This document shows, piece after piece, positions 1-64,000 of a stretch of DNA of 64,000 nucleotides. A program made the position numbers and the translations under genes. Numbering within the stretch: position 1 is the first letter of the stretch; the number at the start of each line of letters is the position of its first letter. The notes below the pieces were generated by a model, which had not been told where the DNA came from, did not search any database, and worked only from the letters and a program-made list of their open reading frames with translations. This DNA is from an uncultured Actinomycetes bacterium (lineage in GTDB: Bacteria; Actinomycetota; UBA4738; HRBIN12): NCBI GenBank assembly GCA_963797635.1, contig CAWCPZ010000003.1, positions 67,339 to 131,338 on the forward strand, written 5' to 3'.

Positions 1-2
1 TG

Positions 3-212
3 CGCATGGCACCGATCGCCGCCGGAGTGCAGAGCCCGTCCTCGTCCGTATCGCCGACCTCGGCGTCTCCATCAACCTCCGTCGCAGCGGCCGAAGGAGA
101 CGGCAACGACTCGACGGCCCGAACGTGGATCACGGTCGCCGCGCTCGGGGCGCTGGCGGTCGGGCTGGGGCTGCGGTTCGCGGCAGGACGACGGATGCGC
201 CGAGAGGGCTAG
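3..212 (+). CDS. 3' end of a gene that starts upstream of the window: Ser/Pro-rich linker, one hydrophobic helix and a basic tail (RRMRREG), i.e. a membrane-anchored C-terminus
   Basis: Frame is open from the first base of the window; TAG stop at 210-212; composition matches the C-terminus of a surface or secreted protein. Confidence 0.3.
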   Translation, partial: RMAPIAAGVQSPSSSVSPTSASPSTSVAAAEGDGNDSTARTWITVAALGALAVGLGLRFAAGRRMRREG

Positions 213-807
213 CCCTCCTCACCCGAACCCGGCCCCGATGAGTCGAACGAACCCTGGTCCTCGTTCCAGACGCTTTCGGCCCCCGAGTGGCCCACCTGGT
301 AGACGCGGAAGGATGCCGCCGCCGCCGTCACCACCACCAGGATGCTGAGCACGATGGCGGCCGGCGATCGTGGCGCGAGCCCGGCCGGTCGGATCCGCCC
401 GAGGGATCGGCCTTCCTGCGCTGCGCCCGATCCCAGAGCATCAGCGCGAGCACCGCGACGAAGAACGCCAGCGCGAACCAGACGAACGTGTCGCCGAGTT
501 CGGCGTGACGCTCGAGGAGGGAGGATTCCTTGTCCAGGGCATCCTCGAACGCCTCCCCACTGTCGGCGGCGAGCTTCGACATCACCACGGTGAATCCCGA
601 CAGGACCACGACGATCCATCCGATCCGGGGGCGCCACGACGGCCACACGACGATCCAGACCGCGCCCGCCGCACAGAGCGGGATCAGGACGACGGGGATG
701 TGCACCAGGAGCGGGTGCGCCGGGAGGCCGAAGATGGTCTCGATGTCCACGGACGTGGCTCCCTTACCCCTTGGGACGCTTGAGGTATGCGACGGTCGAA
801 CTCCCAC
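209..807 (-). CDS. Integral membrane protein (DUF2231-like, 3-4 TM helices); C-terminal part may be frameshifted
   Basis: ORF 328..807 encodes TM helices (HIPVVLIPLCAAGAVWIVVW..., FVWFALAFFVAVLALMLW). Another hydrophobic helix plus acidic tail lies in the adjacent frame (209..~420), suggesting an indel near 340-420. Confidence 0.4.
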
Positions 808-932
808 CCGCCGGGGTGGGCTGGGCCACGACGTTCACCAACTCCCAGCCGTCCTGCCCGAACGCGTCCAAGATCTCGCCGGGGTTGTGTTCGAGCAGCG
901 GTGCCACGAAGTACTCCCAGACGGTCACGGCC

Positions 933-1397
933 TCACCCATCGTTGCGTCCCTCCCGTTCCTGGTCGCGGTCCAAACGTTGCGCGGTCTGCTTGATGCAGA
1001 CCCCCATGATGACGTCCAAGCCTCCCGCCGAGGCGATGGCTCCCGCTTCCTCGCTCACGATGTCGAGCTGGAGCCAGAACGCCTTGGCGCCGATCGCCAC
1101 CGCATCGCGGGCGATCTCCGGTGTGTCCTCGGCTCGCCGGAACACGTCGACGATGTCGACGTGGACCTCCTCGGGGATGTCGCGCAGCGAAGGATAGGCC
1201 GTCTCGCCGAGCACCTGGGTCTCACGCGGGTTCACCGGGATGATCCGGTAGCCCCGTTCCTGCAGGGAGTGCCCGATGTCGAGCGACGCGCGGCCAGGTT
1301 TGGACGACAGGCCCACCACCGCGATCGTGCGCGCCTCCGCGAGGATGCGACGGAGCGTCTCGTCGTCCGGCACCACCGGGATCACGGGATCGGCCAC
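933..1397 (-). CDS. CoA-binding domain protein (YccU-like)
   Basis: Translation IAVVGLSSKPGRASLDIGHSLQERGYRIIPVNPRE...AKAFWLQLDIVSEEA is typical of the CoA-binding Rossmann-like family. Confidence 0.8.
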   Translation of the reverse strand: MADPVIPVVPDDETLRRILAEARTIAVVGLSSKPGRASLDIGHSLQERGYRIIPVNPRETQVLGETAYPSLRDIPEEVHVDIVDVFRRAEDTPEIARDAVAIGAKAFWLQLDIVSEEAGAIASAGGLDVIMGVCIKQTAQRLDRDQEREGRNDG

Positions 1398-1966
1398 GAT
1401 GTGTCCTTCCTGATCGTCTCGAGCAACGTGTGGAGCATCCAGCCCGTGGCGCCCCAGATCGTCGCGCCGTCGAGCTCGTAGGCGAACCCTTTCCAGGTCC
1501 TGCCTCCGTCCAGGTCGTAGTGCACCACGGCCTCGGCCTCCGCGAGACGCATCACCGGGAAGGTGAGCACCTCGTCGATCTCCCCGTCGCTCACGGTCAA
1601 CACCGGCATCGTCGCCAGCATGCCCACGAACGGCACGACCAGGATGCCGCTCACGAACGTGTGCACCGACGGCAACGCGCCCACGATCCTCACGGCGTCG
1701 GGATCGAGGCCGAGCTCCTCGTTCACCTCGCGCAGCACCGTCTCGACGAGCGTCTCGCCCGGATCCTGCAGGCCCCCGGGGAAGGAGATCTCGCCCGCAT
1801 GCCGCGACATCGCCGCTGCGCGGACGGTGAACATCAGGGACGGCTCGGGCTGGGTGATCAACGGCGCCAACACGGCGGCGAGGCGGTCTCCGGCCGCCGG
1901 CACGGGTCGGGGATCCTGCTCGAGCGCCGCCTGCAACGCTCCGGCGAGATCGTCAGGAGGTAGCAT
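1382..1966 (-). CDS. NUDIX hydrolase (CoA pyrophosphatase NudL-like)
   Basis: Nudix box GEISFPGGLQDPGETLVETVLREVNEELGL. Overlaps the downstream CoA-binding gene by 16 nt. Start is only 8 nt from the divergent M20 start, so the true start may be internal. Confidence 0.8.
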   Translation of the reverse strand: MLPPDDLAGALQAALEQDPRPVPAAGDRLAAVLAPLITQPEPSLMFTVRAAAMSRHAGEISFPGGLQDPGETLVETVLREVNEELGLDPDAVRIVGALPSVHTFVSGILVVPFVGMLATMPVLTVSDGEIDEVLTFPVMRLAEAEAVVHYDLDGGRTWKGFAYELDGATIWGATGWMLHTLLETIRKDTSWPIP

Positions 1967-1974
1967 CGCGCGCC

Positions 1975-3168
1975 ATGGTAGATGAGCCGTCGAACCTGGC
2001 CGGGGCCGCCGCCGATGCCGTCGATCCGGACGAGGTCGTCACCTTCACCCGATCGCTGATCGCCGCCCGAAGTGAGAATCCCGGCGGCACCGAGGACGAC
2101 GCTGCCGATGTCGCCGTCTCGATCCTCCGCGGGCTGGGTGCCGATCCCACGATCGTTCGCTCTGACGCGGGACGCCCCAGCGTGGTCGCCGCGATCGGGG
2201 ACGGAGGCCGACCACACCTGGCGTGGAACGGCCACCTCGACGTCGTGCCGGCCGGATCGCCCGACACCTGGACGTCGGATCCCTGGGCGGGAGCGATCCA
2301 CGACGGACGCCTCGTGGGGCGTGGCTCGGCCGACATGAAAGGGCCGATCGGGGCGGCGCTCGCGGCGGCGGCGGCCCTCGTGCGGTCGGGGGTCGAACGC
2401 CGCGGCACCCTGGTGTTCCACCTCGCCGCCGACGAGGAGCTGGCCGGCATCCACGGCACGAAGGTGCTGTGGGAGCGCGGCCTGCTCGATCAGGACGCGT
2501 GCATCGTGGGCGAGCCCAGCGAACTCCAGCTGGGGCTGGCCGAGCGAGGCGGCGCCTGGTTCACCGCGACCGCGTACGGAAGGGCCGCCCACGGCTCGCA
2601 GCCGCATCGAGGCGTCAACGCGATCACGTCGATGGCCCGGTTCCTGCTCCGCCTGCCCGAGGTGCTTCCCGATCTGGAGCATCCGCTCACCGGCCGCCCC
2701 ACGGTCAACGCCGCGCTGATCACCGGTGGCAGCGCCCCCAACGTGGTGCCCGATCGCTGCCAGGTCGATATCGACCGGCGCATCTCCCCCGGCGAGACCG
2801 ACCCCGAACAGGTGCGCGCGCCGTTCCTGGCGCTGGTCGCCGACCTGCAGCGGGACCACCCGGAGCTGGAGATCGACGTCGAACTTCGCGAATGGACCGA
2901 CGCCGCCGAGGCCTCCCCCGACACCGAGATCGTCCGGATCGCCCGGGACGCCGTCGCGGCCCAGACCGGGTCCTCACCGGCCTCGGTCGGGTTCACCGGC
3001 ATCACCGACGCCCGCTTCTACATCAACCAGGCGGAGATCCCCACGGTGATCCTGGGCCCGGGTTCGCTCACGGTGGCGCACACCGCGGGCGAATCGATCG
3101 ACGTGGACGAACTCGTGGCGGGCGCTCGCAGCTACGCTCGGATCTTCGCCACGTTCCTGGGCCGCTGA
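1975..3168 (+). CDS. M20 family metallopeptidase (ArgE/DapE-type deacylase)
   Basis: Motifs HLDVVPAG, GRGSADMKG, DEELAGIHG and a C-terminal dimerisation domain; 397 aa. Confidence 0.85.
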   Translation: MVDEPSNLAGAAADAVDPDEVVTFTRSLIAARSENPGGTEDDAADVAVSILRGLGADPTIVRSDAGRPSVVAAIGDGGRPHLAWNGHLDVVPAGSPDTWTSDPWAGAIHDGRLVGRGSADMKGPIGAALAAAAALVRSGVERRGTLVFHLAADEELAGIHGTKVLWERGLLDQDACIVGEPSELQLGLAERGGAWFTATAYGRAAHGSQPHRGVNAITSMARFLLRLPEVLPDLEHPLTGRPTVNAALITGGSAPNVVPDRCQVDIDRRISPGETDPEQVRAPFLALVADLQRDHPELEIDVELREWTDAAEASPDTEIVRIARDAVAAQTGSSPASVGFTGITDARFYINQAEIPTVILGPGSLTVAHTAGESIDVDELVAGARSYARIFATFLGR

Positions 3169-3205
3169 AACGGGCCGAACCGGTTGGCGGGGGTATCCTT
3201 GATGC

Positions 3206-3559
3206 ATGTCGACGCAAGCCGAACCCCGCCAGGTGCTCACCGTCACGGACGGAGCCGCGCGCAAAGCCGCACAGCTCGCCGAGCGTGAGGGCCGGCCGGG
3301 AGCCCACCTTCGTGTGCGCGTGACCGCGGGCGGGTGCTCGGGGTTCAGCTACCAGCTCTCGTTCACCGACCAGGTCGAAGCCGACGACCTCGTCATCGAC
3401 GGAGCCGACGGCTTCCGCGTGCTGGTCGACCCCCGGAGCGCGCCGATCATCGAGGGCTCGACGCTCGAGTTCGACGACGCGCTGCTCGGCGGCGGGCTGA
3501 AGATGCGGAACCCGCAGGTGACCCACGAGTGCGCCTGCGGCGACTCCTTCAGCGTCTGA
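3206..3559 (+). CDS. HesB/IscA/ErpA family iron-sulfur cluster insertion protein
   Basis: GGCSGFSY ... CACGDSF cysteine triad; 117 aa. Confidence 0.9.
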   Translation: MSTQAEPRQVLTVTDGAARKAAQLAEREGRPGAHLRVRVTAGGCSGFSYQLSFTDQVEADDLVIDGADGFRVLVDPRSAPIIEGSTLEFDDALLGGGLKMRNPQVTHECACGDSFSV

Positions 3560-3573
3560 AGGGCCGACCTGCG

Positions 3574-3957
3574 TCAGGTGACCTGGAGCTTGCCCGTCAT
3601 CTGTGAGTGGATCTCGCAGTGGAACCCTGCCGAGTTCTCCAGGCTCACGGCCACCATCACGGTCTCGCCGGCCGGGATGGGCTCGTCGATCACCCCGGTG
3701 TCGAGGGTGAACGTGTGATCGACCGTGTCGCTGTTGGTGATCGTGATCTCGGTCGTTCCGCGTACGACGGGCAACACGCTGGGCTCATACGCCAGGTCGG
3801 CGATCGCGAGGGCCGCCGTGCCCGGCAGCACGTCGCCGTCCTGGCCGGTGGTGGGTTCCTCGTCACCGCCGCTCGAGCAGCCGGCCATGGAGAGCATCAG
3901 CACCACCGCGACGCACAGAGACACCCAACTGGTTCCGTGGCGAGTTCGGTGGCGCAT
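3574..3957 (-). CDS. Cupredoxin (type-1 blue copper) lipoprotein
   Basis: Lipobox LSMAGCSS. Cu ligands His (VDHTF) and FHCEIHSQMTG (Cys-His-Met). About 100-aa mature beta-sandwich. Confidence 0.8.
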   Translation of the reverse strand: MRHRTRHGTSWVSLCVAVVLMLSMAGCSSGGDEEPTTGQDGDVLPGTAALAIADLAYEPSVLPVVRGTTEITITNSDTVDHTFTLDTGVIDEPIPAGETVMVAVSLENSAGFHCEIHSQMTGKLQVT

Positions 3958-4022
3958 CGCTCCCCCTCGTGATCGGTCGATCGTTCCCGCAGCAGCCTAG
4001 TCCACTCGGGAACCCGACGCGA

Positions 4023-4406
4023 TCAGGCGACGGTGAGGGTGCCGGTCATCTGGTCGGGGTGGTACTTGCAGTGGAAGGGCGCGTCGGCGCTGACGTCCAC
4101 CGTCACCGTCACGGACTCGCCGGGCTCCACGTCCTCGCTGACGCTGTCGTCGTCGAGCGTGAAGTTGTGCTCGACCGACCCGGAGTTCGTCACGGTGATC
4201 GTGCTCTCGCCCGAGGGCACGGCCAAGGTATCCGGCGAGAACGAGAAGTCCTCGGCCGTGATCGTGAGCCCGGCCGCCCCGCCCGATGCGCTCGCTGCGC
4301 TCGAGGGGGTCGAGCCGCCCGGATCGCCGTCGTCGCTGCTGCACGCGGCCAGGCTCAGCGTGAGCAGCACCATCACCACGATGGATGTCGTCGTTCGCGT
4401 TCGCAT
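4023..4406 (-). CDS. Cupredoxin (type-1 blue copper) lipoprotein, tandem paralog
   Basis: Lipobox [13 protein letters not shown] ... [12 protein letters not shown]. Same architecture as the neighbouring gene. Confidence 0.8.
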
Positions 4407-4524
4407 GCTTGCCTCTCCCCCGTCTGCAGTCTCGGACGGGGGTACTACGGACGGGGGGCGGTTCCGGTTTCCTCGGGGGGTGCCCTCAGGGGCCTGCCCG
4501 GACCTGGGCTATGCTGCGCGCATC

Positions 4525-5655
4525 ATGCCGTCGTCCGCCGACAAGACCCAATGGCGAGACCTGTACCACGAGGTCGTGACGACCGGGCTCTGCACGGGCT
4601 GCACGGCGTGCATCGTGACGTGCCCGTTCCACGTGCTCGGGTACGAGGACGACCTTCCGGTCCAGCTCCAGGAAGAGGGGCCCGACCAGTGTTCACACGG
4701 CGAGAAGGGCTGCGACATCTGCACCCGCGCCTGCCCCCGTTTCCGCGATTGGGAAGGCGAGATCGACACGTCGATCTTCGGCATGACGCGCAAGCCCGAG
4801 GAGCTGATCGGCGTCCACAAGGAGATCACCCTCGCTCGTGCCACCGACGCCACGTCACTGATGACCGGCCAGGACGGCGGCGTGGTCAGCGCCCTGCTGC
4901 TGTGGGGGTTGGAGCGCGGTGAGATCGACGGCGCGTGCACCTCGAAGCTCTCCGATGAGCGCCGCTGGGACGCCGAGCCCACGGTCGTCACCGATGCCGA
5001 AGGCGTTCGGGCCACCGCGGGCTCCCGCTACACCTATTCGGCCAACCCCTTGGCGCTGCTCAAGGCCGCCGAGTTGGGCCTGTCGAAGGTCGCGCTCGTC
5101 GGCATGGGCTGTCAGGCCAGCGTCACCGGCTCGATGGAGGCCCGGCGGGTCAACAAGTGGCGCAAGAAGATCGCGTGGACCTTCGGGCTGCTGTGCTCGA
5201 AGTCCTTCACCTACGACGGGCTCATGAACGAGATCGCCCAACAGGAGCTCGGGCTCGACCTGGACCACCTCGCCCGCGTGAACGTGAAGGGCAAGTTGCT
5301 GTTCTACACCGATACCGGCGACGAGGTGACCTACTCGCTGAAGCAGGCACACCGGTTCACCCGGCCCGGATGTCTGCGCTGCCCCGACTTCGCCGCAGAG
5401 CACGCCGACATCTCGTTCGGGGGTCTCGGTCAGTCCGACGGATGGACCCTGACGATCGTGCGCACCGACCGAGGGGCGGACCTGTGGTCGCGAGCGCTGG
5501 CGGACGGCGTCATCGAGGCTCGTCCGGCCACGGAGGATCCCAAAGCGGTGGAACTGATGTTCAAGCTGGCCGCCAGGTCGCGGGAACGATGGCCGTCCGC
5601 CGACGAACTCCCCACGGCGGCCGCGACACCGGGCATGGTCGCAGACCCCGCCTAG
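4525..5655 (+). CDS. Coenzyme F420 hydrogenase/dehydrogenase beta-subunit (FrhB/FdhB) family protein with N-terminal 4Fe-4S cluster region
   Basis: [12 protein letters not shown] ... CDICTRACP ferredoxin-like Cys clusters followed by an FrhB-like flavin/Fe-S domain ([11 protein letters not shown]..., [20 protein letters not shown]). The track ORF 4033..5655 is 5'-extended through the antisense of the cupredoxin gene; ATG at 4525 is the first plausible start. Confidence 0.7.
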
Positions 5656-5784
5656 CCCGTTCGAACCATCGCCGAAACCCCTATCGTCGAGGGCTTCACC
5701 GGGACCATCTCCGGCCGATAATCCCCTCAGGGCCCCACGAGGGGTTGTGATCGACGCGCCCGAACCCGGGCGGGGAGCGAGCGG

Positions 5785-8700
5785 TTGTCGGATACGGCGC
5801 GAGCGGCGCGAGAACCACGGACATCGGCCTTGCGACACGGCGCCATCCTGGAAGCCGTGGCGTTCGCGGCCGAGCGTCTGTTGCTCACCCCCGACTGGCG
5901 GGATGCCGCTGACGAGGTCCTGGCCCGGATCGGTGCCGCCGCCGACGTCTCCCGCGCCTACATCATCGAGAACCATTTCGACGATGAGGAGGAGTTGCTG
6001 GGCAGCGTGCGCTTCGAGTGGTGCGCCCCCGGGATCGAGTCGCAGAAGGACAACACGTTCCTGAACGACGCGCCGTGGCGCGACCTGCCGCGCTGGGCCG
6101 CATGGCACGCCGCAGGGGAGCCGGTGGTCTCGGCCGTCGCCGACCTCCCGGCCGAGGAGCGACCGGAGTTCGAAGCCCAGGGCACCCTCTCGATCGCCGA
6201 GCATCCCGTGTTCACCGGGGATTGGTGGTGGGGCGCGATCGGGTTCGACGATTGCGAGGAGGCCAGGATCTGGGGACCCGCCGAGGAGCAGGCATTGCGC
6301 GCCACCGCCACGTTGTTGGGCGCGGCGATCACGCGTCAACGGGTCGACGAACAGCGCCGGCGGGCTGAAGACCGATGGGGCCACGTCGTGGAGCTGATCC
6401 CCGCCGTCACCTACTCCGACGAACTGGACTCGGACAACGTCGTGCGGATGGGATTCGTGAGCCCGCAGATCGAGCAGATCCTGGGCTTCCCGCCCGAGCG
6501 CTTCCTGGAGGATGCCCGCTTCTGGTTCAGCCTGATGCACCCGGACGACCGGGCGCGGTTGGAGGCGGCGGGAGCGTTCAGCGCCGAAGACACCGAGCCG
6601 TTCGACGAGGAATACCGGATGCGTGCTGCCGACGGGACCTACCGGTGGGTCCACGACGGCTCGCAGGCGATCTACCGCGACGACGGCAGCGTCGACTACT
6701 TCCTCGGGTTCATGACCGACATCACCGCCAGCCGCGCCGCCCAGCACCAGCTCCGGGTTGCCGACGAGCGGTTCCGCACGATCGTCGAACAGACCCCGGC
6801 GGTGACGTATCAGGAGTATCTGAACGGGGGCGTCTACGACGGCGACCAGGTCGAAACGTTCGTGAGCCCGCACATCAAGGGGCTGCTCGGGTACACACAG
6901 GAGGAGTGGCGACGTCCCGGGTTCTGGCGGCAGGCCACCCACCCCGACGATCTGCCGCTGATCGATGCCGAGAGCGACCGGGTGATCGCCGCCGGAGAGC
7001 GGACCTACCGGCAGGACTATCGGATGGTCGCCAAGGATGGACAGATCGTGTGGTTCCGCGACGAGTCGGTCCTGATCGACGACGCCGATGGCGAGCCGCT
7101 GCTGTGGCAGGGCGTGATGATCGACATCACCGACCGCAAGCACGCGGAACAGCAGCTCGCCCAGGCCGAGGAGCGGTTCCGGCTGCTGGTCGAGCGCTCA
7201 CCGGCCATCGTGTACATGGAACTGCCGTCCGAGGGGTTGGAGGCGGGATCCGTGGCCTACGTGAGCCCGCAGATCTCCACCTTGCTGGGTGTGCCACAGG
7301 AGGCGTGGCAGGAGCCCGGCGCCTGGGCGGCGATGATGCATCCCGACGACCGCGAGCGGGTCGTCAAGGACGGTACCGCCACGAGGGTGGCCGGGGAGCC
7401 ATGGGTGGCCGAGTACCGGATGATCGCTGCCGACGGACGGGTGGTGTGGTTCCACGACGAGTCGGTCCTGGTCCTCGACGAACGGGGCGCGCCGTCGATG
7501 TGGCAGGGCATCATGGTCGACATCACCGACCAGAAGGCGGCCGAGCAGCGTGTCCGCGAAGCCGAGGAGCGGCACCGCGCGCTGGTCGAACACATCCCCG
7601 CGATCGTGTACGCGGAAGGCCTCGACGCCAACCCCGAGGATCTCTACGTGAGTCCGCAGGTGGAACGGATCCTGGGCTACACCCCCGATCAGTGGCGGTG
7701 GACGGCGGACTTCTGGAAGCAGCACGTGCACCCCGACGACCTGGCCGGCGTCGTCGAGATCAACGATCGGGTGAACGAATCGGGTGCCACCTTCCTCGCT
7801 GAATACCGGTTCCGGGCCGCCGACGGGTCCTACCGATGGCTGCGCGACGAAGCGGTCCGCGTGCACGACGACGACGGCCGGCCGTTGTTCTGGCAGGGCG
7901 TGATGCTGGATATCACCGATCAGAAGCGTGCTCAGCAGGACCTGCGTGAGGCCGATGAGCGCTACCGCGCCGTGGTCGAACACATCCCGGCGGTCGTCTA
8001 CACCGAGGCCCCGGATGCCGATCCGGCCAAGTTCTACATCAGCCCGCAGGTCACCGACCTGTTCGGCTACACGGCCGACGAATGGACCTGGACCGCCGAC
8101 TTCTGGCGCGATCGCATCCACCCGGATGACGCGGAGACGGTCGTCGCCGCGGACGAGCGGTCCAACGAGACGCTGGAGGCCTACACGCTGGACTACCGAT
8201 TCCGGCACCGGGACGGCCACTGGGTGTGGGTGCGTGATGAGGCCACGTTCGTGCCGGAGCTGGACGGTGAGGGCTTCTGGCAGGGGTTCATGCTCGACAT
8301 CACCGAACGCAAGCACGCCGAGGACCAGCTCCGGGAGGCCGAGCTGAAGTTCCGCACGATCGTGGAGCAGAACCAGGCGATCTTCTATACCCAGGACATC
8401 GATCCCGACGATCCGGCGGTGTCGCGCACCACCTACATCGCCCCCGGCAACACCGAGATGCTCGGCTACACGCTGGAGGACATCCAGGACGACCCGACGT
8501 TGTGGCGGGCGATCGTCCACCCCGACGACCGGGAGCGGGTGTTCGAAGCCGACGCCGAGAGCAACCTGGGTGAGGGCGACTCCGCCTTCTCGATGGAATA
8601 CCGGATGATCAGCAAGGACGGGCGCATCGTCTGGGTCCAGGATGAGGCCACGCTGGTGCGTCTGCCGGGCAAGCCCCCCTACTGGCAGGGATTCCTGCTC

Positions 8701-9555
8701 GACGTCACCGAGCGCAAGGAAGCCGAGGCGCAGCTCGAGCGCGCCCTCGACGTGGAGCGCGACGCCACCCAGCGCCTGCGGGCGCTCGATGAGATGAAGA
8801 ACACGTTCCTGCAGGCGGTCTCACACGACCTGCGCACGCCGCTCGCAGCGATCCTCGGCCTCGCGATCACCTTGGAACGCGGGGACATCCAGATCGATGA
8901 CGACGACGCGAAGGATCTGGCGCATCGCATCGCTTCGAACGCGCGCCGATTGGACCGCATGGTGACGAACCTGCTCGACCTCGACCGGCTCGCGCGCGGC
9001 ATCGTGGCTCCCAAGCTCGAGTCGACCGACGTCGGCGCCCTCCTCCAGCGTGTCCTCGACGAGACCGACCTCATCGAGGATTCGCGGCTGGTGACCGACC
9101 TTCAACCCGTCGTCCAACCGATCGACGCCGCGAAGGTCGAGCGCATCGTGGAGAACCTGCTGGCCAACACCGTGCGACACACCCCATCGAACGCGTCGAT
9201 CTGGGTGCGGGTGTGGCCCGAACCCGACGGCGTCACGATCGCGGTCGAGGACAGCGGGCCCGGGGTCCCGGTCGAGATCCGCGACATCGTGTTCGAACCC
9301 TTCCGCCAGGGGCCCGAAGCGCCACAGCACTCTCCTGGCGTCGGCGTCGGACTGACGCTGGTGCGTCGGTTCGCCGAGTTGCACGGCGGACGCGCGTGGG
9401 TCCAGGAACGGGACGGCGGCGGTGCCTCGTTCCGGGTGTTCCTGCCGGCGGCCGGCCCGACCGAGCTGGTGCCGCCCGACGACCACGAGGCATCCCGTGC
9501 TTCGGCCGGCTTGTCGGCGCTCCTGCCGCCGGCCGGCTTGGACGAGGTGTCCTGA
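5785..9555 (+). CDS. Cytoplasmic sensor histidine kinase: GAF, six tandem PAS/PAC, HisKA, HATPase_c
   Basis: Six ~125-aa repeats with a recurring pattern ((V/I)SPQ...LGY...W...HPDD...YR(M/F)...DG...W(F/V)...DE...WQG(V/I)M(L/I)DIT(D/E)RK). Then an H-box (VSHDLRTPLAAILG) and N/G-boxes. No TM helices. Apparent TTG start. No cognate response regulator adjacent. Confidence 0.85.
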   Translation: MSDTARAAREPRTSALRHGAILEAVAFAAERLLLTPDWRDAADEVLARIGAAADVSRAYIIENHFDDEEELLGSVRFEWCAPGIESQKDNTFLNDAPWRDLPRWAAWHAAGEPVVSAVADLPAEERPEFEAQGTLSIAEHPVFTGDWWWGAIGFDDCEEARIWGPAEEQALRATATLLGAAITRQRVDEQRRRAEDRWGHVVELIPAVTYSDELDSDNVVRMGFVSPQIEQILGFPPERFLEDARFWFSLMHPDDRARLEAAGAFSAEDTEPFDEEYRMRAADGTYRWVHDGSQAIYRDDGSVDYFLGFMTDITASRAAQHQLRVADERFRTIVEQTPAVTYQEYLNGGVYDGDQVETFVSPHIKGLLGYTQEEWRRPGFWRQATHPDDLPLIDAESDRVIAAGERTYRQDYRMVAKDGQIVWFRDESVLIDDADGEPLLWQGVMIDITDRKHAEQQLAQAEERFRLLVERSPAIVYMELPSEGLEAGSVAYVSPQISTLLGVPQEAWQEPGAWAAMMHPDDRERVVKDGTATRVAGEPWVAEYRMIAADGRVVWFHDESVLVLDERGAPSMWQGIMVDITDQKAAEQRVREAEERHRALVEHIPAIVYAEGLDANPEDLYVSPQVERILGYTPDQWRWTADFWKQHVHPDDLAGVVEINDRVNESGATFLAEYRFRAADGSYRWLRDEAVRVHDDDGRPLFWQGVMLDITDQKRAQQDLREADERYRAVVEHIPAVVYTEAPDADPAKFYISPQVTDLFGYTADEWTWTADFWRDRIHPDDAETVVAADERSNETLEAYTLDYRFRHRDGHWVWVRDEATFVPELDGEGFWQGFMLDITERKHAEDQLREAELKFRTIVEQNQAIFYTQDIDPDDPAVSRTTYIAPGNTEMLGYTLEDIQDDPTLWRAIVHPDDRERVFEADAESNLGEGDSAFSMEYRMISKDGRIVWVQDEATLVRLPGKPPYWQGFLLDVTERKEAEAQLERALDVERDATQRLRALDEMKNTFLQAVSHDLRTPLAAILGLAITLERGDIQIDDDDAKDLAHRIASNARRLDRMVTNLLDLDRLARGIVAPKLESTDVGALLQRVLDETDLIEDSRLVTDLQPVVQPIDAAKVERIVENLLANTVRHTPSNASIWVRVWPEPDGVTIAVEDSGPGVPVEIRDIVFEPFRQGPEAPQHSPGVGVGLTLVRRFAELHGGRAWVQERDGGGASFRVFLPAAGPTELVPPDDHEASRASAGLSALLPPAGLDEVS

Positions 9556-9566
9556 GCCGACCGCTC

Positions 9567-11348
9567 CTAGGACGCCCCCGCACTGAAGTTGAGGTCCGCC
9601 ACATCGATCGCACCGGCCATCGTCCGGTCGAACCTGATCTGAACGCTGCGGACATCTCCGAGATCGACCCCCGTGAACGACGAGAGCGGGAACCGCAGCT
9701 GCTGCAGGATCACGTGACCGTAGTAGCGGCGGAGTCCAGAGGGATAGGCCAGCGCGTCGTTCCCCACGTCTGACGCGGCGACCGACGCGCGGTCACCCGA
9801 GCCATCGACCAGGACCACCGACAGGTCCTGGAACTGGAAGGCCTGGTTCACGTCGTAGTCGGGGTTGATCGACGTGCGGAACTGCAGCGCGTCGAACCGC
9901 CGGACGGCGCGTGTGCCCGCGGGGAGTTGGAACCGCACGGAGGCCCGTCCGTCCGACCACCCCAGCACCCCTTGGGCGAGCCCCGGCAGATGGATGTCGG
10001 CGTACGAGGCGAGGCCGGTGATGCACGGGTTCTCGAACGTGTCGGCGCACCAGCCGTAGGTCGAGACGCCCTTCGGGATCACCGCCCCGCCGAGATCGTT
10101 GCGGGCGAGCGAGGATGGATCGGTGAATCGGTCCACGTCCTGCCGGCTCTGCCAGGTGTCGGGCGCGAGGTAGCTCACGGCGGTCCGCGCCGGGGCGATC
10201 CCGTCCGGGGACTCGGCACCCGTGAAGACCGGATCGACGGAGGTGTCGTGGCCCAGGTAGCGACGGAAGTAGTCGACGATGTACGCGCTGCCCACGCGAC
10301 GCTCCTCGATGGGACGGAGCCGGCCTTGGCATTCGTTGACTCCGTCGTCGAAGGCACCCGGATAGCCGCTGGACGGGGTCCAGACCGTGTTGAAGAAGTT
10401 GTGGTTGGCCCCGAACACGGTGATCGCGTGCTTCGGCGAGCGATCGCCGTCCACCAGGTACCGGGAGTCGTCGTAGAAGTGGATGCCCTGCAGGTCGAAG
10501 ACGTCGCCGTCGCAATACGGCAGCATCACCGCCAGGGGCACGTCGTTGATCGTCGCGCGCGTGAAATCCACCGGCGCCAGCGGCAACACCGCGTCGATCC
10601 CGTAGGGGTCGGGGCGTTCCCGGTCGACGATGACCTGCCACACCACACCTTCGCCACCGCGCGAGTGGCCCATCGTGCCGACCTCGGTCATGTCCACCTT
10701 GCCGATGAACCTCGTGCCGAACGGATCGCCCCCCACCGTGGACCACTGCTGCCACAGATCCAGGTGCTCCTCGAGCAGCTCACCTCGCTGCCGCATGCCG
10801 CTGTCGTCGACGACGTTGCCCAGGACGTTGACGCCGTTCCCGCTCACGGACACCACCACGTAGCCGTAGCTCGCGAGACGAGCCGCCACGTAGTCGTACC
10901 CCGTGTAGTTGGGCAACGGCTTCCAGGTGTCCTTGCACGGCCACCGATAGCTCCACCGGTTGCCCTTGAAACATGCGGCGTGATTGCCGTGCAGGAACAG
11001 CACGAGGGGGTAGGGGCCGTCCGCCAACCCCGTGGGGAAGTGCACGTCGGCCGTGATCTCCACCTTGCCACCCAGGTCGCTGGGCTGGAACACCTGGTCC
11101 CCGAAGTCGTAGACGCGCCGGGTGACCTCGTATGGCCCCGGCATCACCGGCGTCGGACCGGCGCGCGGTGTCGGACGTGGCCCGGACGATGACCGTGGGA
11201 CGACCGACGACGTTGGGACCGCGGACGTGCCGTACCGGACCGAGACCGACCCGGTCAGGACCGATGCGTCGGCGGTGATGGCTCGCAGGCTGCGCCCTCT
11301 CGGGCCGGGGATGCCGTAGGCGACCGGCTGGGCGTCGACCTCGACCAC
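9567..11348 (-). CDS. Alpha/beta-hydrolase (lipase/PAF-acetylhydrolase-like; GHSRGG nucleophile elbow) with C-terminal beta-rich domain; N-terminal signal-peptide exon lies in another frame (to 11643)
   Basis: LFLHGNHAAC...GHSRGGEG...catalytic region. Upstream in a different frame, 11643->~11350 encodes MRSTAPRRRPAAALLVVGVLLFAAVQVPSAGASG (signal peptide). Probable single indel near 11350-11395. Confidence 0.65.
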   Translation of the reverse strand: MVEVDAQPVAYGIPGPRGRSLRAITADASVLTGSVSVRYGTSAVPTSSVVPRSSSGPRPTPRAGPTPVMPGPYEVTRRVYDFGDQVFQPSDLGGKVEITADVHFPTGLADGPYPLVLFLHGNHAACFKGNRWSYRWPCKDTWKPLPNYTGYDYVAARLASYGYVVVSVSGNGVNVLGNVVDDSGMRQRGELLEEHLDLWQQWSTVGGDPFGTRFIGKVDMTEVGTMGHSRGGEGVVWQVIVDRERPDPYGIDAVLPLAPVDFTRATINDVPLAVMLPYCDGDVFDLQGIHFYDDSRYLVDGDRSPKHAITVFGANHNFFNTVWTPSSGYPGAFDDGVNECQGRLRPIEERRVGSAYIVDYFRRYLGHDTSVDPVFTGAESPDGIAPARTAVSYLAPDTWQSRQDVDRFTDPSSLARNDLGGAVIPKGVSTYGWCADTFENPCITGLASYADIHLPGLAQGVLGWSDGRASVRFQLPAGTRAVRRFDALQFRTSINPDYDVNQAFQFQDLSVVLVDGSGDRASVAASDVGNDALAYPSGLRRYYGHVILQQLRFPLSSFTGVDLGDVRSVQIRFDRTMAGAIDVADLNFSAGAS

Positions 11349-11787
11349 GTATCGCAGCGCTCGCGGCGGGATACGCGCCGGTCAACGTCAGGCGGTACAG
11401 GGTGGGCGTCTGCTCGGTGCCGCCGATCCGCTCGACCGTCAAGGCACCGTCGCGGCGCGCGACGCTCCCCGATGCCTTCAGCGCCCGGGCGATCGTCGAA
11501 GCGGGGAGCGTCTCGGTCACGCCGGTGCCTGCCGCAGCGGTCCCGGATGCCCCGGCCGACGGCACCTGAACCGCGGCGAACAGCAGCACGCCCACCACCA
11601 GGAGCGCAGCCGCGGGGCGACGGCGGGGGGCGGTCGAGCGCATCAGGGGGATCCCTTTCCGTGGGGCCGGCTCTGAGCCAGCGGTGCGGGCTTCGGCATC
11701 GTCGCAGGCGGACGCGGGGATTGTCCAGGGATGCACCAGAGCCCGGGCCGACGGCCCGGGCTCCGTGACGTCGGAGGCTACGGATCG

Positions 11788-12114
11788 CTAGACGGCTTCC
11801 CAGCCCGCGACGACGGGATGGTCGACGGCGGCAGGACCCACCTGCGCCGCGCCCCCCGGGGAACCGAGGCCACTGACGGAGTCATTGAAGAACTCCGCGT
11901 TGACCGGCGTGAACTGCTTCCACTCCCCGGGCACGTCGTCTTCGTAGAAGATCGCGGTCACGGGGCAGGCCGGCTCGCAGGCGCCGCAGTCGACGCACTC
12001 GTCGGGCTGGATGTACAGCATCCGAGGCCCCTCGTAGATGCAGTCGACGGGACATTCGTCCACGCAGGCGCGGTCTTTGATGTCGATGCAGGGCTCTGCG
12101 ATCGTGTAGGTCAT
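11788..12114 (-). CDS. fdxA: 7Fe ferredoxin (3Fe-4S + 4Fe-4S)
   Basis: MTYTIAEPCIDIKDRACVDECPVDCIY...CVDCGACEPACPV is the classic FdxA pattern. Start trimmed to the ATG at 12114. Confidence 0.9.
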   Translation of the reverse strand: MTYTIAEPCIDIKDRACVDECPVDCIYEGPRMLYIQPDECVDCGACEPACPVTAIFYEDDVPGEWKQFTPVNAEFFNDSVSGLGSPGGAAQVGPAAVDHPVVAGWEAV

Positions 12115-12208
12115 GCCATAAACCCCTTTTCCACGGTGCCGACCTTGCAAATCTCCGTTCCCTCAGTGTACGCCCCCCGCGGGACACGGCAAACGAGGCG
12201 CAGATCGA

Positions 12209-13192
12209 TCATCCAGTGGCCGGTGCCAACCCCCGGATGGTGGCCGTGATCGAGTCGTGGGGGTCGGACCCGGGGACCAGCATGGGGTACACCACCGGCA
12301 GATCTGCCCCGGCATCCCGGTAGGCATCGAGCCGGCCCCGCACCGCCGCGGCGCCCCCCACCAGACAGATGGCGTGCACGAGTTCGTCCGGCACATCGTC
12401 GGGTCTTCCCGCACGGTGGGCGGCCGCTGCTGCTTCGGCGTGTGACCCCAGGCCCATCAGCGAGAACTGCCGGGCGTAGGCGGGATAGCTCGCGTACTCG
12501 CCCGTGGCGGCTTTGGCGGCGGCGAGCGCCGCCACGGGATCGTCCTGATCGACGCACGCCCGGACGTACACCGCGACCGTCACGGCGTCGGGGTCGCGGC
12601 CGGCGTCGACGGCGGCCGCGCGGATGTCGAGCCGGGCCTGCGCGACGCGTTCGGGTGAGCACCAGTTGAGCAGCACGCCGTCGGCGATCCGCCCGGCGAG
12701 CCGCATCGATCGTGGCCCCAGCCCCGCGATCCACACGGGCACCGCGGACGGGGACCGCAGCGAGAGCGGGTCGAGGTCCTCGTCGAGGAGCGACGCCGGT
12801 GCGCCGCCGATCAGGGCACGGATCTGGTGAACCTGCGCCGCCAGGGCATCGAGGGCGCCCTTGCGTGCGGGGCCGGTCCCGATGCCCAGGATCGCTCGTC
12901 CCCCGCTGCGTTCGTTGACGGTGGCGGCGCCCATCGCGGTGAGCCTGGGGATCCGCGAGGTCATCGGGACGATGCCGGTTCCGAGCAGCAGCGACGACGT
13001 CTCCCCCGCGAGGGCGGTCAGCGCGGCGAACGCGTCACGACCCGCGATCTCCGGCAGGAACACCGCCCGGTACTCGAGCGACTCGGCAAGGCGAACGAGC
13101 TCGGCGAACCGGTCCCACGGGAGCGGATCGCGCAGGGCCACCGCGGTCCCCTCCACACGGCTCGGTTGTCGTTCGTCGTGCACGGGTGCCAT
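12209..13192 (-). CDS. Luciferase-like monooxygenase (LLM) class flavin/F420-dependent oxidoreductase
   Basis: TIM-barrel LLM signature (LGIGTGP, GRAILGIGTG ...), 327 aa. F420 rather than FMN dependence is an inference from family distribution in actinobacteria. Confidence 0.75.
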   Translation of the reverse strand: MAPVHDERQPSRVEGTAVALRDPLPWDRFAELVRLAESLEYRAVFLPEIAGRDAFAALTALAGETSSLLLGTGIVPMTSRIPRLTAMGAATVNERSGGRAILGIGTGPARKGALDALAAQVHQIRALIGGAPASLLDEDLDPLSLRSPSAVPVWIAGLGPRSMRLAGRIADGVLLNWCSPERVAQARLDIRAAAVDAGRDPDAVTVAVYVRACVDQDDPVAALAAAKAATGEYASYPAYARQFSLMGLGSHAEAAAAAHRAGRPDDVPDELVHAICLVGGAAAVRGRLDAYRDAGADLPVVYPMLVPGSDPHDSITATIRGLAPATG

Positions 13193-13212
13193 CGTCGCAG
13201 GTCGTGGAAGGC

Positions 13213-13860
13213 ATGACGTTCACGACCGAGGACGGTGTCCGGCTCGAGGGCGAGCTGCGGCTGCCCGATGAGGCGCCTCGCGCCTCCGCCGTGCTGTGTC
13301 ATCCCCATCCACGGCACGGTGGCAGCAAGGACCACCCCATCCTGTGGGCGCTGCGGAACGAACTCGCGGGGACCCGGGAGCTCGCCGTGCTGGGCTTCAA
13401 CTTCCGGGGGAACATGGGATCGGAAGGCACCTACGGCGGCGGCCGGGACGAGGTCCGTGATGTGCGCGCCGCGATCGAGCGCGTGCGCATGGAGGCCCCG
13501 GACCTGCCCAGCGTGGTGTGCGGTTGGTCGTTCGGCGCCAACGTCGCGCTGCGGGAAGCGGTCGACGATGAACGCGTCGCCGCCCTGGTGCTGATCGGCA
13601 TCCCGTTGCAACCGAAGGACGTGACCCTGCCGGCCCTTCCACCACCGGAAGAGCTCCGCCGGTTCCGCCGGCCGGTGCTGATCCTCGCGGGCGACAACGA
13701 CGAGTACTGCCCGGCCGAGGAAGCGCGAGTCTTCTCCGCCGAGTTCGCCGACGGCCGCCTCGCGCTGCTCGAAGGTACCGACCATTTCCTCTGGCGCCGG
13801 GAGCGTGAAGCGGCGACGATCGTCGGGGATTTCGTGGACGAGGTGCTCGGCCGAACCTGA
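13213..13860 (+). CDS. Alpha/beta hydrolase (BAAT/dienelactone hydrolase-like)
   Basis: GWSFG nucleophile elbow plus D and H downstream; about 215 aa. Start moved to the ATG at 13213 to avoid overlap with the divergent LLM gene. Confidence 0.7.
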   Translation: MTFTTEDGVRLEGELRLPDEAPRASAVLCHPHPRHGGSKDHPILWALRNELAGTRELAVLGFNFRGNMGSEGTYGGGRDEVRDVRAAIERVRMEAPDLPSVVCGWSFGANVALREAVDDERVAALVLIGIPLQPKDVTLPALPPPEELRRFRRPVLILAGDNDEYCPAEEARVFSAEFADGRLALLEGTDHFLWRREREAATIVGDFVDEVLGRT

Positions 13861-13867
13861 CGGGGCG

Positions 13868-14158
13868 TCAGCGATCCGAGCGTGCATGCCCGTTCGTCCG
13901 AGGGTCCACCGGCGGCGGCCGGCGAGGCCGCCACACCCACACGAACGGCAGGAACAGGAACATCCCGCCGAACAGCCCCGGCCACACGAAGACGCCCAGC
14001 AGCACGAACACGACGCACACCGTGAGCCAGAGCAGCGGGTTCCCCCACCACGGACGGTCGTCCAGCCGGCCGCGGCTCCAGACCAGCAGGAACCCGCCGA
14101 TCACGAACAGCATCACCAGGAACGGCAACGCGAGATAGAGGATCCGATCCTGGTTCAT
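13868..14158 (-). CDS. Small integral membrane protein (2-3 TM helices), hypothetical
   Basis: Strongly hydrophobic helices LALPFLVMLFVIGGFLLVW and LLWLTVCVVFVLLGVFVWPGLFGGMFLFLPFVWVW. Confidence 0.45.
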   Translation of the reverse strand: MNQDRILYLALPFLVMLFVIGGFLLVWSRGRLDDRPWWGNPLLWLTVCVVFVLLGVFVWPGLFGGMFLFLPFVWVWRPRRPPPVDPRTNGHARSDR

Positions 14159-14317
14159 CGGGCCACGCTACGGTCCTTGACCCGGACCACCGCCCCAACG
14201 GCGGCCGGCCACCTTCCACGATCTGATCAGATGCACGATCGTGAAGATGCCCAGCACGATGAGCGCCGCGAGCCCGAGGTAGGCGAAGACCATGGGGACC
14301 AGCCTGTCACGGCGTGC

Positions 14318-15748
14318 TTAGAGCGGCACGTGCGAGAGCACCATGATGCGCTGCTCGGTCATCTCCTCCATCGCGAACCGCAGGCCCTCGCGGCCGAACC
14401 CGGAATCCTTCGACCCGCCGTACGGCATCTGATCGGCGCGGAACGCGCTGACGTCGTTGATGATGACGCCGCCCACCTCGAGCGTGCGGTGGGCTTCCAT
14501 CGCCCGGCTGATGTCGTTGGTGAAGACCCCGGCCTGCAGGCCGTACTTCGAGTCGTTCACCGACTTCAGCGCGTCGTCGAACGTCTGGTAGGGGCTGATC
14601 GTGACGACGGGTCCGAAGACCTCCTCGCGGCACACCTTCATCTCGGGCTTCACGTCGGCGATCAGCGTGGGCTGGAAGATCGGACCCTCGCCGGTGCCGC
14701 CGGTGAGCACCTGCGCGCCCTGGCTGACGGCCTCGTCGACCCAGCCCTGGATGCGCTCCACTTCCTGGGCTTGGATCACCGGACCGACGTCGACGGTCGG
14801 GTCCATCGGGTCGCCCACCTTCAACGACTCCACCTGCTTGGTGAGGCGTGCCGCGAAGTCGTCGTAGACCTCGGAGGCGACGAGCACCCGCTGCACGCTG
14901 ATGCAGCTCTGTCCCGCCTGGTAGTAGCCGCCGAACGCGATGCGCTGAGCGGCGAAGTCCAGGTCCGCGTCGCTGTGGACGATGACGCCGGCGTTGCCGC
15001 CGAGCTCGAGCGTCACGCGCTTCTTCGGATCCAGGCCCTTGAGGTACCAGCCGATCTCGGACGATCCCGTGAACGAGATCTTCTTGAACCGGTCGTCCCG
15101 TGCCATGCCGTCCGCGACCTTGGAGCTGACCGGCAGCACCTGGTACATGCCCTTGGGCAGGTCGGTCTCGGCGAAGAACTCGGCGAGGCGCAGCGCACCG
15201 ATCGGCGTCGCGCTGGCGGGCTTCACCACGATCGGCGCTCCGACCGCGAGCGAGGGCGCCACCTTGTGGGCCACCAGGTTCAACGGGAAGTTGAAGGGTG
15301 TGATGCCGAGCACCGGGCCGAGCGGGAAGCGACGGAGCAACCCGAGCCGCGAACCCAGCGCCTGCTCGGTGTCCAGGCGCATCGCTTCGTCGGTGCCGTG
15401 ACGGATCACCTCGGAGGCCCACCGGAACGTCGAGACCGCACGGGTGGCCTCGACCGTGGCCCACTTCAGTGGCTTGCCACCTTCGGCCGCGATCAGGTTC
15501 GCGTTCTCCTCGATCGTCTCCGACAGCCGCTTGGAGATGTGATCGAGCGCGTCGGCGCGCGCCCAGATCGGCAGGTTCTTCGACTCCTCGAAGGTGTCGT
15601 GGGCGACCTGGGAGGCCTCCTCGACATCGGCGGCGGTGGGAACGGCGATCTCGGCGACGACGCTGCCGTCGTACGGGCTGTGCACCTCGAAGGTGCCTTC
15701 GCCGGTTCGCCACTCCCCGTTCACCAGGAACGGACGCGTCTCGACCAT
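14318..15748 (-). CDS. NAD(P)-dependent aldehyde dehydrogenase
   Basis: ALDH superfamily: FTGSSEIG, catalytic LELGGNAG ... QAGQSCIS (Cys), EEVFGPV. Confidence 0.9.
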   Translation of the reverse strand: MVETRPFLVNGEWRTGEGTFEVHSPYDGSVVAEIAVPTAADVEEASQVAHDTFEESKNLPIWARADALDHISKRLSETIEENANLIAAEGGKPLKWATVEATRAVSTFRWASEVIRHGTDEAMRLDTEQALGSRLGLLRRFPLGPVLGITPFNFPLNLVAHKVAPSLAVGAPIVVKPASATPIGALRLAEFFAETDLPKGMYQVLPVSSKVADGMARDDRFKKISFTGSSEIGWYLKGLDPKKRVTLELGGNAGVIVHSDADLDFAAQRIAFGGYYQAGQSCISVQRVLVASEVYDDFAARLTKQVESLKVGDPMDPTVDVGPVIQAQEVERIQGWVDEAVSQGAQVLTGGTGEGPIFQPTLIADVKPEMKVCREEVFGPVVTISPYQTFDDALKSVNDSKYGLQAGVFTNDISRAMEAHRTLEVGGVIINDVSAFRADQMPYGGSKDSGFGREGLRFAMEEMTEQRIMVLSHVPL

Positions 15749-15762
15749 CGGGGATGCTCCTC

Positions 15763-15878
15763 TTCTCTTTGACCCGCTACCGCTTCGCTGCTTGAGCGGG
15801 ACTCTCTTTGACCCGCTACCGCTTCGCTGCTTGAGCGGGACTCTTTTGACCCGCTACCGCTTCGCTGCTTGAGCGGGT
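15763..15878. repeat. Tandem direct repeat, three copies of a 39-bp unit (ctctttgacccgctaccgcttcgctgcttgagcgggact), each with a short inverted repeat (cccgct ... agcggg)
   Basis: Seen directly: units 15763-15801 and 15802-15840 are identical; a third, slightly shorter unit follows at 15841-~15878. Lies between the stop of ALDH 15892..17328 and the start of ALDH 14318..15748. Confidence 0.9.
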
Positions 15879-15891
15879 GTCGGGATGGCCG

Positions 15892-17328
15892 CTAGTCGAG
15901 CGAGACCATCACGTGCTTGATGTTGGTGTAGTCCTCCAGCGAATAGACGGACATGTCCTTGCCGTGTCCGCTCTGCTTGTACCCACCGTGGGGCATCTCA
16001 GGCGTGAGCGGGATGTGGGTGTTGACCCACACGCAGCCGAACTGCAGGCGACGGGACATGCGCATCGCGCGACCCACGTCCCGCGTCCAGACGGACGAGG
16101 CGAGGCCGTAGTCGGTCCCGTTCGCCCAGGAGAGCGCCTGATCCTCGTCGGTGAACCGCTGCACGGTCACCACCGGCCCGAAGACCTCACGCTGCACGAT
16201 CTCGGCGTCCTGCGAGGGGTTGGCCACGACCGTCGGCTTGAAGTGGAAGCCCGGGGTGCCCAGGGACTCGCCGCCGGTGAGGATCTCGGCGCCGTCGTCC
16301 TTGGCGCGGGACAGGAACCCTTCGACCCGCTGCAGCTGCTCCTGGCTGATCATCGAGCCGACCGCGACATCGTCCTCGAACGCGGTGCCGACCTTGAGGC
16401 CCTCGACCGCCGGGACGAGGTCGGTGAGCACCTTGTCGTAGGCGCCTTCGGCCACGAGCACGCGGCACGCGGCGGTGCAGTCCTGTCCGGCGTTGAAGTA
16501 GCCCGCGATCGAGATCCACTCGACGACCGACTCGAGATCGGCGTCGTCGAAGACCACGACGGGCGCCTTGCCACCCAGCTCCAGGTGGACGCGCTTCAGC
16601 GTGTCGCTGGCGTTCGTGTGGATCAGCTTGCCGGTGTTCACGTCACCGGTCAGCGACACGATCCCGACGTCGGGGTGGCGCACCAACCGGTCGCCGACGG
16701 GCAACCCGTCGCCGGTGACGACGTTGAAGACCCCGGGCGGGAAGATCTCGGCGGCGAGCTCGGCGAGCTTGATCGTCGACAGCGGCGTCATCTCCGACGG
16801 CTTCAACACGATCGTGTTGCCCGACGCGAGCGCAGGACCGATCTTCCAGACCGCCATCATCAGCGGGTAGTTCCACGGCGCGATCAGACCGGCGACGCCG
16901 ATCGGCTCGCGACGGACGATCGAGGTGAACCCCGCCATGTACTCACCGGCGCTGCGGCCCTCGGGCAGACGCGCCGCGCCCGCGAAGAACCGCAGGTTGT
17001 CGACGATCGGCGGGATCTCGTCCGACATCGTCAGCGCTGCCGGCTTGCCGGCGTCCTGGGACTCGATGTTGACGATCTCGTCGGCGTGCTCCTCGATCGC
17101 GTCGGCGAGCTTGAGGAGCATCAGCTGGCGATCCTTGGGCGTGGTGTCGAACCAGGTGTCGTCGAACGCCTTCTTGGCCGCGGCGACGGCCTTGTCCACG
17201 TCCTCGGCGGTGCCCTCCTGCACGGAGCCGATCACCTCGCCCGTGTGAGGGCTGATGATGTCGCGGGTGCCGCCGTCGGACGAGTTCACCCACTCGCCGT
17301 TGATGAACATCTGATGGCTGTCAGCCAT
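15892..17328 (-). CDS. Aldehyde dehydrogenase (gamma-aminobutyraldehyde/succinate-semialdehyde DH-like)
   Basis: ALDH motifs [38 protein letters not shown]. Confidence 0.9.
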
Positions 17329-17468
17329 GTTCCCCCTCCTCGTCGAAGAAGCCTGCTCGACCGTCTGAACGGGTGGTCAGACCGCCAGTATGCATCGGGG
17401 TGGCGCGAACGTTCCACCCGACGGATGGTCCGGGCCGGTCCCCGTGGTTGTCCGAGGTGGACAACGCA

Positions 17469-19025
17469 TCACCCTTCCTGCTGGGCCGCCTGGAGATCAC
17501 GGGCGCGCAGCGCCAGCCAGAACTCCATGCGGTCGAAACTGCTCGACAGATCCCGCCCGGTGAGCTCTTCGACCTTGCGCATGCGGTAGCGCAGCGTGTG
17601 GCGATGGACGAACAGTTCGGCGGCCGCCGTCTCCCAGCGGGCGTTGTGCTGCAGGAACGCCTGGAGCGAGCTCAGCAACTCCCCGTTGTGGTCCCGGTCG
17701 TAGGCGTCGAGGGGCCCGAGCATCGAATCGGCGAACGCTCGCAGCGCGTCGGGATCGGTCATCGACAACAGCAGCCGGTACGTGCCCAGGTCGGCGAACC
17801 CGGCGTGCGACCACCCCTCCAGGCGGCACACCTGGAGCGCGTACCTCGACTCGCGGAGGGAACGGCCGACCTCATCGGCCGTCACGGTGGAGCCGGCGCC
17901 GGCACGGAGCTCAGCACCGACGCGATGGCCGATCGCCTTCGTGACCTCCTCGAGATCGACCTCGGGCTCGGCGGGCAACAACAGATGCACCCCATCGTCA
18001 TGGGCCGAGGCGAGGAACCCGCCACCGGCCCGCGACCGTTCGTCCGTCGCGGCCAGCGCCACCGTCTCCGGATCGGGCGCCTCACCCACCGTTTCGAGGG
18101 AGACGACGAGCACCGCGGCGTCTCGGTCGAACCCGAAGCGCGCGAGCCCGCGACCGGCGTCGGCGTTCGTGAGCCCGCCGCGCGCGAGTTCGTCGAAGAA
18201 GTCGCCCTGGAGCCGCCGTTGGGCGTCGGCCACCGCACGGGACTTCGCGAGTTCGATCGCGAACAGGCTCAGCGCATGCCCCGCCACGATCCGGTCCATC
18301 TGGCTGAGCTGCTCGGGTTTGCCCACGGCGAGGAACGCCTCGACGCGGCCCTGCGCGCCGACGGGCTGGACCCAGATGTGATGGCCACGATCGACCAGGG
18401 TCACGCTGAACGAGGTGCTCTCGGGGCGGCTGTCACGCAGCTCGTCCCACACGCGTTCGGCCCGGAGCGAGGCCGCGCGGCTGGTGCTGGCGATCGGCAG
18501 GCCGTGGAGGTCGAGCAGCAACGCCCACCCCTTCGTGACGTCGGCGAGCGACCGCGCGATGCCTTCGGGCCCCTTGCCCTCCATGACGGCACGCGTGAGC
18601 ACGTGTTCGGCATCGACGGCCCGCTGCAGCGTGTCGTACTGCTCGGCGACGATGCGCGTGAACACGGCCTCGGTGATCGCGATGAACGGCACCGGGTAGG
18701 GCACCTCGAAGAGCGGGAAGTCCTCCGAGGTGGCGGCGGTCACCAGCGATCGGGGCGTCTTGTCGTGGCTGAACCCGAGCCCGAACCCGAGCCCGGCCAG
18801 GCCCGCCTTCGCGAGGCGCTTCACGTAGGCGCGCTGCTTCGCCGGCGTGGTGCCGATGCCCATGCCGGTGGTGAGGATCAGCTCGCCGCCCTTGAGCCAC
18901 GGCGTCGGGTCCTCCAGCTCGGACACGTGCACCCATCGGATCGGGCGCTGGGCCTGCTCCTGGCCGGCGAGCAGCTTCAGCGGCATGCCCGGCACGGCGA
19001 CGATGTCCTTGACGGTGACGGCCAT
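17469..19025 (-). CDS. PucR/GabR-type transcriptional regulator (PucR C-terminal HTH)
   Basis: C-terminal PucR-type HTH (LQAFLQHNARWETAAAELFVHRHTLRYRMRKVEELTGRDL). The ORF track fuses it to a long upstream shadow ORF; ATG at 19025 (MAVTVKDIVAVPG...) is taken as the start. Divergent from gabT, as for GabR of Corynebacterium. Confidence 0.8.
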   Translation of the reverse strand: MAVTVKDIVAVPGMPLKLLAGQEQAQRPIRWVHVSELEDPTPWLKGGELILTTGMGIGTTPAKQRAYVKRLAKAGLAGLGFGLGFSHDKTPRSLVTAATSEDFPLFEVPYPVPFIAITEAVFTRIVAEQYDTLQRAVDAEHVLTRAVMEGKGPEGIARSLADVTKGWALLLDLHGLPIASTSRAASLRAERVWDELRDSRPESTSFSVTLVDRGHHIWVQPVGAQGRVEAFLAVGKPEQLSQMDRIVAGHALSLFAIELAKSRAVADAQRRLQGDFFDELARGGLTNADAGRGLARFGFDRDAAVLVVSLETVGEAPDPETVALAATDERSRAGGGFLASAHDDGVHLLLPAEPEVDLEEVTKAIGHRVGAELRAGAGSTVTADEVGRSLRESRYALQVCRLEGWSHAGFADLGTYRLLLSMTDPDALRAFADSMLGPLDAYDRDHNGELLSSLQAFLQHNARWETAAAELFVHRHTLRYRMRKVEELTGRDLSSSFDRMEFWLALRARDLQAAQQEG

Positions 19026-19032
19026 GGATCGA

Positions 19033-19102
19033 TTGTACGGAACGTATAGCCAGGACACCTCGGACGAAGGGCTGCGCCGCTCAGGATGGACGAACCGTAC
19101 AA
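19033..19102. promoter_or_regulatory. Divergent pucR/gabT promoter region with two inverted copies of TTGTACGG (19033-19040) / CCGTACAA (19095-19102)
   Basis: Seen in sequence. Candidate regulator half-sites. No experimental support. Confidence 0.3.
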
Positions 19103-19199
19103 CCCCGAGCGCGAAGGCTAGCCCCGCCATCGCCTGACAGGACCCCGCGCCGGGCCCGACACTCGAGCGGTACCCCCAGCAGGAGGGAAACGCTCGATC

Positions 19200-20549
19200 A
19201 TGGACATCCCCCAGGAACGCAAACTCGTCACCGAGATCCCCGGTCCGAAGTCCCGTGAGTGGTTCGCGCGGCGCGAGCAGGCCGTCGCCAAGGGCGTCGG
19301 CGCGATCCATCCGATCGTCACCGCGCGTGCATCGGGCTCGATCGTCGAAGACGTCGACGGCAACCGCCTGATCGACTTCGCCACCGGCATCGCCGTGCTC
19401 AACGTCGGGCACACCGCGCCGGAGGTCGTCGCCGCGATCCAGCAGCAGGCCGAACTCGAAACGCACACCTGCTTCCACGTCTCCGCGAACGAGCCCTACA
19501 TCGAGTTGGCCGAGCGGCTGAACGCGCTGACGCCCGGCGACCACGCGAAGAAGACGATGTTCGCCAACTCGGGTGCCGAGGCGGTCGAGAACGCGGTGAA
19601 GATCGCTCGCAAGCACACCGGTCGGTCGGCGATCGTCACCTTCGACCACGCGTTCCACGGACGCACGCTGCTCGCGATGTCCCTCACCGCCAAGGTGATG
19701 CCCTACAAGCAGGGCATGGGGCCGTTCGCCCCCGAGATCTACCGATTGCCGTTCGCCTATCCGTACCGCTGGAAGTCCGAGGGTGCCGATCCGGAGACCG
19801 TGACCCGCGAAGCGCTGGCCTACGCGGTCGACACGATGCACAAGCACATCGGCGAAGAGAACATCGCCGCCGTGATCATGGAGCCGATCCAGGGCGAGGG
19901 CGGCTTCATCGTCCCCTCCCCCGGCTTCGTCGCGGGGATCGCCGAGTTCTGCGCCGCGCACGGGATCGTGTTCATCGCCGACGAGATCCAGTCGGCGATG
20001 GGACGGGCCGGCCGCTGGTACGCGATCGAGGACGAGGGGGTCGTGCCCGACCTGGTGACCACCGCGAAGTCGATGGGCGGCGGATTGCCGATCAGCGCCG
20101 TCACCGGTCGCGCCGAGATCATGGACGCCGTGCACGCCGGCGGCCTGGGTGGCACGTACGGCGGCAACCCCGTCGCGGCCGCCGCATCGCTCGCCGTGCT
20201 CGACAAGATCGAGCGCGAGGATCTGTTGGCTCGCTCGCGCGAGGTGGGCGCCACGATCATGGAGCGTTTCACCGCGATGGCCGAGCGCTACGACGCGATC
20301 GGCGACATCCGCGGCCGAGGAGCGATGCTCGCGATCGAACTCGTCACCGACCGCGGCACCAAGGAGCCGCTGGGCGCCGAGGCGATGAACGCGATCGCCG
20401 ACGGTTGCCTCGCCCAGGGCGTGATCGTGCTGACGGCCGGGACCTACGGCAACGTGGTCCGCCTCCTGCCGCCGATCAACATCGAGGCCGCGCTGCTCGA
20501 GGACGGCCTGCAGGTGCTGGACGACGCGGTGGGTGCCGTCGTGGCGTAA
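19200..20549 (+). CDS. gabT: 4-aminobutyrate aminotransferase (class-III PLP aminotransferase)
   Basis: Class-III aminotransferase fold with the PLP-lysine region (TTAKSMGGGLPISAV); 449 aa. Context includes ALDH genes and a PucR regulator. Confidence 0.9.
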   Translation: MDIPQERKLVTEIPGPKSREWFARREQAVAKGVGAIHPIVTARASGSIVEDVDGNRLIDFATGIAVLNVGHTAPEVVAAIQQQAELETHTCFHVSANEPYIELAERLNALTPGDHAKKTMFANSGAEAVENAVKIARKHTGRSAIVTFDHAFHGRTLLAMSLTAKVMPYKQGMGPFAPEIYRLPFAYPYRWKSEGADPETVTREALAYAVDTMHKHIGEENIAAVIMEPIQGEGGFIVPSPGFVAGIAEFCAAHGIVFIADEIQSAMGRAGRWYAIEDEGVVPDLVTTAKSMGGGLPISAVTGRAEIMDAVHAGGLGGTYGGNPVAAAASLAVLDKIEREDLLARSREVGATIMERFTAMAERYDAIGDIRGRGAMLAIELVTDRGTKEPLGAEAMNAIADGCLAQGVIVLTAGTYGNVVRLLPPINIEAALLEDGLQVLDDAVGAVVA

Positions 20550-20585
20550 CCGGCACATCGCGGAACGGTTGCTACCGTTCCGTCC

Positions 20586-21878
20586 ATGACGGACGACGAC
20601 GGACCCGGCCACGACGGTCGGGTCCGTTCGCGGTTCCGGCGTCTGCTGCTCGACATCACGCCGCTCCGCGTCTCCCGCGACTACCGGCTCCTGTGGACGG
20701 GGACGTTCATCTCCGCGCTCGGGTCCCAGTTCGCACGGGTGGGGTTGTACGTGCAGGTGTACGCGCTCACCGGCTCGCCGGCGGCCGTGGGTCTGCTGGG
20801 GCTCTCGGGGCTGGCCGGCAACATCGCCGGCACGTTCGTGGGTGGTTCGTTCATCGACGCGCACGACCGCCGGTCGGTGATCGTGTGGACCCAGGTCGGG
20901 CACGTGCTCGTGGCCGCGGTGCTGGTCGCGACCGCGCTGGTCCCGTCCCCGTCGCTCGCGGTGCTGCACGTGGCGAACGCCCTCACGTGGATGCTGGCGG
21001 CGATCAACATGCCCGCCCGTCAGGCGTCGGTGCCGCGGCTGGTCGGCGACGATCTGATGCCGTCGGCCGTCGCGTTGTCCCAGATGCAGTGGCAGGTCAC
21101 CGGGATCGTCGGTCCGGCGTTCGCCGGCCTGCTGATCGGCGCAACCGGGGCCGTGGGATGGGCCTACGCGGTGGACCTCGTCAGCTACGGCGGCATGCTG
21201 TTCGCCGCCCTGGCGATGCAGCCGCTGCCGCCCGAGCCCGACGACGCCGGACCCACGGTGGGACCTCGAGCGGTGGCCGAGGGGTTCCGCTACGTGGCGC
21301 ACCACCGGCTGCTGCAGTCGACGTTCGTGATCGACCTGATCGCGATGATCTTCGGCATGCCGGCGGCGCTGTTCCCGGTGCTCGCGGCCACGCAGTTCGA
21401 CCGGGGGCCCGAGGTGGTGGGGCTGCTGTTCGCGGCGCCGGCCGTGGGCGCGCTCGCCCAGGTGCTGCTGTCGGGGTCGGTCGTGCGGATCCGCCGTCAG
21501 GGCGAGGCCGTGATCTGGGCGGTGGCGGGCTGGGGCGCGGCGATCGCCGCGTTCGGTCTGGTGGGCGCGAACCTCGCGCTGGCGATGGTCTTCCTGGCGA
21601 TCGCCGGCGCTGCCGACGTGGTGAGCGCGATCTTCCGCTCCACGATCCTGCAGGTGACCGTCCCCGACCGGCTCCGCGGGCGGCTGAGCGGCATCTTCTC
21701 GTTGGTGGTGACCGGTGGCCCGAAGCTCGGCGACGTGGAGGCAGGACTGGTCGCCACCTGGTTCACCCCGGCGATCAGCGTGGTGACCGGCGGAGTGGCG
21801 TGCATCCTGGGCGCGGTCATCGCGGCGTTCGCCTATCCGGAACTGCGCCGGTACCGCACCGACACGTACGAGGGGTGA
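20586..21878 (+). CDS. MFS transporter (EntS/enterobactin-exporter-like)
   Basis: 12 predicted TM helices and an MFS signature; 430 aa. Confidence 0.8.
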   Translation: MTDDDGPGHDGRVRSRFRRLLLDITPLRVSRDYRLLWTGTFISALGSQFARVGLYVQVYALTGSPAAVGLLGLSGLAGNIAGTFVGGSFIDAHDRRSVIVWTQVGHVLVAAVLVATALVPSPSLAVLHVANALTWMLAAINMPARQASVPRLVGDDLMPSAVALSQMQWQVTGIVGPAFAGLLIGATGAVGWAYAVDLVSYGGMLFAALAMQPLPPEPDDAGPTVGPRAVAEGFRYVAHHRLLQSTFVIDLIAMIFGMPAALFPVLAATQFDRGPEVVGLLFAAPAVGALAQVLLSGSVVRIRRQGEAVIWAVAGWGAAIAAFGLVGANLALAMVFLAIAGAADVVSAIFRSTILQVTVPDRLRGRLSGIFSLVVTGGPKLGDVEAGLVATWFTPAISVVTGGVACILGAVIAAFAYPELRRYRTDTYEG

Positions 21879-21994
21879 GCCGCTCGCGCGCCGCGGCCGG
21901 CCTGGGTACGCTTCGGGCGTGACCACCCTGCGAGCCACCTCGGCCGAAGCACACGAGCCTGCACCGACCCCACCGGACCCGGCCGGGGCCTGAG

Positions 21995-23701
21995 GTGGCG
22001 ACCCCGCGCGTCTCGACCGTCGAGCTGCGCGTCCTCGACGGGCCGAACCTCTACTACCCCCGCCCCGCGATCAAACTCACGCTCGAGGTCCCGGGGTGGA
22101 TGCGCGCCTCCGAGACCACCGTGCGCGAGGTGGCCGAGCGGCTCTCGATGCCGCCGAGCCTGTCGCCGGGCGCGCCCGGGAGCGAGCAGCGACGCCGTGC
22201 GACCGCGCGCATCGGGGCCCAGCTGACGCGCCGGATCGCGGTGGCCTCCGGCGTGCGACGCCTGGCGGTCCGCGGCCGCCCCGGGCCGGCGCCCGACCGC
22301 ATCGTGATCGCCTTCCCCTGGCGCCGGCGCGCCGCGGCCGAGGCGCTGGCCGCCGAGACCGCAGGCGCGATGGGCGACGTGCTGCGTCGCTCCCCCGCCC
22401 GGCTGATCGCCGAGGCCGGCGCGAGGCTCGCCGCCGTGGATCCCGGTCCTGAGCCGACGGTGACGGATCCGACGATCCCGGTGATCCAGGTGACGGGCAC
22501 GAACGGCAAGACCACGACGGTTCGCCTCCTCGCCCACCTGGTGCGGACCGCGGGCCGGTCCGTGGCCTTCTCCTCCACCGACGGGGTCTACCGCGACGAC
22601 GGCGAGCTGGTCGAACGCGGTGACTACAGCGGGTTCGGTGGCGCGGCGATGGCGCTGGCCCAGGAGCCCGACATCGCGGTGCTCGAGACCGCGCGGGGCG
22701 GCATGCTCCTGCGCGGTGCGGGGGTCCTGCACAACGACGTCGCCGTCGTCACCAACGTCAGCGCCGACCACCTGGGTCTGCACGGCGTCGACACCGTCGA
22801 TCAACTCGCGGAGGTGAAAGGCATCGTCACCCGCATCACCCGGCCCGACGGGTGGGACGTGCTGAACGCCGACGACCCCCGCGTGCTGGCGATGCGACGC
22901 AACGCGACGGGCCGTCCGTGGCTGTTCTCGACCCACCCCGATCATCCGGCGCTGCGTGAGGCCCTGCGCGAGGGCGGCCGCGCGATGTCGATCCAGGACG
23001 GCCGCCTCACCTGGTTCTCCGACCATCGGGCCCACCCCATGGTGGCGATGCTCGACGTGCCCATGACCCTGGCGGGGGTCTCCCGGATCAACGCGCAGAA
23101 CGCCATGGCGGCCGCCGCGGCGGCGCTGGCGATCGGCCTGCCGCATCGGGCCGTGGTCAAGGGCCTGAAGACGTTCGTCCAGGACCCCGAACACAACCCC
23201 GGGCGAGCCAACCTGTTCTCGATCGACGGCACGGTCGTGATGATCGACTACGCCCACAACGAGGCCGGCATGAGCGGCCTGGTGGAGACCTTGGACGGGC
23301 TTCGGCCGCGAGGCGGCCACGTCTGGCTCGCGATCTGCACGGCGGGCGACCGGACGAACGAGATCCTGCGGTCGTTCGCGTTCCTGGCGGCGGTGGGTTC
23401 GGACCACCTGGCGGTCGCCGAGCTCCCGCAGTACCTGCGCGGGCGCTCACGCGAGGACATCATCGAGCGCCTGAAGGACGGCGCGGAGGCGGCGGGCGTG
23501 CACGAGGTCGCCGTCTACCCCGATGAACTCGCCGCGCTGCGCGCGATGGTGGGCGAGGCCCGCCCCGGCGATGTCGTGGGCGTCACCGCCCTGGGGATGC
23601 GCCCGGAGATCTTCGCCTGGCTCGAAGACGCCGGAGCCACGCGGATGAGGCCCGCCGACGTCCGGCGGGTGGTGCGCCGGGCGCAGGCTTCCCGTGCGTG
23701 A
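21995..23701 (+). CDS. Cyanophycin-synthetase-like protein with CphA N domain fused directly to the Mur-ligase-like M domain; ATP-grasp (G) domain absent
   Basis: Residues 1-~150 parallel the CphA N domain (LRVLDGPNLYYPRPAIKLTLEV vs cphA FRGPNYWSYEPCIRLLVDL in this window). From ~170 the M domain follows (IPVIQVTGTNGKTTTVRLLAHLV ... VVTNVSADHLGLHGVDTVDQLAEVK ... VMIDYAHN), co-linear with the M domain of the cphA at 33705..36558. No ATP-grasp segment between them or in flanking DNA. GTG start. Confidence 0.75.
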   Translation: MATPRVSTVELRVLDGPNLYYPRPAIKLTLEVPGWMRASETTVREVAERLSMPPSLSPGAPGSEQRRRATARIGAQLTRRIAVASGVRRLAVRGRPGPAPDRIVIAFPWRRRAAAEALAAETAGAMGDVLRRSPARLIAEAGARLAAVDPGPEPTVTDPTIPVIQVTGTNGKTTTVRLLAHLVRTAGRSVAFSSTDGVYRDDGELVERGDYSGFGGAAMALAQEPDIAVLETARGGMLLRGAGVLHNDVAVVTNVSADHLGLHGVDTVDQLAEVKGIVTRITRPDGWDVLNADDPRVLAMRRNATGRPWLFSTHPDHPALREALREGGRAMSIQDGRLTWFSDHRAHPMVAMLDVPMTLAGVSRINAQNAMAAAAAALAIGLPHRAVVKGLKTFVQDPEHNPGRANLFSIDGTVVMIDYAHNEAGMSGLVETLDGLRPRGGHVWLAICTAGDRTNEILRSFAFLAAVGSDHLAVAELPQYLRGRSREDIIERLKDGAEAAGVHEVAVYPDELAALRAMVGEARPGDVVGVTALGMRPEIFAWLEDAGATRMRPADVRRVVRRAQASRA

Positions 23702-24267
23702 GTGCAACGCGGAAGCCGCTCGGAGCATCCAGGTTCGAGTGTATGAGCGCGACGATCGGTGACTTCGTGACCGAAGGCGTGAGCGCGGACCGGCTCGGCG
23801 CCCTGTACGAGGCGCACGCGGCCGACGCCTTGCGCCTCGCCTACCTGCTCACCGGCGACCGCGCGGTCGCTCAGGACCTGGTCCAGGACGCCTTCGTGAA
23901 GATGGCGGGCAGGCTCGCCCACCTGCGCCGTGCCGAGGCGTTCGGCGCCTACCTCCGCGTCACCGTGGTGAACATGGCGCGCATGCGCGGGCGTCGGCTC
24001 AAGGTGGAGCGCGACTACCTCGCGCGTCACACGGCCGAACTGGTCGAGCCTCATCGAGACCGCGACGTCGCCGCCACCGAGAGCCTGCGGCTGGCGCTGG
24101 CCACCCTGCCGTTCAAGCAGCGCGCGGCGATCGTCCTGCGGTTCTTCGAGGACGTGCCGGACGAGGTCACCGCCCAGGTGCTCGGGTGCCGGCAGGCGAC
24201 CGTGCGCTCGCACATCCACCGAGGGCTGGAGACCCTGCGTGCCGAGCTCGGAGAGTGGGTGCCGTGA
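23698..24267 (+). CDS. ECF-type RNA polymerase sigma factor (sigma-70 regions 2 and 4)
   Basis: Region 2 (DLVQDAFVKM) and region 4 HTH (AAIVLRFFEDVPDEVTAQVLGCRQATVRSHIHRG). GTG at 23698 overlaps the upstream stop (GTGA). Alternative ATG at 23743. Confidence 0.8.
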   Translation: MSATRKPLGASRFECMSATIGDFVTEGVSADRLGALYEAHAADALRLAYLLTGDRAVAQDLVQDAFVKMAGRLAHLRRAEAFGAYLRVTVVNMARMRGRRLKVERDYLARHTAELVEPHRDRDVAATESLRLALATLPFKQRAAIVLRFFEDVPDEVTAQVLGCRQATVRSHIHRGLETLRAELGEWVP

Positions 24268-25338
24268 CCGACGAACTCCGCGACGAACTCGACCGGCTCG
24301 CGGCCGGAGCGCCGACCCCGGACGAACGGCGCGACCAGGTGGTGCGAGCCGCCCGACGCCGCAGCCGGGTGGGCTTGGTCGTGGCGGGCGTGATCGCGGT
24401 CACCGGTGTCCTCGTCGGGGTCCTGGCCGTCGGCGCGGTGCTCGACCGCCGGGATGCGCGGCCGATCGGACCGACGCCGACGGGGGTCGTGCGGGTCTCC
24501 GAGTCGGCGTCCACGCCCCCACCGATCGAAGCCCGAGGCGAGCTCGCCTACTTCCGGGACGGACCGTTCGGTGGCTCCGCCCAGTTGATGGTTCGCAACG
24601 CCGACGGATCGGATCCGCGGACGATCGGTGATCTGTCGATCTCGACCTCCAGGCTGTCGATCGCGCCCGATGGCGTCGCAGGCGGTCTTCGATCACGGGC
24701 TGGGCGAGGGCTCGGGGCAGCTCGAGGTGATCGACCTGTCGACGGGGGCGACCGCACACGATCTTCGACGTGGGCCAGCCGCAACGGCCCCGACTGGTCG
24801 CCCGATGGATCGACGATCGTCGTTCTCCACCGATTCCGGAGCGCTCTTCACGATCCCGTCCGGTGGAGCCGACTCGGGCACCCCGGTCCGAGACGAGGGC
24901 GACGGACGGTTCCTCGAGGGCTACGAGGCGAGCTGGTCTCCGGACGGTGATGCGCTCGTGGCCGTCGATGATGCCGGCGAGGTCTTCGTCGTGGAGGTCG
25001 ACGGCACCTCCCCCGCCACGACGTCTCACGTCGATCGGTCGATGCAGGCTGGACGGACTGGGGCCCCGACGGGATCGTGGTCTCGACCATGGTGCACGGC
25101 GCGTGGGCGCTCTACGAACTCGACCCGGAGAACGAGGCCCCTCCTCGACTCCTGCTCGATCGCCCCGGAGACGAAACCGCCCCGGAGGTCTCCCCCGACG
25201 GCAAGTTCCTCGCCTTCGTCGGCATCGACGGGGACCAGCAGGACCTGTTCGTCTTGGATCTCGGGTCCGGGCGCCGTCGATCAGCTGACCGACGATGCGG
25301 CCCAGGAGCTCTCGCCGGCGTGGATCCCCTCGTCCTGA
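24264..25338 (+). pseudogene. Anti-sigma factor with one TM helix and periplasmic TolB-like PD40 beta-propeller; at least 5 frameshifts
   Basis: GTG overlaps the sigma stop (GTGA). TM segment VGLVVAGVIAVTGVLVGVLAVGAV. Repeated WSPDG/PDGKFLAF PD40 motifs are found alternately in frames 0 and 1 (24186..24950, 24628..25338, 25077..25346). Confidence 0.6.
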
Positions 25339-25396
25339 CGCCGTAGGTGTACGGGCCCGTACCGAGGGTTCGGCCGGACCACCTAGACTGCGGGGG

Positions 25397-26878
25397 ATGT
25401 CACCCAACAGAACCCGCACCACCGTCAGCGCCATGGAGGCGCCGGTGGTGGTGGCGTCCAACCGAGGGCCCGTCAGCTTCGATCGGGACGATCGAGGCAG
25501 GTTGGCGGCCCGGCGCGGCTCCGGCGGGCTGGTCACGGCGCTGTCCGGGGTGTTCTACCGGGACGACACCACCTGGGTGTCCTCGGCCATGACCGAGGGC
25601 GATCGCGCGGTGGCGCTGAAGGGCCGCACGGTGGCTCCCGATTCGAACCAGCGCATGCGCTACGTCGTGATGCCGCAGGAGCGCTACGACGGCTACTACA
25701 ACGAGATCTCGAACCGGATCCTGTGGTTCGTCCACCACGCGCTGTGGGACATCCCCCGCTCGCCGATGTTCGACGACGCCACCGAGGCCGCCTGGTACGA
25801 CTACATCGAGACCAACCGCGCGTTCGCCAACGCCCTCGCCGACGAAGCCGAGCACGACCCCGTGTACCTGATCCAGGACTACCACCTGAGCCTGGTGCCC
25901 GGCATGCTGCGTGAACTCGTGCCCGAGGCCAAGATCGTGCACTTCTCGCACACGCCCTTCGCCGGTGCCACCTATCTCCGGGTCCTGCCGGTCGGCATGC
26001 GGACCGCGCTGCTCCGAGGGCTCGCCGGCGCCGACGTGCTGGGCTTCCAGTCCAAGCAGTGGGCCGAGAACTACCTGCTGTCGGCGCGGAGCCTGCCCGA
26101 GTTCCATGTGCTCCGCGGCGGCCGCATGCAGATCGAGGAACGCGACGCCGCGGTGCGCGCCTTCCCCGTGGCGGTGAGCGCCGAGCCGCTGCGCGAGACG
26201 GCGGCCCAGCCCGAGGCCGAGAGCGTGCGCGAGGAGCTCCGCGACCTGGTGGGTGAGCGTTCCCTGATCCTGCGTGTCGACCGGCTCGAACCGTCGAAGA
26301 ACATCCTTCGAGGGTTCCTGTCCTACGAGCTCTTCCTGCGAAGGAACCCGCAGTGGCGCGACAAGTGCGTCTTCCTCTGCCTGTTCAGCCCGTCACGCGA
26401 GGACGTGCCCGAGTACCAGGACTACGGCGAGGAGTGTCTCGCCGAGGCCAAGCGCATCAACGCCGAGTTCGGCACGAAGTCCTGGATGCCGATCGACATC
26501 CGGGTGCAGGAGGACTACGCCTTCGCCGTGGCCGCCTATGCCCTGTACGACGTGCTGTTCGTCAACCCGGCCTACGACGGCATGAACCTGGTCGCCATGG
26601 AAGGCCCCCTGGTGAACCGTCGCAACGGCGTGCTGGTGCTCTCCCGCAACGCCGGAGCGTTCGGTCGCCTGGGCCGGCAGGCGCTGGGCACGAACCCGTT
26701 CGACCTCGCCGAGACGTCCGAAGCGCTGCGGGAGGCCCTGGAGATGCCCGCCGACGAACGCACCCGGCGAGCTCGGGGACTGGCTCGCACCGTGCAGGCG
26801 CACACCCCGTCGAACTGGCTCGCGAGTCAGCTCGAGGCCGTGGACCAGGTGCGGCCGCCCACGCGCCGCCGTCGCTGA
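25397..26878 (+). CDS. otsA: Alpha,alpha-trehalose-phosphate synthase (GT20)
   Basis: VVVASNRGPVSF ..., LIQDYHLSLVP, RVDRLEPSKNI are GT20 signatures. Confidence 0.9.
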   Translation: MSPNRTRTTVSAMEAPVVVASNRGPVSFDRDDRGRLAARRGSGGLVTALSGVFYRDDTTWVSSAMTEGDRAVALKGRTVAPDSNQRMRYVVMPQERYDGYYNEISNRILWFVHHALWDIPRSPMFDDATEAAWYDYIETNRAFANALADEAEHDPVYLIQDYHLSLVPGMLRELVPEAKIVHFSHTPFAGATYLRVLPVGMRTALLRGLAGADVLGFQSKQWAENYLLSARSLPEFHVLRGGRMQIEERDAAVRAFPVAVSAEPLRETAAQPEAESVREELRDLVGERSLILRVDRLEPSKNILRGFLSYELFLRRNPQWRDKCVFLCLFSPSREDVPEYQDYGEECLAEAKRINAEFGTKSWMPIDIRVQEDYAFAVAAYALYDVLFVNPAYDGMNLVAMEGPLVNRRNGVLVLSRNAGAFGRLGRQALGTNPFDLAETSEALREALEMPADERTRRARGLARTVQAHTPSNWLASQLEAVDQVRPPTRRRR

Positions 26879-26887
26879 TCCGACCGG

Positions 26888-27601
26888 TCAGTCGCCGGTG
26901 GCGTGCGCGTTCGCGACGTCGCCGATGATCCCGGCGAGCTCTTTCGGGCGAGACCACATCGGCCAGTGGCTCGTCGGCAGGTCGACCCACGTGACGTCGC
27001 GAACCTCGGTGAGGCCGCCGAGCCACGCGAATCCTTCCTTGACGGCGTCCTGGTACTCCTGCGACGTGTACCCCGTGCAGATCATCGTGGTCGGCACATC
27101 GAGGCGCGCATCGTTGCTCAGCGAGACGCCTTCGCGCAGCACGCCCCCCGGCACGGGAACGGCCCGCCGGCGGAACGTCTCGATCTGCTCGGCGGAGAGG
27201 CCGTCGAAGTTCTCTTCGGCCTCCAGTTCCTGCTGTGGAGGCAGCGGCTTCTCGGTGTCGGCGAAGTCGGGGTCGGCAGCACCCGTGCCCGGCGCGGAAT
27301 CGACGTAGACCATGGCGGCGATCCGCTCCGGGATGCGGTCGCTCGCGGCGTAGCCGGAGAACCCAGAAGCGCTGTGCACGGCGAGCACGACGGGGGCTCC
27401 CGCCGCCTCGACCGCTGCGCAGATCGCGTCGACGTGGTCGGACAAGGTGATCGAGGACCGGTCGGCATCGGCCGACTCGAGACCGGGAAGCGTGATGGCG
27501 GTGACGTCATGGCCGTCGGCACGCAACGCGCCGGCGACCTCGTCCCACGCCCATGCGCCGAGCCAGAATCCGGGAACCAAGACGATCGGTGGGGTAGCCA
27601 T
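26888..27601 (-). CDS. Alpha/beta hydrolase (esterase)
   Basis: VLVPGFWLGAWAWDEV ... AVHSASGF (GxSxG) ... H near the C-terminus. Start taken at the ATG at 27601. Confidence 0.7.
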   Translation of the reverse strand: MATPPIVLVPGFWLGAWAWDEVAGALRADGHDVTAITLPGLESADADRSSITLSDHVDAICAAVEAAGAPVVLAVHSASGFSGYAASDRIPERIAAMVYVDSAPGTGAADPDFADTEKPLPPQQELEAEENFDGLSAEQIETFRRRAVPVPGGVLREGVSLSNDARLDVPTTMICTGYTSQEYQDAVKEGFAWLGGLTEVRDVTWVDLPTSHWPMWSRPKELAGIIGDVANAHATGD

Positions 27602-27666
27602 GGTCCAAACCCTAACGGCGCACGGCGACATCCGCGTCGGACGGCATCGGGTCCCGACGGGCCCTG

Positions 27667-28428
27667 CTAGATCCGGCGGAGCAGCGCCACCAGCCCGGCG
27701 GGGCCGTCGACGACGATGTCGGCCGATCCCGCGAGTTGGGGTGGCGTCTCCGGTCCGTGCACCGCCACCTTCAAGGTGGTGAGCCCGTCGGCGGCCAGCC
27801 GGTCGAGGGCCTCGAAGGCCCGCTGGTCGGCGACATCGTCGCCCGCGTACAGCACCGCGTCGAGTCGAGCCTCCGTGACGATCCGCTCGACCGCGCCTTC
27901 CTTGAGCGGGCGGCCACCGGGCACCAGTTCCCAGACCTTCTTGCCCGCGATCAACGCCATGCCGGCATCGAGGGCCACCGCCTCCAGCGCCGGAGCGAGC
28001 CGCCCCCGTGCGTCGTCGGGATCGTCGGCACCGCGGAAATGCACCGCGATCGAGGCGCCCTTGGACTCCACCCTGGTGCCCGGCACGGTGGCGGCGATCC
28101 CGGTCACCTGGTCGGCGACCCCTGCCGGCAGCGTGATGGCCTCCTCGCCCAGGCCGTACAGCCCGGCCAGGACGACGCCGGGCACGGCGACGAGTTCCTC
28201 CAGCTCGGCGGGGGTCCGCCCGGAGATCACCGCGACGATCGCGAGGCGCTCGACCAGCCGGGCGATCGCATCGCGGGCGCCGTCGCGGATCTTGGCGAGC
28301 TCGGGCCTGGCCACGATGGGGCTGAGGGTGCCGTCGAAATCGAGCAGCACCCCCGCCCGGCCGTCCCGCGTGGTGAACGCCCGCAGGGCGGCGTCGTCCT
28401 CAGTCGCGCGCATCGTCATCGCTCCCAT
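27667..28428 (-). CDS. otsB: Trehalose-6-phosphate phosphatase (HAD-IIB)
   Basis: LLDFDGTLSPIV (DxDGT motif), later GDDVADQRAF; 253 aa. Confidence 0.85.
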   Translation of the reverse strand: MGAMTMRATEDDAALRAFTTRDGRAGVLLDFDGTLSPIVARPELAKIRDGARDAIARLVERLAIVAVISGRTPAELEELVAVPGVVLAGLYGLGEEAITLPAGVADQVTGIAATVPGTRVESKGASIAVHFRGADDPDDARGRLAPALEAVALDAGMALIAGKKVWELVPGGRPLKEGAVERIVTEARLDAVLYAGDDVADQRAFEALDRLAADGLTTLKVAVHGPETPPQLAGSADIVVDGPAGLVALLRRI

Positions 28429-28493
28429 GCATGCCTAGCAACATACGCCGGAAATCCAGGTGACAGCTGACCTCGGGGCTACACTCGTTCCCC

Positions 28494-30461
28494 GTGAGCA
28501 GCGAGGTCGTGCCCTTCCCCGGGAACCCTTCGACCCCGCCGGTGGGCGGTGACATCGCCCCCTGGCAGTCGAGGCAGAGTCCCTTCCCCCCGATCGGCGA
28601 ATACGGGTTCCTGTCCGACCGCGAGGTCTCGGCGTTGGTGGGGCCGAGCGGGAGCGTCGAGTGGCTCTGCCTCCCGCGCCCCGACAGCCCCAGCGTGTTC
28701 AGCGCCATCCTCGACCGGGGAGCCGGCGCGTTCCGGCTCGGGCCCGCCGAACTGCTGGTGCCCGCCGGTCGTCGCTACCTTCCCGGCACCAACGTCCTGG
28801 AGACCACCTGGCAGACACGGTCGGGTTGGCTCATCGTGCGCGACGCGTTGGTGATGGGCCCATGGGTCGACACCGACGGCCGTCGCGAGGAGTACCGCCG
28901 TCCGCCCGGCGACTTCGAAGCGCGGCACATGTTGGTGCGCGCGGTCCGCTGCATCCAGGGGCAGGTCGAGCTGATCCTGAACTGCGAGCCGGTGTTCGAC
29001 TACGGGCGCACCGACGCGCGCTGGGAGTACACCGGCGAGGGCTACGAGGAGGCGGTGGCCCACGGAGGTCCCGACGATCCCTCCCTGCGTCTCACCACGA
29101 ACATGCGCCTGGGCATGGCGGGGCGTGCCGCCGTCGCGTTCACCCGGCTGAACGACGGCGAGGCCGCGTTCGCCGCGCTGACGTGGGACGGCGAGGCGCA
29201 CCCACCGCCGGCCGACCCCGAGGAGGCGTGGGAGCAGATCCACGAGACCGCCGACTTCTGGCGCGGCTGGCTCAACAAGGGCGAGTTCCCCGACCACCCG
29301 TGGCGCGCGCACCTGCAGCGGGCGGCCCTGACGCTGAAGGGCCTCACCTACGCTCCCACCGGCGCGCTGATCGCCGCCTCCACCACCTCGTTGCCCGAGA
29401 CGCCGGGCGGGGAGCGGAACTGGGACTACCGCTACAGCTGGGTGCGCGACGCCACGTTCGCGCTCTGGGGCCTCTACACCTTGGGCTTCGACTTCGAAGC
29501 GAACAGCTTCTTCTACTTCATCGCCGATCAGGTCTCCGACGGGTCGCCGCTGCAGGTGATGTACGCGGTGGGCGGCGAGACCGACCTCACCGAGGTGATC
29601 CTGGACCACCTCACGGGCTACGAACTCGCCAAGCCCGTGCGCATCGGCAACGCCGCGCACGGCCAGGCCCAGCACGACGTGTGGGGCGCGCTGCTCGACT
29701 CGGTGTTCCTCCACCTGCGCAGCGGGGAGTTCCTGTCGGGCAGCACGTGGAAGGGGCTCGCCGAGCAGGTCGACCGCGCGATCGCCCGCTGGACCGAACC
29801 CGACCAGGGGATCTGGGAGATCCGGGGCGAACCGCAGCACTTCACGTCCTCGAAGATCATGTGCTGGGTGGCGTGCGACCGGGGCGCCAGGCTCGCCGAG
29901 GTCATGGACAAGTCCGACGTGGCCCAGCGGTGGCAGGCCGAGGCCGATCGCATCAAGGCCGACATCCTGGACAAGGGCGTCGACGAGCGCGGCGTGTTCA
30001 CGCAGGCCTACGGATCGACGGCGCTCGACGCCTCGCTGCTGCTGGCGCCCCTGCTCCGGTTCCTGCCGGCCGACGACCCGCGGATCGTGGCCACCGTGCT
30101 CGCGATCGCCGATGAGCTCACCGACGACGGGCTGGTGCTCCGCTATCGCACCGAGGAGACCGACGACGGCCTCCAGGGCCAGGAGGGCACGTTCGCGATC
30201 TGTTCGTTCTGGCTGGTCTCGGCGTTGGTGGAGATCGGCGAGCTCGATCGAGCCCGAGAGCTGTGCGAGCGCATGTTGTCCTACGCGAGCCCGCTCGGCC
30301 TCTACGCCGAAGAGATCGACCCGCGCACCGGCCGCCACTGGGGGAACTTCCCCCAGGCGTTCACCCACCTGGCGCAGATCAACGCGCTGATGCACATCAT
30401 CCGCGCCGAAGAGGCGGCGGGCGGCGCGGCGCTCATGGGTCCTCGTCCGCTGGGCGGGTAG
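28494..30461 (+). CDS. Glycoside hydrolase family 15 (glucoamylase/mycobacterial-type trehalase-like)
   Basis: (alpha/alpha)6-barrel GH15 signatures (NWDYRYSWVRDATFALWGL, GIWEIRGEPQHFTSSKIMCWVA, GLYAEEIDPRTG). Adjacent to otsB. Confidence 0.75.
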   Translation: MSSEVVPFPGNPSTPPVGGDIAPWQSRQSPFPPIGEYGFLSDREVSALVGPSGSVEWLCLPRPDSPSVFSAILDRGAGAFRLGPAELLVPAGRRYLPGTNVLETTWQTRSGWLIVRDALVMGPWVDTDGRREEYRRPPGDFEARHMLVRAVRCIQGQVELILNCEPVFDYGRTDARWEYTGEGYEEAVAHGGPDDPSLRLTTNMRLGMAGRAAVAFTRLNDGEAAFAALTWDGEAHPPPADPEEAWEQIHETADFWRGWLNKGEFPDHPWRAHLQRAALTLKGLTYAPTGALIAASTTSLPETPGGERNWDYRYSWVRDATFALWGLYTLGFDFEANSFFYFIADQVSDGSPLQVMYAVGGETDLTEVILDHLTGYELAKPVRIGNAAHGQAQHDVWGALLDSVFLHLRSGEFLSGSTWKGLAEQVDRAIARWTEPDQGIWEIRGEPQHFTSSKIMCWVACDRGARLAEVMDKSDVAQRWQAEADRIKADILDKGVDERGVFTQAYGSTALDASLLLAPLLRFLPADDPRIVATVLAIADELTDDGLVLRYRTEETDDGLQGQEGTFAICSFWLVSALVEIGELDRARELCERMLSYASPLGLYAEEIDPRTGRHWGNFPQAFTHLAQINALMHIIRAEEAAGGAALMGPRPLGG

Positions 30462-33349
30462 CGAGCTCCTCGGCTCCCGGGTCCGCCCCCGTGCCCGCGC
30501 CGCCTTCGATGTCGAGGTGGGGCAGGATCCGATCGAGGAACCGCGGCACCCAGAACACCCCCCGACCGAACAGCGTCAGCAGCGCGGGCGCCAGCGTCAC
30601 CACCAACAGGCCGGCCAGGGCGACCGCCACCGCCAGGCCCACCCCGAACTGCTTCACCGTGGGGTCGCCGTTGATGATGAAGCTGGAGAACACGCAGAAC
30701 ATGATCAGCGCCGCCGCGGTCACCACGTGCGCGCCCGATCCCAGCCCCGAGATCACGGCCTGGCGCGGCGGCTCGCCCTCGGCGTGGTGCTGCTGGATGC
30801 GGCTCACCAGGAACACCTCGTAGTCCATCGAGAGTCCGAACAGCACCGCGAACATCATCAGCGGCACGAAGCTCGCGATCGGCACGGTGCCCCCGGGCGC
30901 GTCCAACCCGATCAGCGACAGACCCCACCCCCACTGGAAGACCGCGGTCAGTACGCCCAGGGCGGCCGCCACCGACAACAGGTTCGTGACCGCCGCCTGC
31001 ACGGGCACCAGCAGTGAGCGGAAGGCCACCATCAGCAGCAGGAAGCTGAGCGCCAGCACGGTGAGGACCACGAGCGGGAGCCGTTCGGCGATCACGGCGG
31101 CCAGGTCGACGTTGCTCGCCGTGCTTCCACCGACGTGGGCGTCGATGCCCGAACCGGCGGTCGCCGGCGGGAGCACGTCCTCACGCATCGTCGTGACCAG
31201 CGTTGCGGTCGCGGGTGAGGACGGCGCGCGCTCGGGGATCGCGCTCATGATCAGGGCGTCGCCGGCCTTGTTGAGCTGGGGCGGGAACATGCCGACCACG
31301 CCCCGGGTGCCCGAGATCGCGTCCTGCATCGCCACGATGCGCGGATCGGTCCCCCGTGCATCACCTCCCGCCTTCGTCACCATGGCGGTGAGCTGGCGCT
31401 TGAGCCGCAGCGCGACCTTCTTCTGCTGCTCGGCCTGCGCTTGCTGCCGCTTCAGGGCATCGGCCTGCGCCTGCAGCTCCTCACCCTGGGCCTGGAGGGC
31501 GTCCCCCTGGACCTGCAGCGCGTCCGCCTGCGCCTGCAGGGCCGCCGCCTGCTGCTCGAGGCGCTCCGCCTGCGCGAACAACGACTCCGCCTGAGCGATC
31601 AACGACGCGGCCCGCGAGCGGTAGGGCGCGAGCCGCGCGCGCGTGGTCGCCTCCTTGTCCTCGAGCCTGGCGAGGCGGGCGCGCAGCCGTCGCAGCCGGT
31701 CGGGATCGGTGGTCTGGTCGATCTGGTGCTGGACGAAGCGCTCGCGTCCCAGGATCGCGGCCAGGTGTGCCGCGATCGGGGCCGCCTGACGGACCAACCG
31801 CTCGGCCTCCGCACGCAGGCGGGCCTCCTGGGCGCGCAGAGCGGCCTCTTCCTGCTCGAGCTGCGCCCTTGCGTTGCTGCAGGACCGACGCCTTCCGTTC
31901 GAGCTGGGCCTGCTCCCGCTCGAGCTCGGCCTGGCGCTGCTTCAGGGCGTCGGCCTGCGCCTGCAGCCGCCGCTGCTCGCGCTTCAGTTGCTTCTGGAGC
32001 GCGGTGGCACGGTCGTACTTCTTCGTGTACTCGGCGCTGGGGGCGGCGACCGGGTCGAGGGTGCTCGCGATCAGGAGCGGCCCGTTGTACCCCACGCCGA
32101 AGCCCTCGGTCAGCAGGTCGTAGGCCCGGCGCTCGGTGGTGTCGGTCGGCGTGACGCCGACATCTTCCTGCCCGAACTGCAACGAGAACAGCGGGACGAT
32201 CAACGGCACCAGGATCACCAACGACGCCACCACGGCGACCCACGGATGCCGGGCCACGCCGCGCGCCCAGGCATCCCACCGCCGCTCCCCCACCTTGCGC
32301 GGCTTCGGGCGGAGGAACGCGGGGACCTTCACCCGCCGCACCCAGTCCCCCAGCAACGACAGGATCGCCGGCAGCAACGTGATCGAGGCGAGCACGGCCA
32401 TGAACACGGCGATCGCCGAGGCGAACCCGAGCGAGGTCACCAACGGGATCCCGGCGACCGCCAGCGAGGCCAGCGCGATCACCACCGTGCTGCCCGCGAA
32501 GACGATCGCGCTGCCCGAGGAAGCGACCGCGTTGGCGATCGACGCCTCCACCTCCATGCCCTCGCCGAGTTGATCGAGGTGCTTGGTCACCAGGAACAAC
32601 GCGTAGTCGATACCCACGCCGAGGCCGATCATCGTCGCGAGCGTGGGCGCCACCGAGGGAACGGCCATGACGTGACCCAGCAGGCCGATCGCCGAGAGCC
32701 CCACCGCGAGCGCGAAGGCCGCGGTGACGATCGGCGTCCCCATCGCGATCAGGCTGCCGAAGACCAGCGCCAGGATCACCATCGCCGAGACGTTGCCGAT
32801 GAGCTCGCTCTCGCCGGTGTCCGGCGACGAGAGCACCGAGCCGATCGACCCCCCGACGGCGACCTCGATGCCCGCCTTCGTCGCCGGTTGCGTGGCATCC
32901 AGGATGGCCTGGGCGAGCCGGTCGGTGATGAAGCCCGAGTCGACCTTGAGCAGCACCGGCATGAAGGCGATCCGCTCGTCCTCGGACAACAAGCCCACCG
33001 TCTTGCCGTCCTTCGTGAGGGGGTTCACGACGCTGTAGACCTGCGGCGAGCTCTCGATCGCCTTGTACGTCGCCGCGATCGCGGCTCGGTTCGCGGGATC
33101 GGTGAGCTTGCCTTCCTCGACCGCGAACACGAACGGGTTCGTGCCGTTCTGCTGCGGCGGGAACCGCTGGGCCAGGATGTCGAACGCCGCCTGGCTGTCC
33201 GTGCCCGGGAGGGTGAGGCCGTTGTCGGTCTTGGCGCCGTAGGCCTTCACCAGACCGAGCGCCAGCGCCGCCAGGCCGATCCACACCACGATCACGACGA
33301 TGCGGTGCCGGGCCGTGAGCCCCCCGAGCCGGAACAGGAACCCCCCCAC
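30433..33349 (-). CDS. MMPL/RND-family membrane transporter with ~190-aa Ala/Gln-rich coiled-coil insertion; one frameshift near 31868-31880
   Basis: Two 6-TM bundles (..GIDYALFLV.., ..GLSMDYEVFLVSRI..) in ORFs 31481..33349 and 30433..31797. The junction is at cgcaagggcgcagctcgag (one extra g relative to in-frame ...LQQRKAQLEQ...). Coiled-coil DNA is internally repetitive (cctgcgcctgcagc). Confidence 0.75.
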
Positions 33350-33358
33350 GCTCGCTCC

Positions 33359-33691
33359 TCAGGCCGTGCTGCAGCGAACGCAGAGCACGGCCCAGGGCCG
33401 CGCCTCGAGGCGCTCGGTCGGGATCAGCGCTCCGCAACGATCGCACAGCCCGTAGGTGCCGTCGTCGAGCTTCGCCAGGGCCCGCTCGACATCGGCAAGC
33501 TTCGCGGTGAGGGCGTCGGCCTGGCCCACGCGTTCGATGCGGCCGATCGCCTCGTTCGTCCCTTCGCCCACGCGCTTGCCGAACCCGATCGTGGCCGCGG
33601 GGTCTCGCGTCACCGTCGTGATGTCGGCCAGCTCGGCCAGCAGGTCGTCACGGCTGGCGTCGAGCTCGGCACGGATCGCGGCGGTGTCCAT
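33359..33691 (-). CDS. TraR/DksA-family C4 zinc-finger protein
   Basis: CDRCGALIPTERLEARPWAVLCVRC is a CxxC-x17-CxxC finger after a coiled-coil; 110 aa. Confidence 0.7.
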   Translation of the reverse strand: MDTAAIRAELDASRDDLLAELADITTVTRDPAATIGFGKRVGEGTNEAIGRIERVGQADALTAKLADVERALAKLDDGTYGLCDRCGALIPTERLEARPWAVLCVRCSTA

Positions 33692-33704
33692 CGAGGGTCC
33701 GATG

Positions 33705-36558
33705 TCACGACCGGCGCATGAGGTCGGGATCGCCGCCCACCGCGTCGGCGAGATCGCCCTCGGACGCGCGCAGCACCTCGGGCGAGGCGACCCCGCGACG
33801 CTGCTCGATCTCCTTGTAGACCTCGGTGGCGTAGTCGACGCACAGGACCACCAGGTCGCCGGGGCGCGAGCGGTCGAGGGCCTGGCGCGCGGCGTCCATC
33901 TCGTCGAGCACCACCTCGACGCTGCCGGCGCGCGCGCCGCCCTGGATCGCTTCGACCACCCCTTCACGGATCAGCTCCGCGGTCTCCCCAGGCTCACGTC
34001 CGCGGCTCTTCGTGTCCTCCCGGACGATCACCTCGTCGAAGTACCGCGCCGCCACGCGCCCGAGCTCCTTCATGTCCTCGTCGCGCCGGTCGCCCGCCGT
34101 GGCGACGACCGCCACGCGCAGGTTGGCCGACCACGAGGCTTCCCCGGGACGTTCGCCGGTCGCGGTGTCCGCCGCCAGCCGCTCGACGAAGTCGCCCAGG
34201 GTCTCGAGGCCCGCCGCGTTGTGCGCGTAGTCGAGGACCACCTTCACGCCGTCGAGATCGAACACGTTCAACCGACCGGGTGCCTGATAGATCGAGGTCG
34301 TGAACGACCGCAGCCCCTGACGGATGTCGTGCAGGTGCGCGCCGGCGACGTGGGCCGCCGCCGCGGCCGCCATCGCGTTCTGCACCATCATGCGGGCCTT
34401 GCCGTCGAAGGTGGCCGGCAGGGTGTGGACCCAGGCGATCGGCATCGTGCGCCGGCCCTCCTTGATCACCATCATCTCCCCGCGTTCGTTCCGCTCCAGG
34501 ACCACGGCCTTGCGACCGCGCCGGACCCACCGGTCGACGAAGTCGTGCGACTCCTGCATCGTGAACAGGATCACGTTGCCGCTGCAGTGCCGGCGCATGT
34601 CGAGCACCAGCGGATCGTCGGCGTTCAGCACGCCCCAGCCGTTCCGGGGCACGGCTTCGACCACCACGCGCTTGACCGCCGCGAGCTGTTCCAGCGTCTC
34701 GATCTCGCGCAGGCCGAGGTGGTCGCCGGTGACGTTGAGCACGACCCCGACGTCATTGCGTCCGTAGCCCAGGCCCTCGCGCAGGATGCCGCCGCGCGCC
34801 ACCTCGAACACCGCGGTGTCCACCCGTGGGTTCTGCAGCACCATCTGCGCGGACTTGGGACCGCTGGCGTCCACCCGCTTCACCAGCCGCTCGTCGATGT
34901 AGATGCCGTCGGTGGTGGTCATGCCCACGCGCCGGCCCATCCCGCGGAAGATGTGCGCCAGCATGCGCGTGGTGGTGGTCTTGCCGTTGGACCCCGTCAC
35001 CGCCAGGATCGGGATCCGGCTCGGCGAACCCGGCGGGAACAACCCGTCGACGACGGACTTCGCCACGTACTGCGGCTCGCCTTCGGTGGGATGGGTGTGC
35101 ATCCGGAACCCCGGCGCGGCGTTGACCTCGACGATGGCCCCACCCGTCTCGCGCACCGCCTCGGAGATGTCGGGCGCGAGGAAGTCGATGCCGGCGACGT
35201 CCAAGCCCACGACGCGCGCCGCCTCTTCGGCGATCTCCACGTTGTCCTCGTGCGCGTCCCAGGTGCGGTCGATCGAGATGCCCCCGGTCGACATGTTGCC
35301 GGTGGCGGCCAGCAATACCTGTTCGCCCTTGGGCGGGACGTCCTCGAGCGCGAACCCCTGCTTCTTCACCAGGTCGCGCGCGGCATCGTCGATCTTGATG
35401 CGGGTCAGCACCTTCTCGTGACCGATGCCACGGCGTGGATCCTGGTTGGCCTTCTCCACCAGCTGGGCGATCGTGCGCTTGCCGTCGCCGGTGACGTGGG
35501 CCGGGACCCGCTCCGCGATCGCCACCATGTGCCCGCCGATCACCAGCACGCGATAGTCGTTGCCGGTGACGTAGGACTCCACCACCACCTGACCGCGGCG
35601 CGCTTCGGACACCGCCCGCTTGAACCCGCCGCGCACGGCGCGATCGGTGCGCAGGTCCAACCCCACCCCGCGGCCGTGGTTGCCGTCCAGCGGCTTGGTC
35701 ACCACGGGGAACCCGATCCGCTTGGCGGCCACGACGGCATCGTCCTCGGTGCGCACCACCTCGCTGCGCGGGACCGGCAGCCCGGCCGAGGCCAGCAGGC
35801 GGTTCGTCATCTTCTTGTCGCCGGCGACGTCCACGGCGAGCGCACTGGTCTTGGAGGTCATCGTGGCGCGGATCCGCTGCTGGTAGGTCCCCTGGCCCAG
35901 CTGGACCAGGGAGTGCTCGTTCAACCGGATCCACGGGATGTCGCGGGTGACGGCTTCGTCGATGATCGCCTGCGTCGACGGGCCGAACTGCCGGCGTTCG
36001 GCGAGCAGGATCAGCGCTTCCCGCTCGGCTTCGAAGTCGAACCCGTCCTCGGCCTTGATCAGGTGGTTCAACAGACGGACGGCGAGCGCGCCCGCCGCCA
36101 GGCCGACGGTCTCCTCGGCGTAGCCGTAGATCACGTTGTACTGCCCCGGCGGGCCGGCGCTCCTGGTCTTGCCCCGGGAGATGTGCGCACCGGTCTCGCG
36201 CTGGAGTTCCAAGCGCCACGTGCTCGGCGACGTGGCCCATCCACGTGCCGTCCTCGAGGCGCTCCTTGAACCCGCCCTTCTTGCCGAGCGAGCACGAGTG
36301 CTCCCCGACGCCGGGCAACGCCTTCAGGAGCTTCTTGTTGAAGCCCGGGATCGTGTTCGACGGCCAGAACTCGAGGGACCCGAGATCGACCAGCAGGCGG
36401 ATGCACGGCTCGTAGGACCAGTAGTTCGGACCCCGGAACACGTGCGTCTGCACGACGGCGAGATCGGGTGAGAGCGGCGGCTTCTTGGCGGCGGGCTCGC
36501 GCTTGGTCTTCTGGCGGGCGGCGCGGGTCTTCGTGGCCCCTTTGCCCGGTGCAGGCAT
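33705..36558 (-). CDS. cphA: Cyanophycin synthetase (N, ATP-grasp G and Mur-ligase M domains); single-base frameshift near 36214
   Basis: N domain is in the ORF 34753..36558 frame (FRGPNYWSYEPCIRLLVDLGSLEFWPSNTIPGF...MGHVAEHVAL). The rest is in ORF 33705..36212 (ELQRETGAHISRGKT... ATP-grasp ... AVTGSNGKTTTTRMLAHIF ... Mur ligase). Minus-strand gcgcttggaactc needs one base fewer (gcgctggaactc) to be in frame. Confidence 0.85.
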
Positions 36559-36609
36559 CCCCGGCGGGGGCTCGATCGGCGGCGGCGGTTCGCTTCCCGG
36601 CGTCCGCCG

Positions 36610-37482
36610 TCACTCCGAGGCCTCCCGCTCATCGTCGAGCGCGTGCTCGGCCGCGAGCAACCGGCGACCCCGCAGGTCGTACCAGTAGCCCGACGGCAAC
36701 GAGTGCAGCACCGCGCCCGACACCATGAGCGGTTTATACCCCTTCCCGCGATAGGCGTCCGTCTTGACGTGCGCCCCGTCCACGATCGTGACCGCCCCGC
36801 GCCCGATCACATGCAGCGTCTGATCGCTGAACACGACGGCGCAGGTGTCCTCGTCGATCCCGATCCCGAGCAGCGAGGGAGACTGCGCCACCAGGGCGAG
36901 CAGGCGTCCGATCCGGCCACGCTCGCCGAAATGCTGGTCGATCACCAGGCCCGACAGGATCCCCAGCCCGGCCGACAGCTGGACCATCCGGTTCTTCGGC
37001 GTGGGCCCGGCGTTGCCGAAGGCCACCATGTGGCTCGCCATGGCGCTCGCCCCCGCGCTGGTGCCCGCAAGCACCGCCCCACGGTCGTGGGCCAGGAACA
37101 GCGCGTCGCCGAGCTTCGTGCCCGCCACCACCTGCGTGAGCCGCGACTGGTTGCCACCGGTGAGGTAGACCCCGGTGGCGTCACGGAGCGCCGCCGTCAT
37201 GGCGGGATCGTCGGCCTCGTCCCGATCGTCGGGTCGTACTCCGGTGACGGTGCCGATCCCCAGGTCGGTGAACAGCGCCCGATAGACCTCCGTGGCTTGA
37301 TCGCCCAGCGAGGACGCCGTCGAGATGACCACCACGTGCCCGTCCTCGCCGCCGGCGAACTTCGCGAACCGGGACAGGATCACCTTGTCGCGGACCTTGT
37401 CCTCGGCACCGCCGATCACCATCACCGGTCCGGCTCCCAAGCCGGGCACCGAGGAGAGGCTGCGTTCGCCCTGGTCGGTCAT
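36610..37482 (-). CDS. cphB: Cyanophycinase (peptidase S51)
   Basis: VMVIGGAEDK ..., GTSAGASAM (Ser nucleophile), and a Glu in GAVTIVDGAHV, as in CphB. ATG at 37482. The track ORF is extended upstream because the frame has no stop. Confidence 0.85.
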   Translation of the reverse strand: MTDQGERSLSSVPGLGAGPVMVIGGAEDKVRDKVILSRFAKFAGGEDGHVVVISTASSLGDQATEVYRALFTDLGIGTVTGVRPDDRDEADDPAMTAALRDATGVYLTGGNQSRLTQVVAGTKLGDALFLAHDRGAVLAGTSAGASAMASHMVAFGNAGPTPKNRMVQLSAGLGILSGLVIDQHFGERGRIGRLLALVAQSPSLLGIGIDEDTCAVVFSDQTLHVIGRGAVTIVDGAHVKTDAYRGKGYKPLMVSGAVLHSLPSGYWYDLRGRRLLAAEHALDDEREASE

Positions 37483-37534
37483 CGCAGGGAAGTGTAGCCC
37501 CGGTGCGCGGCCGAACCGCAGAGCGAGCGCGGGT

Positions 37535-37786
37535 TCACGTCCGCGCCAGGAAGAGCGCGTCGTGCTCACCGGCGTCGACGAGCCCGTCGATCCCCTCGGC
37601 CACGTACACCTCGAACCCAAGCTCGTGACGCACCGTGGCATCACCGGGTTCGGCGCGATCGGTGAGCTCTGCGCGGATGGCGGCGCCGTCGGCCACCAGC
37701 CGAACCCGGGCATCGGGGTTGAAGCGTCGTGCCGCGGCATCGCTGCGAGCCAGCGCCTCGGCAGCACGGTCCGTGAACTCGAGCAT
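37535..37786 (-). CDS. HesB/IscA-like small protein (cysteine-less)
   Basis: MLEFTDRAAEAL...VRLVADGAAIRAELTD resembles the IscA N-terminal fold but lacks the Cys triad; 83 aa. 52 nt upstream of cphB on the same strand. Confidence 0.4.
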   Translation of the reverse strand: MLEFTDRAAEALARSDAAARRFNPDARVRLVADGAAIRAELTDRAEPGDATVRHELGFEVYVAEGIDGLVDAGEHDALFLART

Positions 37787-38330
37787 CCGCTCGATGCTAC
37801 GAGGAGAACGGCTTCAGAGGAGACAGCCTCAGCGAGGCCGGAACGGGTCACCGGCCGAATGGGTCGCCGGCCGAATGGGTCGCGGGAGTCGGTTCCCCAG
37901 AACCAGGCTCCCACGCCCAGGCCCACGAACACCCCGACGATGCCCGCCCCCACCGCGACGGCCGGCAGCCACACCGCGGCGACCACCAGGGTGAGGGTGA
38001 CGATCGCGGCGCCCATCTCCCACGCGTCCAGTCGGTGGTTCATGACATCCTCCTGATCGGTTCGGGCCGTGCCCTCGTGCAGCCGGCGACGCGTTCTCCC
38101 GCGCCGATCAGCCTCGACCCCAGCATCCGGCGGAGCCTCCCCGGCCGCTCCCGGCGATGTCCGCCGTGCGCCCGGAGGTCCTCGGCGCGGATCTTCAACA
38201 GCTCCGGCGCCGTTGGTCCCAACATGTGCGGCACGTTGTCCACCTCCTCGATCGGAATCCGTAACCGTTATCAGTGTTATATCGGTTTCAGGTGTAACCA
38301 GTCAAGTGGATTTCGGAAGTTTCCTGCGGT

Positions 38331-38993
38331 ATGATGCCGAGCATGGGTGAGCCGACCGAACGAACGACCGTCATGAGCACGGCGCCGTGGGGGCACGAGG
38401 ACAGCGGGGTCAACCCGGCGCCGGGCGACCTCGAAACCGTTCGCAGCTTCCTGTCGCTGCACGACCACGCCCCCGGCATCGACGACAGCTTCCCGCCCAC
38501 GCCCCCCACGCTCGAGCGGTGGATCCGCGATCGAGGCCTGGTCGAGGCGGGCGAGCCGATCACGGACGAGGACCTGGTGTGGGGCCTGGAGGTGCGCGAG
38601 GCGTTGATGACCAAGATCGACGAGAACGCCGGTGCGCCCCGCGACCACGACGCGATCGAGCGCTTGAACCACGCCGCCCAGGACACCGGTCTGCAGCTGT
38701 GCTTCGGGTGCGACGAGAACCGGCTGCACACCGAGGTCGGCGGCATGCGCGGCGCGATCGGACGCGTGTTGGGGACGGCGTTCCTCGCCGATCTCGACGG
38801 GTCGTTCCATCGGTTGCGACAGTGCCAGGACCCGACGTGCACCGCGGTCTTCTTCGACCACAGCAAGAACCACTCGGGCAAGTGGTGCTCGATGGCGGTC
38901 TGCGGGAACCGGAACAAGGTGCGCAAGTTCCGGGAGCGCGAACGAACCGCGAAGGCGGGCGAGGCCATCGGCCCGGGGTCCGCGGCGCGGTGA
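38331..38993 (+). CDS. CGNR zinc-finger protein (ABATE domain plus zf-CGNR)
   Basis: C-terminal CQDPTCTAVFFDHSKNHSGKWCSMAVCGNRNKVRKFRER is the zf-CGNR signature. Confidence 0.85.
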   Translation: MMPSMGEPTERTTVMSTAPWGHEDSGVNPAPGDLETVRSFLSLHDHAPGIDDSFPPTPPTLERWIRDRGLVEAGEPITDEDLVWGLEVREALMTKIDENAGAPRDHDAIERLNHAAQDTGLQLCFGCDENRLHTEVGGMRGAIGRVLGTAFLADLDGSFHRLRQCQDPTCTAVFFDHSKNHSGKWCSMAVCGNRNKVRKFRERERTAKAGEAIGPGSAAR

Positions 38994-39909
38994 CGACGAT
39001 CGAACTCCCCCTGGTCGGGGCCGGAGGCGAGCCCGTGGACCTGGCCCGGACCCTGAACTCCCACGGGTTCGTCGACCTGGCGCCCATGGCGCTCGACGAA
39101 GCGGCGCTCCTGCTCGAGTGCACGATCCGGGTGCCGGGCAGGCTCACCGCGCCGCGTCCGGATCGGCCAGGGGTCGCCGGGGAACGCACGGGTCGAGGTG
39201 CTGGGGCGCCGGCCGGGCGCCCGGCGCGCTCGAGGCCGTCCGCACCACTTCGCGCCACGTGCTGCGGCTGGACCAGGATCTCTCGGCGTTCTACGACCAG
39301 GCTCGCGAGGATCCCGACCTGGCCTGGGCCGCCACCGGCGCCGGTCGCATGATCCAGAGCCCGACGGTGTTCGAAGACGTCATCAAGACGGTGTGCACCA
39401 CCAACTGCACGTGGTCGGCCACCGTGCGCATGGTCAACGCGTTGGTGTCCGAACTCGGCGACCCCGCCACGGGCGGCAGCGGCCCGCTCACCAACGCCTT
39501 CCCCACCCCGGACGTGATGGCCTCCGCCCCCGAGGCCTTCTACCGCGACGTGGTGCGCGCCGGCTACCGCGGCGCCTATCTGATCGAGCTCTCCCGCCGG
39601 GTGGCCTCGGGCGAGGTCGACCTCGAAGCGCTGGCCGCCGCCGGCCCCGACGAACGCTCGGACGATGAGCTGGAGCAACAGCTCCTTGCCCTGCCCGGCG
39701 TCGGCCCCTACGCCGCCGCGCACATCATGATGACGATCGGCCGGAACTCCCGGCTGATCCTCGACTCGTGGACCCGGCCCACCTACGCGAAGGCCCTCGG
39801 GCGGACCAAGCCCGTGTCCGATGCCGCGATCCGGCGACGGTTCCGCCCCTACGGCGAGCAGGCGGGGTTGGCGTTCTGGCTGTTCGTCACGCGCGATTGG
39901 GTCGACTAG
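38990..39909 (+). CDS. HhH-GPD DNA glycosylase (AlkA-like); frameshifted around 39150-39250
   Basis: GTG at 38990 overlaps the CGNR stop (GTGA). N-terminal domain (TTIELPLVGAGGEPVDLARTLNSHGFVDLAPM) is in frame A. The HhH-GPD part (VLRLDQDLSAFYDQARED ... ALPGVGPYAAAHIMM ...) is in the frame of ORF 39118..39909. Confidence 0.65.
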
Positions 39910-40080
39910 CGCTCAGGTGATCGGCCCCGGACCCGATACCTCCGACAGACCCCGGCACGGGCTCTCCCGCCAAAGGGCTTCCCGGCCAAGGGTTGCCCCG
40001 GCTCGGTGAGCGGGGGCATACTGCCACGGGCCGCCTGGCCCACTCCGTGAAAGGAACGACCGAACGATGAGCGTGCCGTT

Positions 40081-41340
40081 ATGGCGTCCACGCGCCGCGC
40101 TTCGAGGCTGGTTCCGCGCCCCGCGCGCCGGCTGTACCGGTCCTGGCATGCAGAGCGTCGAACGCTCCGCCAGGGCTTGGTCGCGCTCACCCTCAGCACG
40201 CTCGCATCCTTCGTCGCGGGCCTGACGCTCGCTTCCATCACCGGCACCCTCGCGAGCCTCCCCGGCCTGCTGGTCCTGATCCCCGCCGCCGTCGGCATGC
40301 GCGGCACGATCTTCGGCGCCATCGGCGCCCGCCTGGGCACGGCCTCGGCAGCCGGTACGTTCGAGGCGAACCTGCGCCGTGGAGGCGTCCTCGCGCAGAA
40401 CGTCGAGGTCTCGTTCATCACGACGTTCACGTCGTCGCTGTGGCTCGCCGGCCTCGCGAAGCTGGCGACCGCCGCGTTCGGCGAGGCATCGATCTCGTTC
40501 TGGGACCTCGTCACGATCTCGGTGGTGGGCGGCTTCCTGGGTTCGGTGCTGATCCTGATCGTGACGCTCGGGCTCTCGGTGGTGTCCTACCGGCGCGGCT
40601 ACGACCTGGACTCGGTGGCCACGCCGATGGTGACGGCGCTGGGCGACATGGGCACCCTGCCCTTGCTGTACCTCGCGACGTTCCTCGTCCACAACGACGC
40701 CGTGAACGCCGTGGTCGCGGGCCTGTGCATCGTGCTGTGCGTGCTGGCGGCGGTCCGCGCATGGACGACGCGCGACGCGCAGGTCCGACGGATCGTGCTG
40801 GAGATGACCGCGGTGATCGCCCTGACGCCGTTGCTCGACATCGCCGCCGGCGCGCTGTTGCAGGCGCGCGAGCCGGGGCTGGAGCGGCTCGCCGGGCTCT
40901 ACATCCTGATCCCGCCGTTCGTCTCGCAGGCGGGCGCCCTGGGAGGCATCCTGTCTTCACGCCTGTCTTCGAAGCTGCAGCTGGGTGTCATCACGCCCAG
41001 CGGCCTGCCGGAGCGCCCCGCGGTGCTGGACGCCTCGATCGTCGTGGCGCTGGGCGCGGTGATCTTCACGTTCATCGGCGTGGCCGGGCTCGGGTTGGCC
41101 GATCTGTTCGGCATGGCGCACCCCTCACCCGGGCAGATGGTGGGCGGCACGATGCTCGCCGGCCTGCTGGTGATGCCGCTGATCCTGGTGATCGGGTACT
41201 ACATCGCGGTGCTCACCTCGCGGTTCGGACTGGACCCGGACAACCACGCCGTGCCGATCATCACCAGCGTGATGGACCTCACCGGGGTCGTCGCCATCTT
41301 CGTCGCTATGTCACTATCGGGAGTAGCCATCCATGGATGA
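40081..41340 (+). CDS. MgtE/SLC41-like divalent-cation transporter, TM domain only, internally duplicated (2 x 5 TM)
   Basis: Two repeats of the MgtE TM module (PGLLVLIPAAVGMRGTIFGAIGARL ... and LYILIPPFVSQAGALGGILSSRL ...). No cytosolic N/CBS domains. Confidence 0.7.
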   Translation: MASTRRASRLVPRPARRLYRSWHAERRTLRQGLVALTLSTLASFVAGLTLASITGTLASLPGLLVLIPAAVGMRGTIFGAIGARLGTASAAGTFEANLRRGGVLAQNVEVSFITTFTSSLWLAGLAKLATAAFGEASISFWDLVTISVVGGFLGSVLILIVTLGLSVVSYRRGYDLDSVATPMVTALGDMGTLPLLYLATFLVHNDAVNAVVAGLCIVLCVLAAVRAWTTRDAQVRRIVLEMTAVIALTPLLDIAAGALLQAREPGLERLAGLYILIPPFVSQAGALGGILSSRLSSKLQLGVITPSGLPERPAVLDASIVVALGAVIFTFIGVAGLGLADLFGMAHPSPGQMVGGTMLAGLLVMPLILVIGYYIAVLTSRFGLDPDNHAVPIITSVMDLTGVVAIFVAMSLSGVAIHG

Positions 41341-42523
41341 CCAACCCAAGAACGTCAAAGACCTGCTCGTCGAGCTGAAGGACGCGTCCGAGCTCATGGT
41401 CGACCTGGCCTACGCGGCCGTCTTCTTCAACGACGAGAAGGTGGCGCGCGAGGTGGGCCGGCTCGAGCAACGCATGAGCGAGCACCTGCGCCGCCTGCGC
41501 ATCATGGCGATGCTCGCGGCCCGGAGCCCCGAGGACGCCGAAGGGATGGCCGGGGTGCTGTGGATCGCCGATGCGATCGAGGAGATCGGCGACGCCGCCT
41601 CCGACATCGCGCGCGTGGTGGCGGCCCGCCTGGGCATCCCCGACGCCCTGCGACCCGACCTTCGTCACGCCGACGAGATGACCGCCCGGGTGAAGGTCCG
41701 TCAGGACGCCCCGGCAGGAGGACAAACCCTGCGCGAGCTCTCGCTCCCCACCGAGACCGGCATGTGGGTCATGGCCATCCGCAGCGGTCTCGACTGGGAG
41801 TTCGACCCGGGTCCCGACGACGTGGTGAGCGCCGGCGACGTGCTGCTGATCCGGGGGCCCGAGGAAGGCGTGAACGAGGTCCGCGAGCTCGCGGGCGCCC
41901 CGCCGATGCCGCTGGCACCCGACGACGACACCCCGGCCTTGTCCGAGCTGGACCGGGCGGTCGACATCCTCGTGGAGATGAAGGACCTCGCCGAGGCCGC
42001 GGTGGGCATGGCCTATTCCTCGCTGCTGTTCAACAACCGGTCGCTGGCGGCCGAGGTCGGCACGCTGGAGGCGCGGAGCGACCAGCTCCACGACGAGCTC
42101 GAATCCTGGGTCCTGCGCGCGGCGCCGGAAGCCCGCGACCCCGACGAACTCCGGGGCCTCCTGCGCCTCGCCGCCGCCAGCGAGTACATCTGCGACGCCG
42201 CCCGCGACATGACCTGGTACGTCGAACAGGGCGAGCCGCTGCACCCGGTCGTGCAGATGGCGCTGGAGGAGACCGAGGAGACGAGCGCCGACACCACCGT
42301 GCAGCCGGCATCACCGGCCGCCGGCCGATCCCTGAAGGAGCTCCGCCTGGAGACCGAGACCGGCATGTTCGTGCTGGCCATCCAACGAGGCGCCCGCTGG
42401 ATCTATCGTCCGCGCGGCACGTTCGTCCTGCTCGACGGCGACCGGCTGATCTCGGTCGGGCCCGAAGAGGGCGAAGAGGCCCTGTGGGCGCTCACCGGTG
42501 CCCCGGTGGCCGCCGAGCTGTAG
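41333..42523 (+). CDS. Regulatory protein with two (PhoU-like + TrkA-C) modules
   Basis: Two copies of a PhoU-like helical segment (LLVELKDASELMVDLAYAAVFFND.. and ILVEMKDLAEAAVGMAYSSLLFNN..), each followed by a TrkA_C-type beta domain (GQTLRELSLPTETGMWVMAIRSG.. and GRSLKELRLETETGMFVLAIQRG..). Overlaps the transporter gene by 8 nt. Confidence 0.7.
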   Translation: MDDQPKNVKDLLVELKDASELMVDLAYAAVFFNDEKVAREVGRLEQRMSEHLRRLRIMAMLAARSPEDAEGMAGVLWIADAIEEIGDAASDIARVVAARLGIPDALRPDLRHADEMTARVKVRQDAPAGGQTLRELSLPTETGMWVMAIRSGLDWEFDPGPDDVVSAGDVLLIRGPEEGVNEVRELAGAPPMPLAPDDDTPALSELDRAVDILVEMKDLAEAAVGMAYSSLLFNNRSLAAEVGTLEARSDQLHDELESWVLRAAPEARDPDELRGLLRLAAASEYICDAARDMTWYVEQGEPLHPVVQMALEETEETSADTTVQPASPAAGRSLKELRLETETGMFVLAIQRGARWIYRPRGTFVLLDGDRLISVGPEEGEEALWALTGAPVAAEL

Positions 42524-42586
42524 CCGCGCGGCGTTCGAGCGCCCAGCATCCTTGTACCGCCTCGGAACGTGACCTAGCCTGCCCTC

Positions 42587-43138
42587 ATGGACGCCTACGT
42601 CTACCTGCGCATCGAGCCCGGCTCCATGGCGACGGTGCTCGCGGGCCTCTCCTCCAAGTCGGGGGTTCGCCGCGCGATCGCGGTCGTCGGGGACTGGGAC
42701 GTCCTGGCCCACGTGGAAGGGCCCGACCTGTCCACCATCGCCGTGCAGGTGCTCTCGGAGTTCCACCACGTACCGGGGGTCCAGCGCACCTTCACGGCCC
42801 CGGTCGTCCCTCCCGATCGCGTGGGCATCGCCGGCTGGGGGGCACCGCAGGCCCCCGCGATCATCGGCGACGCCTGCTACGTGCACATCCGGGCGCAGGC
42901 GGGAGCGGCCGGCGGGATCGCCGAACGGCTCGGGGAGATGACGGACGTCTCCGGGGTCGCCGTGCTCGGCGGGCCGTACGACCTGATGGCCTGTGTCGCC
43001 CAACCCTGGGAGGTGGCGAGCGGCGTGGTGCTGGAGGAGATCCACTCCCTGCCCGGCGTCATCTCGACGAACACGCTGGTCTCGGTGATCTACGAAGAGC
43101 CCGAGGAAGACCGGGACCAGTTCTCCGCCTGGACCTAG
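42587..43138 (+). CDS. Tandem Lrp/AsnC-type ligand-binding (RAM) domain protein without HTH
   Basis: Two ~80-aa AsnC_trans_reg-like beta-alpha-beta-beta-alpha-beta units (YVYLRIEPGSMATVLAGL ... and CYVHIRAQAGAAGGIAERL ...). Confidence 0.55.
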   Translation: MDAYVYLRIEPGSMATVLAGLSSKSGVRRAIAVVGDWDVLAHVEGPDLSTIAVQVLSEFHHVPGVQRTFTAPVVPPDRVGIAGWGAPQAPAIIGDACYVHIRAQAGAAGGIAERLGEMTDVSGVAVLGGPYDLMACVAQPWEVASGVVLEEIHSLPGVISTNTLVSVIYEEPEEDRDQFSAWT

Positions 43139-43141
43139 GCG

Positions 43142-44122
43142 TCAGTTCGCGCTGAGCGGGATCTCCCGCACGCCCGCGGGCAACGAGAAGCGCACGCGCT
43201 CCTCGGTCAGCGTCACCTCTTCCACGCGGTCGAACCCTCGCTCGGCGAGCCAGCCCAGCATGCGGTGCACGAGCCACTCCGGCGCCGACGCGCCCGACGT
43301 GAGCCCTACCGTGGAGGCACCGTCGAGCCAGGCGGGGTCGACCGAGGTCTCATCGTCCACCAGGTGGGCCGGGGTGCCGAGCTCGGCGCTGAGTTCGGCG
43401 AGCCGGTTCGAGTTGGAGGAGTTCTTCGACCCGATCACCAGGACCACGTCGGCTTGGGGGGCCACCACCTTCACGGCGTCCTGGCGGTTCTGGGTGGCGT
43501 AGCAGATGTCGTCGCGAGGCGGCCCTTCGATCGAGGGGAACCGTTCCTGGAGGATGCCCACGATCTCGTTGGTCTCATCGACGCTCAGCGTGGTCTGGGT
43601 GAGGTAGCGCAGGTTCTCGGGGTCGGGGACCTCGACGGTGCGGGCCTCGGCGGGCGACTGCACCAAGATCGTGCGCTCGGGCGCCTGGCCGCTCGTGCCC
43701 TCGACCTCTTCATGTCCCGCATGGCCGATCAGCACGATCGTGCGGCCGTCCTTGGCGAACCTGCGCGCCTCGACGTGCACCTTCGTGACGAGCGGGCAGG
43801 TGGCGTCGATCACCTCGAGATCGCGTGCCGCCGAATTGGCGTAGACCTGCGGTGCGACCCCGTGTGCGGACAGCACCACCACGGCGCCCGCGGGCACCTC
43901 GGTCTCTTCATCGACGAAGATCGCGCCCTTGGACTCGAGGTCGCGCACGACGTGCAGGTTGTGGACGATCTGCTTGCGGACGTAGACCGGCGAGCCGTGC
44001 TTGGCCAGCGCACGCTCGACGGCGTCGACCGCGCGCTCCACGCCGGCGCAATAGCCTCGAGGGGCCGCCAGCAGCACGGTGCCCCCTGTGGGGGCGGCGT
44101 TCGCGGAGTCCATGGGCTCCAT
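43142..44122 (-). CDS. ispH: 4-hydroxy-3-methylbut-2-enyl diphosphate reductase
   Basis: [35 protein letters not shown] are LytB/IspH signatures. Start taken at MEPMDS (44122); the track ORF extends to 44221. Confidence 0.9.
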
Positions 44123-44299
44123 GGTAGCCGGGCCTCGTGTTGATCCACCGGGATATGACTTCGGGTCACGGTTCGGTTGTCGTATGTCGGTGGGCTCCCC
44201 TAGGGTGGTCGGGCACGACACGGACCGTCCGGTCCGCTCCTCCCCGGCGCGACGATGCGCAACCTCCTTCCCAAGGTTGGTGTGCGTATGCCTGCTTGC

Positions 44300-44480
44300 G
44301 CCCGGGAGCCGGGGCTCGGACGACCGCGGTCGTGCGATAGGTCACACAGAGATGGATACCGACCCACAGGAGGTGATGTCCGCACCCACGACCTACCGCG
44401 GGGACGTCGGCGCAGCGGTGAAGAGTTCACCGCACAGCCGGACGACCTGAGCGCAGCGGCCAGTTCCGCTCACTGCGGGG
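44300..44480 (+). ncRNA. Candidate ydaO-type (cyclic-di-AMP) riboswitch in the 270-nt leader of a secreted cell-wall-hydrolase-like gene
   Basis: Leader contains GGAUACC...CCGCACCCACGAC...CGCGGGGACG stretches resembling the ydaO 3' half (GGGAUACC ... CCCGCACCCGAC in B. subtilis). ydaO elements are commonly upstream of rpf/cell-wall hydrolase genes in Actinobacteria. Not verified by covariance search. Confidence 0.3.
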
Positions 44481-44492
44481 GTGACTCGATCT

Positions 44493-44939
44493 ATGACGTT
44501 CCGTACCCTTCGGCGCCGCCGCTTCCCGGCCGCGCTGGCCCTAACCGCCGTGCTCCTCATCGTCCCCGCCGCATCACATGCGGGCGCTGCTACACCCGGA
44601 GCCGGCTACTCCGAGGTTCCGCGCAAGATCTGCCCGATCGACTGGCGCGACGGAACCTTCCACGTCAAGAAGCTCATCCGTTGCGCCGCCGCGCGTTGGA
44701 CCGTTCCGGGCGGGGCCTCCAAGGCCCTGGCCATCGCGAACCGCGAGTCCAACTTCCAGCCCCGCGCCTACAACAGCTACAGCGGGGCCGCCGGCATCTA
44801 TCAGCACCTCCGTCACTACTGGCCTGGCCGGGCCCGTGCGTACGGATTCCGGGGCTGGTCGGCGTTCAATGCGCGCGCCAACATCATGGTGACCATGCGC
44901 ATGGTGCACCGAGGTGGTTGGGGCCCCTGGGGGGGCTAA
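44493..44939 (+). CDS. Secreted transglycosylase-like (lytic transglycosylase/Rpf-type fold) protein
   Basis: Signal peptide MTFRTLRRRRFPAALALTAVLLIVPAASHAGA. Strong RBS GGGGGTG. Catalytic-type Glu in ANRESNFQPRAYNSYSGAAGIYQH. Confidence 0.55.
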   Translation: MTFRTLRRRRFPAALALTAVLLIVPAASHAGAATPGAGYSEVPRKICPIDWRDGTFHVKKLIRCAAARWTVPGGASKALAIANRESNFQPRAYNSYSGAAGIYQHLRHYWPGRARAYGFRGWSAFNARANIMVTMRMVHRGGWGPWGG

Positions 44940-45271
44940 CCCCCACTGACCGGACCGCCCGGGCGGGGCAGCCCCAGCACCACGCCCCGCACCTCGTCCA
45001 GCGAGGTGGCCACCACGGTGGCCCCGGGCGCGTCATGGTCCGTCACGATCCTCATCCCCTGGAACCGCTCCCGGGCGATCGCGATCAGGTCATCGAACGG
45101 ACCGAACGCCACCATCACGTGGGGCCGTTCGACATCGATCTGGTCCAACGCACCGCGGAGGTCGGTGGCGCCCGGCGTGAGCTCCCACTCCGCCGACACC
45201 GTGGCGCTCTTCAACGCCATGAGCGATCCATCGTCGGGCGCGACGCACAGCACCTTCAACGCCCGGCACAT
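44936..45271 (-). CDS. Hypothetical small cytoplasmic protein (receiver/flavodoxin-like fold?), translationally coupled to corA
   Basis: ATG at 45269-45271 overlaps the corA stop (TGATG). 111 aa; alternating beta-alpha pattern (KVLCVAPDD..., HVMVAFGPFDD...). Confidence 0.4.
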   Translation of the reverse strand: MCRALKVLCVAPDDGSLMALKSATVSAEWELTPGATDLRGALDQIDVERPHVMVAFGPFDDLIAIARERFQGMRIVTDHDAPGATVVATSLDEVRGVVLGLPRPGGPVSGG

Positions 45272-46266
45272 CACAGCCACCGCTTCTTCCACTTGAACCA
45301 GGCGTACAGCCCCAGCGCCGAAGCCAGGATCGTGCCCACCGCGAAGGCGTAGCCGAACCGCCACTCGAGCTCAGGCATGTGCCGGAAGTTCATGCCCCAG
45401 ATGCCGGCGAACAAGGTGGGCACCAGCAGGATCGTCGCCCACGCCGTCAGGCTCTTCATCACCTCGTTGACCCGGTTGGCCGCCTGCGCCACCCGCAGTT
45501 CCTGCAGCGACGTCAGCAGGTCCCGGACGTTGTCGAGCAGCTCGTCGGCCCGGATCACGTGATCCACCACGTCGCGGTAGTACGGCGCGAGCTCGTCGCC
45601 CGCGAGCTCCTGGCGTCCGATCACGAACTCGATCCCCTCGCGCAGCGGCGAGACGAACCGACGCAGCCGCACCGTCTCGCGCTTGAGATGGAACAGCCGC
45701 TCACGGACCTGCGGGCTCTCCCCTTGCCCGTCCTCTTTCGCGAAGATGTCATCCTCGAGATCGTCCACCATCTCCTCGAAGCGCTCGACCGCGCTGAGGT
45801 AGCCGTCCACCACCTCGTCGAACAGCACGTAGAGGGGGAACCCGGCGCCCTGCGCCAGCAGCTCCGGTTGGCCCTCCCATCGACGCACCGTCTGATCCAT
45901 ATCGAAACAGGGCGAGAATCGGAGGGTCACCAGGAACCCGTCACCGGCGAACACGTGGATCTCGGTCTCGGAGAGGTCGGCCATCACGCTGCGATCGCCG
46001 TCGTCGACGGCGGCCGCTCGCAGCACCACGAACACGTAGTCGCTGAACAGCTCCACCTTCGGCCGTTGACGGCGATGGCGAGCGTCCTCCACCACCAGGG
46101 GATGCAGCCGGAACTCCCCGGCGAGCGCCCCGAGGGTGGCCTCCGTCGGGTCCTCGACATCGATCCAGACGAACACCCCGGGCTGCTTCGCCAGCGAGGG
46201 GACCCCGTCGATCGCCGCGCGTTCATCCGTGCGGACGCCGTCCCGGAACACGACCCCTTCCACCAT
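45271..46266 (-). CDS. corA: Magnesium/cobalt transporter CorA
   Basis: C-terminal two TM helices with the YGMNF (GMN) motif and a KWKKRWL tail. Confidence 0.9.
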   Translation of the reverse strand: MVEGVVFRDGVRTDERAAIDGVPSLAKQPGVFVWIDVEDPTEATLGALAGEFRLHPLVVEDARHRRQRPKVELFSDYVFVVLRAAAVDDGDRSVMADLSETEIHVFAGDGFLVTLRFSPCFDMDQTVRRWEGQPELLAQGAGFPLYVLFDEVVDGYLSAVERFEEMVDDLEDDIFAKEDGQGESPQVRERLFHLKRETVRLRRFVSPLREGIEFVIGRQELAGDELAPYYRDVVDHVIRADELLDNVRDLLTSLQELRVAQAANRVNEVMKSLTAWATILLVPTLFAGIWGMNFRHMPELEWRFGYAFAVGTILASALGLYAWFKWKKRWL

Positions 46267-46306
46267 GGTCGGAGCCTATCGGATGGTCGTCGCTACACTC
46301 CGGGCG

Positions 46307-47107
46307 ATGACCACGCTCCCCGACCACGTGCTCCGGTTCTGGCGCGCGCTCGACGAGCGGTTCGGGTCGGTGGAACCGGTGTGGTGGGGAGCCGTGGTCA
46401 CCGATGCCCGCTTCCCCATGATCTGGGACGCCAACTACGCGCGGGTCGACGTCGCGGCCCCGGACCTTCGTGTCGCCGACATCGAGGACCACCTGCTGCC
46501 CGCCCTGCGCGACGCGGACGCCCCGGTGATGCACGTGGTGATGTTCCATCCGGACGAGGCCACGTCGCTGTTGTCGGAACTGTCCAGCCGCGGCGACCGG
46601 CTCGGGTGGGACCTGGTCATGGACCTCGACGGCGAGCCGCCGCCCCCGACCGAGGTCGCGGTGGTCCCACTCGAGGGTCGCGACGACCTGTGGGACACGG
46701 TCGCCGACTCCCTGGTGCTCTTCGGCGCCGAGCCGGGGGAGGCGCTCGAACAGTTCCGCGCGCTCGAACGCGATGTGCTCGCGCCCGCCGGCAAGCGGTG
46801 GTTCGGCGTGGTGGACCAGAACGGCACGGTGCAGAGCCTCGGTGCGTTGGTGGTGCTCGGCGACGTGGGCTACGTGGACAACATCGCCACGTTCCCGCCG
46901 TTCCGAGGTCGCGGGCTCGCGAGCGCCGTCACCGCCACGATCGCGCGGGAAGCGCGGCGCGCAGGCGCGAACCACGTGTTCCTGTTGGCCGATCCCGAGG
47001 CCTCAGCGATCGTCTCGATGTACGAACGCCTCGGGTTCGGTTCGGCGGGCAGCCTGGCTTCGGCCCGGGGACCGATCCCCGGCGCACGTTCGGGCTCCGG
47101 CGGCTAG
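46307..47107 (+). CDS. GNAT family N-acetyltransferase
   Basis: Acetyl-CoA binding motif VDNIATFPPFRGRGLASAV. The track ORF begins at 46136; ATG 46307 is chosen to avoid overlap with the divergent corA start (46265 is also possible). Confidence 0.65.
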   Translation: MTTLPDHVLRFWRALDERFGSVEPVWWGAVVTDARFPMIWDANYARVDVAAPDLRVADIEDHLLPALRDADAPVMHVVMFHPDEATSLLSELSSRGDRLGWDLVMDLDGEPPPPTEVAVVPLEGRDDLWDTVADSLVLFGAEPGEALEQFRALERDVLAPAGKRWFGVVDQNGTVQSLGALVVLGDVGYVDNIATFPPFRGRGLASAVTATIAREARRAGANHVFLLADPEASAIVSMYERLGFGSAGSLASARGPIPGARSGSGG

Positions 47108-47979
47108 TCCGAGGGACCCGGCGCCGACCCCGGAGGCGGCAGGTACCGCGCCGTGGTGAACAGCCCGCCGTCGCGCTCGAGCACCCAGGTCGAGCCCTTC
47201 TTCCACTCGGGTGCGTCGACGAGTTCGACGCCACGGCGTGCCAGCGATGTCACCACCGCCGGGATCACGTCACCGTGGCTCGAGGCGACCACCCCGCCGC
47301 CCGTGGTGCGGAGCAGCTCGATCGCTTCCCTCGCCGGCGTGCCTTCGGCCAGCTGCGGGACCTCCTCGACCGCGACCTTGCGCGCCAACGCGATCGGACG
47401 GACGGTCTGCACGCAGCGCACCGACGGACTGGAGAGCACGCGATCGACGTCGCGATCCTCCAACAGCCCCACCAGCCCTTCGGCCTGCTGCTTGCCCTTC
47501 TTCGTCAGCGGCCGGAGATCATCGTCCTCCGTCCAGGCATCGCGGTCCCCCGCCTTGGCGTGACGCACCAGGTAGATGGGCCGGTCGAACGCGATCGCGG
47601 CGTCCAGCACCACCCGGTCATGGCCGTAGGTCAGGAGTTCACGGGCCTCGTCGGCGGTGACCCACCGGAGCTCGTCCACCTCGTCGCCCGGGATGAACAC
47701 GCCTTCGGCCGGATACATCAGCCAGTAGTGGACCACCTTGGGACGGCCGAGGTGGTCGGTGTAGCGCACGGTGGCGATCGCCGGTCCGAGCTCGCACCGG
47801 AAGCCGGTCTCCTCCAACACCTCCCGGCGCGCGGTGTCCTCTCGATCCTCGTCATCCTCGGCCTTGCCCTTGGGCAAGGTCCAGTCGTCGTAGCGTGGCC
47901 GGTGGACGAGCGCGAACCGCACCCCGTCGGCTCCACGCCGGCGAACGACACCACCGGCGGCCTTGACCTCGGTCTTCAT
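47104..47979 (-). CDS. Nudix hydrolase fused to histidine-phosphatase (SixA/PGAM-like) domain, MutT1-like
   Basis: Nudix box GKAEDDEDREDTARREVLEETGF, then a C-terminal RHAKAGDR ... SSHGDVI histidine phosphatase domain. Same architecture and ppk1 adjacency as mycobacterial mutT1. Confidence 0.8.
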   Translation of the reverse strand: MKTEVKAAGGVVRRRGADGVRFALVHRPRYDDWTLPKGKAEDDEDREDTARREVLEETGFRCELGPAIATVRYTDHLGRPKVVHYWLMYPAEGVFIPGDEVDELRWVTADEARELLTYGHDRVVLDAAIAFDRPIYLVRHAKAGDRDAWTEDDDLRPLTKKGKQQAEGLVGLLEDRDVDRVLSSPSVRCVQTVRPIALARKVAVEEVPQLAEGTPAREAIELLRTTGGGVVASSHGDVIPAVVTSLARRGVELVDAPEWKKGSTWVLERDGGLFTTARYLPPPGSAPGPSD

Positions 47980-49466
47980 CACCAGAACCTCAGCTTCTTG
48001 CGGTCGAGCGCGGCCCACGCGTCGGGCCAGCGGCGGCGCGCCCGTCGCTGGAGGCGGGCCTCGATCGCGCCGAGCTCGCCCGCCGTGAACGCCACCCGTG
48101 CGCTGGTCCCGGCGGCCTGATCACGCAGCCACGCTGCGGCCACCACCGAATCCTGGTGTTCCCCGAGTTCGTCCTGCAGCACACCGGCCCGCTCGGCGAA
48201 CCTGCGGGCCGGCTTGCCCACCACAGGGGCCACCGCCTCTGCGGCATACCGGACGCGTTTGGCGCGGATCCGCGCTGCATGCAGGTCGGCATCGGCCGAT
48301 CCCGGATCCAGCGACTCGCACGCGCGCTGCAAGTGATCCCACGGCCCCGACACGAGCGAGTCGATCACGTCGACGGCGGGCGTGGACGCCACATCGTCGA
48401 GGACCGCGGGCGCCGTGGCGGCCGCGACGAGACGATCGAGCAGCACGGCGTACCGGTCCTCTCGCAGGGCCGACAGCATGGCCGCGCGCGCTTCGTCGCG
48501 TTGGGCGCGCAACCGATCGAGGAGCTTGCGCATCGTGACCGCGTCCTCGTCGGGGAGCATCGAGGTGTGCGCCCGCAACCGTTCGCCGAGCACGTCGAGA
48601 TCGCGGACGGCTCCGAGCTCGTCGCCGAGCCAGCGCAGTTCGTCCCGGAGCTGGGCGTCCCATGTCGGCTCCAGCAACGTTCGGAACGTCCGGAGGTCCG
48701 AGCGGAGCCGCCGGGTCGCCACCCGCGCCTGGTGCACGCCTTCCAGGTCGCTGCCGAGCCGGACGGCGGCGTCGTGTCGGATCAACCGGACCACCGAGGC
48801 CGACAGGGCGGTGCGGATCATCGCCTCGACGGTCTTGGGCCGCTTGCCGTGCTGCTCCACCTCGGGCGGTTCGGCCGCCAACGGCATGAGGGCCCGGACG
48901 TACTTCGGCAGGGCCGGTTCGGCGCGTTGTGCCCCTTCGGCCACCAGCCGTTTGATCACCGGGTCGATGATCGCTTCGTCGGCATCCTGGGTGAGTTCGG
49001 CTTCGAGCTCCCGGAAGCGCGCCACCACTCGTCGCCCGTCCAGCACCGAGACCTCGTCGTCCACCACCTCGGCGGCCGGTCTGGCCTCGGCATCGAGCAG
49101 CCGCGTGGTCCGGCGGACCGTCTGCAGCCGCACGGCGAGCGACACCGGTTCTTGCCGCAGGTATCCCCGGAGCAGGTCGATCGCGGGAGCCGGCGGACGG
49201 CCCGGGCCCGCCTCGAAGTGATGCTCCTCGCGCGCCAGCGTGTCGGAGAGGCCCGCGGCGGGGAGCTTGACGGTCCAGCCCTCGCCGGTCCGGTAGCGCA
49301 GGGAGCATCCCCAGCGAGCCAGCCGCAGGTCCTGCGTGTCGTAGTAGCTGGTGACGAACCGCTGGACGCCCTCGCCTTCGGCGGAGAAGCCGTCGAGGAC
49401 CTCGGACAGGTCGGGAAGATGGAACAGCGGACCGACGGTGAGCTTGACCTCGCGCTCCAGGTTCAC
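47979..49466 (-). CDS. CYTH (triphosphate tunnel) plus CHAD domain protein
   Basis: GTG start at 49464-49466 overlaps the ppk stop (GTGA). N-terminal EREVKL...E.YYDT CYTH motifs and a long helical CHAD domain (HQARVATRRLRSDLRTF...). Confidence 0.75.
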   Translation of the reverse strand: MNLEREVKLTVGPLFHLPDLSEVLDGFSAEGEGVQRFVTSYYDTQDLRLARWGCSLRYRTGEGWTVKLPAAGLSDTLAREEHHFEAGPGRPPAPAIDLLRGYLRQEPVSLAVRLQTVRRTTRLLDAEARPAAEVVDDEVSVLDGRRVVARFRELEAELTQDADEAIIDPVIKRLVAEGAQRAEPALPKYVRALMPLAAEPPEVEQHGKRPKTVEAMIRTALSASVVRLIRHDAAVRLGSDLEGVHQARVATRRLRSDLRTFRTLLEPTWDAQLRDELRWLGDELGAVRDLDVLGERLRAHTSMLPDEDAVTMRKLLDRLRAQRDEARAAMLSALREDRYAVLLDRLVAAATAPAVLDDVASTPAVDVIDSLVSGPWDHLQRACESLDPGSADADLHAARIRAKRVRYAAEAVAPVVGKPARRFAERAGVLQDELGEHQDSVVAAAWLRDQAAGTSARVAFTAGELGAIEARLQRRARRRWPDAWAALDRKKLRFW

Positions 49467-51539
49467 CGCTCGCCAGCCCGCTCCACGGCGAGCTCCTGCA
49501 GCGCCCGGTGGGCGTTCACGCCGCGGCTCGTCGGCACCTTGTGCCATCGTCCATCGGGATCGAGCTCCCATGCGAGCTCGTCGTCGGCGAGTTCGATCGC
49601 CAGCACCTCGGCCAGGCGCTCCTGCAGGGCGCCGTCCTCCACGGGCGTGAGGGCCTCGACGCGACGGTCGAGGTTGCGCGGCATCCAGTCGGCCGATCCG
49701 ATCAGGTAGTCGAACCCGCGCGACGTGCTCCCGAACCGGTACACCCGGGAATGCTCCAGGAACCGGCCCACGATGGAGCGGACCCTGATGCCCTCGGACA
49801 GACCCGGGACCCCGGGACGCAGACAGCAGATGCCGCGGATCAGCAACTCGACGCGGACGCCCGACTGCGACGCTTCGTAGAGCGCATCGATCAGGTCGCT
49901 GTCCACGAGGCTGTTCATCTTCAGCACGATGGAGCCGTCGTCCTGCTCCATCTCCCGGTGGACCAGGGCCGCGAGGCCGGGGCGCAGGGTGACCGGGGCC
50001 ACCAGCAGCTTGCGGTATTCGCGCTGCCGGCTGTAGCCGGTGAGCAGGTTGAACAGGTCCGTGAGATCCGCGCCCAGATCGGGGTCGGCCGTCAACAGCC
50101 CGATGTCTTCGTACAGTCGCGCGGTCGTGGAGTTGTAGTTGCCCGTCCCCAGGTGCGCGTACCGTCGGATGCCGTCGTTCTCCCGGCGCACCACCAGGCA
50201 GGTCTTCGCGTGCGTCTTGAGGCCCACCATGCCGTACACCACGTGCACCCCAGCCGTTTCCAGCGTTCGTGCGAACGAGATGTTGGCTTCCTCGTCGAAT
50301 CGCGCCTTCAGCTCGACGAGGGCCACCACCTGCTTGCCGGCGTCGGCGGCCCGCACCAGGGAGCGGATGATCGGGCTGTCGGCCGAGGTGCGGTAGAGGG
50401 TCTGCTTGATCGCGAGGACGTCGGGGTCCCGCGCGGCCTGATCCACGAACGCCGCGACGGAGGATTCGTAGGAGTCGTAGGGGTGATGCACCAGGATGTC
50501 GCCGCGCCGCACCGCCTCGAACACGTCCGGCAGGCCCTCCTGCGACTGGAGCTCGGGCGGCGTGACCGGCGTCCACGGTTCATCCTTCAGGTCGGCTCGA
50601 TCGAGGTTCACGAAGAACCAGAGGTCGCCGAGCGCGAGGAGTCCGTCGACGACGTAGACCTGGGATTCCTCCAAGCTCAGCTCGCGCATCAGGACCTCGC
50701 GCACCTCGCCGCTCATCGTGTCGTCGATCTCCAGCCGGATCGGCGTGGCGCCTCGTTGCCGCCGTTGCAGGACGGTCTCGATCGCGGCCAGGAGATCGTC
50801 GGCTTCGTCCTCTTCGACCTCGACGTCGGCGTCGCGCGTCACGCGGAAGAAGTGGTGGGACAGCAGGTCCATGCCGGGGAACAGCTGGTCCATGTGCGCC
50901 GCGATCACCTCTTCGAGCGGCACGAAGCGCTCGCCGTCGGGCAGCTCGATGAACCGCGGCAGCGATCGGTGGCACCTTCACGCGCGCGAACTTGCGCACG
51001 CCCGTCATCGGGTCGCGCACGGCCGCCGCGACGTTCAACGACAGGCTCGAGATGTAGGGGAACGGATGCGCCGGATCCACCGACAGCGGCGTGAGCACCG
51101 GGAAGATCCGTTCGGAGAACCGGCGGCCCAGGAACGCCGCGGTCGTCCTCGCCGAGTTGATCCCAGTGGGCGAGGCGGATGCGCTCCTTCTCCAGCGCGG
51201 GGAGTCAGGTCGGTGGACAGCACGCCTTCGACCCTCGCCTGCAGCCCGTCGAGCCGCTCGCGGATCGCCTCCAGCTGTTCGGGCGGGCGTCATCCCGTCG
51301 GGCGTGACCACGGCGACCCCCGCCTCGACCTGCTCCTCCAGACCGGACACCCGGACCTGGAAGAACTCATCGAGGTTCTGCGTGTAGATCGCCAGGAACT
51401 TGACCCGTTCCAGCAGCGGCCGGGCGGGGTCCTCGGCGAGCGCCAGCACCCGCGCGTTGAACTCCAGCCAGCTCAGCTCACGGTTGAGGAAGCGGGCTGA
51501 GGTGGCGGGCATCGCCTCGGGGAAGGTCTCGGCGCTCAT
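49463..51539 (-). pseudogene. ppk: Polyphosphate kinase 1, disrupted by at least 3 single-base indels between ~50930 and ~51300
   Basis: C-terminal 486 aa intact (ORF 49463..50923: ...GLKTHAKTCLVVRRE..., HLGTGNYN). The N-terminal 200 aa (MSAETFPE...SARFLNRELSWLEFNARVL...) switches frames several times. Example: gtgaaggtgccaccgAtcgctgccgcgg needs one base fewer to read VKVPPSLPRF. Confidence 0.75.
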
Positions 51540-51659
51540 GGGGTCGACATCGTAGAGAGTCCCAGCCTCGCAGGCAATCGCACGCTCGTCCACATCGCGG
51601 ATACCTTGCGGTGCAACCTGTCATCGTGGCAGACACGTCATCGATGCCCAGTGGGCGCG

Positions 51660-52388
51660 TCAGTCGACGAACTTGTACCCGAGCCCGCGCACGGTGACGA
51701 CGTGGGTCGGTTCGTGGGGATCGGTTTCGATCTTCTGGCGGAGCCGCTTCACGTGCACGTCGAGGGTCTTCGTGTCGCCCACGTAGTCCGCCCCCCAGAC
51801 CTCCTCGATCAGGAACAGCCGTGTGAGCAACCGATCCTTGCGTCGGAGGAACGCCTCGAGCAGTTCGAACTCCTTGGGTGGGAACCCCACCGGCGCGCCC
51901 CGCACCACGACCTCGTGCCGCGACACATCCATCTCGATGGGACCACCGCGGAGCACCTCTTCTTCGGGCAGGGCGCTGTCGGCTCGCATCCCGGCACGAC
52001 GCAGGTGCGCTCGGACCCGAGAGACCAATTCACGCACCGAGAACGGCTTCGTGACGTAGTCGTCGGCTCCCAACTCCAGACCGGTGACCTTGTCGGCCTC
52101 CGAGTCCTTCGCCGTCACCATGATGATGGGAACGTCGGACTCCGCCCGGATGGCGCGGCACACGTCGAGGCCCGAGAGCTCGGGAAGCATCAGATCCAAG
52201 ATCACGAGCGCGGGACGCTCGGATCGGAACCGGTCGATCGCACGTCGCCCATCGGTCGCGACCGACACCGAGAACCCTTCCCGTTCGAGGTTGTACCGGA
52301 CCGAGTCGGCCAACGATTCCTCGTCCTCCACGATCAGGACGAGCGGGGCCGACTCCGGATGCTCGTCGGCGATGGAGAGATCGCTCAT
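51660..52388 (-). CDS. OmpR/PhoB-family response regulator (PhoP/RegX3-like)
   Basis: Receiver domain (LVLIVEDEESL...ILDLMLP...) and winged-helix (...VVTVRGLGYKFV); intact 242 aa. 4-nt overlap with the downstream phoU. Confidence 0.9.
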   Translation of the reverse strand: MSDLSIADEHPESAPLVLIVEDEESLADSVRYNLEREGFSVSVATDGRRAIDRFRSERPALVILDLMLPELSGLDVCRAIRAESDVPIIMVTAKDSEADKVTGLELGADDYVTKPFSVRELVSRVRAHLRRAGMRADSALPEEEVLRGGPIEMDVSRHEVVVRGAPVGFPPKEFELLEAFLRRKDRLLTRLFLIEEVWGADYVGDTKTLDVHVKRLRQKIETDPHEPTHVVTVRGLGYKFVD

Positions 52389-53067
52389 TCGATCGTGACC
52401 GGATGGGAGGCATCGGTGAACTCGCGGAACTCGCCCGTCAGCAGGAACCCGACCTGCTCCGCGATGTCGACGGCGTTGTCGCCCACGCGTTCGAGCGCAC
52501 GCGCCGCCATGTTCATGTGCAGTCCCCAGTCGAGGCTCCGAGGATCGTCCGCAAGCTTCAGCGCTTCGAGGTGGGTGGCTCGGTTGAGCCGGTCAACGGG
52601 GTCGTCCATCGTGGGCACCTTGAGCGCCAGCTCGAGGTCCCGCCGTCCGAACGCTTCCATCGCCGTTCGGATCATCGGTGACGACGAGGGTCGCCCATCT
52701 CCTCGATCTGCTGGCGCATCGATTCGCTCCCGGACTCGTCCTTGGTCCGGAGGTACAGCTTGGCGACGTTGACCGCTTGATCGCCGACCCGCTCGAGGTG
52801 CAGGTTGCAGTGCATGATCGCCGAGATCAGCCGAAGGTCGGCGGCGACGGGCGACTGCAGCGCCAGGACCGACAGGACATCGCTGTCGATCTTCAGGTAG
52901 AGCTCGTCGATCCGATCGTCGTCGTCGATCACGCCCTGCGCCTTCGCGTCGTCGTGCTGCACCAGCGCCTCGACCGACGCTGCACCGAGTTGCCGGCGAG
53001 CTCGCCCATGCTCAGCAGGTCCATCTCGATCTGCTCCAGCGACTCGTGGAACGGTCCCGCTGCTCAT
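52385..53067 (-). pseudogene. phoU: Phosphate signalling complex protein PhoU, at least 3 indels
   Basis: PhoU segments (FHESLEQIEMDLLSMGELAGNSV / SVEALVQHDDAKAQGVIDDDDRIDELY... / ...ALERVGDNAVDIAEQVGFLLTGE) lie in three different frames (ORFs 52672..53067 and 52385..52675 plus an unlisted frame). Confidence 0.7.
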
Positions 53068-53883
53068 CCGAATCTCCCCGTCACGTAGTCCTCGGTCCGC
53101 TGATCGGTCGGGTTGGTGAAGATCGATTCCGTGCGGTCGAACTCGACGATCGTGCCGGTCCGGCTGCCGTCGTCATGGACCTCCACGGTGAAGAACGCGG
53201 TGCGGTCGCTGACCCGCGCGGCCTGCTGCATGTTGTGGGTCACGATGACGATCGTGTAGTCGGCCACCAGCTCCTGCATCAGGTCCTCGATCTTCGCGGT
53301 GGCGATCGGGTCGAGCGCCGAGCACGGCTCGTCCATCAGGATCACGTCGGGCTTGCGTGGCGATCGCCCGCGCGATGCACAGACGCTGCTGCTGGCCACC
53401 CGAGAGCGCGAGGCCCGATTCCTTCAGCTTGTCCTTCACCTCGTCCCACAGCGCCGCCTTGCGCAGGCTCTCCTCGACGAGCTCGTCCATGTTGCCCTTG
53501 TAGCCGGCGATCTTCGGGCCGAACGCGATGTTGTCGTAGATCGACTTCGGGAACGGGTTCGGCTTCTGGAACACCATGCCGATGCGCCGGCGAACCTCGA
53601 CCGGGTCCACGCGCTCGTCGTAGAGGTCGACGCCGTGGTACAGCAGCGTGCCTTCGACACGAGCGCCTTCGATCAGGTCGTTCATCCGGTTGAGGCAGCG
53701 CAGGAACGTGGTCTTGCCGCACCCGGACGGCCCGATCAGCGCGGTGATCTCGTTCTTCAGGATCGGCAGGTTGATGTCGCGGATCGCCCGGAAGTCGCCG
53801 TAGAACACGGCGAGGTCGGCCGTCGAGAACACGACCTCGCGCGCGGCCTCATCGGCCTCGGTGACGCTCGAGGGTTTCACCAT
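53064..53883 (-). pseudogene. pstB: Phosphate ABC transporter ATP-binding protein, one indel near 53350-53380
   Basis: Walker [11 protein letters not shown]-loop and signature [16 protein letters not shown] are in ORF 53173..53883. Walker B/D-loop/H-loop ([15 protein letters not shown]...[10 protein letters not shown]) are in ORF 53064..53399. The join (gccacgCaagcccgac) needs one base fewer. Confidence 0.8.
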
Positions 53884-53958
53884 GAGCTGGGGCCCATCAT
53901 CGGTGACGCGAGGTCGCCGGCGTCAGGTCGGTCGTGTCCATCGGTTCACCACTTTCGG

Positions 53959-54870
53959 TCATAGCGGTTCCTCAGCAGGATCGCGGCGAGGTTCACGACG
54001 AGGATGATCACGAGCAGCACGACGATCGCTGCGGCCGTGTTGGCCTTCCAGTCCTCGCCGGCCAGCCGGGACCATGAGAAGATCTGCGTGGGCAGCGCCG
54101 TGTACTTGCCCTGCAGGACCTCGAGCGGCGATCGCCGACGACGACGTGGAGAGGTAGCCGGTGACGGCCCCCACCAGCAGCAGCGGCGCCGTCTCGCCGA
54201 ACGCCCGGGCCAGCGACAGGATCAGGCCCGTGAAGACCCCGGGCGCCGCGTACGGAAGCACGTGGCTGCGGACGACCTCCCACCGCGTGGCGCCGACACC
54301 GTAGGCGGCCTCGCGCACGCTCTTCGGGCACGGCCCGCAGCGCCTCCATCGTCACGAGGATGATGATCGGCAGCACCAGCACCGACAGCGTCAGGCCGCC
54401 CGAGATGTAGCTCCGGCCGAACGTGTCGGGGCCGGTGAAGGCGCGCAGCGCCTGCACGAACACCACCAGCCCGAGGATGCCGTAGACGATCGACGGCACG
54501 CCGGCGAGGTTGCGGATGTTGGTGGTGAGCAGCCGGTTGAGGCGGGTGTCGCGCGCGTACTCCTGCAGGTAGATCGCCGCGGCGATGCCGAGCGGCATCG
54601 CCACCACCGCGACGAAGCCGATCAGGATCAGCGAGCCGACGATGCCCTGGCGCACCCCCGCTCGGCTGGCAGGCGGGAGACATCGCTGGTCACGAAGTCG
54701 CCGAGCCTGCGTCGACAGCACCGGCCAGGCGGCCGACAGCGCCGTGCCCAGCAGGACGATCAGGATCAGCGAGCGACAGGAGCAGGGACAGCAGCAGCGC
54801 CCCCTGGAAGACGCGGCCCGCGAGATCGCGCTTGCGAGCCGCGGAGGGCGAGCTCCACCGTGCCGCGGAC
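53959..54870 (-). pseudogene. pstA: Phosphate ABC transporter permease PstA, several indels; boundaries approximate
   Basis: PstA fragments are spread over ORFs 54008..54721 (GIVGSLILIGFVAVVAMPLGIAAAIYLQEYARDTRL...[13 protein letters not shown]) and 53959..54318 ([50 protein letters not shown]). Confidence 0.6.
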
Positions 54871-54879
54871 CTGCGCGGT

Positions 54880-55851
54880 CGGGGCGATCGCGGCCATCAG
54901 TAGTCCCTCCGGACCCGGCGGACGAAGCGCTCGGACAGCAGGTTCAAGCCCGAGCGTCATCGCGAACAGCAGCAGGCCGACGAAGTAGAGCGCATCGAAC
55001 GCGTTGAGCCCGGTGCTGCTCTTCACCTGGTCCGAGCCGATCGCGAGCGAGGCGATCGCGCCGGTCATCGTCTGGCCGGGCTCCAAGGGGTTCGAGATGG
55101 CGGCGTGGCCGAGCCCGTCGCGCCGGCCGCGATCGCCACCACCATCGTCTCGCCGATCGCCCGAGAGAACCCGAGGATCAGCGACGCCACGATGCCGGAG
55201 ACCGCCGCGGGGAAGACGACCTTCGTCGTCACCGTCCGCCGGCGCGCGCCGATCCCGTAGGCGGCCTCCCGCAGCGCGCCGGGCACGGCGTACATCGCGT
55301 CCTCGGCCACCGAGGCCACCAAGCGGGATCGTGAGGATCCCGACGCCGATGCCGGCCGCCATGATCGTGAACGTGCTCGACGTCGCGAACAGCGTCTGCA
55401 CGATGGTCGGGTTGATCACCTGCAGCGCGAAGTAGCCGAGGACCACGCTCGGGATGCCCGGCGAGCGTCTCGAGGATCGGCTTCAGGCGCCGGCGGGTCC
55501 TCGGGCTCGCGTACTCGGACAGGTACATCGCCGCCCCGAGGCCGAGCGGTGTCGGCGATCACCATCGCGATCACGCGACACCTCGATCGTGCCGATGAAG
55601 AGCGTCGGGATGTCGAACTCTCCCTGTCGCGGCGACCACTGGCCGCTCCACAGCGACGAGAGCTCCACGTGGGACAGGAACGAGATCGCCTGGCCGAGCA
55701 GCGCGAGGACGATCGCGACGCTGATCGACCAGCGAGATCCCCGCGGCCGCGAGGAGCACGCCGCGGACGACGCCTTCCTTGCGCCGCCGCTTCGCGCTGC
55801 CCCGCAAGCGTGGCGATCGACGGCCCCGGTCTCACCCGTCGCCGTGACCAT
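54880..55851 (-). pseudogene. pstC: Phosphate ABC transporter permease PstC, at least 5 indels; boundaries approximate
   Basis: Conserved PstC segments are in at least four frames: LSHVELSSLWSGQWSPRQGEFDIPTLFIGTIEVS (55483..55851), [23 protein letters not shown] (55229..55528), [66 protein letters not shown] (55065..55322), [24 protein letters not shown]...NAFDALYFVGLLLFAMTL (54766..55446). Confidence 0.6.
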
Positions 55852-55936
55852 GCTGCGGCTACCCTACCCGCGGTCCGCAGGCGCGGCGAGGCCGGACGGC
55901 GATCGCCGTCCGGCCCAGGTGCCCGCGGTGCGTCCG

Positions 55937-56977
55937 ATCATGCCGAGGCCGACTCCCAGGCCGATCGGGTGGCCTCGATGCGGTCGGCCGGCAGCGCGAT
56001 GTAGCCGACCTGCTCCAGCAACCCGTCCGTCGCCAGCGAGTCGTCCGTCAGGTAGAAGTCGACGTAGGCCTTCACCTCGGGCCGGGCCATCGCCTCGTTG
56101 CTCACGTAGATGTAGAGCGAACGCGACAGCGGGTAGGAACCGTCGGAGATCGTGTCCGCCGACGGCGCCGACGCACCCGTCGCCGCCGTCGACCTGGATC
56201 TCCTTGATCTGGTCGCCCGCCTGCTCGGCGAACGCGAACCCCACGAAACCGAGCGAGCTCGGGGAGCCCTCCATCGCCGTGATGATCACGTTGTCGTTCG
56301 GCGAAGGCTGGTAGTCGCTGCGGAGCGCGGCGGCTTCGTCCTCGGGCACGCCCTGCGCGATCGCGGTGTCTTCGATCCCCGCGAGGTCGATGAAGGCGTC
56401 GTAGGTCCCCGACTCCTCTCCGGGCGCGGTGATCTCCAGCGGGGCATCAGGGAACCCACCGGTGCCCCCGACCTGCTGGCGCGAGCGAGTCGGCGCCGTT
56501 CCAGGTGTCGATCCCGTCGGACTCCGGGCCGAACAGCGCGTAGAGGTCGCCGAAGTTCAAGCAGGTCACGTCGGCGTTCTCGGGGTTCGTCATCACCGTG
56601 ACGCCGTCCAAGCCGACCTCGAGTTCCGTGTACTCGATGCCGGCCTTCTGGCAGGCCTTCGCCTCCTCGTCCTCGATCGGACGCGAAGCGTCGGCGATGT
56701 CGATCTCGCCCTTGCAGAAGAGTTCGAAGCCGTCGCCGGTCCCGGGACCGTCGACGCTGATCTGCACGTCGGGGTTGTCGGCATTGAACTCCTCGGCGAC
56801 CACGGAGGAGATCGGTTCGACCGTCGAGGAGCCGGAGATCGTGATCGAACCCGACAAGGCGTCGGTCCCGCCCGTGTCGCCGGAACCGCCACCGTCGTCG
56901 CTGCCGCACGCCGCTGAGACGAGCGTGAGGGCGAGCAGGGCCACGAGCGCGCCCCCCAACCTGCGGTGCTTCACCAT
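55937..56977 (-). pseudogene. pstS: Phosphate-binding lipoprotein PstS, at least 3 indels
   Basis: Strong RBS GGAGGAGGAA before the ATG at 56977. Lipobox LTLVSAACGS. SGSSTVEPI, ...GAIGY-like segments. The C-terminus (ADTISDGSYPLSRSLYIYVSNEAMARPEVKAYVDFYL...*) is reconstructed in a third frame ending at TGA 55937-55939. Confidence 0.65.
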
Positions 56978-57046
56978 CGGTTCCTCCTCCATCGGTGCGT
57001 TCGGGGCGGAGCCTAGGGAGCAGGGGTGGACGCCTAGTGACCTCAA

Positions 57047-57179
57047 GATGAACGAGCGGTGAACGAGGACGGGCATGGAGAACGCCGGATGAACGCCCAG
57101 GTCCAAGCCCACAGGGGCCGCGATCACCGTCCAGAACCGTCGATCGGCGGAACCTCTGATGAACGACAGGTGAACACCG
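57047..57179. promoter_or_regulatory. PHO-box-like 11-nt direct-repeat units (core GTTCACC on the pstS strand) in the pstS / sensor-kinase divergent intergenic region
   Basis: Contiguous 11-mers gatgaacgagc|ggtgaacgagg (57047-57068), ggagaacgccg|gatgaacgccc (57077-57098) and gatgaacgaca|ggtgaacaccg (57158-57179). The reverse complement (CGTTCACC / CGTTCATC) matches the actinobacterial PhoP/RegX3 repeat-unit core. Confidence 0.55.
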
Positions 57180-57203
57180 CCGTCGGCCTCCTACACTGCG
57201 GCC

Positions 57204-58373
57204 ATGGAGGGGACCGCCGTGATCGTCGTGATCGTGGGTGGGATCGCGGTCGCCGCGGCAGGCTTCGTGATCGGTCGACGATCGCTGTCCATGAGCATGC
57301 GAAGCCTCCACGAGGAGGTGAAGCGTTCCTCCGACGCCCTCGTGCGGCGCGAGCGCTCCAGCGAAGACGAGCGCCACGTGCAGGACCTGATCCTGGGAAC
57401 GATGCAGGAAGGCGTGCTGCTCTTCGACGGTGGATGGCGAACGGCGTTCGCGAACGAAGCGCTCGAGCGCCACCTCGCCGGGAGGCCGACCGCCGTCGCT
57501 CAGCTCTATCCTCCGGCCCTCCGCGAGATGGTCAAGGAGGTCAGCGAGCACCGTCGTGCGTCGACGATCGAACTCGAACGCACCGAGCCCACGCGATGGT
57601 TGCGGGCAACCGCCGCCCCCGCCGGCAGCGACGGCTCGATCCTGTTGGTGGTCACCGACATCACCGAGACCCGGCGCATCGAGGCCGTCCGCCGGGACTT
57701 CGTCGCCAACGCCTCCCACGAACTGAAGACCCCGGCAGCTTCGATCCAGGCCGTGGCCGAGACCCTCGCGTCGGTGGCCGAACACGATCCCGCCGCCGTC
57801 TCACGGTTCGCCTCTCAGCTCGAGCGGGAAGCGATGCGACTCTCGAGGATCGTCGCCGATCTGCTCGACCTGTCGCGGCTCGAGTCCGGCAGCGACCTGG
57901 GCGACCCGATCCGGTTCGACCAGGTGGTCCACGACGAACTCGACCGCTTCGAGGAGGCCGCCCGCGAGGCCGGGTTGACGGTCGTGGCGACCGATGCGGG
58001 ACCCGCGGTGGTCTCGGGTTCGATGCGCGACCTCTCGCTCTTGGTCCGCAACCTGATCGACAACGCGATCCGATACACCCGGCCCGGCGGCACGATCACG
58101 GTGTCGCTGGAGAGCGGCAACGGCACGGTGCAGCTGGTCGTCGGCGACGACGGCATGGGCATCCCTTCGCGCGACCTGCCTCGGGTGTTCGAGCGGTTCT
58201 ACCGCGTCGATCGGGCTCGTTCGCGCGAGACCGGCGGCACGGGGCTCGGACTGGCGATCGTGAAGCACGTCGCCGAGAACCACGGCGGCACGGTCGACGT
58301 GGTGAGTGAACTGAACCGTGGATCGACGTTCACCGTGCGGCTCCCGGCCGCCCGTGCCACGGCCTCGCCCTGA
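57204..58373 (+). CDS. Sensor histidine kinase (SenX3/PhoR-like): TM anchor, PAS, HisKA, HATPase_c
   Basis: N-terminal TM helix (VIVVIVGGIAVAAAGFVIG). PAS-like region. H-box (ANASHELKTP). N, G1 and G2 boxes (NLIDNAIRYT, GDDGMGI, GGTGLGLAIV). Confidence 0.85.
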   Translation: MEGTAVIVVIVGGIAVAAAGFVIGRRSLSMSMRSLHEEVKRSSDALVRRERSSEDERHVQDLILGTMQEGVLLFDGGWRTAFANEALERHLAGRPTAVAQLYPPALREMVKEVSEHRRASTIELERTEPTRWLRATAAPAGSDGSILLVVTDITETRRIEAVRRDFVANASHELKTPAASIQAVAETLASVAEHDPAAVSRFASQLEREAMRLSRIVADLLDLSRLESGSDLGDPIRFDQVVHDELDRFEEAAREAGLTVVATDAGPAVVSGSMRDLSLLVRNLIDNAIRYTRPGGTITVSLESGNGTVQLVVGDDGMGIPSRDLPRVFERFYRVDRARSRETGGTGLGLAIVKHVAENHGGTVDVVSELNRGSTFTVRLPAARATASP

Positions 58374-58399
58374 GCGGACGACCCGTATGCTGCTCCGCG

Positions 58400-59068
58400 A
58401 TGACCACCCTGTTCCTGATCCGCCACGGGCTCACCGCGCAGACCGGCGCGAACCTGTACGGCCGCACCCGTGGGATCCCGCTCGACGAACGCGGCCGGCG
58501 CCAGGCGATCCACCTCGCCGAACGGTTCCGCACGGTCAAGCTCACCGCGATCTACTCGAGCCCGCTGGAACGCTGCGTGCAAACCGTCGAACCGTTGGCG
58601 GTGGCCCAGCGCCTGCCGATCCAGGAGCGCGACGGCCTGATGGAGATGGACGTCGGCGCGTGGACGGGGCGCACGCTGAAGAGCCTGCGCCGCACGAAAC
58701 GGTGGGGCGAGATCCAGGGATCGCCCTCGACCTTCCGCTTCCCCGAGGGCGAGGGGTTCGCCGAAGCGCTCGAGCGGATCGAGGGCGAGATCCGGTCGAT
58801 CGCCAAGCGGCACCCGCGAGGTCGCGTGGCGGTGGCCACCCACGGCGACATCGTTCGGATGCTCGTCGCGCACTTCACGGGCGCCCCGCTGGATGCCTTC
58901 CAGCGCACGGTCATCGACACCGCGGGCGTCTCCGTGGTCAGCCTGCACAAGGGCTCGCCGCACGTGCATCTGGTGAACGACACCGGCGGCCTGGATCGGT
59001 TCGGGCCGGCCGGTACGCCACCGCCCTGGGAGGTCGTCGCCGACCCCAACGAGCCACCGGGAACCTGA
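58400..59068 (+). CDS. Histidine phosphatase family protein (GpmB/PGAM-like)
   Basis: LIRHGLT (RHG motif) plus a catalytic His later (VATHGDIV). Confidence 0.8.
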   Translation: MTTLFLIRHGLTAQTGANLYGRTRGIPLDERGRRQAIHLAERFRTVKLTAIYSSPLERCVQTVEPLAVAQRLPIQERDGLMEMDVGAWTGRTLKSLRRTKRWGEIQGSPSTFRFPEGEGFAEALERIEGEIRSIAKRHPRGRVAVATHGDIVRMLVAHFTGAPLDAFQRTVIDTAGVSVVSLHKGSPHVHLVNDTGGLDRFGPAGTPPPWEVVADPNEPPGT

Positions 59069-59081
59069 CAGACTCATCGCC

Positions 59082-59603
59082 ATGGAACTGGGTCCGGTCG
59101 ACCGAATCACCGCCGACGCGATCGGCGAACCCGGTGATCGCGCGTTCTATCTCCAGGCCCGCGCCGGCGGCGAACTGGTCACCGTCGCCGTCGAGAAGGA
59201 ACAGGTGCAGTTGCTGTCCGCCTCCATCCTCGAGCTGCTCGCCGACCTGGAACTCGAGACCGGCCAAGGGCCCGGTGAGGAGGCGATGGCGCTGGAGGAG
59301 CCGTTCGAACCGCGGTGGCGCGCGGGCAAACTCTCGATCGGGTTCGACCAGGAGCAGAACCTGTTCCAGTTGGAGATCGAGGAGTTCCAGCCCGATGTGG
59401 AGGACGACGACCCGCGGTCGCTCCTGCTCGATGACCCCGAGACCGTGCGATTGTTCGCCACCCGCGAGCAGATGTTCGCGCTGTCCCGCCACGGCGCCGA
59501 GGTCGCACAACGCGGCCGTCCCACGTGCCAGTACTGCGGCAACCCCATGGACCCCGAAGGGCACGCATGTCCCGCGATGAACGGGCACTCGAAGCGGGAC
59601 TGA
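59082..59603 (+). CDS. DUF3090 family protein
   Basis: Conserved actinobacterial DUF3090 pattern ending in a CQYCGNPMDPEGHACP zinc-ribbon-like motif. Lies in the histidine phosphatase / DUF3090 / SCO1664 triad. Confidence 0.6.
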   Translation: MELGPVDRITADAIGEPGDRAFYLQARAGGELVTVAVEKEQVQLLSASILELLADLELETGQGPGEEAMALEEPFEPRWRAGKLSIGFDQEQNLFQLEIEEFQPDVEDDDPRSLLLDDPETVRLFATREQMFALSRHGAEVAQRGRPTCQYCGNPMDPEGHACPAMNGHSKRD

Positions 59604-60317
59604 GCGACCCGGCGGTGCCTCCCGCGCTCGCGCGGGGCGAGCTCGAGATCCTGGGTCTGCTCCCCCGCTCGTCCAACTACACGTTCCTGGTGCGCGCCAC
59701 CGGCGAGGACGGCGACCAGGCGCTCGGCGTCTACAAACCCCAACGGGGCGAGATGCCCCTGTGGGACTTCCCGGAGGGGACGCTGTGCCGCCGCGAGGTG
59801 GCGGCCTACGTGGTGGCTCGATGCGCTGGGGTGGCCGAACGTGCCGCCCACGATCCTGCGCGACGGACCCGAAGGCCTGGGCTCCGTGCAGACGTTCGTC
59901 ACCTTCGATCCCGAGGAGCACTACTTCACGTTGCAGGAACGGTTCGTCGAGGACTTCCGTGCGGTGGCCGCATTCGATCTCGTGGTCAACAACGCCGACC
60001 GCAAAGGGGGGCACTGCCTGCTCGGAGAGGACGGCCGGATCTGGCTCATCGACCACGGCGTCTGCTTCAGCGCAGAGCCGAAGCTGCGGACGGTGATCTG
60101 GGAGTACATGGACGAGCCGATCCCACCCTCGCTGCTGGCCGGCATCGAGCGACTCGGCATCGCGCTCGACGAGGGCGGGCCCGAACGCGACGAGCTCGGC
60201 GCCCTGTTGAACGAGGAGGAGCTGCTCGCGTTGCGACGCCGGATCGCCGAGATCGCGGGCTCCCCCGTGTTCCCCGGCCCGGGTGGCGATCGTCCCTTCC
60301 CCTGGCCACCGGTGTGA
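59567..60317 (+). CDS. SCO1664-family protein (PI3/4-kinase-like fold); one indel near 59815-59835
   Basis: N-terminal part in ORF 59525.. (LEILGLLPRSSNYTFLVRATGEDGDQALGVYKPQRGE..EVAAYVVAR). Remainder in ORF 59841..60317 (PPTILRDGPEGLGSVQTFV...DHGVCFS...). The junction gtggtggctcgatgcgctggggtggccg requires a 1-nt change. Confidence 0.65.
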
Positions 60318-60826
60318 GCGAGCTCGAACTCCTGGTCGGCGAGGTCGCCACCCCGCTGGGGGCCCTCACGCTGGTGGCCTCACCCCGAGGGGTCGTGGCG
60401 ACGGCGTTCGACGACGAGGACCCCGACGCGACGGTCGCGGGGATCGAGGCCAAGCTCGACGCGCGTGCCCGTTCGGCGCAGCGGCGCCTGTCGACCGTGC
60501 GGCGGGAGGTGGAGGACTACTTCGAGGGCCGGATCCGGACGTTCGCCACCGCTCCCGACCTGGCGCTCGCCCCTCAGGGCTTCGGCCGGCGCGTGCTCGA
60601 GGTCACCACGACGATCCCCTACGGCGAACTGTGGACCTACGGCGACGTCGCCGAGATGGCCGGGAGTCCTCGTGGCGGTCGCGCCGCCGGCACGGCCCTG
60701 AGTCGGTGCCCCATGGAGCTGTTCGTGCCGTGCCACCGAGTGGTCCACGCCGGCGGCACGCTGGGCGGCTACGGGCGCTTCACCGAACGCAAGCGATGGT
60801 TGCTCCGCCACGAGGGGGCCGTATGA
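60314..60826 (+). CDS. Methylated-DNA-[protein]-cysteine S-methyltransferase (Ogt/MGMT) family protein
   Basis: C-terminal DNA-binding domain with active site PCHRVV (IPYGELWTYGDVAEMAG ... VPCHRVVHAGGTLGGY). GTG 60314 overlaps the upstream stop (GTGA). Confidence 0.75.
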   Translation: MSELELLVGEVATPLGALTLVASPRGVVATAFDDEDPDATVAGIEAKLDARARSAQRRLSTVRREVEDYFEGRIRTFATAPDLALAPQGFGRRVLEVTTTIPYGELWTYGDVAEMAGSPRGGRAAGTALSRCPMELFVPCHRVVHAGGTLGGYGRFTERKRWLLRHEGAV

Positions 60827-60876
60827 GCGCTCCGGCGAGCCGGTCGTTCGTCCCATCGTGCGAGAGGATGAGGGCG

Positions 60877-61863
60877 ATGGCACGCATCCGACCCACCGCC
60901 GCGCTCGTCGTGTCGCTCGTCCTGATGGCTGCCGCCTGCACCGGCGGTGGGTCCGACGCGCCCACGACCGGTGCGCCGACCACGAGCGCGGCCTCCAACC
61001 TCGCCGCGGAGATCGTCCCCGACGACTTCTCCGTCAACCGCCCGGAGCGCGTGCAGGTGGGGATCTTCTCGAGCACGCAGGACACCGGGGTCCAGGTGGT
61101 CACGTTCGGCGACATCTCCGTGGACTTCGCCTACCGGGGACCCGACGGATCCGCCGCGCCCCAGCCGGGGCCGTCCACCACCTTCTCCTACCTCCCGGCG
61201 CCGACGACCGCCGCCGACGGCCAAGGCCCCGCGCTGACGAACCCGAGCGATGCCCGCGGCGTGTATCAGGGCGAGGACATCCGATTCGACCAGGCGGGCG
61301 TGTGGACGGCCACGATCGACGCGGACATCGACACCGTTGGCCCGGTGACGCTGGAGTCGAACTTCGCCGTGCAGGAGCAGCCCGCGTTGCCTGCCCCGGG
61401 GCAGAAGGCCCTGAAGACCGAGAACCTCACCGTGGACTCCAAAGGGGTGAAGCCGGTCTCGATCGACTCGCGAGCCCAGGGCGGCGAGCCGATCCCCGAT
61501 CCCGAACTCCACGAGTGGACGATCGCGGACGCGATCGCCCAGGGGCGCCCGGTGCTCGTCCTGTTCGCCACGCCGGTGTACTGCATGAGTCAGTTCTGTG
61601 GGCCGACGGTCGAGGCGTTGGAACAACTGGCCGCCGACTACCCCGACAAGGCCGTGTTCATCCACGTCGAGATCTGGCGCGACTACGACAAGAGCGTGAT
61701 CAACCAGGGCGCGGCGGATTGGCTGTATCGCAACGGCAACCTCACCGAACCCTGGCTCTACCTGATCGATGACAAGGGCGTGATCGCCGACCGGTGGGGA
61801 CCGCTGTTCGACACCGACGAGGTGGGACAGGTCCTGTCGCAACTGCCCGACATGAAGGGCTGA
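60877..61863 (+). CDS. Lipoprotein with C-terminal thioredoxin-like/TlpA-like domain
   Basis: Signal peptide plus lipobox (LVLMAAACTGG). C-terminal LVLFATPVYCMSQFCGPT motif with paired cysteines, in a thioredoxin-fold-like context. Confidence 0.5.
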   Translation: MARIRPTAALVVSLVLMAAACTGGGSDAPTTGAPTTSAASNLAAEIVPDDFSVNRPERVQVGIFSSTQDTGVQVVTFGDISVDFAYRGPDGSAAPQPGPSTTFSYLPAPTTAADGQGPALTNPSDARGVYQGEDIRFDQAGVWTATIDADIDTVGPVTLESNFAVQEQPALPAPGQKALKTENLTVDSKGVKPVSIDSRAQGGEPIPDPELHEWTIADAIAQGRPVLVLFATPVYCMSQFCGPTVEALEQLAADYPDKAVFIHVEIWRDYDKSVINQGAADWLYRNGNLTEPWLYLIDDKGVIADRWGPLFDTDEVGQVLSQLPDMKG

Positions 61864-61866
61864 GCC

Positions 61867-62799
61867 GTGGACCCGCAAGCCGTTCCGCCGCCGCCACCGC
61901 CCACCGACGATCGGTGCTACCGCCACCCCGACCGCGTCACGGGCGTGCACTGCACACGCTGCGGCCGCCCGATCTGCACGGAGTGCATGGTGCCTGCCCC
62001 CGTGGGCCACCAATGCCCCACCTGCGTCGGCGAGGCCCGCAGGGAGTTCGCGGCCGGTCCGGGGCGTCGGATCGCCATCGCGAACGCGAAGCGGGTCTCG
62101 GTCACGAACGTGCTGGTGGCGATCATCGTCGCGGTCTTCGTGATCGAGGTGTTCCAGAGCGGCGTCGGCGGCTTGATCGACGGTCCCAACGCCCGCACGC
62201 TCATCGACCTCGGCGCGGAGAACCCCGTGCTCGTCGCCTCCGGCGAGACCTGGCGGATGTTCACCGCGATGTTCCTGCACATCGGGTTGATCCACCTCGC
62301 GGTCAACGCCTACTCGCTGTACATCCTCGGCAACGTGCTGGAACGCGAGGTGGGCCGGGTGCGGTTCCTGGCCCTCTACCTCCTGTCCGGCCTGTTCGCC
62401 AGCGCGGCTTCCTACTACTTCAGCCCGCTGAACTCGGTGAGCGCCGGCGCCTCGGGCGCGATCTTCGGCATCTTCGGGGCGGTGTTCGCGATCAACTACC
62501 GCCGACGCCACACCGCGCAGGGCGCGATGGCGATGCGCGCGATGGCGCAGATCATCGTGCTCAACGTGGTCATCAACGTGGTGCTCGCCAGCTACCTCGA
62601 TTGGCGAGCTCACGTCGGCGGCGCGATCGCCGGGATGGTCATGGGGTTCGCCTTCGCCGCGCCGGGCCGGGAGTCGAGGCAGCGCTGGATCTCGATCGCG
62701 GGATGCGTCGCGGTCGCCCTGGTCATCGTCGCGACCGTGGTGGTGCGCACCGATCAGATCCGCACCGCGATGGGCGTGGTCCTGGACACCGTGTCCTGA
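61867..62799 (+). CDS. Rhomboid-family intramembrane serine protease with N-terminal zinc-ribbon
   Basis: CYRHPDRVTGVHCTRCGRPICTECMV...CPTC zinc ribbon. Rhomboid core GASGAIFG (Ser) and catalytic His in a later TM helix. Confidence 0.85.
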   Translation: MDPQAVPPPPPPTDDRCYRHPDRVTGVHCTRCGRPICTECMVPAPVGHQCPTCVGEARREFAAGPGRRIAIANAKRVSVTNVLVAIIVAVFVIEVFQSGVGGLIDGPNARTLIDLGAENPVLVASGETWRMFTAMFLHIGLIHLAVNAYSLYILGNVLEREVGRVRFLALYLLSGLFASAASYYFSPLNSVSAGASGAIFGIFGAVFAINYRRRHTAQGAMAMRAMAQIIVLNVVINVVLASYLDWRAHVGGAIAGMVMGFAFAAPGRESRQRWISIAGCVAVALVIVATVVVRTDQIRTAMGVVLDTVS

Positions 62800-62805
62800 G
62801 CCGCG

Positions 62806-64000
62806 CTACGCGGGATCGGCGATGCCGAACAGGTAGCCCTCCCGGGTGCCCAGGTAGAGCCATCCGTGCCACACCGCCGGCGTGGACTCGATGCAGCCCT
62901 CGAGGTCCATCGTCCACAGCAGCGGGGGCTCGACACCGGGGTCGGCCATGTCCCACGCGTAGAGATCGCCGAGGCAATCCCCCAGGATCAACACGCCGTC
63001 CACGACCACCGGCGAGGCGATCGACGGGGCGCCCACCGAGAGCTCGTGCGTGATCTCGCCCGACATGCGATCAACCAGGAGCACCCGTCCGGCCGCGGTC
63101 GAGAACACGACGGTCGGACCGTAGAGGGCCGGCGTCGACCAACTCCCACCCGCCCCCTCGAAGCCGATCTCGCGCGCGTCGATGCTCCAGACCAGCGGAT
63201 CGTCCGGCTGCTTCGGATCGAGCTTCATGAGCTGACCGATCTCCTGGGAGCGCTCGTTGAACCGCTGGTACTCGGCCGCCACGTAGAGGAACCCCTTCGA
63301 GTCCAGCACGATCGAGGCATCCACGTCGTCGCCCACCCAGAACCGGAACACCTGGCTGTAGGAGGTGCCGCCCGCGAGCAGGTCGGAGATGTCCCAGCCC
63401 TGCACCAGCCCGCCCGAGTTCGCGAAGTACACGACCCCCTTGCGGAAGGCGACCGAGTTCTCGATCGAGACCTCCCGGTCGCCCAGGTTGCCGAGCAGCT
63501 CGTCGTCGAACCCCGCGATCGTGGCGACGATCTCCGGGTCGACCGTCACCAGCCCCTGTTCGTCGTAGCCGCGGTTCAGGTGGACCACATACAGCCATCC
63601 GTTCTCGCCGCCTTCGAGCAGGTAGTCGCCGACGATGAGCGCGGCGCCGTCCCAGTCGTTGTTGCGGAGCGGCAGCGGCACGGTGGTGTCGGCGTCGATG
63701 TCCCACAGCAACGTCGGCTCGGGGCGGTCCATCGCGATCACCCGGAAGTGACCGTCCCGCGACCCCGCGTAGTACAGCGGGAACCCGTCCGGGTCGGAGC
63801 TGGCCGAGCCCTTCGCCAGGTCGCGGGTCACGTACGGCGTCCCGATCGGGTCTCCGGTCAGGCCGTCCACGAAGTGGTAGTTCGCGTCGTAGGCGCCCTC
63901 GCGAACCTCGATCGCGCCGTCCGGCTGCTGGATCACGTTCGGCTGACCCGTCCAGCCGGTGCCGCACCATTCGCTCTGATCCACGCCGACGATCGAGTCC
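62806..64000 (-). CDS. PQQ-like beta-propeller repeat protein (BamB/YxaL-like); 5' end beyond the window
   Basis: Repeated Y/W-x-G...D propeller blades (GWLYVV, GFLYVAA, DLYAWD, GWLYLGT). The ORF is still open at the window edge. Confidence 0.6.
   Translation of the reverse strand, partial: DSIVGVDQSEWCGTGWTGQPNVIQQPDGAIEVREGAYDANYHFVDGLTGDPIGTPYVTRDLAKGSASSDPDGFPLYYAGSRDGHFRVIAMDRPEPTLLWDIDADTTVPLPLRNNDWDGAALIVGDYLLEGGENGWLYVVHLNRGYDEQGLVTVDPEIVATIAGFDDELLGNLGDREVSIENSVAFRKGVVYFANSGGLVQGWDISDLLAGGTSYSQVFRFWVGDDVDASIVLDSKGFLYVAAEYQRFNERSQEIGQLMKLDPKQPDDPLVWSIDAREIGFEGAGGSWSTPALYGPTVVFSTAAGRVLLVDRMSGEITHELSVGAPSIASPVVVDGVLILGDCLGDLYAWDMADPGVEPPLLWTMDLEGCIESTPAVWHGWLYLGTREGYLFGIADPA

Follow-up and report, generated by a model that had tools for sequence, protein, structure and literature searches.

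Biosynthesis of cyanophycin, a polymer that stores nitrogen, is currently viewed as the work of a single enzyme, CphA1, together with CphA2, a G-only recycling variant. The locus described here raises the question of what a relative of these enzymes might do that consists of the N and Mur-ligase (M) domains and is devoid of the ATP-grasp (G) domain. The gene in question, referred to below as the target, lies in a 64,000-nucleotide stretch of DNA from an uncultured Actinomycetes bacterium, the whole of which is called the window; it occupies positions 21995-23701 of the plus strand, stop codon included, and encodes a G-less CphA paralogue of 568 residues. An authentic cphA1, with N, G and M domains and the Cx19HxxEH motif, is located on the minus strand of the same window (33705-36558), and its product is 84% identical to the CphA1 of a related locus, L081 (homologous loci carry L numbers throughout).

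Domain architecture of the target gene

The target ORF opens with a GTG start codon and has a third-position GC of 0.93, and the AlphaFold model of its product has a pLDDT of 91. The NCBIfam model for cyanophycin synthetase, TIGR02068, matches only residues 157-530, corresponding to model positions 475-846, and its score of 354 bits against a cut-off of 850 falls short of full-length membership. The HMM match to the N region stops at residue 159 and that to the M region begins at residue 157. No Pfam ATP-grasp match was found in the protein, and a custom HMM of the CphA1 G domain gave zero matches in the target ORF and the immediately flanking ORFs. When the full model is superposed on SuCphA1, the N and M domains align jointly and the G domain appears as a gap (TM 0.76-0.77, normalised to query length). 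Pfam, the span of the TIGR02068 match, the G-domain HMM and the superposition thus bear out the initial annotation, which had read an N plus M protein from the letters and had placed no ATP-grasp in the gene or its flanks, the latter agreeing with both the Pfam and the custom HMM searches. A cryptic ATP-grasp or a split gene is also rejected, as the G-domain HMM matched only full cphA1 genes and, elsewhere, three weak unrelated sequences.

The window does hold frameshifted genes, which would favour reading the target as a pseudogene, or as a piece of a cphA gene that is split or frameshifted and was called wrongly. Its cphA1 has an apparent 1-bp insertion near position 36210 that divides the N domain over two frames, a frameshift absent from its orthologues, and the gene that follows a sigma factor gene downstream of the target is frameshifted as well, in the region 24650-24950. 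This reading is nevertheless refuted, and we give it practically no weight. The target ORF is intact and matches, end to end, homologues of ~570 residues in many assemblies, including the complete genomes of cultured Kribbella and Terrabacter; an ATP-grasp ORF abuts the target in none of the loci; and the high model confidence, the invariance of the catalytic residues and a phylogenetic position distinct from CphA1 all speak against a decaying remnant.

A divergent N domain

The N domain of the target (residues 1-159; 21995-22471, plus strand) is non-catalytic in type, with no HxxEH, no conserved His or Cys and a net charge of +10. By fold it appears to be a CphA-type N domain, one that ordinary HMM searches do not recognise. 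PF18921 had no match to the target protein at E<=1, nor to 35 family N-terminal fragments at E<=10. An exhaustive search with a profile of the N region matched 333 proteins among 1.84 billion, and the 150 matches listed contain family members and their fragments only, with zero CphA1s of ~900 residues. Profile-profile comparison by hhalign against 60 CphA1 N domains, on the other hand, recovered a co-linear alignment of residues 7-116 with positions 2-121 (probability 64%, E 6e-5). The initial annotation's "clear CphA-type N domain" therefore appears to hold for the fold, as seen by hhalign and in the superposition on SuCphA1, but not at the level of sequence; likewise, of the domain models it had proposed for defining the boundaries, Mur_ligase_M and Mur_ligase_C matched and ATP-grasp did not, as anticipated, whereas PF18921 failed to match.

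The N domain also differs from that of CphA1 in chemistry. CphA1 N domains are acidic and mostly carry Cx19HxxEH, a primer-generating site that is present in about 83% of CphA1s and hence is not strictly defining, whereas family N domains are basic (net charge +1 to +11) and lack it: neither HxxEH nor HExxH occurs in any of the 35 examined, and no His or Cys is conserved among them.

A complete M domain

The target has the layout of the Mur ligase superfamily, with a central P-loop ATP-binding domain followed by a C-terminal domain. Pfam places Mur_ligase_M (PF08245, 73.5 bits against a cut-off of 24) at residues 166-377, the Mcore (22490-23125, plus strand), and Mur_ligase_C (PF02875, 46.9 bits against a cut-off of 28.4) at residues 403-531, the Mlid (23201-23587, plus strand). 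The P-loop GTNGKTTT, the Mur-ligase ATP site, spans residues 168-175 (22496-22519, plus strand) and is invariant in the family alignment. Among solved structures the nearest relatives are those of CphA1, residues 154-515 aligning with SuCphA1 481-839 at E 3e-62; MurE structures match the target model at E ~1e-20 by Foldseek.

Among the M domains of 76 CphA1s, 70 columns reach a conservation of 90% or more, and 52 of these are kept in the target, including all catalytic ones: the P-loop, E231, N254, the D258-H259 pair, K275 and N291 in the Mcore, PGRxN, DxxHN and GDR in the Mlid, and RG. Many of them are invariant among 56 family members. The P-loop motif is equivalent to that containing Lys499 of TeCphA1, which is essential for activity (PMC9427784). 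GTNGKTTT, DHLGLHG and IDYAHN, the motifs singled out in the initial annotation, are all present, and the co-linearity it described with the M domain of the neighbouring cphA can be traced from residues 161-544 to positions 35015-33804 on the minus strand, at 40% identity. Judged by its motifs, the M domain appears complete and catalytically competent, and ATP-dependent ligation via an acyl-phosphate intermediate would be expected from the conserved residues.

Other positions have changed. The GDRRxxD of the CphA1 lid is GDRTxxI in the target, so that the residues after GDR are unlike, and E607 of SuCphA1, which contacts cyanophycin, aligns with Arg280. Taken with the basic N domain, these changes mean that the target and CphA1 may use different acceptors, different amines or both.

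An ancient paralogue family

The target belongs to a conserved family of ~570-residue proteins found in Actinomycetota and Chloroflexota. Nearly all of the best 120 homologues have 560-596 residues, the exceptions being one of 502 and one of 731, and hundreds of database entries share the G-less architecture under the names 'cyanophycin synthetase' or 'Mur ligase family protein'. Cultured members are those of Kribbella and Terrabacter, both with complete genomes, and the family is also found in one Nocardioides MAG; Terrabacter-type members carry a TPR_5 protein-interaction domain fused at the C terminus. In a neighbour-joining tree of 99 M domains the family is monophyletic and lies outside all CphA1s with a bootstrap of 96/100, a placement that comes from a distance method only and in which long-branch attraction is possible. 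The M domains of the family are 37-42% identical to those of every co-resident CphA1. The family evolves faster than CphA1 (mean identity 57% versus 73%), and the pairwise divergence of target proteins follows that of the co-resident CphA1s with an r of 0.92.

The phylogeny and the uniform 37-42% identity rule out that the target arose recently by deletion from the neighbouring cphA1. The phrase "cleanly lacks" in the initial annotation had suggested such a local deletion; comparison of the N plus M homologues and their genomic contexts, which it had advised, instead revealed an ancient, separately evolving paralogue clade outside CphA1 and linked to cphA1. Nor is the architecture unique to this gene, given the hundreds of entries that share it and the existence of a second G-less clade, whose genes directly follow cphA1 in other phyla. 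The accompanying statement that no G-less CphA has been characterised agrees with our searches: no description was found in the searchable literature, and no curated family exists among the Pfam and NCBIfam models. The name 'CphA3' in the literature belongs to an Aeromonas beta-lactamase and not to a G-less CphA. The target is thus a conserved and apparently uncharacterised CphA relative.

Linkage to cphA1 and genomic neighbourhood

Of the 18 loci whose flanks could be used, 16 have a complete cphA1 no further than ~10.5 kb from the target, adjoined by cphB and a dksA/traR-type gene in those loci where genes were called. By comparison, a published control that paired cphA1 with an unrelated housekeeping gene found the two within 5 kb in 0 of 955 genomes (PMC10206079). 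The 16 linked loci represent several actinobacterial lineages and one Chloroflexia MAG, and the intervening genes vary from locus to locus; the two genes are directly adjacent in L001, L007/L008, L010, L014, L083 and L088. Their orientation is usually convergent rather than co-operonic. One Chloroflexota locus (L011) has no cphA1 within its flanks. This conserved linkage is the key contextual evidence; the initial annotation had treated the 10-kb distance to cphA as incidental. In the window, cphA1 is preceded directly by cphB, encoding a cyanophycinase of the Peptidase_S51 family (36610-37473, minus strand; identified by Pfam and by tblastn, with 79% identity to the L081 cphB), and followed directly by a gene for a DksA/TraR-type zinc-finger protein (33359-33700, minus strand; Pfam), which belongs, as a conserved component, to the cphB-cphA1 cluster of the window's clade (L081, L085, L086 and L088).

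The co-resident CphA1s are complete, with the N-domain peptidase motif, G and M, and Cx19HxxEH is present in all those checked; the paralogue therefore adds a function and does not replace a lost one. Compensation for a defective CphA1 is rejected on the same grounds, the orthologues of the window's frameshifted cphA1 also being intact. The conserved linkage suggests an unrecognised extra step in the making or remodelling of cyanophycin, although it could in part be the relic of an ancient tandem duplication and not the outcome of selection for co-function.

Other neighbours of the target are less constant. A gene for an MFS_3 (EntS-like) transporter lies immediately upstream (20586-21878, plus strand; Pfam), a pairing kept in the window's clade: Pfam identifies it in L081 and L085-L088, and for L001 it is indicated only by similarity of the N-terminal sequence. 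Kribbella, Terrabacter and L005 have fabG/inhA-like genes directly upstream of the target gene and on its strand. These clade-dependent genes, fabG/inhA-like or MFS_3 exporter, hint at other partners. An ECF sigma factor gene follows the target (23698-24267, plus strand; Pfam and sequence). Pfam thus confirms the transporter and sigma factor that had been read as flanking genes, and the GTGA overlap with the latter exists as ORF geometry, but an ATG at 23744 offers an alternative start for the sigma factor. As this gene is downstream of the target in L082 and L085 and absent there from L081, L086 and L088, hence in only part of the window's clade, it is rejected as a conserved partner.

The MFS_3 exporter gene across the window's clade and the fabG/inhA-like genes in Nocardioidaceae and Intrasporangiaceae, together with the charge pattern, the lid residues unlike those of CphA1 and the L011 flanks, would fit a ligase whose substrate has nothing to do with cyanophycin (a small molecule, an exported peptide or a component of the cell envelope), for which proximity to cphA1 would be a duplication fossil. 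We regard this as unlikely. The linkage has outlasted many rearrangements and is seen in two phyla. The genes upstream vary with the clade. Both the N domain specific to CphA enzymes and its arrangement with M, which creates the polymer groove, have been kept. Similarity of the M domain to CphA1 (E 3e-62) greatly exceeds that to any other Mur ligase (E 1e-15 or weaker).

Comparison with related enzymes

CphA1 (TIGR02068; structures 7LG5, 7LGM and 7WAC) contains a G domain of ~320 residues that is missing in its entirety from the target, for which extension of the backbone is therefore impossible; in the M-domain tree, too, the target stands apart from all CphA1s. CphA2 (7TA5) is the mirror image: it combines N and an active G with a truncated, inactive M and polymerises beta-Asp-Arg, whereas the target has no G and a full-length M with its lid. 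The initial annotation was right to call it the opposite case. The second cphA of betaproteobacteria such as Nitrosomonas, Cupriavidus and Sideroxydans, arranged in tandem, resembles the target in being an accessory CphA paralogue beside a full cphA1, but it consists of N, G and an M truncated after about 260 residues and is thus CphA2-like rather than G-less. MurE and other Mur ligases share with the target PF08245, PF02875 and, probably, the acyl-phosphate mechanism, their similarity to it (E 1e-15 or weaker) being far below that of CphA1. Mur ligases carry an N-terminal domain that binds the UDP-substrate; in the target the CphA N domain stands in its place.

A further parallel is a second G-less group (L013, L016, L018, L022, L023, L040 and L069) from Gammaproteobacteria, Myxococcota and Acidobacteria. 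Like the target, its members have ~560-650 residues, no ATP-grasp, a full CphA-like M domain, linkage to cphA1 and no curated family; their M domains group with those of the target family, set apart from all CphA1s with a bootstrap of 96, and share the change of Ser to Gly in the GDxxGxxS loop. They differ in phyla and in being co-directional with and abutting cphA1, immediately downstream of it, where the target is convergent. By HMM, the first ~170-250 residues of these proteins correspond to neither N profile, that of the target or that of CphA1; an RxLxGPN start recurs in both G-less groups, and co-linear hhalign matches are weak (probability 10-16%).

The pairing of single-activity paralogues with CphA1 in other phyla is compatible with an accessory or regulatory subunit, catalytic or not, whose N and M domains would dock on CphA1 oligomers and tune polymerisation through its rate, the chain length or the granules. 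In the CphA1 tetramer the Mcore touches three Gcore modules as well as the N domain (PMC9427784), inheritance of the target closely follows that of CphA1, and the TPR_5 fusion of Terrabacter-type members would suit such a role. All ATP-binding and catalytic residues are conserved across the family, however, which would be unexpected of a purely structural partner; the inactive M domain of CphA2 is, by contrast, truncated (PMC10273328); and the usual convergent arrangement is not that of an operon. We consider a subunit role distinctly improbable.

Proposed function

CphA1 binds (beta-Asp-Arg)n-Asp between its N domain and Mcore, and its M domain adds the side-chain residue (PMC9427784). By analogy, exactly the module responsible for this binding and addition is retained in the target. 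The absence of a G domain means that the protein cannot lengthen the poly-Asp backbone and therefore would have to act in trans on a pre-formed acceptor. We give an even chance to the proposal that it is an active, trans-acting, ATP-dependent amide (isopeptide) side-chain ligase whose acceptor is of cyanophycin type. Architecture, fold, catalytic motifs, the family and its linkage and co-inheritance with cphA1 are observed; the catalytic activity, the cyanophycin-related acceptor and the direction of the reaction we infer. Poly-Asp or primers as acceptors and Arg or Lys as the added residue, the substrates suggested in the initial annotation, are candidates, and with lid residues unlike those of CphA1 the amine may be another. 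The non-catalytic N domain would pack on the complete M domain as in CphA1, forming a groove for a chain that ends in an undecorated Asp. The acceptor carboxylate would then be phosphorylated with ATP, by analogy with CphA1 through the P-loop K172/T173, the Mg ligand E231, D258-H259 and K275, and an incoming amino acid or amine, bound by the lid around GDR, would receive the acyl group on its amino group. Most probably, the CphA1/CphB system nearby supplies the acceptor by making or releasing a chain or fragment of cyanophycin type.

An M-type site joining the beta-carboxylate of Asp to Arg would also give beta-Asp-Arg, and as primer availability limits CphA1s (PMC9262961), the target might prime or feed CphA1 by joining free amino acids into beta-Asp-X dipeptides or short primers, and not decorate polymer. 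This seems very improbable: the co-resident CphA1s all carry the Cx19HxxEH primer-generating site and should be primer independent, the retained polymer-binding N domain argues for a polymeric acceptor, and the M domain of CphA1 reportedly needs a chain ending in an undecorated Asp (PMC9427784).

A bolder version of the side-chain ligase proposal, which we advance only tentatively, concerns the amine. Unlike the M domain of CphA1, the target could attach a residue other than Arg (Lys, ornithine, citrulline or an amine of polyamine or GABA type) to the Asp beta-carboxylates, or cap chain ends, as a dedicated trans-acting ligase. The cyanophycin of Actinobacteria and Chloroflexota could then be chemically distinct or length-controlled, and the recurrent joining of CphA1 by single-activity paralogues, G-only or M-only, could amount to a modular, multi-enzyme tailoring system.

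Implications

The 'cyanophycin synthetase' label, used by JGI and in some NCBI MAG records, is attached to proteins of this family that are unable to make the polymer, and where the capacity to produce cyanophycin is estimated from genes, as in wastewater and soil metagenomes, such mislabelling may give figures that are too high. Cultured hosts exist for direct tests, in Kribbella and Terrabacter. With a conserved M-only paralogue accompanying cphA1 and cphB, the pathway would gain a step so far unrecognised, which could consist in decorating side chains, in repair, in capping or in regulation, in each case in trans; if so, nature would offer an isopeptide ligase that works on its own, of value for modifying materials made of cyanophycin or poly-Asp.

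The ORF and its domains

The ORF at 21995-23701 on the plus strand (the target) encodes 568 amino acids and has a third-position GC of 0.93, a level usual for genuine genes in this window (70% GC). Pfam places Mur_ligase_M at residues 166-377 and Mur_ligase_C at residues 403-531, with no further domain, and the NCBIfam cyanophycin synthetase model TIGR02068 matches residues 157-530 at model positions 475-846, covering the Mur-ligase (M) domain only and scoring 354 bits where the cut-off is 850 bits. By sequence, the nearest solved structures are CphA1 enzymes (SuCphA1 481-839, E 3e-62), the best non-CphA Mur ligases lying at E 1e-15 or weaker, and the sole paralogous match inside the window pairs residues 161-544 with the minus-strand cphA1 (35015-33804) at 40% identity. 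These matches make the CphA-like M domain, and with it this half of the initial annotation, solid. An artefact or pseudogene is excluded as an explanation of the ORF.

The initial annotation had also described a clean absence of the ATP-grasp (G) domain, and this is borne out. The N-domain match stops at residue 159 and the M match begins at residue 157, while a custom G-domain HMM built from 60 CphA1s finds no match in the target, in the ORFs that directly flank it or in the corresponding ORFs at 20 related loci, its matches being confined to separate full cphA1 genes. A split gene and a cryptic ATP-grasp are thus excluded. The N-M junction (…PEPTVTDPTIPVIQVTGTNGKT) is similar to the G-to-M linker of CphA1 (…PGSPSRIPILAVTGSNGKT).

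The N-terminal region had been called a clear CphA-type N domain, of which 'clear' is too strong. PF18921 has no match in the target protein at E<=1, nor in 35 N-terminal fragments of its ~570-aa homologues (the target family) at E<=10, and it does match the CphA1s encoded beside family members. An exhaustive HMM search of 1.84 billion representatives with an N-region profile returned 333 proteins; the 150 of these listed are family members and fragments, with no ~900-aa CphA1 among them. Nevertheless, hhalign of the target N region against 60 CphA1 N domains, drawn from the retrieved loci, yields a single co-linear match (residues 7-116 to 2-121, E 6e-5, probability 64%). AlphaFold models of the target have a pLDDT of 91 at full length and 94.8 for the N region alone. 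In Foldseek, the full model aligns with SuCphA1 over ~885 columns at a TM of 0.76-0.77 (query-length normalised), against 0.56-0.64 for M-only alignments, so that N and M would have the mutual placement seen in CphA1, the G domain being a gap. As judged from predicted fold and distant homology, the region is probably a CphA N domain.

Target family and evolutionary position

A protein search with the target returned 7,895 matches, and nearly all of the best 120 have a length of 560-596 aa and the same pair of Pfam domains. They originate from metagenomes and MAGs of Actinomycetota and are labelled 'cyanophycin synthetase' by JGI and in some MAG records of NCBI, or 'Mur ligase family protein' by NCBI. 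Scanning species-representative genomes located full-length relatives in cultured Kribbella, Terrabacter and a Nocardioides MAG (45-50% identity) and in Chloroflexota (35-38%). The G-less CphA is therefore a family, not a local accident, for which Pfam and NCBIfam hold no specific model. Some Intrasporangiaceae-type members carry an additional C-terminal TPR_5; in Terrabacter-type members (loci L007 7899-10175 and L006 7833-10262, and protein P0132) this domain (PF12688, ~120 aa) is likely a protein-interaction module. An M-domain fragment in a Limnocylindrales (Chloroflexota) locus (L058, 6254-7036, minus), lying downstream of cphA1 in convergent orientation where the contig ends, is possibly a further member.

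When 99 M domains, including 76 from CphA1, are placed in a neighbour-joining tree, the target family is monophyletic (bootstrap 96/100) and stands apart from all 76 CphA1 domains, even those encoded beside its members; the split separating it and a second G-less clade from CphA1 has a bootstrap of 96/100. Target proteins share a uniform 37-42% identity with co-resident CphA1 M domains, and their pairwise divergence follows that of the co-resident CphA1s (r 0.92), which indicates an ancient paralogy with long co-inheritance and rules out a recent deletion derivative of cphA1. The target family changes faster than CphA1 (mean identity 57% versus 73%).

Genomic context

The target is preceded in the window by a PucR regulator (minus strand), a class-III aminotransferase and an MFS_3 transporter, and followed by an ECF sigma factor, an anti-sigma-like gene, otsA, a 247-aa minus-strand ORF (putative, alpha/beta hydrolase-like), otsB-like, GH15-like and MMPL genes and, last, three minus-strand genes: a dksA/traR-type gene, cphA1 and cphB. 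The otsB and GH15 assignments rest on synteny with the related loci L082 and L085, not on Pfam. Lying between the target and the cphA1 cluster (25295-30461), the trehalose genes (otsA, otsB, GH15 trehalase-like) and MMPL transporter are common to the window and these two loci and absent from L088, in which the target adjoins the dksA-cphA1-cphB cluster. Upstream of the target, a block at 14318-21878 (two aldehyde dehydrogenases, the PucR-type regulator, class-III aminotransferase and MFS_3 transporter) is conserved in L081, L082 and L085-L088. It resembles a cluster for the catabolism of GABA/putrescine-type amines; a tie to the use of arginine freed from cyanophycin is speculative.

In the window's cphA1 (33705-36558, minus), 1 bp appears to be inserted near 36210 (…cacgtggcgcttggaactccag…, region 36150-36330), and the first ~115 codons, including the Cx19HxxEH motif, are out of frame with the remainder. 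The orthologous gene is unbroken in L081 and L086; the window's frameshift reflects either an error in sequencing or a pseudogene of recent origin. The gene next after the ECF sigma factor (24270-25335, plus; anti-sigma or PD40/Tricorn-like by homology to L082) is matched by its homologue in two frames (24270-24947 and 24628-25335), which suggests a second frameshift <12 kb from that of cphA1. Target-adjacent cphA1 genes on the MAG contigs of L010 (9994-12735), L014 (10039-13671) and L087 (15024-17228) also lie in several frames, probably through assembly errors, and this advises caution in giving the window's frameshifts a biological meaning.

The element that stays constant among relatives is a complete cphA1 running convergently to the target; cphB adjoins cphA1 wherever neighbours were called, as does a dksA/traR-type gene in the window's clade. 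Examination of the contexts of N+M homologues found cphA1 linked to the target in 16 of the 18 loci with usable flanks, either directly adjoining (L001, L007/L008, L010, L014, L083, L088), 2.5-5 kb away with differing intervening genes (L004/L009, L006, L081, L086, L087) or at a distance of about 9-10 kb (in the window and in L085, which have one inserted block in common). The exceptions are L011 and L082, the latter locus stopping inside the MMPL gene, where synteny would place cphA1 just past the end. In a published control covering 955 genomes, none had cphA1 within 5 kb of folA (PMC10206079). The target's upstream neighbours are clade-specific, with MFS_3 in the window's clade and, in Kribbella, Terrabacter and L005, fabG/inhA-like genes that are recognised by their N-terminal motifs only; an ECF sigma factor lies downstream in part of the clade only. 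The fabG- and inhA-like genes share the target's strand in L004, L005, L007 and L009 (about 6400-7990), with a few-base gap from the target to the second (inhA-like) gene in L005 and L009. In L003, from the Nocardioides MAG, a fabG-like gene is seen and no inhA-like gene was called.

Active site and proposed activity

Among the 70 columns at least 90% conserved in CphA1 M domains, 52 are retained in the target family, and the retained residues include K172 and T173 of the P-loop, the Mg ligand E231, N254, D258-H259, K275, N291 and N369, together with PGRxN, DxxHN, GDR and RG. Roles of the catalytic residues are published, including that of TeCphA1 E558 (target E231) as Mg ligand (PMC9427784). 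The departures from CphA1 cluster at three sites: the lid, this loop and the cyanophycin-contacting positions. The lid just after GDR differs (GDRRxxD in CphA1, GDRTxxI in the target family), and the GDxTGPxS loop carries a Ser to Gly change common to the other G-less clade. SuCphA1 S603 and E607 contact cyanophycin (PMC9262961); target G276 aligns with S603, and the nearly invariant R280 with E607. None of 35 target-family N domains has HxxEH or a conserved His or Cys, and Cx19HxxEH is present in every co-resident CphA1 checked. The charge pattern is inverted relative to CphA1, with target-family N domains at +1 to +11 (mean +6.5), against a CphA1 average of -5.3 (-2 to -6 in the same genomes), and M domains more acidic than those of co-resident CphA1s.

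In CphA1, the M domain joins Arg to the beta-carboxylate with ATP (PMC9427784). The target keeps the N+M module, its geometry and all catalytic residues, whereas the backbone-extending G domain is absent; the most economical reading is that it would be a trans-acting side-chain (isopeptide) ligase on a cyanophycin-type acceptor, which the neighbouring CphA1/CphB system would supply. Rival readings are that it serves CphA1 as an accessory subunit, that its ligase activity makes an unrelated, possibly exported, product, or that it is a primer or dipeptide synthase. Given the altered lid and reversed electrostatics, the target may depart from CphA1 in the charge state of its acceptor, in the amine it adds, or in both.

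Other accessory CphA paralogues

The second G-less clade comprises ~560-650-aa genes that follow cphA1 immediately and share its strand; they occur in Gammaproteobacteria, Myxococcota and Acidobacteria (L013 9312-11288, L016 9324-11054, L018 9073-11229, L022 7479-9194, L023 about 9900-11128, L040 9590-11452, L069 62-1750). Its members have a full CphA-like M domain that groups with the target family, and an N terminus that opens with an RRLTGPN-type motif similar to the target's and is possibly homologous to the N domain of the target family or of CphA1. The opposite reduction, with G kept and M truncated after about 260 residues, is found in a betaproteobacterial 'second cphA' directly upstream of cphA1 (L028, L034, L039, L042, L044, L053, L056, L059, L062, L071), which is like CphA2 in architecture but occurs outside cyanobacteria. 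With this N+G form, CphA1 seems to be recurrently partnered by single-activity paralogues.

A full-text literature search, with older papers partly outside its scope, found no description of a G-less CphA; the N+M architecture is abundant in databases, under generic names or as 'cyanophycin synthetase'. The finding is of real interest for the cyanophycin field and is testable in cultured hosts.

Follow-up and report, generated by a model that had tools for sequence, protein, structure and literature searches.

A cphB-cphA operon in an uncultured soil actinobacterium, with cphA frame changes that are very probably assembly errors

The cphA gene of an uncultured soil actinobacterium (70% G+C) is interrupted, as deposited, by two single-base insertions, at 36213/36214 and 36556. 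Both are very probably consensus errors of the assembly rather than mutations of the organism. Once cphA is repaired, the locus reads as an ordinary cphBA operon of known type, an assignment made from sequence. Here, the window is the whole 64,000-nucleotide stretch that was analysed, and all coordinates refer to it.

Two frame changes in cphA

The cphA gene (cyanophycin synthetase 1; 33705..36613, minus strand) is expected to form a single 968-aa ORF from a GTG at 36613. As deposited, it runs through three frames instead of forming one uninterrupted ORF. Three-frame translation places a frame switch at 36213/36214, where the junction DNA is GTGGCGCTTGGAACTC. The N-terminal piece (36213-36558, minus) matches positions 2-82 of TIGR02068 and the C-terminal ORF (33705-36212, minus) matches positions 83-861, such that the match continues exactly over the +1 frame change, as the initial annotation had proposed for this site. 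As the two pieces follow directly on each other within a single equivalog model, their arrangement is not due to chance. On its own, the C-terminal piece reaches 1033.7 bits (TIGR02068 cutoff 850), and Pfam finds Cyanophycin_syn, RimK/ATP-grasp, Mur_ligase_M and Mur_ligase_C in the cphA pieces.

The break had been described as separating the N domain from the G and M domains. Instead it lies inside the N domain, since the Pfam model for that domain, PF18921, is itself cut at 62/63 of 115. The N domain carries a Cx19HxxEH motif (36220..36297, minus; HSC-x19-HVAEH in translation), which marks a primer-generating, metallopeptidase-like site. The frame change falls four codons past the HxxEH portion, between the equivalents of L86 and E87 of SuCphA1, and thus in the middle of an active-site helix. 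In SuCphA1, this helix comprises residues 77-92, and H83 and E87 hydrogen-bond to each other (PMC9262961).

The identity of the extra base also differs from the earlier proposal of a T near 36214. The window has the context GTGGC[G]CTTGGAA, where its closest relatives have GTGGC-CTTGGAA or GTGGCG-TTGGAA. This makes the extra base the G or C at 36214/36213, not necessarily a T. All 80 species-level relatives are in frame at this position. The insertion is absent from the close relatives L001 and L081-L084, and the whole cphA gene is intact in L082 and L084.

One possibility would be that the frame change is used by the cell, either as a programmed +1 ribosomal frameshift at CUU-GGA, with tRNA-Leu moving from CUU to UUG as in prfB and Ty1, or through a two-polypeptide CphA with the TTG at 36212 as a second start. 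The junction does read CUU GGA, and the shifted frame opens with UUG, which encodes leucine and is a possible start, a resemblance that is formal only. However, the frame is unbroken at this position in all 80 species-level loci as well as in L001 and L081-L084, and these relatives use varied codons to encode VAL-ELQ continuously. Nor does a comparable slippery sequence surround the second frame change, at 36556. A two-piece CphA is also structurally implausible, as the cut would part H83 from E87. Both a programmed frameshift and a functional two-piece enzyme were rejected on these grounds, and their probability is negligible.

The second private insertion (36556, minus; context GGGGAT[G]CCTGC) is absent from L001, L081-L084 and L086. 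It produces an ATG at 36558, a false start; once the extra base is removed, translation from the GTG at 36613 leads into the N domain without a change of frame. In relatives, cphA begins at a GTG placed over the stop codon of cphB, a stop/start overlap of 4 nt. Read against these sequences, the ATG start at 36558 and the 52-nt gap between cphB and cphA in the initial annotation appear to be artefacts of the inserted base, and the start is assigned to the overlapping GTG.

Private insertions across the window and their origin

The window was compared with two sets, the 80 species-level relatives and six close relatives, of which L084, L001 and L086 are Illumina contigs and L081-L083 are long-read-style contigs. 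Insertions were counted from alignments to relatives, and insertion sites were checked by blastn. Both cphA insertions are absent from all of these close relatives that cover the sites. DNA identity to the window is 94-99% (94-98% for the Illumina contigs that lack the insertions). The relatives are other strains rather than the same genome (97.4-99.3% identity), so that a strain-specific mutation is formally possible.

Such a mutation would make cphA a genuine pseudogene, with the strain carrying the insertion or insertions, keeping its cyanophycinase and losing cyanophycin synthesis. Consistent with this, the deposited sequence does carry the frameshift, cphB is intact, and genomes with cyanophycinase but without cphA1 exist (PMC10206079). 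The state of the gene itself argues otherwise. It holds two independent private insertions yet no window-private substitution, and its 835 remaining codons contain no stop and match an intact orthologue at 99.5% identity. Removal of both inserted bases restores a CphA of 968 aa that is identical to the L084 protein at 964 of the 969 aligned positions, counting the stop codon. The codon differences from L084 are 44 synonymous and 5 non-synonymous, which indicates a gene under purifying selection.

The frameshift is also not the single, isolated event first described, as private one-base insertions disrupt other conserved genes, many of them of essential type. The MMPL-family transporter gene (30438..33349, minus) is broken by an insertion at ~31865, and two frames of the window are needed to match the intact L001 protein. 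The small membrane-protein gene orf64 (37848..38043, minus), called as a 64-aa gene in relatives, is frameshifted by an insertion at ~37879, which creates an artefactual 477-aa ORF by read-through from orf64 into cphB. A conserved hypothetical gene of 305 aa (38990..39909, plus) is found by tblastn in three frames, with a private insertion at ~39140 and another at ~39224 that is shared only with the long-read contig L082. Between 41.7 and 57.1 kb, 28 insertions and 7 deletions are private to the window; almost all of them fall within 50-57 kb, where they break pstS, pstC, pstA, pstB, phoU and ppk many times over. Most substitutions in this pst-phoU-ppk region fall at third positions and are synonymous (in pstA, 60 synonymous and 8 non-synonymous).

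In a comparison spanning 14 kb, 7 substitutions and 5 insertion events (four of one base, one of 16 bases) are private to the window, whereas Illumina contig L084 has 189 private substitutions, no inserted bases and 3 deleted bases. The private indel:substitution ratio is thus ~5:7 for the window as compared to ~2:189 for the Illumina relative. Decaying genes would be expected to show the opposite indel bias, as bacterial pseudogenes are reportedly biased toward deletions, a pattern ascribed to Mira, Ochman and Moran in 2001. Together, these observations make a genuine pseudogene improbable.

An assembly error is favoured instead, because all 80 relatives are in frame and both insertions are private to the window; because removing two bases restores a near-identical CphA; because many other conserved genes are hit alike even though their substitutions are mostly synonymous; and because the indels are strongly biased to insertions. 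Where the initial annotation left a choice between a sequencing indel and an inactivated cphA, comparison with orthologues strongly favours the former and speaks against the latter. The insertions are private and the window is rich in them, from which we infer a technical origin.

The platform behind the assembly is probably a Nanopore-only, long-read-only metagenome, and an error-prone assembly of this type would add one-base insertions to the consensus at 36213/36214 and 36556. The closest long contigs to the window are ENA records of the ERZ250395xx 'contig_N' type (0.3-1.4 Mb), which resemble Microflora Danica-type Nanopore assemblies. Microflora Danica MAGs are Nanopore-only Flye assemblies that received one round of Medaka polishing to cut indel errors (PMC12313526). 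The likeness extends to the errors. Private one-base insertions fragment genes in each long contig, and that at 39224 is common to two long-read contigs. The long-read-style relatives each have their own private insertions at differing sites (~49 inserted bases in 20 kb for L081), and genes in short-read contigs of the same species are not fragmented in this way. A frameshifted cphA occurs, at other positions, in 2 of 27 Microflora Danica long-read MAGs as compared to 1 of 53 other MAGs.

Some features count against an assembly error. Homopolymers are the classic context of Nanopore errors, and most insertions in the window lie outside them, which sets the window, with its inferred platform, apart from the Nanopore-only assemblies it otherwise resembles. 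No shared sequence motif around the insertions was obvious by eye. The insertions are also unevenly spread, clustering at 31.8-39.3 kb and 50-57 kb. As SNP density relative to the nearest relative is raised in the same regions, this clustering is attributed, without proof, to local strain mixture. A homology-free frameshift census by a GC3-periodicity HMM, too crude for counting events, recovered the changes at 31865, 36212 and ~39184 and flagged 50.9-56.5 kb.

The operon and the repaired enzyme

The gene order is orf64, orf83, cphB, cphA and a dksA-like gene. The operon call itself stands, with TIGR02069 and TIGR02068 matches on neighbouring minus-strand genes. The cphB gene (36610-37482, minus) is intact and encodes a 290-aa cyanophycinase of peptidase family S51, matching TIGR02069 at 248.1 bits (cutoff 126.6) as well as the Pfam S51 family. 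Its PDB matches are 7UQV and 3EN0; the alignment spans residues 18-278 and places GTSAGAS opposite the GTSAGAS of 7UQV. Nothing notable distinguishes it from these enzymes, and the order is cphB then cphA. The two genes adjoin in 76 of the 80 related loci, and they are neighbours in 81% of genomes having both (PMC10206079).

The repaired CphA aligns end to end with SuCphA1 of Synechocystis sp. UTEX2470 (PDB 7LG5, 7LGJ, 7TXV), with residues 53-938 matching 3-869 of 7LG5 at 849 bits. It shares the N-G-M architecture; the M-domain P-loop GSNGKTTT aligns with GTNGKTTT; and the Cx19HxxEH motif, which was defined for the N domain and marks primer-independent CphA1s (PMC9262961), is complete. The actinobacterial protein differs in a ~50-residue N-terminal extension rich in Lys, Arg, Ala and Pro, which is absent from the cyanobacterial enzyme, in a ~15-residue insertion near residue 815 and, as deposited, in its two frame errors. 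An intact CphA1 of this type would polymerise Asp and Arg into cyanophycin through its ATP-grasp (G) and Mur-ligase (M) domains, with the N domain as the likely primer-generating site, and CphB would degrade the polymer to beta-Asp-Arg.

Accessory genes and a G-domain-less paralogue

The identities first given to the flanking genes were upheld. Directly downstream of cphA lies a C4 zinc-finger gene of the DksA/TraR type (33359..33685, minus), which matches PF01258 at 44.4 bits (cutoff 24.9) and scores below the DksA equivalog cutoffs. It is best regarded, from these profile scores, as a family member and not as a named DksA orthologue. A gene of this type follows cphA in 52 of 80 related loci. 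A divergent regulator gene with CGNR zinc-finger and ABATE domains (38331..38993, plus; PF11706 and PF07336) is found in 32 of 80. Scanning the whole window for Rfam families and tRNAs gave no hits.

The orf83 gene (37535..37786, minus) encodes 83 residues and has no Pfam or NCBIfam match; its family comprises 111 clusters. Its AF2 model has a pLDDT of 93.6, and Foldseek places IscA (1S98, 1R94) and SufA (2D2A) at the top, with probabilities of 0.99-1.0 and TM values of 0.57-0.64. The predicted fold thus matches the A-type Fe-S carriers. In contrast to those proteins, orf83 does not have the three cluster-ligating cysteines. It contains no cysteine at all, nor do the invariant columns of a 42-sequence alignment, in which the conserved motifs are AARRFNPDARVRL and G-x-VD-x-x-x-H. 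The gene is linked to the cphBA operon, lying upstream of cphB in 43 of 80 related loci.

The window also holds an intact CphA-like gene (21995..23701, plus; 568 aa), noted in the initial annotation as a second, G-less copy. It combines an N-terminal region of ~160 aa with a CphA-type Mur-ligase M domain that is 40% identical to that of CphA. Only positions 475-846 of TIGR02068 are matched, at 354 bits (below the cutoff of 850), and no ATP-grasp domain was found in the gene. As it has neither the N-G-M architecture nor a score above the cutoff, it is not a CphA1 member, although its top PDB fold matches are CphA1 structures. The N-terminal 160 aa give a weak hhalign match to the CphA N domain (probability 15%, E 0.0017), collinear over 105 columns. 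Full-length homologues of ~570 aa form more than 120 clusters.

The paralogue is linked to the cphBA operon: it lies 10 kb away in the window and, in the related species L090, directly beside the dksA-like gene, cphA and cphB. A tentative proposal casts it as a stand-alone ligase of the CphA M-domain type, carrying a degenerate N-like domain, that would be a so far undescribed partner enzyme in the metabolism of cyanophycin-type polymers; we hold this to be unlikely, if conceivable. As an example, such an enzyme could add or repair side-chain residues on the poly-Asp backbone. The only papers retrieved in a search of the literature for an already described CphA paralogue without a G domain dealt with unrelated "cphA3" beta-lactamases.

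These results carry a caution for long metagenomic contigs, in which a tidy single-base "pseudogene" can be one among dozens of private insertion errors. Here, one such error supplied a credible-looking ATG start and a spurious gap between genes. Calls of pseudogenes, start sites and ORF fusions from this assembly, such as the 477-aa orf64-cphB ORF, are not trustworthy without read support. For the biology of the group, the locus adds no new principle; rather, it widens the known distribution of cphB-cphA, as a large clade of uncultured soil Actinomycetota has the standard operon together with conserved accessory genes.

Organization of the cyanophycin operon

By ORF list and family scans, the minus strand carries, in order, a 64-aa membrane-protein gene (orf64, about 37848-38043), an 83-aa ORF (orf83, 37535-37786), cphB (36610-37482), cphA (33705-36558, in two pieces), a DksA/TraR-type zinc-finger gene directly downstream of cphA (33359-33685; PF01258, 44 bits) and an MMPL transporter gene (30438-33349). 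A CGNR zinc-finger/ABATE regulator (38331-38993, plus strand) is divergent from the operon. CphB matches the cyanophycinase family TIGR02069 at 248 bits (cutoff 126.6) as well as Pfam S51, and its alignment with the cyanophycinases 7UQV and 3EN0 takes in the GTSAG serine motif. Once its frame is repaired, CphA can be aligned over its whole length with structurally characterised CphA1s (7LG5; 849 bits). It has ATP-grasp and Mur-ligase domains with the P-loop GSNGKTTT, together with the N-domain motif of primer-independent CphA1 enzymes, which is complete (HSC-x19-HVAEH).

With one genome scanned for each species, 80 loci encoding relatives of 68-99% identity were obtained, nearly all from MAGs of uncultured soil Actinomycetota and a few labelled Dormibacterota or Chloroflexi. 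In this clade, cphB adjoins cphA in 76 of the 80 loci, the dksA-like gene lies 3' of cphA in 52, orf83 precedes cphB in 43, and the divergent CGNR/ABATE regulator is upstream in 32. The cphB-cphA operon call of the initial annotation is correct. Clustering of cphA1 and cyanophycinase genes is found in 81% of genomes having both (PMC10206079). By family membership, the locus is predicted to be a standard cyanophycin operon, an already known kind of system, with the DksA/TraR-type gene and the CGNR/ABATE regulator as candidate regulators.

The orf64-orf83 spacer (~37805-37830) differs in length among strains by indels of 1-19 bases, in short-read contigs too. The 16-base 'insertion' at this site is probably a real polymorphism, unlike the 1-base insertions in coding sequence.

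Two extra bases in cphA

In a minus-strand profile scan, positions 2-82 of TIGR02068 match the piece 36213-36558, and positions 83-861 match the ORF 33705-36212 in the next frame (1033.7 bits; cutoff 850). This continuation across consecutive frames, and the switch visible in three-frame translations of the junction (GTGGCGCTTGGAACTC), confirm the reported one-base frame change splitting cphA. The break had been placed between the N domain and the ATP-grasp (G) and Mur ligase (M) domains. Since the match to the Pfam N-domain model PF18921 is interrupted at position 62/63 of 115, the break lies inside the N domain. Aligned to Synechocystis SuCphA1, it falls between the equivalents of L86 and E87; the N-domain helix that it hits forms a primer-generating metallopeptidase-like site (PMC9262961). 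At the junction the nearest relatives have GTGGC-CTTGGAA or GTGGCG-TTGGAA, so the surplus base is the G or C at 36214/36213, and not specifically the T near 36214 originally proposed.

The frame change is present in none of the 80 species-level loci. All read straight across the junction without changing frame, while the codons used for VAL-ELQ vary among them. Both programmed frameshifting and a conserved split gene are thereby ruled out.

Closer relatives, with 97.4-99.3% DNA identity to the window, were obtained by exact-protein look-up with orf83. These are three long 'contig_N' records (ENA ERZ250395xx; L081-L083, 0.3-1.4 Mb) and a SPAdes Illumina contig, L084. In the five-way alignment, single-base insertions private to the window, that is, present in this sequence only, occur at about 39140, 37879, 36556, 36214 and 31865. 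At every one of these sites that they cover, five further short-read contigs (L001, L085, L086, L088 and L089) are also without the insertion.

The insertion at 36556 also alters the apparent start of cphA. In L084, cphB encodes 290 aa and cphA is one 968-aa gene, whose GTG start overlaps the cphB stop codon. In the window, the base at 36556, which changes GGGGAT-CCT into GGGGATGCCT, is all that puts GTG 36613 out of frame with the N domain. The ATG read as the cphA start and the 52-nt cphB-cphA spacer first described are both products of this insertion. With both extra bases removed, a 968-aa CphA results, identical to that of L084 at 964 of 969 aligned positions (stop included).

Assembly error versus strain-specific lesion

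A real strain-specific lesion of cphA would be one source of these changes; several independent measures speak for error instead. Within cphA, the window has two private insertions and no private substitutions, and differs from L084 at 44 synonymous and 5 non-synonymous codons. In the 14 kb common to both, 7 substitutions and 5 insertion events are private to the window, against 189 private substitutions, no inserted bases and 3 deleted bases in L084. Neighbouring genes are broken as well. The MMPL gene matches in two frames, with a private insertion at ~31865, and a 305-aa conserved hypothetical gene (38990-39909, plus) matches in three, with insertions at ~39140 and ~39224. In orf64, the private insertion at ~37879 creates a spurious 477-aa ORF reading into the cphB frame. 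The insertion at 39224 is common to the window and the long contig L082 only, as would be the pattern of a systematic error. Each of L081-L083 has private insertions of its own at differing places, and L081, with about 49 inserted bases in 20 kb, has a badly fragmented gene set. Mira, Ochman and Moran reportedly found in 2001 that bacterial pseudogenes are biased toward deletions; the strong insertion bias of the window is the opposite and points to error. A real lesion in this strain retains a small probability. The cphA frameshift is very probably an assembly artefact, one of many in the window.

The rate in other MAGs points the same way: of the species representatives, a frameshifted cphA occurs in 2 of the 27 that are Microflora Danica long-read MAGs, the site differing between the two, versus 1 of the 53 others. 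The Microflora Danica MAGs are Nanopore-only Flye assemblies with one Medaka polish to reduce indel errors (PMC12313526). From its nearest relatives and error profile, we infer that the window derives from an assembly of this kind.

The window insertions are mostly outside homopolymers and are concentrated at 31.8-39.3 kb and 50-57 kb. In the former interval, L082 and L083 have clusters of private indels as well, and the window and its nearest relative show a raised SNP density. This clustering may reflect local strain mixture degrading the consensus. In a hand tally of the five-way alignment, rather than a computed count, 31400-39300 holds 18 of the 22 private indel events of three independent long contigs, the window being compared with L082 and L083; it may be a strain-mixture hotspot degrading long-read consensus.

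The second cluster overlaps the region encoding ppk, a response regulator, phoU and pstBACS (49463-57127). Scanning for GC3 periodicity showed chaotic reading frames at 50.9-56.5 kb, and Pfam finds ppk, phoU, pstB, pstA/C and pstS all fragmented. Eight related contigs have intact genes (PstS 347 aa, PstC 314, PstA 315, PstB 298, PhoU 227, Ppk 690). Aligned over 41.7-57.1 kb, the window shows 28 insertion events and 7 deletion events of its own, almost all of them in 50-57 kb. From the eight relatives, to which the window is otherwise nearly identical, the 49463-57127 region is 9-13% diverged, chiefly at synonymous sites. The many substitutions of the window in these genes are mostly third-position and synonymous (synonymous to non-synonymous: pstS 100:27, pstA 60:8, ppk 81:25). 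The window thus has a truly divergent allele under purifying selection that is nevertheless full of 1-base insertions. This pairing points to a technical, not a biological, cause and suggests a divergent, possibly recombinant, allele that was assembled poorly.

Three further stretches of about 0.9-1.1 kb each (11152-12225, 24463-25422 and 44049-44955) are without clear GC3 coding periodicity, and no Rfam family or tRNA was found in them. Atypical genes or further error-rich sequence may account for them.

orf83 and the G-less CphA paralogue

The orf83 product has no Pfam or NCBIfam match. Its family comprises 111 clusters (80-110 aa), and the invariant motifs lie around AARRFNPDARVRL and G-x-VD...H. 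Its AlphaFold model (pLDDT 93.6) matches IscA and SufA (probability 0.99-1.0, TM 0.57-0.64), so the earlier description as a cysteine-less IscA-like ORF holds at fold level. The orf83 product contains no cysteine and so, for all its predicted A-type carrier fold, cannot be such a carrier.

The second, G-less CphA-like gene noted initially is also borne out (21995-23701, plus; 568 aa). It matches TIGR02068 only over positions 475-846, the M domain (354 bits, below cutoff), is 40% identical to the M domain of the window CphA, and has no ATP-grasp domain in a Pfam scan. Truncation is ruled out by its homologues: they form more than 120 clusters, every one of about 560-595 aa and covering the full length, and carry the automatic names "cyanophycin synthetase" or "Mur ligase family protein". 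CphA1 structures are the first matches to its model (pLDDT 86). The first 160 aa are weakly collinear with the CphA N domain (GPN motif, central helix and next strands; hhalign probability 15%, E 0.0017) and lack the Cx19HxxEH motif. Among the papers searched, none described this paralogue.

Between the paralogue and cphBA lie an ECF sigma factor gene (23698-24267) and trehalose genes (GT20 trehalose-6-phosphate synthase, trehalose phosphatase, GH15/TREH_N), at 25295-26878 (plus) with neighbours seen in L081-L083. L090, a contig of a related species, is without this ~10 kb, and the two clusters abut. There, the paralogue (2822-4534) directly adjoins dksA-like/cphA/cphB/orf87 in convergent orientation. 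Upstream of it, the window and L090 alike have a class-III aminotransferase and an MFS_3 transporter. Both orf83 and the paralogue are modest leads. A functional tie of the G-less paralogue to cyanophycin metabolism is plausible, and it may be an undescribed partner ligase.

What the first reader, a model, noticed from the sequence alone, without database searches (positions are those of the whole stretch)
50900..56977. Every gene of the ppk-phoU-pstBACS phosphate module carries one or more single-nucleotide indels, while the neighbouring regulators stay intact
ppk has at least 3 indels in its first 600 nt, phoU at least 3, pstB 1, pstA at least 3, pstC at least 5, pstS at least 3. The encoded peptides are otherwise highly conserved and recognisable in alternating frames, with no accumulation of stops or obvious substitutions. 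The response regulator in the middle (51660..52388), the sensor kinase (57204..58373) and CYTH/CHAD/mutT1 are intact. That is roughly 20 indels in 6 kb against about 1 per 5-10 kb elsewhere. Either this stretch is a low-quality or low-coverage patch of the assembly, or the whole high-affinity Pi-uptake and polyP locus is being inactivated. The latter would be unusual.
Basis: seen in the sequence. Interest (0 to 1): 0.6.

Follow-up and report, generated by a model that had tools for sequence, protein, structure and literature searches.

The report
Strain-mixing artefact breaks phosphate operon
The roughly 28 frameshifts in the phosphate-uptake and polyphosphate genes are almost certainly consensus errors made where two co-occurring strains differ, not gene decay, so the operon is very probably intact in the real organism.

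Summary
Measured against the closest intact relatives, ppk, phoU, pstB, pstA, pstC and pstS carry 28 frame-breaking indels between 50963 and 56478: 25 single-base insertions and 3 small deletions. I found 5 such events in 44 kb examined elsewhere in the window.

The indels are not decay. Substitutions are mainly at third codon positions (dN/dS 0.04-0.16), and no stop codon appears in the ORFs restored by removing the indels. The repaired proteins pass NCBIfam cut-offs. The same divergent allele is intact in a JGI contig.

The decisive signature is where the insertions sit. In the first alignment, 19 of 21 window-private insertions lie at a site where two population alleles differ, usually C versus G. 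The window carries both bases side by side. Random insertions do this 12% of the time (P = 4.5e-16; a full re-alignment simulation gives 11.6%). The window's five sporadic insertions elsewhere show the same signature (4 of 5, P = 2e-6).

The insertions are dense here because the sensor kinase-pst-phoU stretch is a true polymorphism hotspot (dS up to 0.74, against 0.03-0.06 in flanking genes).

Verdict: an artefact of collapsed strain variation in a long-read-type consensus. The underlying allelic hotspot is real but modest. Reads were not available.

The parts
49466..51539 (-). ppk (polyphosphate kinase 1). The C-terminal 504 codons are one ORF (49466-50977). The first ~580 nt are broken by four +1 insertions at 50963, 51136, 51203 and 51288.
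   Evidence: tblastn is 99.8% identical over residues 192-690 of the intact 690-aa orthologue from L093. TIGR03705 scores 635.6 bits against a cut-off of 465.85. Indels are listed.
51660..52388 (-). OmpR/PhoB-family response regulator (RegX3/PhoB-like), intact. Its start overlaps the phoU stop by 4 nt.
   Evidence: It is 100% amino-acid identical to the orthologue in 9 other contigs, with 11 synonymous and 0 non-synonymous differences from L003. No NCBIfam equivalog cut-off is reached; the best matches are MtrA, YycF and PhoB.
52385..53067 (-). phoU, with 4 indels: +1 at 52676 and 52693, -1 at 52978, -2 at 53055.
   Evidence: The repaired 227-aa protein scores 187.2 bits on TIGR02135 (cut-off 130.25).
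53064..53962 (-). pstB, with 2 insertions: +1 at 53355 and 53911.
   Evidence: The repaired 298-aa protein scores 398.2 bits on TIGR00972 (cut-off 343.2).
53946..54897 (-). pstA, with 6 indels: +1 at 54129, 54326, 54710, 54770 and 54835; -1 at 54668.
   Evidence: The repaired 315-aa protein scores 239.6 bits on TIGR00974 (cut-off 193.45).
54897..55866 (-). pstC, with 10 insertions: +1 at 54949, 55093, 55104, 55323, 55456, 55554, 55574, 55727, 55805 and 55824.
   Evidence: compared with the intact 319-aa pstC of JGI contig L090. The partly repaired protein scores 209.8 bits on TIGR02138 (cut-off 196.45).
55938..56992 (-). pstS (lipoprotein-type phosphate-binding protein), with 2 insertions: +1 at 56166 and 56478.
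   Evidence: compared with the intact 350-aa pstS of L090 (2.3% mismatches). The repaired protein scores 219.1 bits on TIGR02136 (cut-off 206.6).
57204..58373 (+). SenX3/PhoR-like sensor histidine kinase, intact and transcribed divergently from pstS. It carries the pure 'allele B' and is the most divergent gene of the hotspot.
   Evidence: It is 98% identical to P0001 (JGI, cluster of 49 sequences). dS is 0.74 against allele A. WIN matches B at nearly all A/B-diagnostic sites between 56.1 and 58.5 kb.
52800..58500 (.). Allelic-divergence hotspot. The window follows allele B in the kinase and most of pstS (56.1-58.5 kb). At 52.8-56.1 kb it matches A at some diagnostic sites and B at others. It is pure allele A in the response regulator to the left.
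36214..39139. Five sporadic window-private +1 insertions of the same kind outside the finding, at 36214 (splits cphA), 36556, 37809, 37877 and 39139.
   Evidence: Four of the five carry both population alleles in tandem (null 0.026, P = 2.4e-6).

Best explanation
The frameshifts are consensus artefacts; they are not mutations. The window comes from an assembly with the error profile of long-read metagenome contigs. Two haplotypes of one uncultured soil actinobacterial species were collapsed in this stretch. One is a B-like haplotype that supplies most bases. The other is the common allele A.

At a fraction of the sites where the two haplotypes differ (about 5%), the consensus step emitted both bases in tandem instead of choosing one. 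These sites are mostly C/G transversions at third codon positions. Each such event adds one base and breaks the frame.

The errors cluster here because the kinase-pstSCAB-phoU-ppk 5' stretch is a true polymorphism hotspot. The response regulator escapes because it has few variable sites. The kinase escapes, I infer, because its alleles differ by about 25% at the nucleotide level, too much to be piled up together.

What is shown: the position, type and allele content of the indels, their statistics, and the purifying-selection pattern. What is inferred: that both haplotypes were present in the source sample. A further inference concerns the consensus model. A polisher whose error model makes deletions cheap and C<->G substitutions rare would prefer 'CG' as the best explanation of a C/G mixture.
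For: 1. Against intact references there are 25 single-base insertions and only 3 deletions.
2. In an alignment with 11 related contigs, all 21 window-private +1 insertions in 41.7-62.4 kb fall inside 50.9-57.0 kb. Nineteen of them have the inserted base equal to one population allele and the neighbouring base equal to another allele of the same polymorphic column. The analytic null is 0.119, giving P = 4.5e-16. A full re-alignment simulation of random insertions gives 30/259 = 11.6%, against 14/16 for the real sequence run through the same pipeline.
3. By eye in the contexts, the second base is allele A's base at most of these sites (for example 55093, 55104, 55323, 55554, 55727, 54834, 54709, 54325, 53356, 52692, 51288, 51136). 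At 50963/50968 and 51203/51205 the window keeps both halves of a compensating A/B indel pair. The four insertions not private in that alignment were judged the same way.
4. Sixteen of the 19 are C/G pairs, against 43% among the 519 SNPs (P = 2.4e-4).
5. The window's five sporadic insertions at 36-39 kb show the same signature (4 of 5, null 0.026, P = 2.4e-6). Insertions per SNP are of the same order inside (0.048) and outside (0.015) the region.
6. The signature tracks the type of assembly. Contigs whose names suggest short-read assemblers (L099 k141_, L100 NODE_..cov) and the JGI contigs (L090, L095) have no private insertions. Several 'contig_N' ENA assemblies have private insertions that are mostly of the both-allele type: L107 7/7, L104 9/13, L106 6/8, L111 2/2.
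7. Two haplotypes of exactly this locus do co-occur in one sample. ERZ25039532 has the 818-kb contig (L001) and a separate 7,074-bp contig spanning kinase to regulator with all genes intact (L008).
8. There is no sign of decay. dN/dS is 0.04-0.16, with codon-position counts such as pstA [10, 2, 66]. Removing the 21 private insertions and filling 4 bases restores full-length pstS, pstB and phoU, and no internal stop appears in the restored ORFs. The repaired proteins pass curated NCBIfam cut-offs.
9. Allele B is intact in L090, with the kinase 98% identical, pstS 350 aa and pstC 319 aa.
Against: - No reads, coverage or provenance of the window were available. The co-occurrence of allele A in the window's own sample is inferred, not seen.
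- Two of the 21 insertions (51285, 56166) fail the formal criterion. So do two of the three deletions (53055, 54668).
- The B-type references for pstA, pstB and phoU (L091, L092) are themselves noisy.
- The alternation between A and B states at 52.8-56.1 kb is also what a natural third lineage would show. It does not prove a chimeric consensus by itself.
- The 5' two-thirds of pstS differ from allele A by about 15% yet carry only two insertions. This needs the extra assumption that allele A reads were not recruited there.
- I cannot name the software step that produced the errors.
Confidence: 0.9

Rival explanations
1. Genuine inactivation: the strain is losing high-affinity phosphate uptake and polyP synthesis, and the frameshifts are real mutations accumulating in a dispensable module.
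For: All six functional genes are hit while the regulators are spared. Some related lineages carry a Pit-type transporter cassette (PhoU_div-PHO4-PhoU_div) next to ppk that could make Pst dispensable. Two other contigs with B-like alleles (L091, L092) also have broken pst genes.
Against: - Twenty-eight indels with no nonsense codon and no large deletion, with dN/dS 0.04-0.16, is not what neutral decay gives. By general expectation, substitutions should outnumber indels many-fold and fall evenly across codon positions.
- Bacterial decay is biased towards deletions (general knowledge), yet 25 of the 28 events here are +1 insertions.
- Mutations have no reason to fall on population-polymorphic sites and reproduce the other allele's base (P = 4.5e-16).
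- The window has no Pit gene and no second pst operon.
- The private indels of L091 and L092 are at different positions and are of the random type.
- The same allele is intact in L090.
Confidence: 0.03
2. An ordinary low-coverage or low-quality patch: random long-read errors (homopolymer miscalls, poor polishing) that happen to be dense here and are unrelated to strain variation.
For: Very noisy contigs of the same population do show scattered random insertions: L002 with 38, L105 with 42 and L109 with 25 private +1 insertions. These meet the both-allele criterion at rates from near the null to a few-fold above it. So this error mode exists in this kind of data.
Against: - Only 4 of the 21 insertions are next to an identical base.
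- Ninety per cent meet the both-allele criterion, against 12% for random insertions.
- The rest of the window is clean: 0 private indels in 20.3 kb at 3.9-24.2 kb.
- The errors skip the regulator and the kinase, which lie inside the same 7-kb stretch.
- Proximity to GATC, as a proxy for a methylation-linked miscall, is not enriched (7/21 against a 23% background).
Confidence: 0.06

Closest known systems
Consensus errors from collapsed strain heterogeneity (microdiversity) in long-read metagenome assemblies, for example Nanopore + Flye + Medaka pipelines
   Same: Frame-breaking single-base indels occur in otherwise conserved genes and are concentrated where co-occurring strains differ. Related contigs whose names suggest long-read assemblies show the same error type, and contigs that look like short-read assemblies do not. 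The Microflora Danica long-read study, which used Flye and one round of Medaka, reports microdiversity as a limit on MAG recovery (PMC12313526).
   Different: The specific signature found here is a SNP rendered as a tandem dinucleotide, +1 biased, with a C<->G preference. I did not find it described in the two literature searches I ran, and I did not read the Strainberry paper. The link between the window and that project is unverified.
pstSCAB-phoU high-affinity phosphate ABC transporter with a SenX3-RegX3/PhoR-PhoB-type two-component system and ppk1
   Same: All components are present, and the repaired proteins pass the NCBIfam cut-offs for PstS-family, PstC, PstA, PstB, PhoU and PPK1. The gene order pstS-pstC-pstA-pstB-phoU matches the orthologous intact loci.
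   Different: The response regulator is fused into the operon after phoU with a 4-nt overlap, while its kinase sits divergently upstream of pstS. In mycobacteria senX3 and regX3 are adjacent (my own knowledge). The kinase and regulator do not reach any equivalog cut-off.
Pseudogene clusters of reductive genome evolution (for example Mycobacterium leprae; my own knowledge)
   Same: Several adjacent genes of one pathway are interrupted by frameshifts.
   Different: There are no stops, no deletions larger than 2 nt and no relaxed selection. The indels are tied to polymorphic sites.
Hypervariable phosphate-acquisition loci in natural populations (for example pst/pho islands of marine Prochlorococcus and SAR11; my own knowledge, not checked here)
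   Same: The kinase-pst region shows deeply divergent alleles (dS 0.3-0.74) among strains whose flanking genes differ by dS 0.03-0.06. There is also presence/absence of a pit cassette.
   Different: This is a soil actinobacterial lineage. Here it is allelic replacement of the same genes rather than gain or loss of the pst genes.

Membership tests
Collapsed-strain consensus artefact | Indels coincide with sites that are polymorphic in the population. | tested here: met
   19 of 21 private insertions meet the criterion, against a null of 0.119 (P = 4.5e-16). The simulated null is 11.6%. In the flank, 4 of 5 meet it against a null of 0.026.
Collapsed-strain consensus artefact | The extra base reproduces the alternative allele, so both alleles are present in tandem. 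| tested here: met
   See the contexts. By eye the second base is allele A's at most sites. Both halves of the compensating indel pairs are kept at 50963/50968 and 51203/51205.
Collapsed-strain consensus artefact | Error density follows SNP density along the contig. | tested here: met
   There are 0.048 insertions per SNP inside the region and 0.015 in the flank. No insertion falls in the SNP-poor regulator or in the 20 kb at 3.9-24.2 kb.
Collapsed-strain consensus artefact | The same signature appears in other assemblies of the same technology and is absent from short-read assemblies. | tested here: met
   Both-allele fractions are L107 7/7, L104 9/13, L106 6/8 and L111 2/2. L090, L095, L099 and L100 have 0 private insertions. 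The technology of each contig is inferred from its name only.
Collapsed-strain consensus artefact | Reads show two haplotypes, and no single read carries the extra base. | not testable with these tools
   No reads and no provenance for the window. An exact look-up of the window's kinase found no record.
Genuine pseudogene cluster | Relaxed selection: dN/dS approaching 1, with substitutions spread evenly over codon positions. | tested here: not met
   dN/dS is 0.04-0.16, and third-position changes dominate, for example pstA [10, 2, 66].
Genuine pseudogene cluster | Nonsense codons, larger deletions and a deletion bias. | tested here: not met
   There are 25 insertions against 3 deletions of at most 2 nt. 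The repaired ORFs have no internal stops.
Homopolymer or low-coverage long-read error | Indels lie in runs of the same base and are random with respect to polymorphism. | tested here: not met
   4 of 21 insertions are next to an identical base, and 90% are at polymorphic sites carrying the other allele.
Programmed frameshift or phase variation | A slippery heptamer or a simple-sequence tract at the shift site, with one or few sites per gene. | tested here: not met
   There are 2-10 sites per gene, and the contexts are neither repeats nor homopolymers. No formal slippery-site scan was run.
pstSCAB-phoU / ppk1 module | Each protein reaches the curated family cut-off. | tested here: met
   Scores against cut-offs: PstS family 219.1/206.6, PstC 209.8/196.45, PstA 239.6/193.45, PstB 398.2/343.2, PhoU 187.2/130.25, and PPK1 635.6/465.85 (C-terminal 504 aa).

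The most novel reading that the evidence does not exclude
The tandem 'both-allele' insertions could be real. In this reading, recombination between the deeply divergent A and B alleles of the pst locus would leave mis-repaired heteroduplex sites that retain both strands' bases. That would be a mutational footprint of inter-allelic recombination which inactivates the operon in this strain. Without reads I cannot strictly exclude it. It is made very unlikely by two observations. The same signature appears as private events in several unrelated 'contig_N' assemblies. It appears in none of the contigs that look like short-read assemblies of the same population. A separate and much more likely reading is that the kinase-pst allelic hotspot itself is real (about 0.75 probable, interest about 0.3).
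Probability: 0.02. Interest if true: 0.8.

Novelty: not a real feature. Interest (0 to 1): 0.1.

Why it matters
Taken at face value, this window would be annotated as a bacterium that has lost high-affinity phosphate uptake and polyphosphate synthesis. That would be a striking but false ecological claim.

The analysis gives a simple test that needs no reads. Check whether frameshifting insertions sit on population-polymorphic sites and reproduce the other allele. The test can flag such pseudo-pseudogenes in metagenome-assembled genomes.

The result also shows that artefact density can mark true polymorphism hotspots. Here the hotspot is the phosphate-sensing and uptake locus of an uncultured soil actinobacterium.

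Tried and rejected
- Real decay. Rejected on dN/dS, codon-position counts, the absence of stops and the both-allele signature.
- Homopolymer errors. Only 4 of 21 insertions are next to an identical base.
- Methylation-linked miscalls at GATC, which I suspected from the contexts. Seven of 21 insertions lie within 6 nt of a GATC, against a 23% background, so there is no enrichment.
- The A/B alternation of SNP states as proof of a chimeric consensus. Rejected as proof, because a natural third lineage gives the same pattern.
- Finding the window's own contig. An exact look-up of its kinase found nothing. None of the fetched contigs is identical to the window; the best is L111 at 99.24%.
- The scan of species-representative genomes.
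- Linking the ENA assemblies (ERZ25039xxx) to the Microflora Danica long-read project. No supplementary tables are held, so this stays a lead only.
- A second pst operon or a Pit transporter in the window. None was found.

Full report
**The observation.** The window is about 70% G+C, so coding frames are visible as third-position G+C. A frame plot shows the high-GC3 phase jumping every few hundred bases between 50.9 and 56.5 kb, while it is steady on both sides. Stop-to-stop translation shows recognisable pieces of PstS, PstC, PstA, PstB, PhoU and the N-terminal third of PPK on the minus strand, in alternating frames. tblastn with intact orthologues confirms this. pstS, pstA, pstB and phoU are each split over three frames. 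ppk is split over two frames, and pstC gives overlapping low-identity matches in several frames. The regulator (51660-52388) and the kinase (57204-58373) each match in one piece.

**Relatives.** An exact-protein look-up of the regulator returned nine metagenome contigs of the same species. Most are ENA assemblies with 'contig_N' names and lengths up to 1.4 Mb. In most of them the module is intact: pstS 347, pstC 314, pstA 315, pstB 298, phoU 227, regulator 242, ppk 690 aa. Each contig has its own scattered broken genes elsewhere, so these are imperfect assemblies. The scan of species-representative genomes found nothing closer than 66% identity, the best hit being an uncultured Actinomycetes MAG. 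Names attached to kinase homologues point to uncultured Actinomycetota.

**A divergent allele as well as frameshifts.** The window differs from these contigs ('allele A') by 1-2% in the flanks. The difference rises to 4-9% in phoU, pstB and pstA, 10-20% in pstC and pstS, and about 25% in the kinase. The allele A contigs are nearly identical to one another there.

After frame correction the substitutions fall overwhelmingly at third positions, and dN/dS is 0.04-0.16. dS falls from 0.74 (kinase) through 0.57 (pstS), 0.31 (pstC and pstA) and 0.16-0.17 (pstB and phoU) to 0.06 (regulator). Most flanking genes give dS 0.03-0.06. This is divergence under purifying selection, not neutral decay.

A search with the window's kinase found a 98% identical protein. 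Its JGI contig, L090, carries the same 'allele B' with an intact pstS (350 aa) and pstC (319 aa).

**Exact tally.** Measured against the closest intact reference for each gene there are 28 events: 25 single-base insertions, two 1-nt deletions and one 2-nt deletion. The counts per gene are:
- ppk: 4
- phoU: 4
- pstB: 2
- pstA: 6
- pstC: 10
- pstS: 2

The coordinates are in the parts list.

Window-private indels outside the region number 0 in 3.9-24.2 kb, 5 in 32.6-50.9 kb and 0 in 57.0-62.4 kb. That is a 40-fold lower rate (Poisson P = 6e-35).

**The decisive signature.** In a multiple alignment with 11 related contigs, the window has 21 private single-base insertions between 41.7 and 62.4 kb. 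All 21 lie inside 50.9-57.0 kb. In 19 of them the inserted base equals one population allele and the adjacent window base equals another allele of the same polymorphic column.

For example, at 55727 allele A reads GTC (Val) and allele B reads GTG (Val), while the window reads GTCG. At 55323 allele A has G and allele B has C, and the window has GC. At 50963/50968 and 51203/51205 alleles A and B differ by a compensating pair of indels, and the window keeps the extra base of both.

Random insertions meet this criterion with probability 0.119, so P = 4.5e-16. It gives 30/259 = 11.6%, against 14/16 for the real sequence in the same pipeline. This rules out an alignment-placement bias.

By eye in the contexts, the second base is allele A's at most of these sites. 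Sixteen of the 19 are C/G pairs, although C<->G changes make up only 43% of the 519 SNPs (P = 2.4e-4).

**The same artefact elsewhere.** The window's five sporadic insertions at 36214 (which splits cphA), 36556, 37809, 37877 and 39139 show the same signature in 4 of 5 cases. Only about 5% of columns are polymorphic there, so the null is 0.026 and P = 2.4e-6.

Private insertions of several other 'contig_N' contigs are also mostly of this type: L107 7/7, L104 9/13, L106 6/8 and L111 2/2. Very noisy contigs (L002, L105, L109, L110, L092) have many insertions with a much lower both-allele fraction. L109, L110 and L092 are near the local null, while L002 and L105 are only a few-fold above it. Contigs that by their names and sources look like short-read assemblies (L090, L095, L099, L100) have no private insertions. 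The signature therefore appears tied to the type of assembly, not to the biology. I infer assembly type from contig names and lengths only.

Two haplotypes of precisely this locus do co-occur in one sample. ERZ25039532 contains both an 818-kb contig (L001, with broken pstS and kinase) and a 7,074-bp contig spanning exactly kinase to regulator with every gene intact (L008).

**No decay underneath.** Deleting the 21 private insertions and filling four missing bases restores full-length pstS, pstB and phoU, and no internal stop appears in the restored ORFs. The remaining breaks are insertions that the alignment shared with noisy contigs. The repaired PstS, PstC, PstA, PstB and PhoU, and the 504-aa PPK ORF, pass the curated NCBIfam cut-offs. 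Within frame-consistent pieces, identity to same-allele references is 93-100%.

**How it most likely arose (inferred).** Reads of two haplotypes were piled onto one backbone wherever they were similar enough to co-align. At some SNPs the consensus step produced a two-base call instead of choosing one allele.

Suppose the polisher's error model makes deletions in reads cheap and C<->G substitutions very unlikely. 'CG' then explains a C/G mixture better than either base alone. That would account both for the +1 bias and for the C/G preference. Transitions, being common read errors, would be resolved as substitutions.

The regulator escapes because it has only 11 variable sites. The kinase escapes, I infer, because its alleles differ by about 25% and are too far apart to be collapsed.

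The Microflora Danica long-read study used Nanopore R10.4.1 reads, Flye and one round of Medaka, and names microdiversity as a limiting factor (PMC12313526). That is a plausible origin for the ENA contigs, but I could not verify the link.

**What remains open.** I had no reads and no provenance for the window. Two insertions and two of the three deletions do not meet the formal criterion. The window's alternation between A and B states at 52.8-56.1 kb would also be seen in a natural third lineage. It is consistent with a mixed consensus but is not evidence for one.

**Comparison with what is known.** The module is an ordinary pstSCAB-phoU operon with ppk1 and a SenX3/PhoR-type kinase. Its mildly unusual feature is that the regulator follows phoU with a 4-nt overlap, while the kinase is divergent upstream of pstS. 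As a phenomenon, the finding belongs with consensus errors from collapsed strain heterogeneity. It fails every feature of a genuine pseudogene cluster that I could test.

**Verdict.** The interpretation as inactivation is rejected. The artefact interpretation is supported, with a more specific cause than low coverage. Interest is low (0.1). The real, modestly interesting residue is the deep allelic divergence of the phosphate-sensing and uptake locus, together with the variable pit cassette in this population.

Noticed in passing
window 52800-58500; L003, L090, L091: The kinase-pstSCAB-phoU stretch is a true allelic-divergence hotspot. dS against the common allele is 0.74 (kinase), 0.57 (pstS), 0.31 (pstC and pstA) and 0.16-0.17 (pstB and phoU), compared with 0.03-0.06 in most flanking genes. 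dN/dS is low in the pst genes, phoU and ppk (0.04-0.16) and higher in the kinase (0.27). The divergent allele is seen intact in JGI contig L090.
   Followed up: partly
L091 1868-4356; L093 20325-21191; L095 19046-20552; L097 19073-20552: Some lineages of the same species carry a PhoU_div-PHO4 (Pit-type transporter)-PhoU_div cassette between ppk and the response regulator. The window and the allele A contigs lack it.
   Followed up: no
L001 and L008 (both from sample ERZ25039532): One sample yields two contigs for this locus. One is an 818-kb contig with broken pstS and kinase. The other is a 7,074-bp contig spanning exactly kinase to regulator with all genes intact. It looks like an alternative haplotype split off by the assembler.
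   Followed up: partly
window 36214, 36556, 37809, 37877, 39139: Five further window-private +1 insertions. The one at 36214 splits cyanophycin synthetase (968 aa in relatives) into two ORFs. Four of the five carry both population alleles in tandem.
   Followed up: yes
window 31841-31866 (MMPL gene, 30433-33349): The MMPL transporter gene is split into overlapping ORFs of 622 and 454 aa. Against L093 the window has a -1 and a +1 change 25 nt apart in a coiled-coil region. Only one reference covered this spot, so I cannot say which sequence is wrong.
   Followed up: no
window 51660-53067 and 57204-58373: The response regulator is translationally coupled to phoU (4-nt overlap) at the end of the pst operon. 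Its presumed kinase is transcribed divergently upstream of pstS, so the two-component pair is separated by the whole transporter operon.
   Followed up: no
L002, L105, L109, L110, L092: Some related 'contig_N' assemblies have dozens of private single-base insertions per 20 kb, with a much lower both-allele fraction than the window. Three of them are near the random rate. This is a second error regime, probably low coverage, distinct from the strain-mix type.
   Followed up: partly
window 59822 (PI3/PI4-kinase-like gene); L001 and L006 versus L003-L005: The window has one extra base relative to L003 at 59822. It is not private to the window. Relatives differ in whether this gene and the next are called as one 419-aa product or as two (249 + 170 aa). 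It is unclear which state is real.
   Followed up: no
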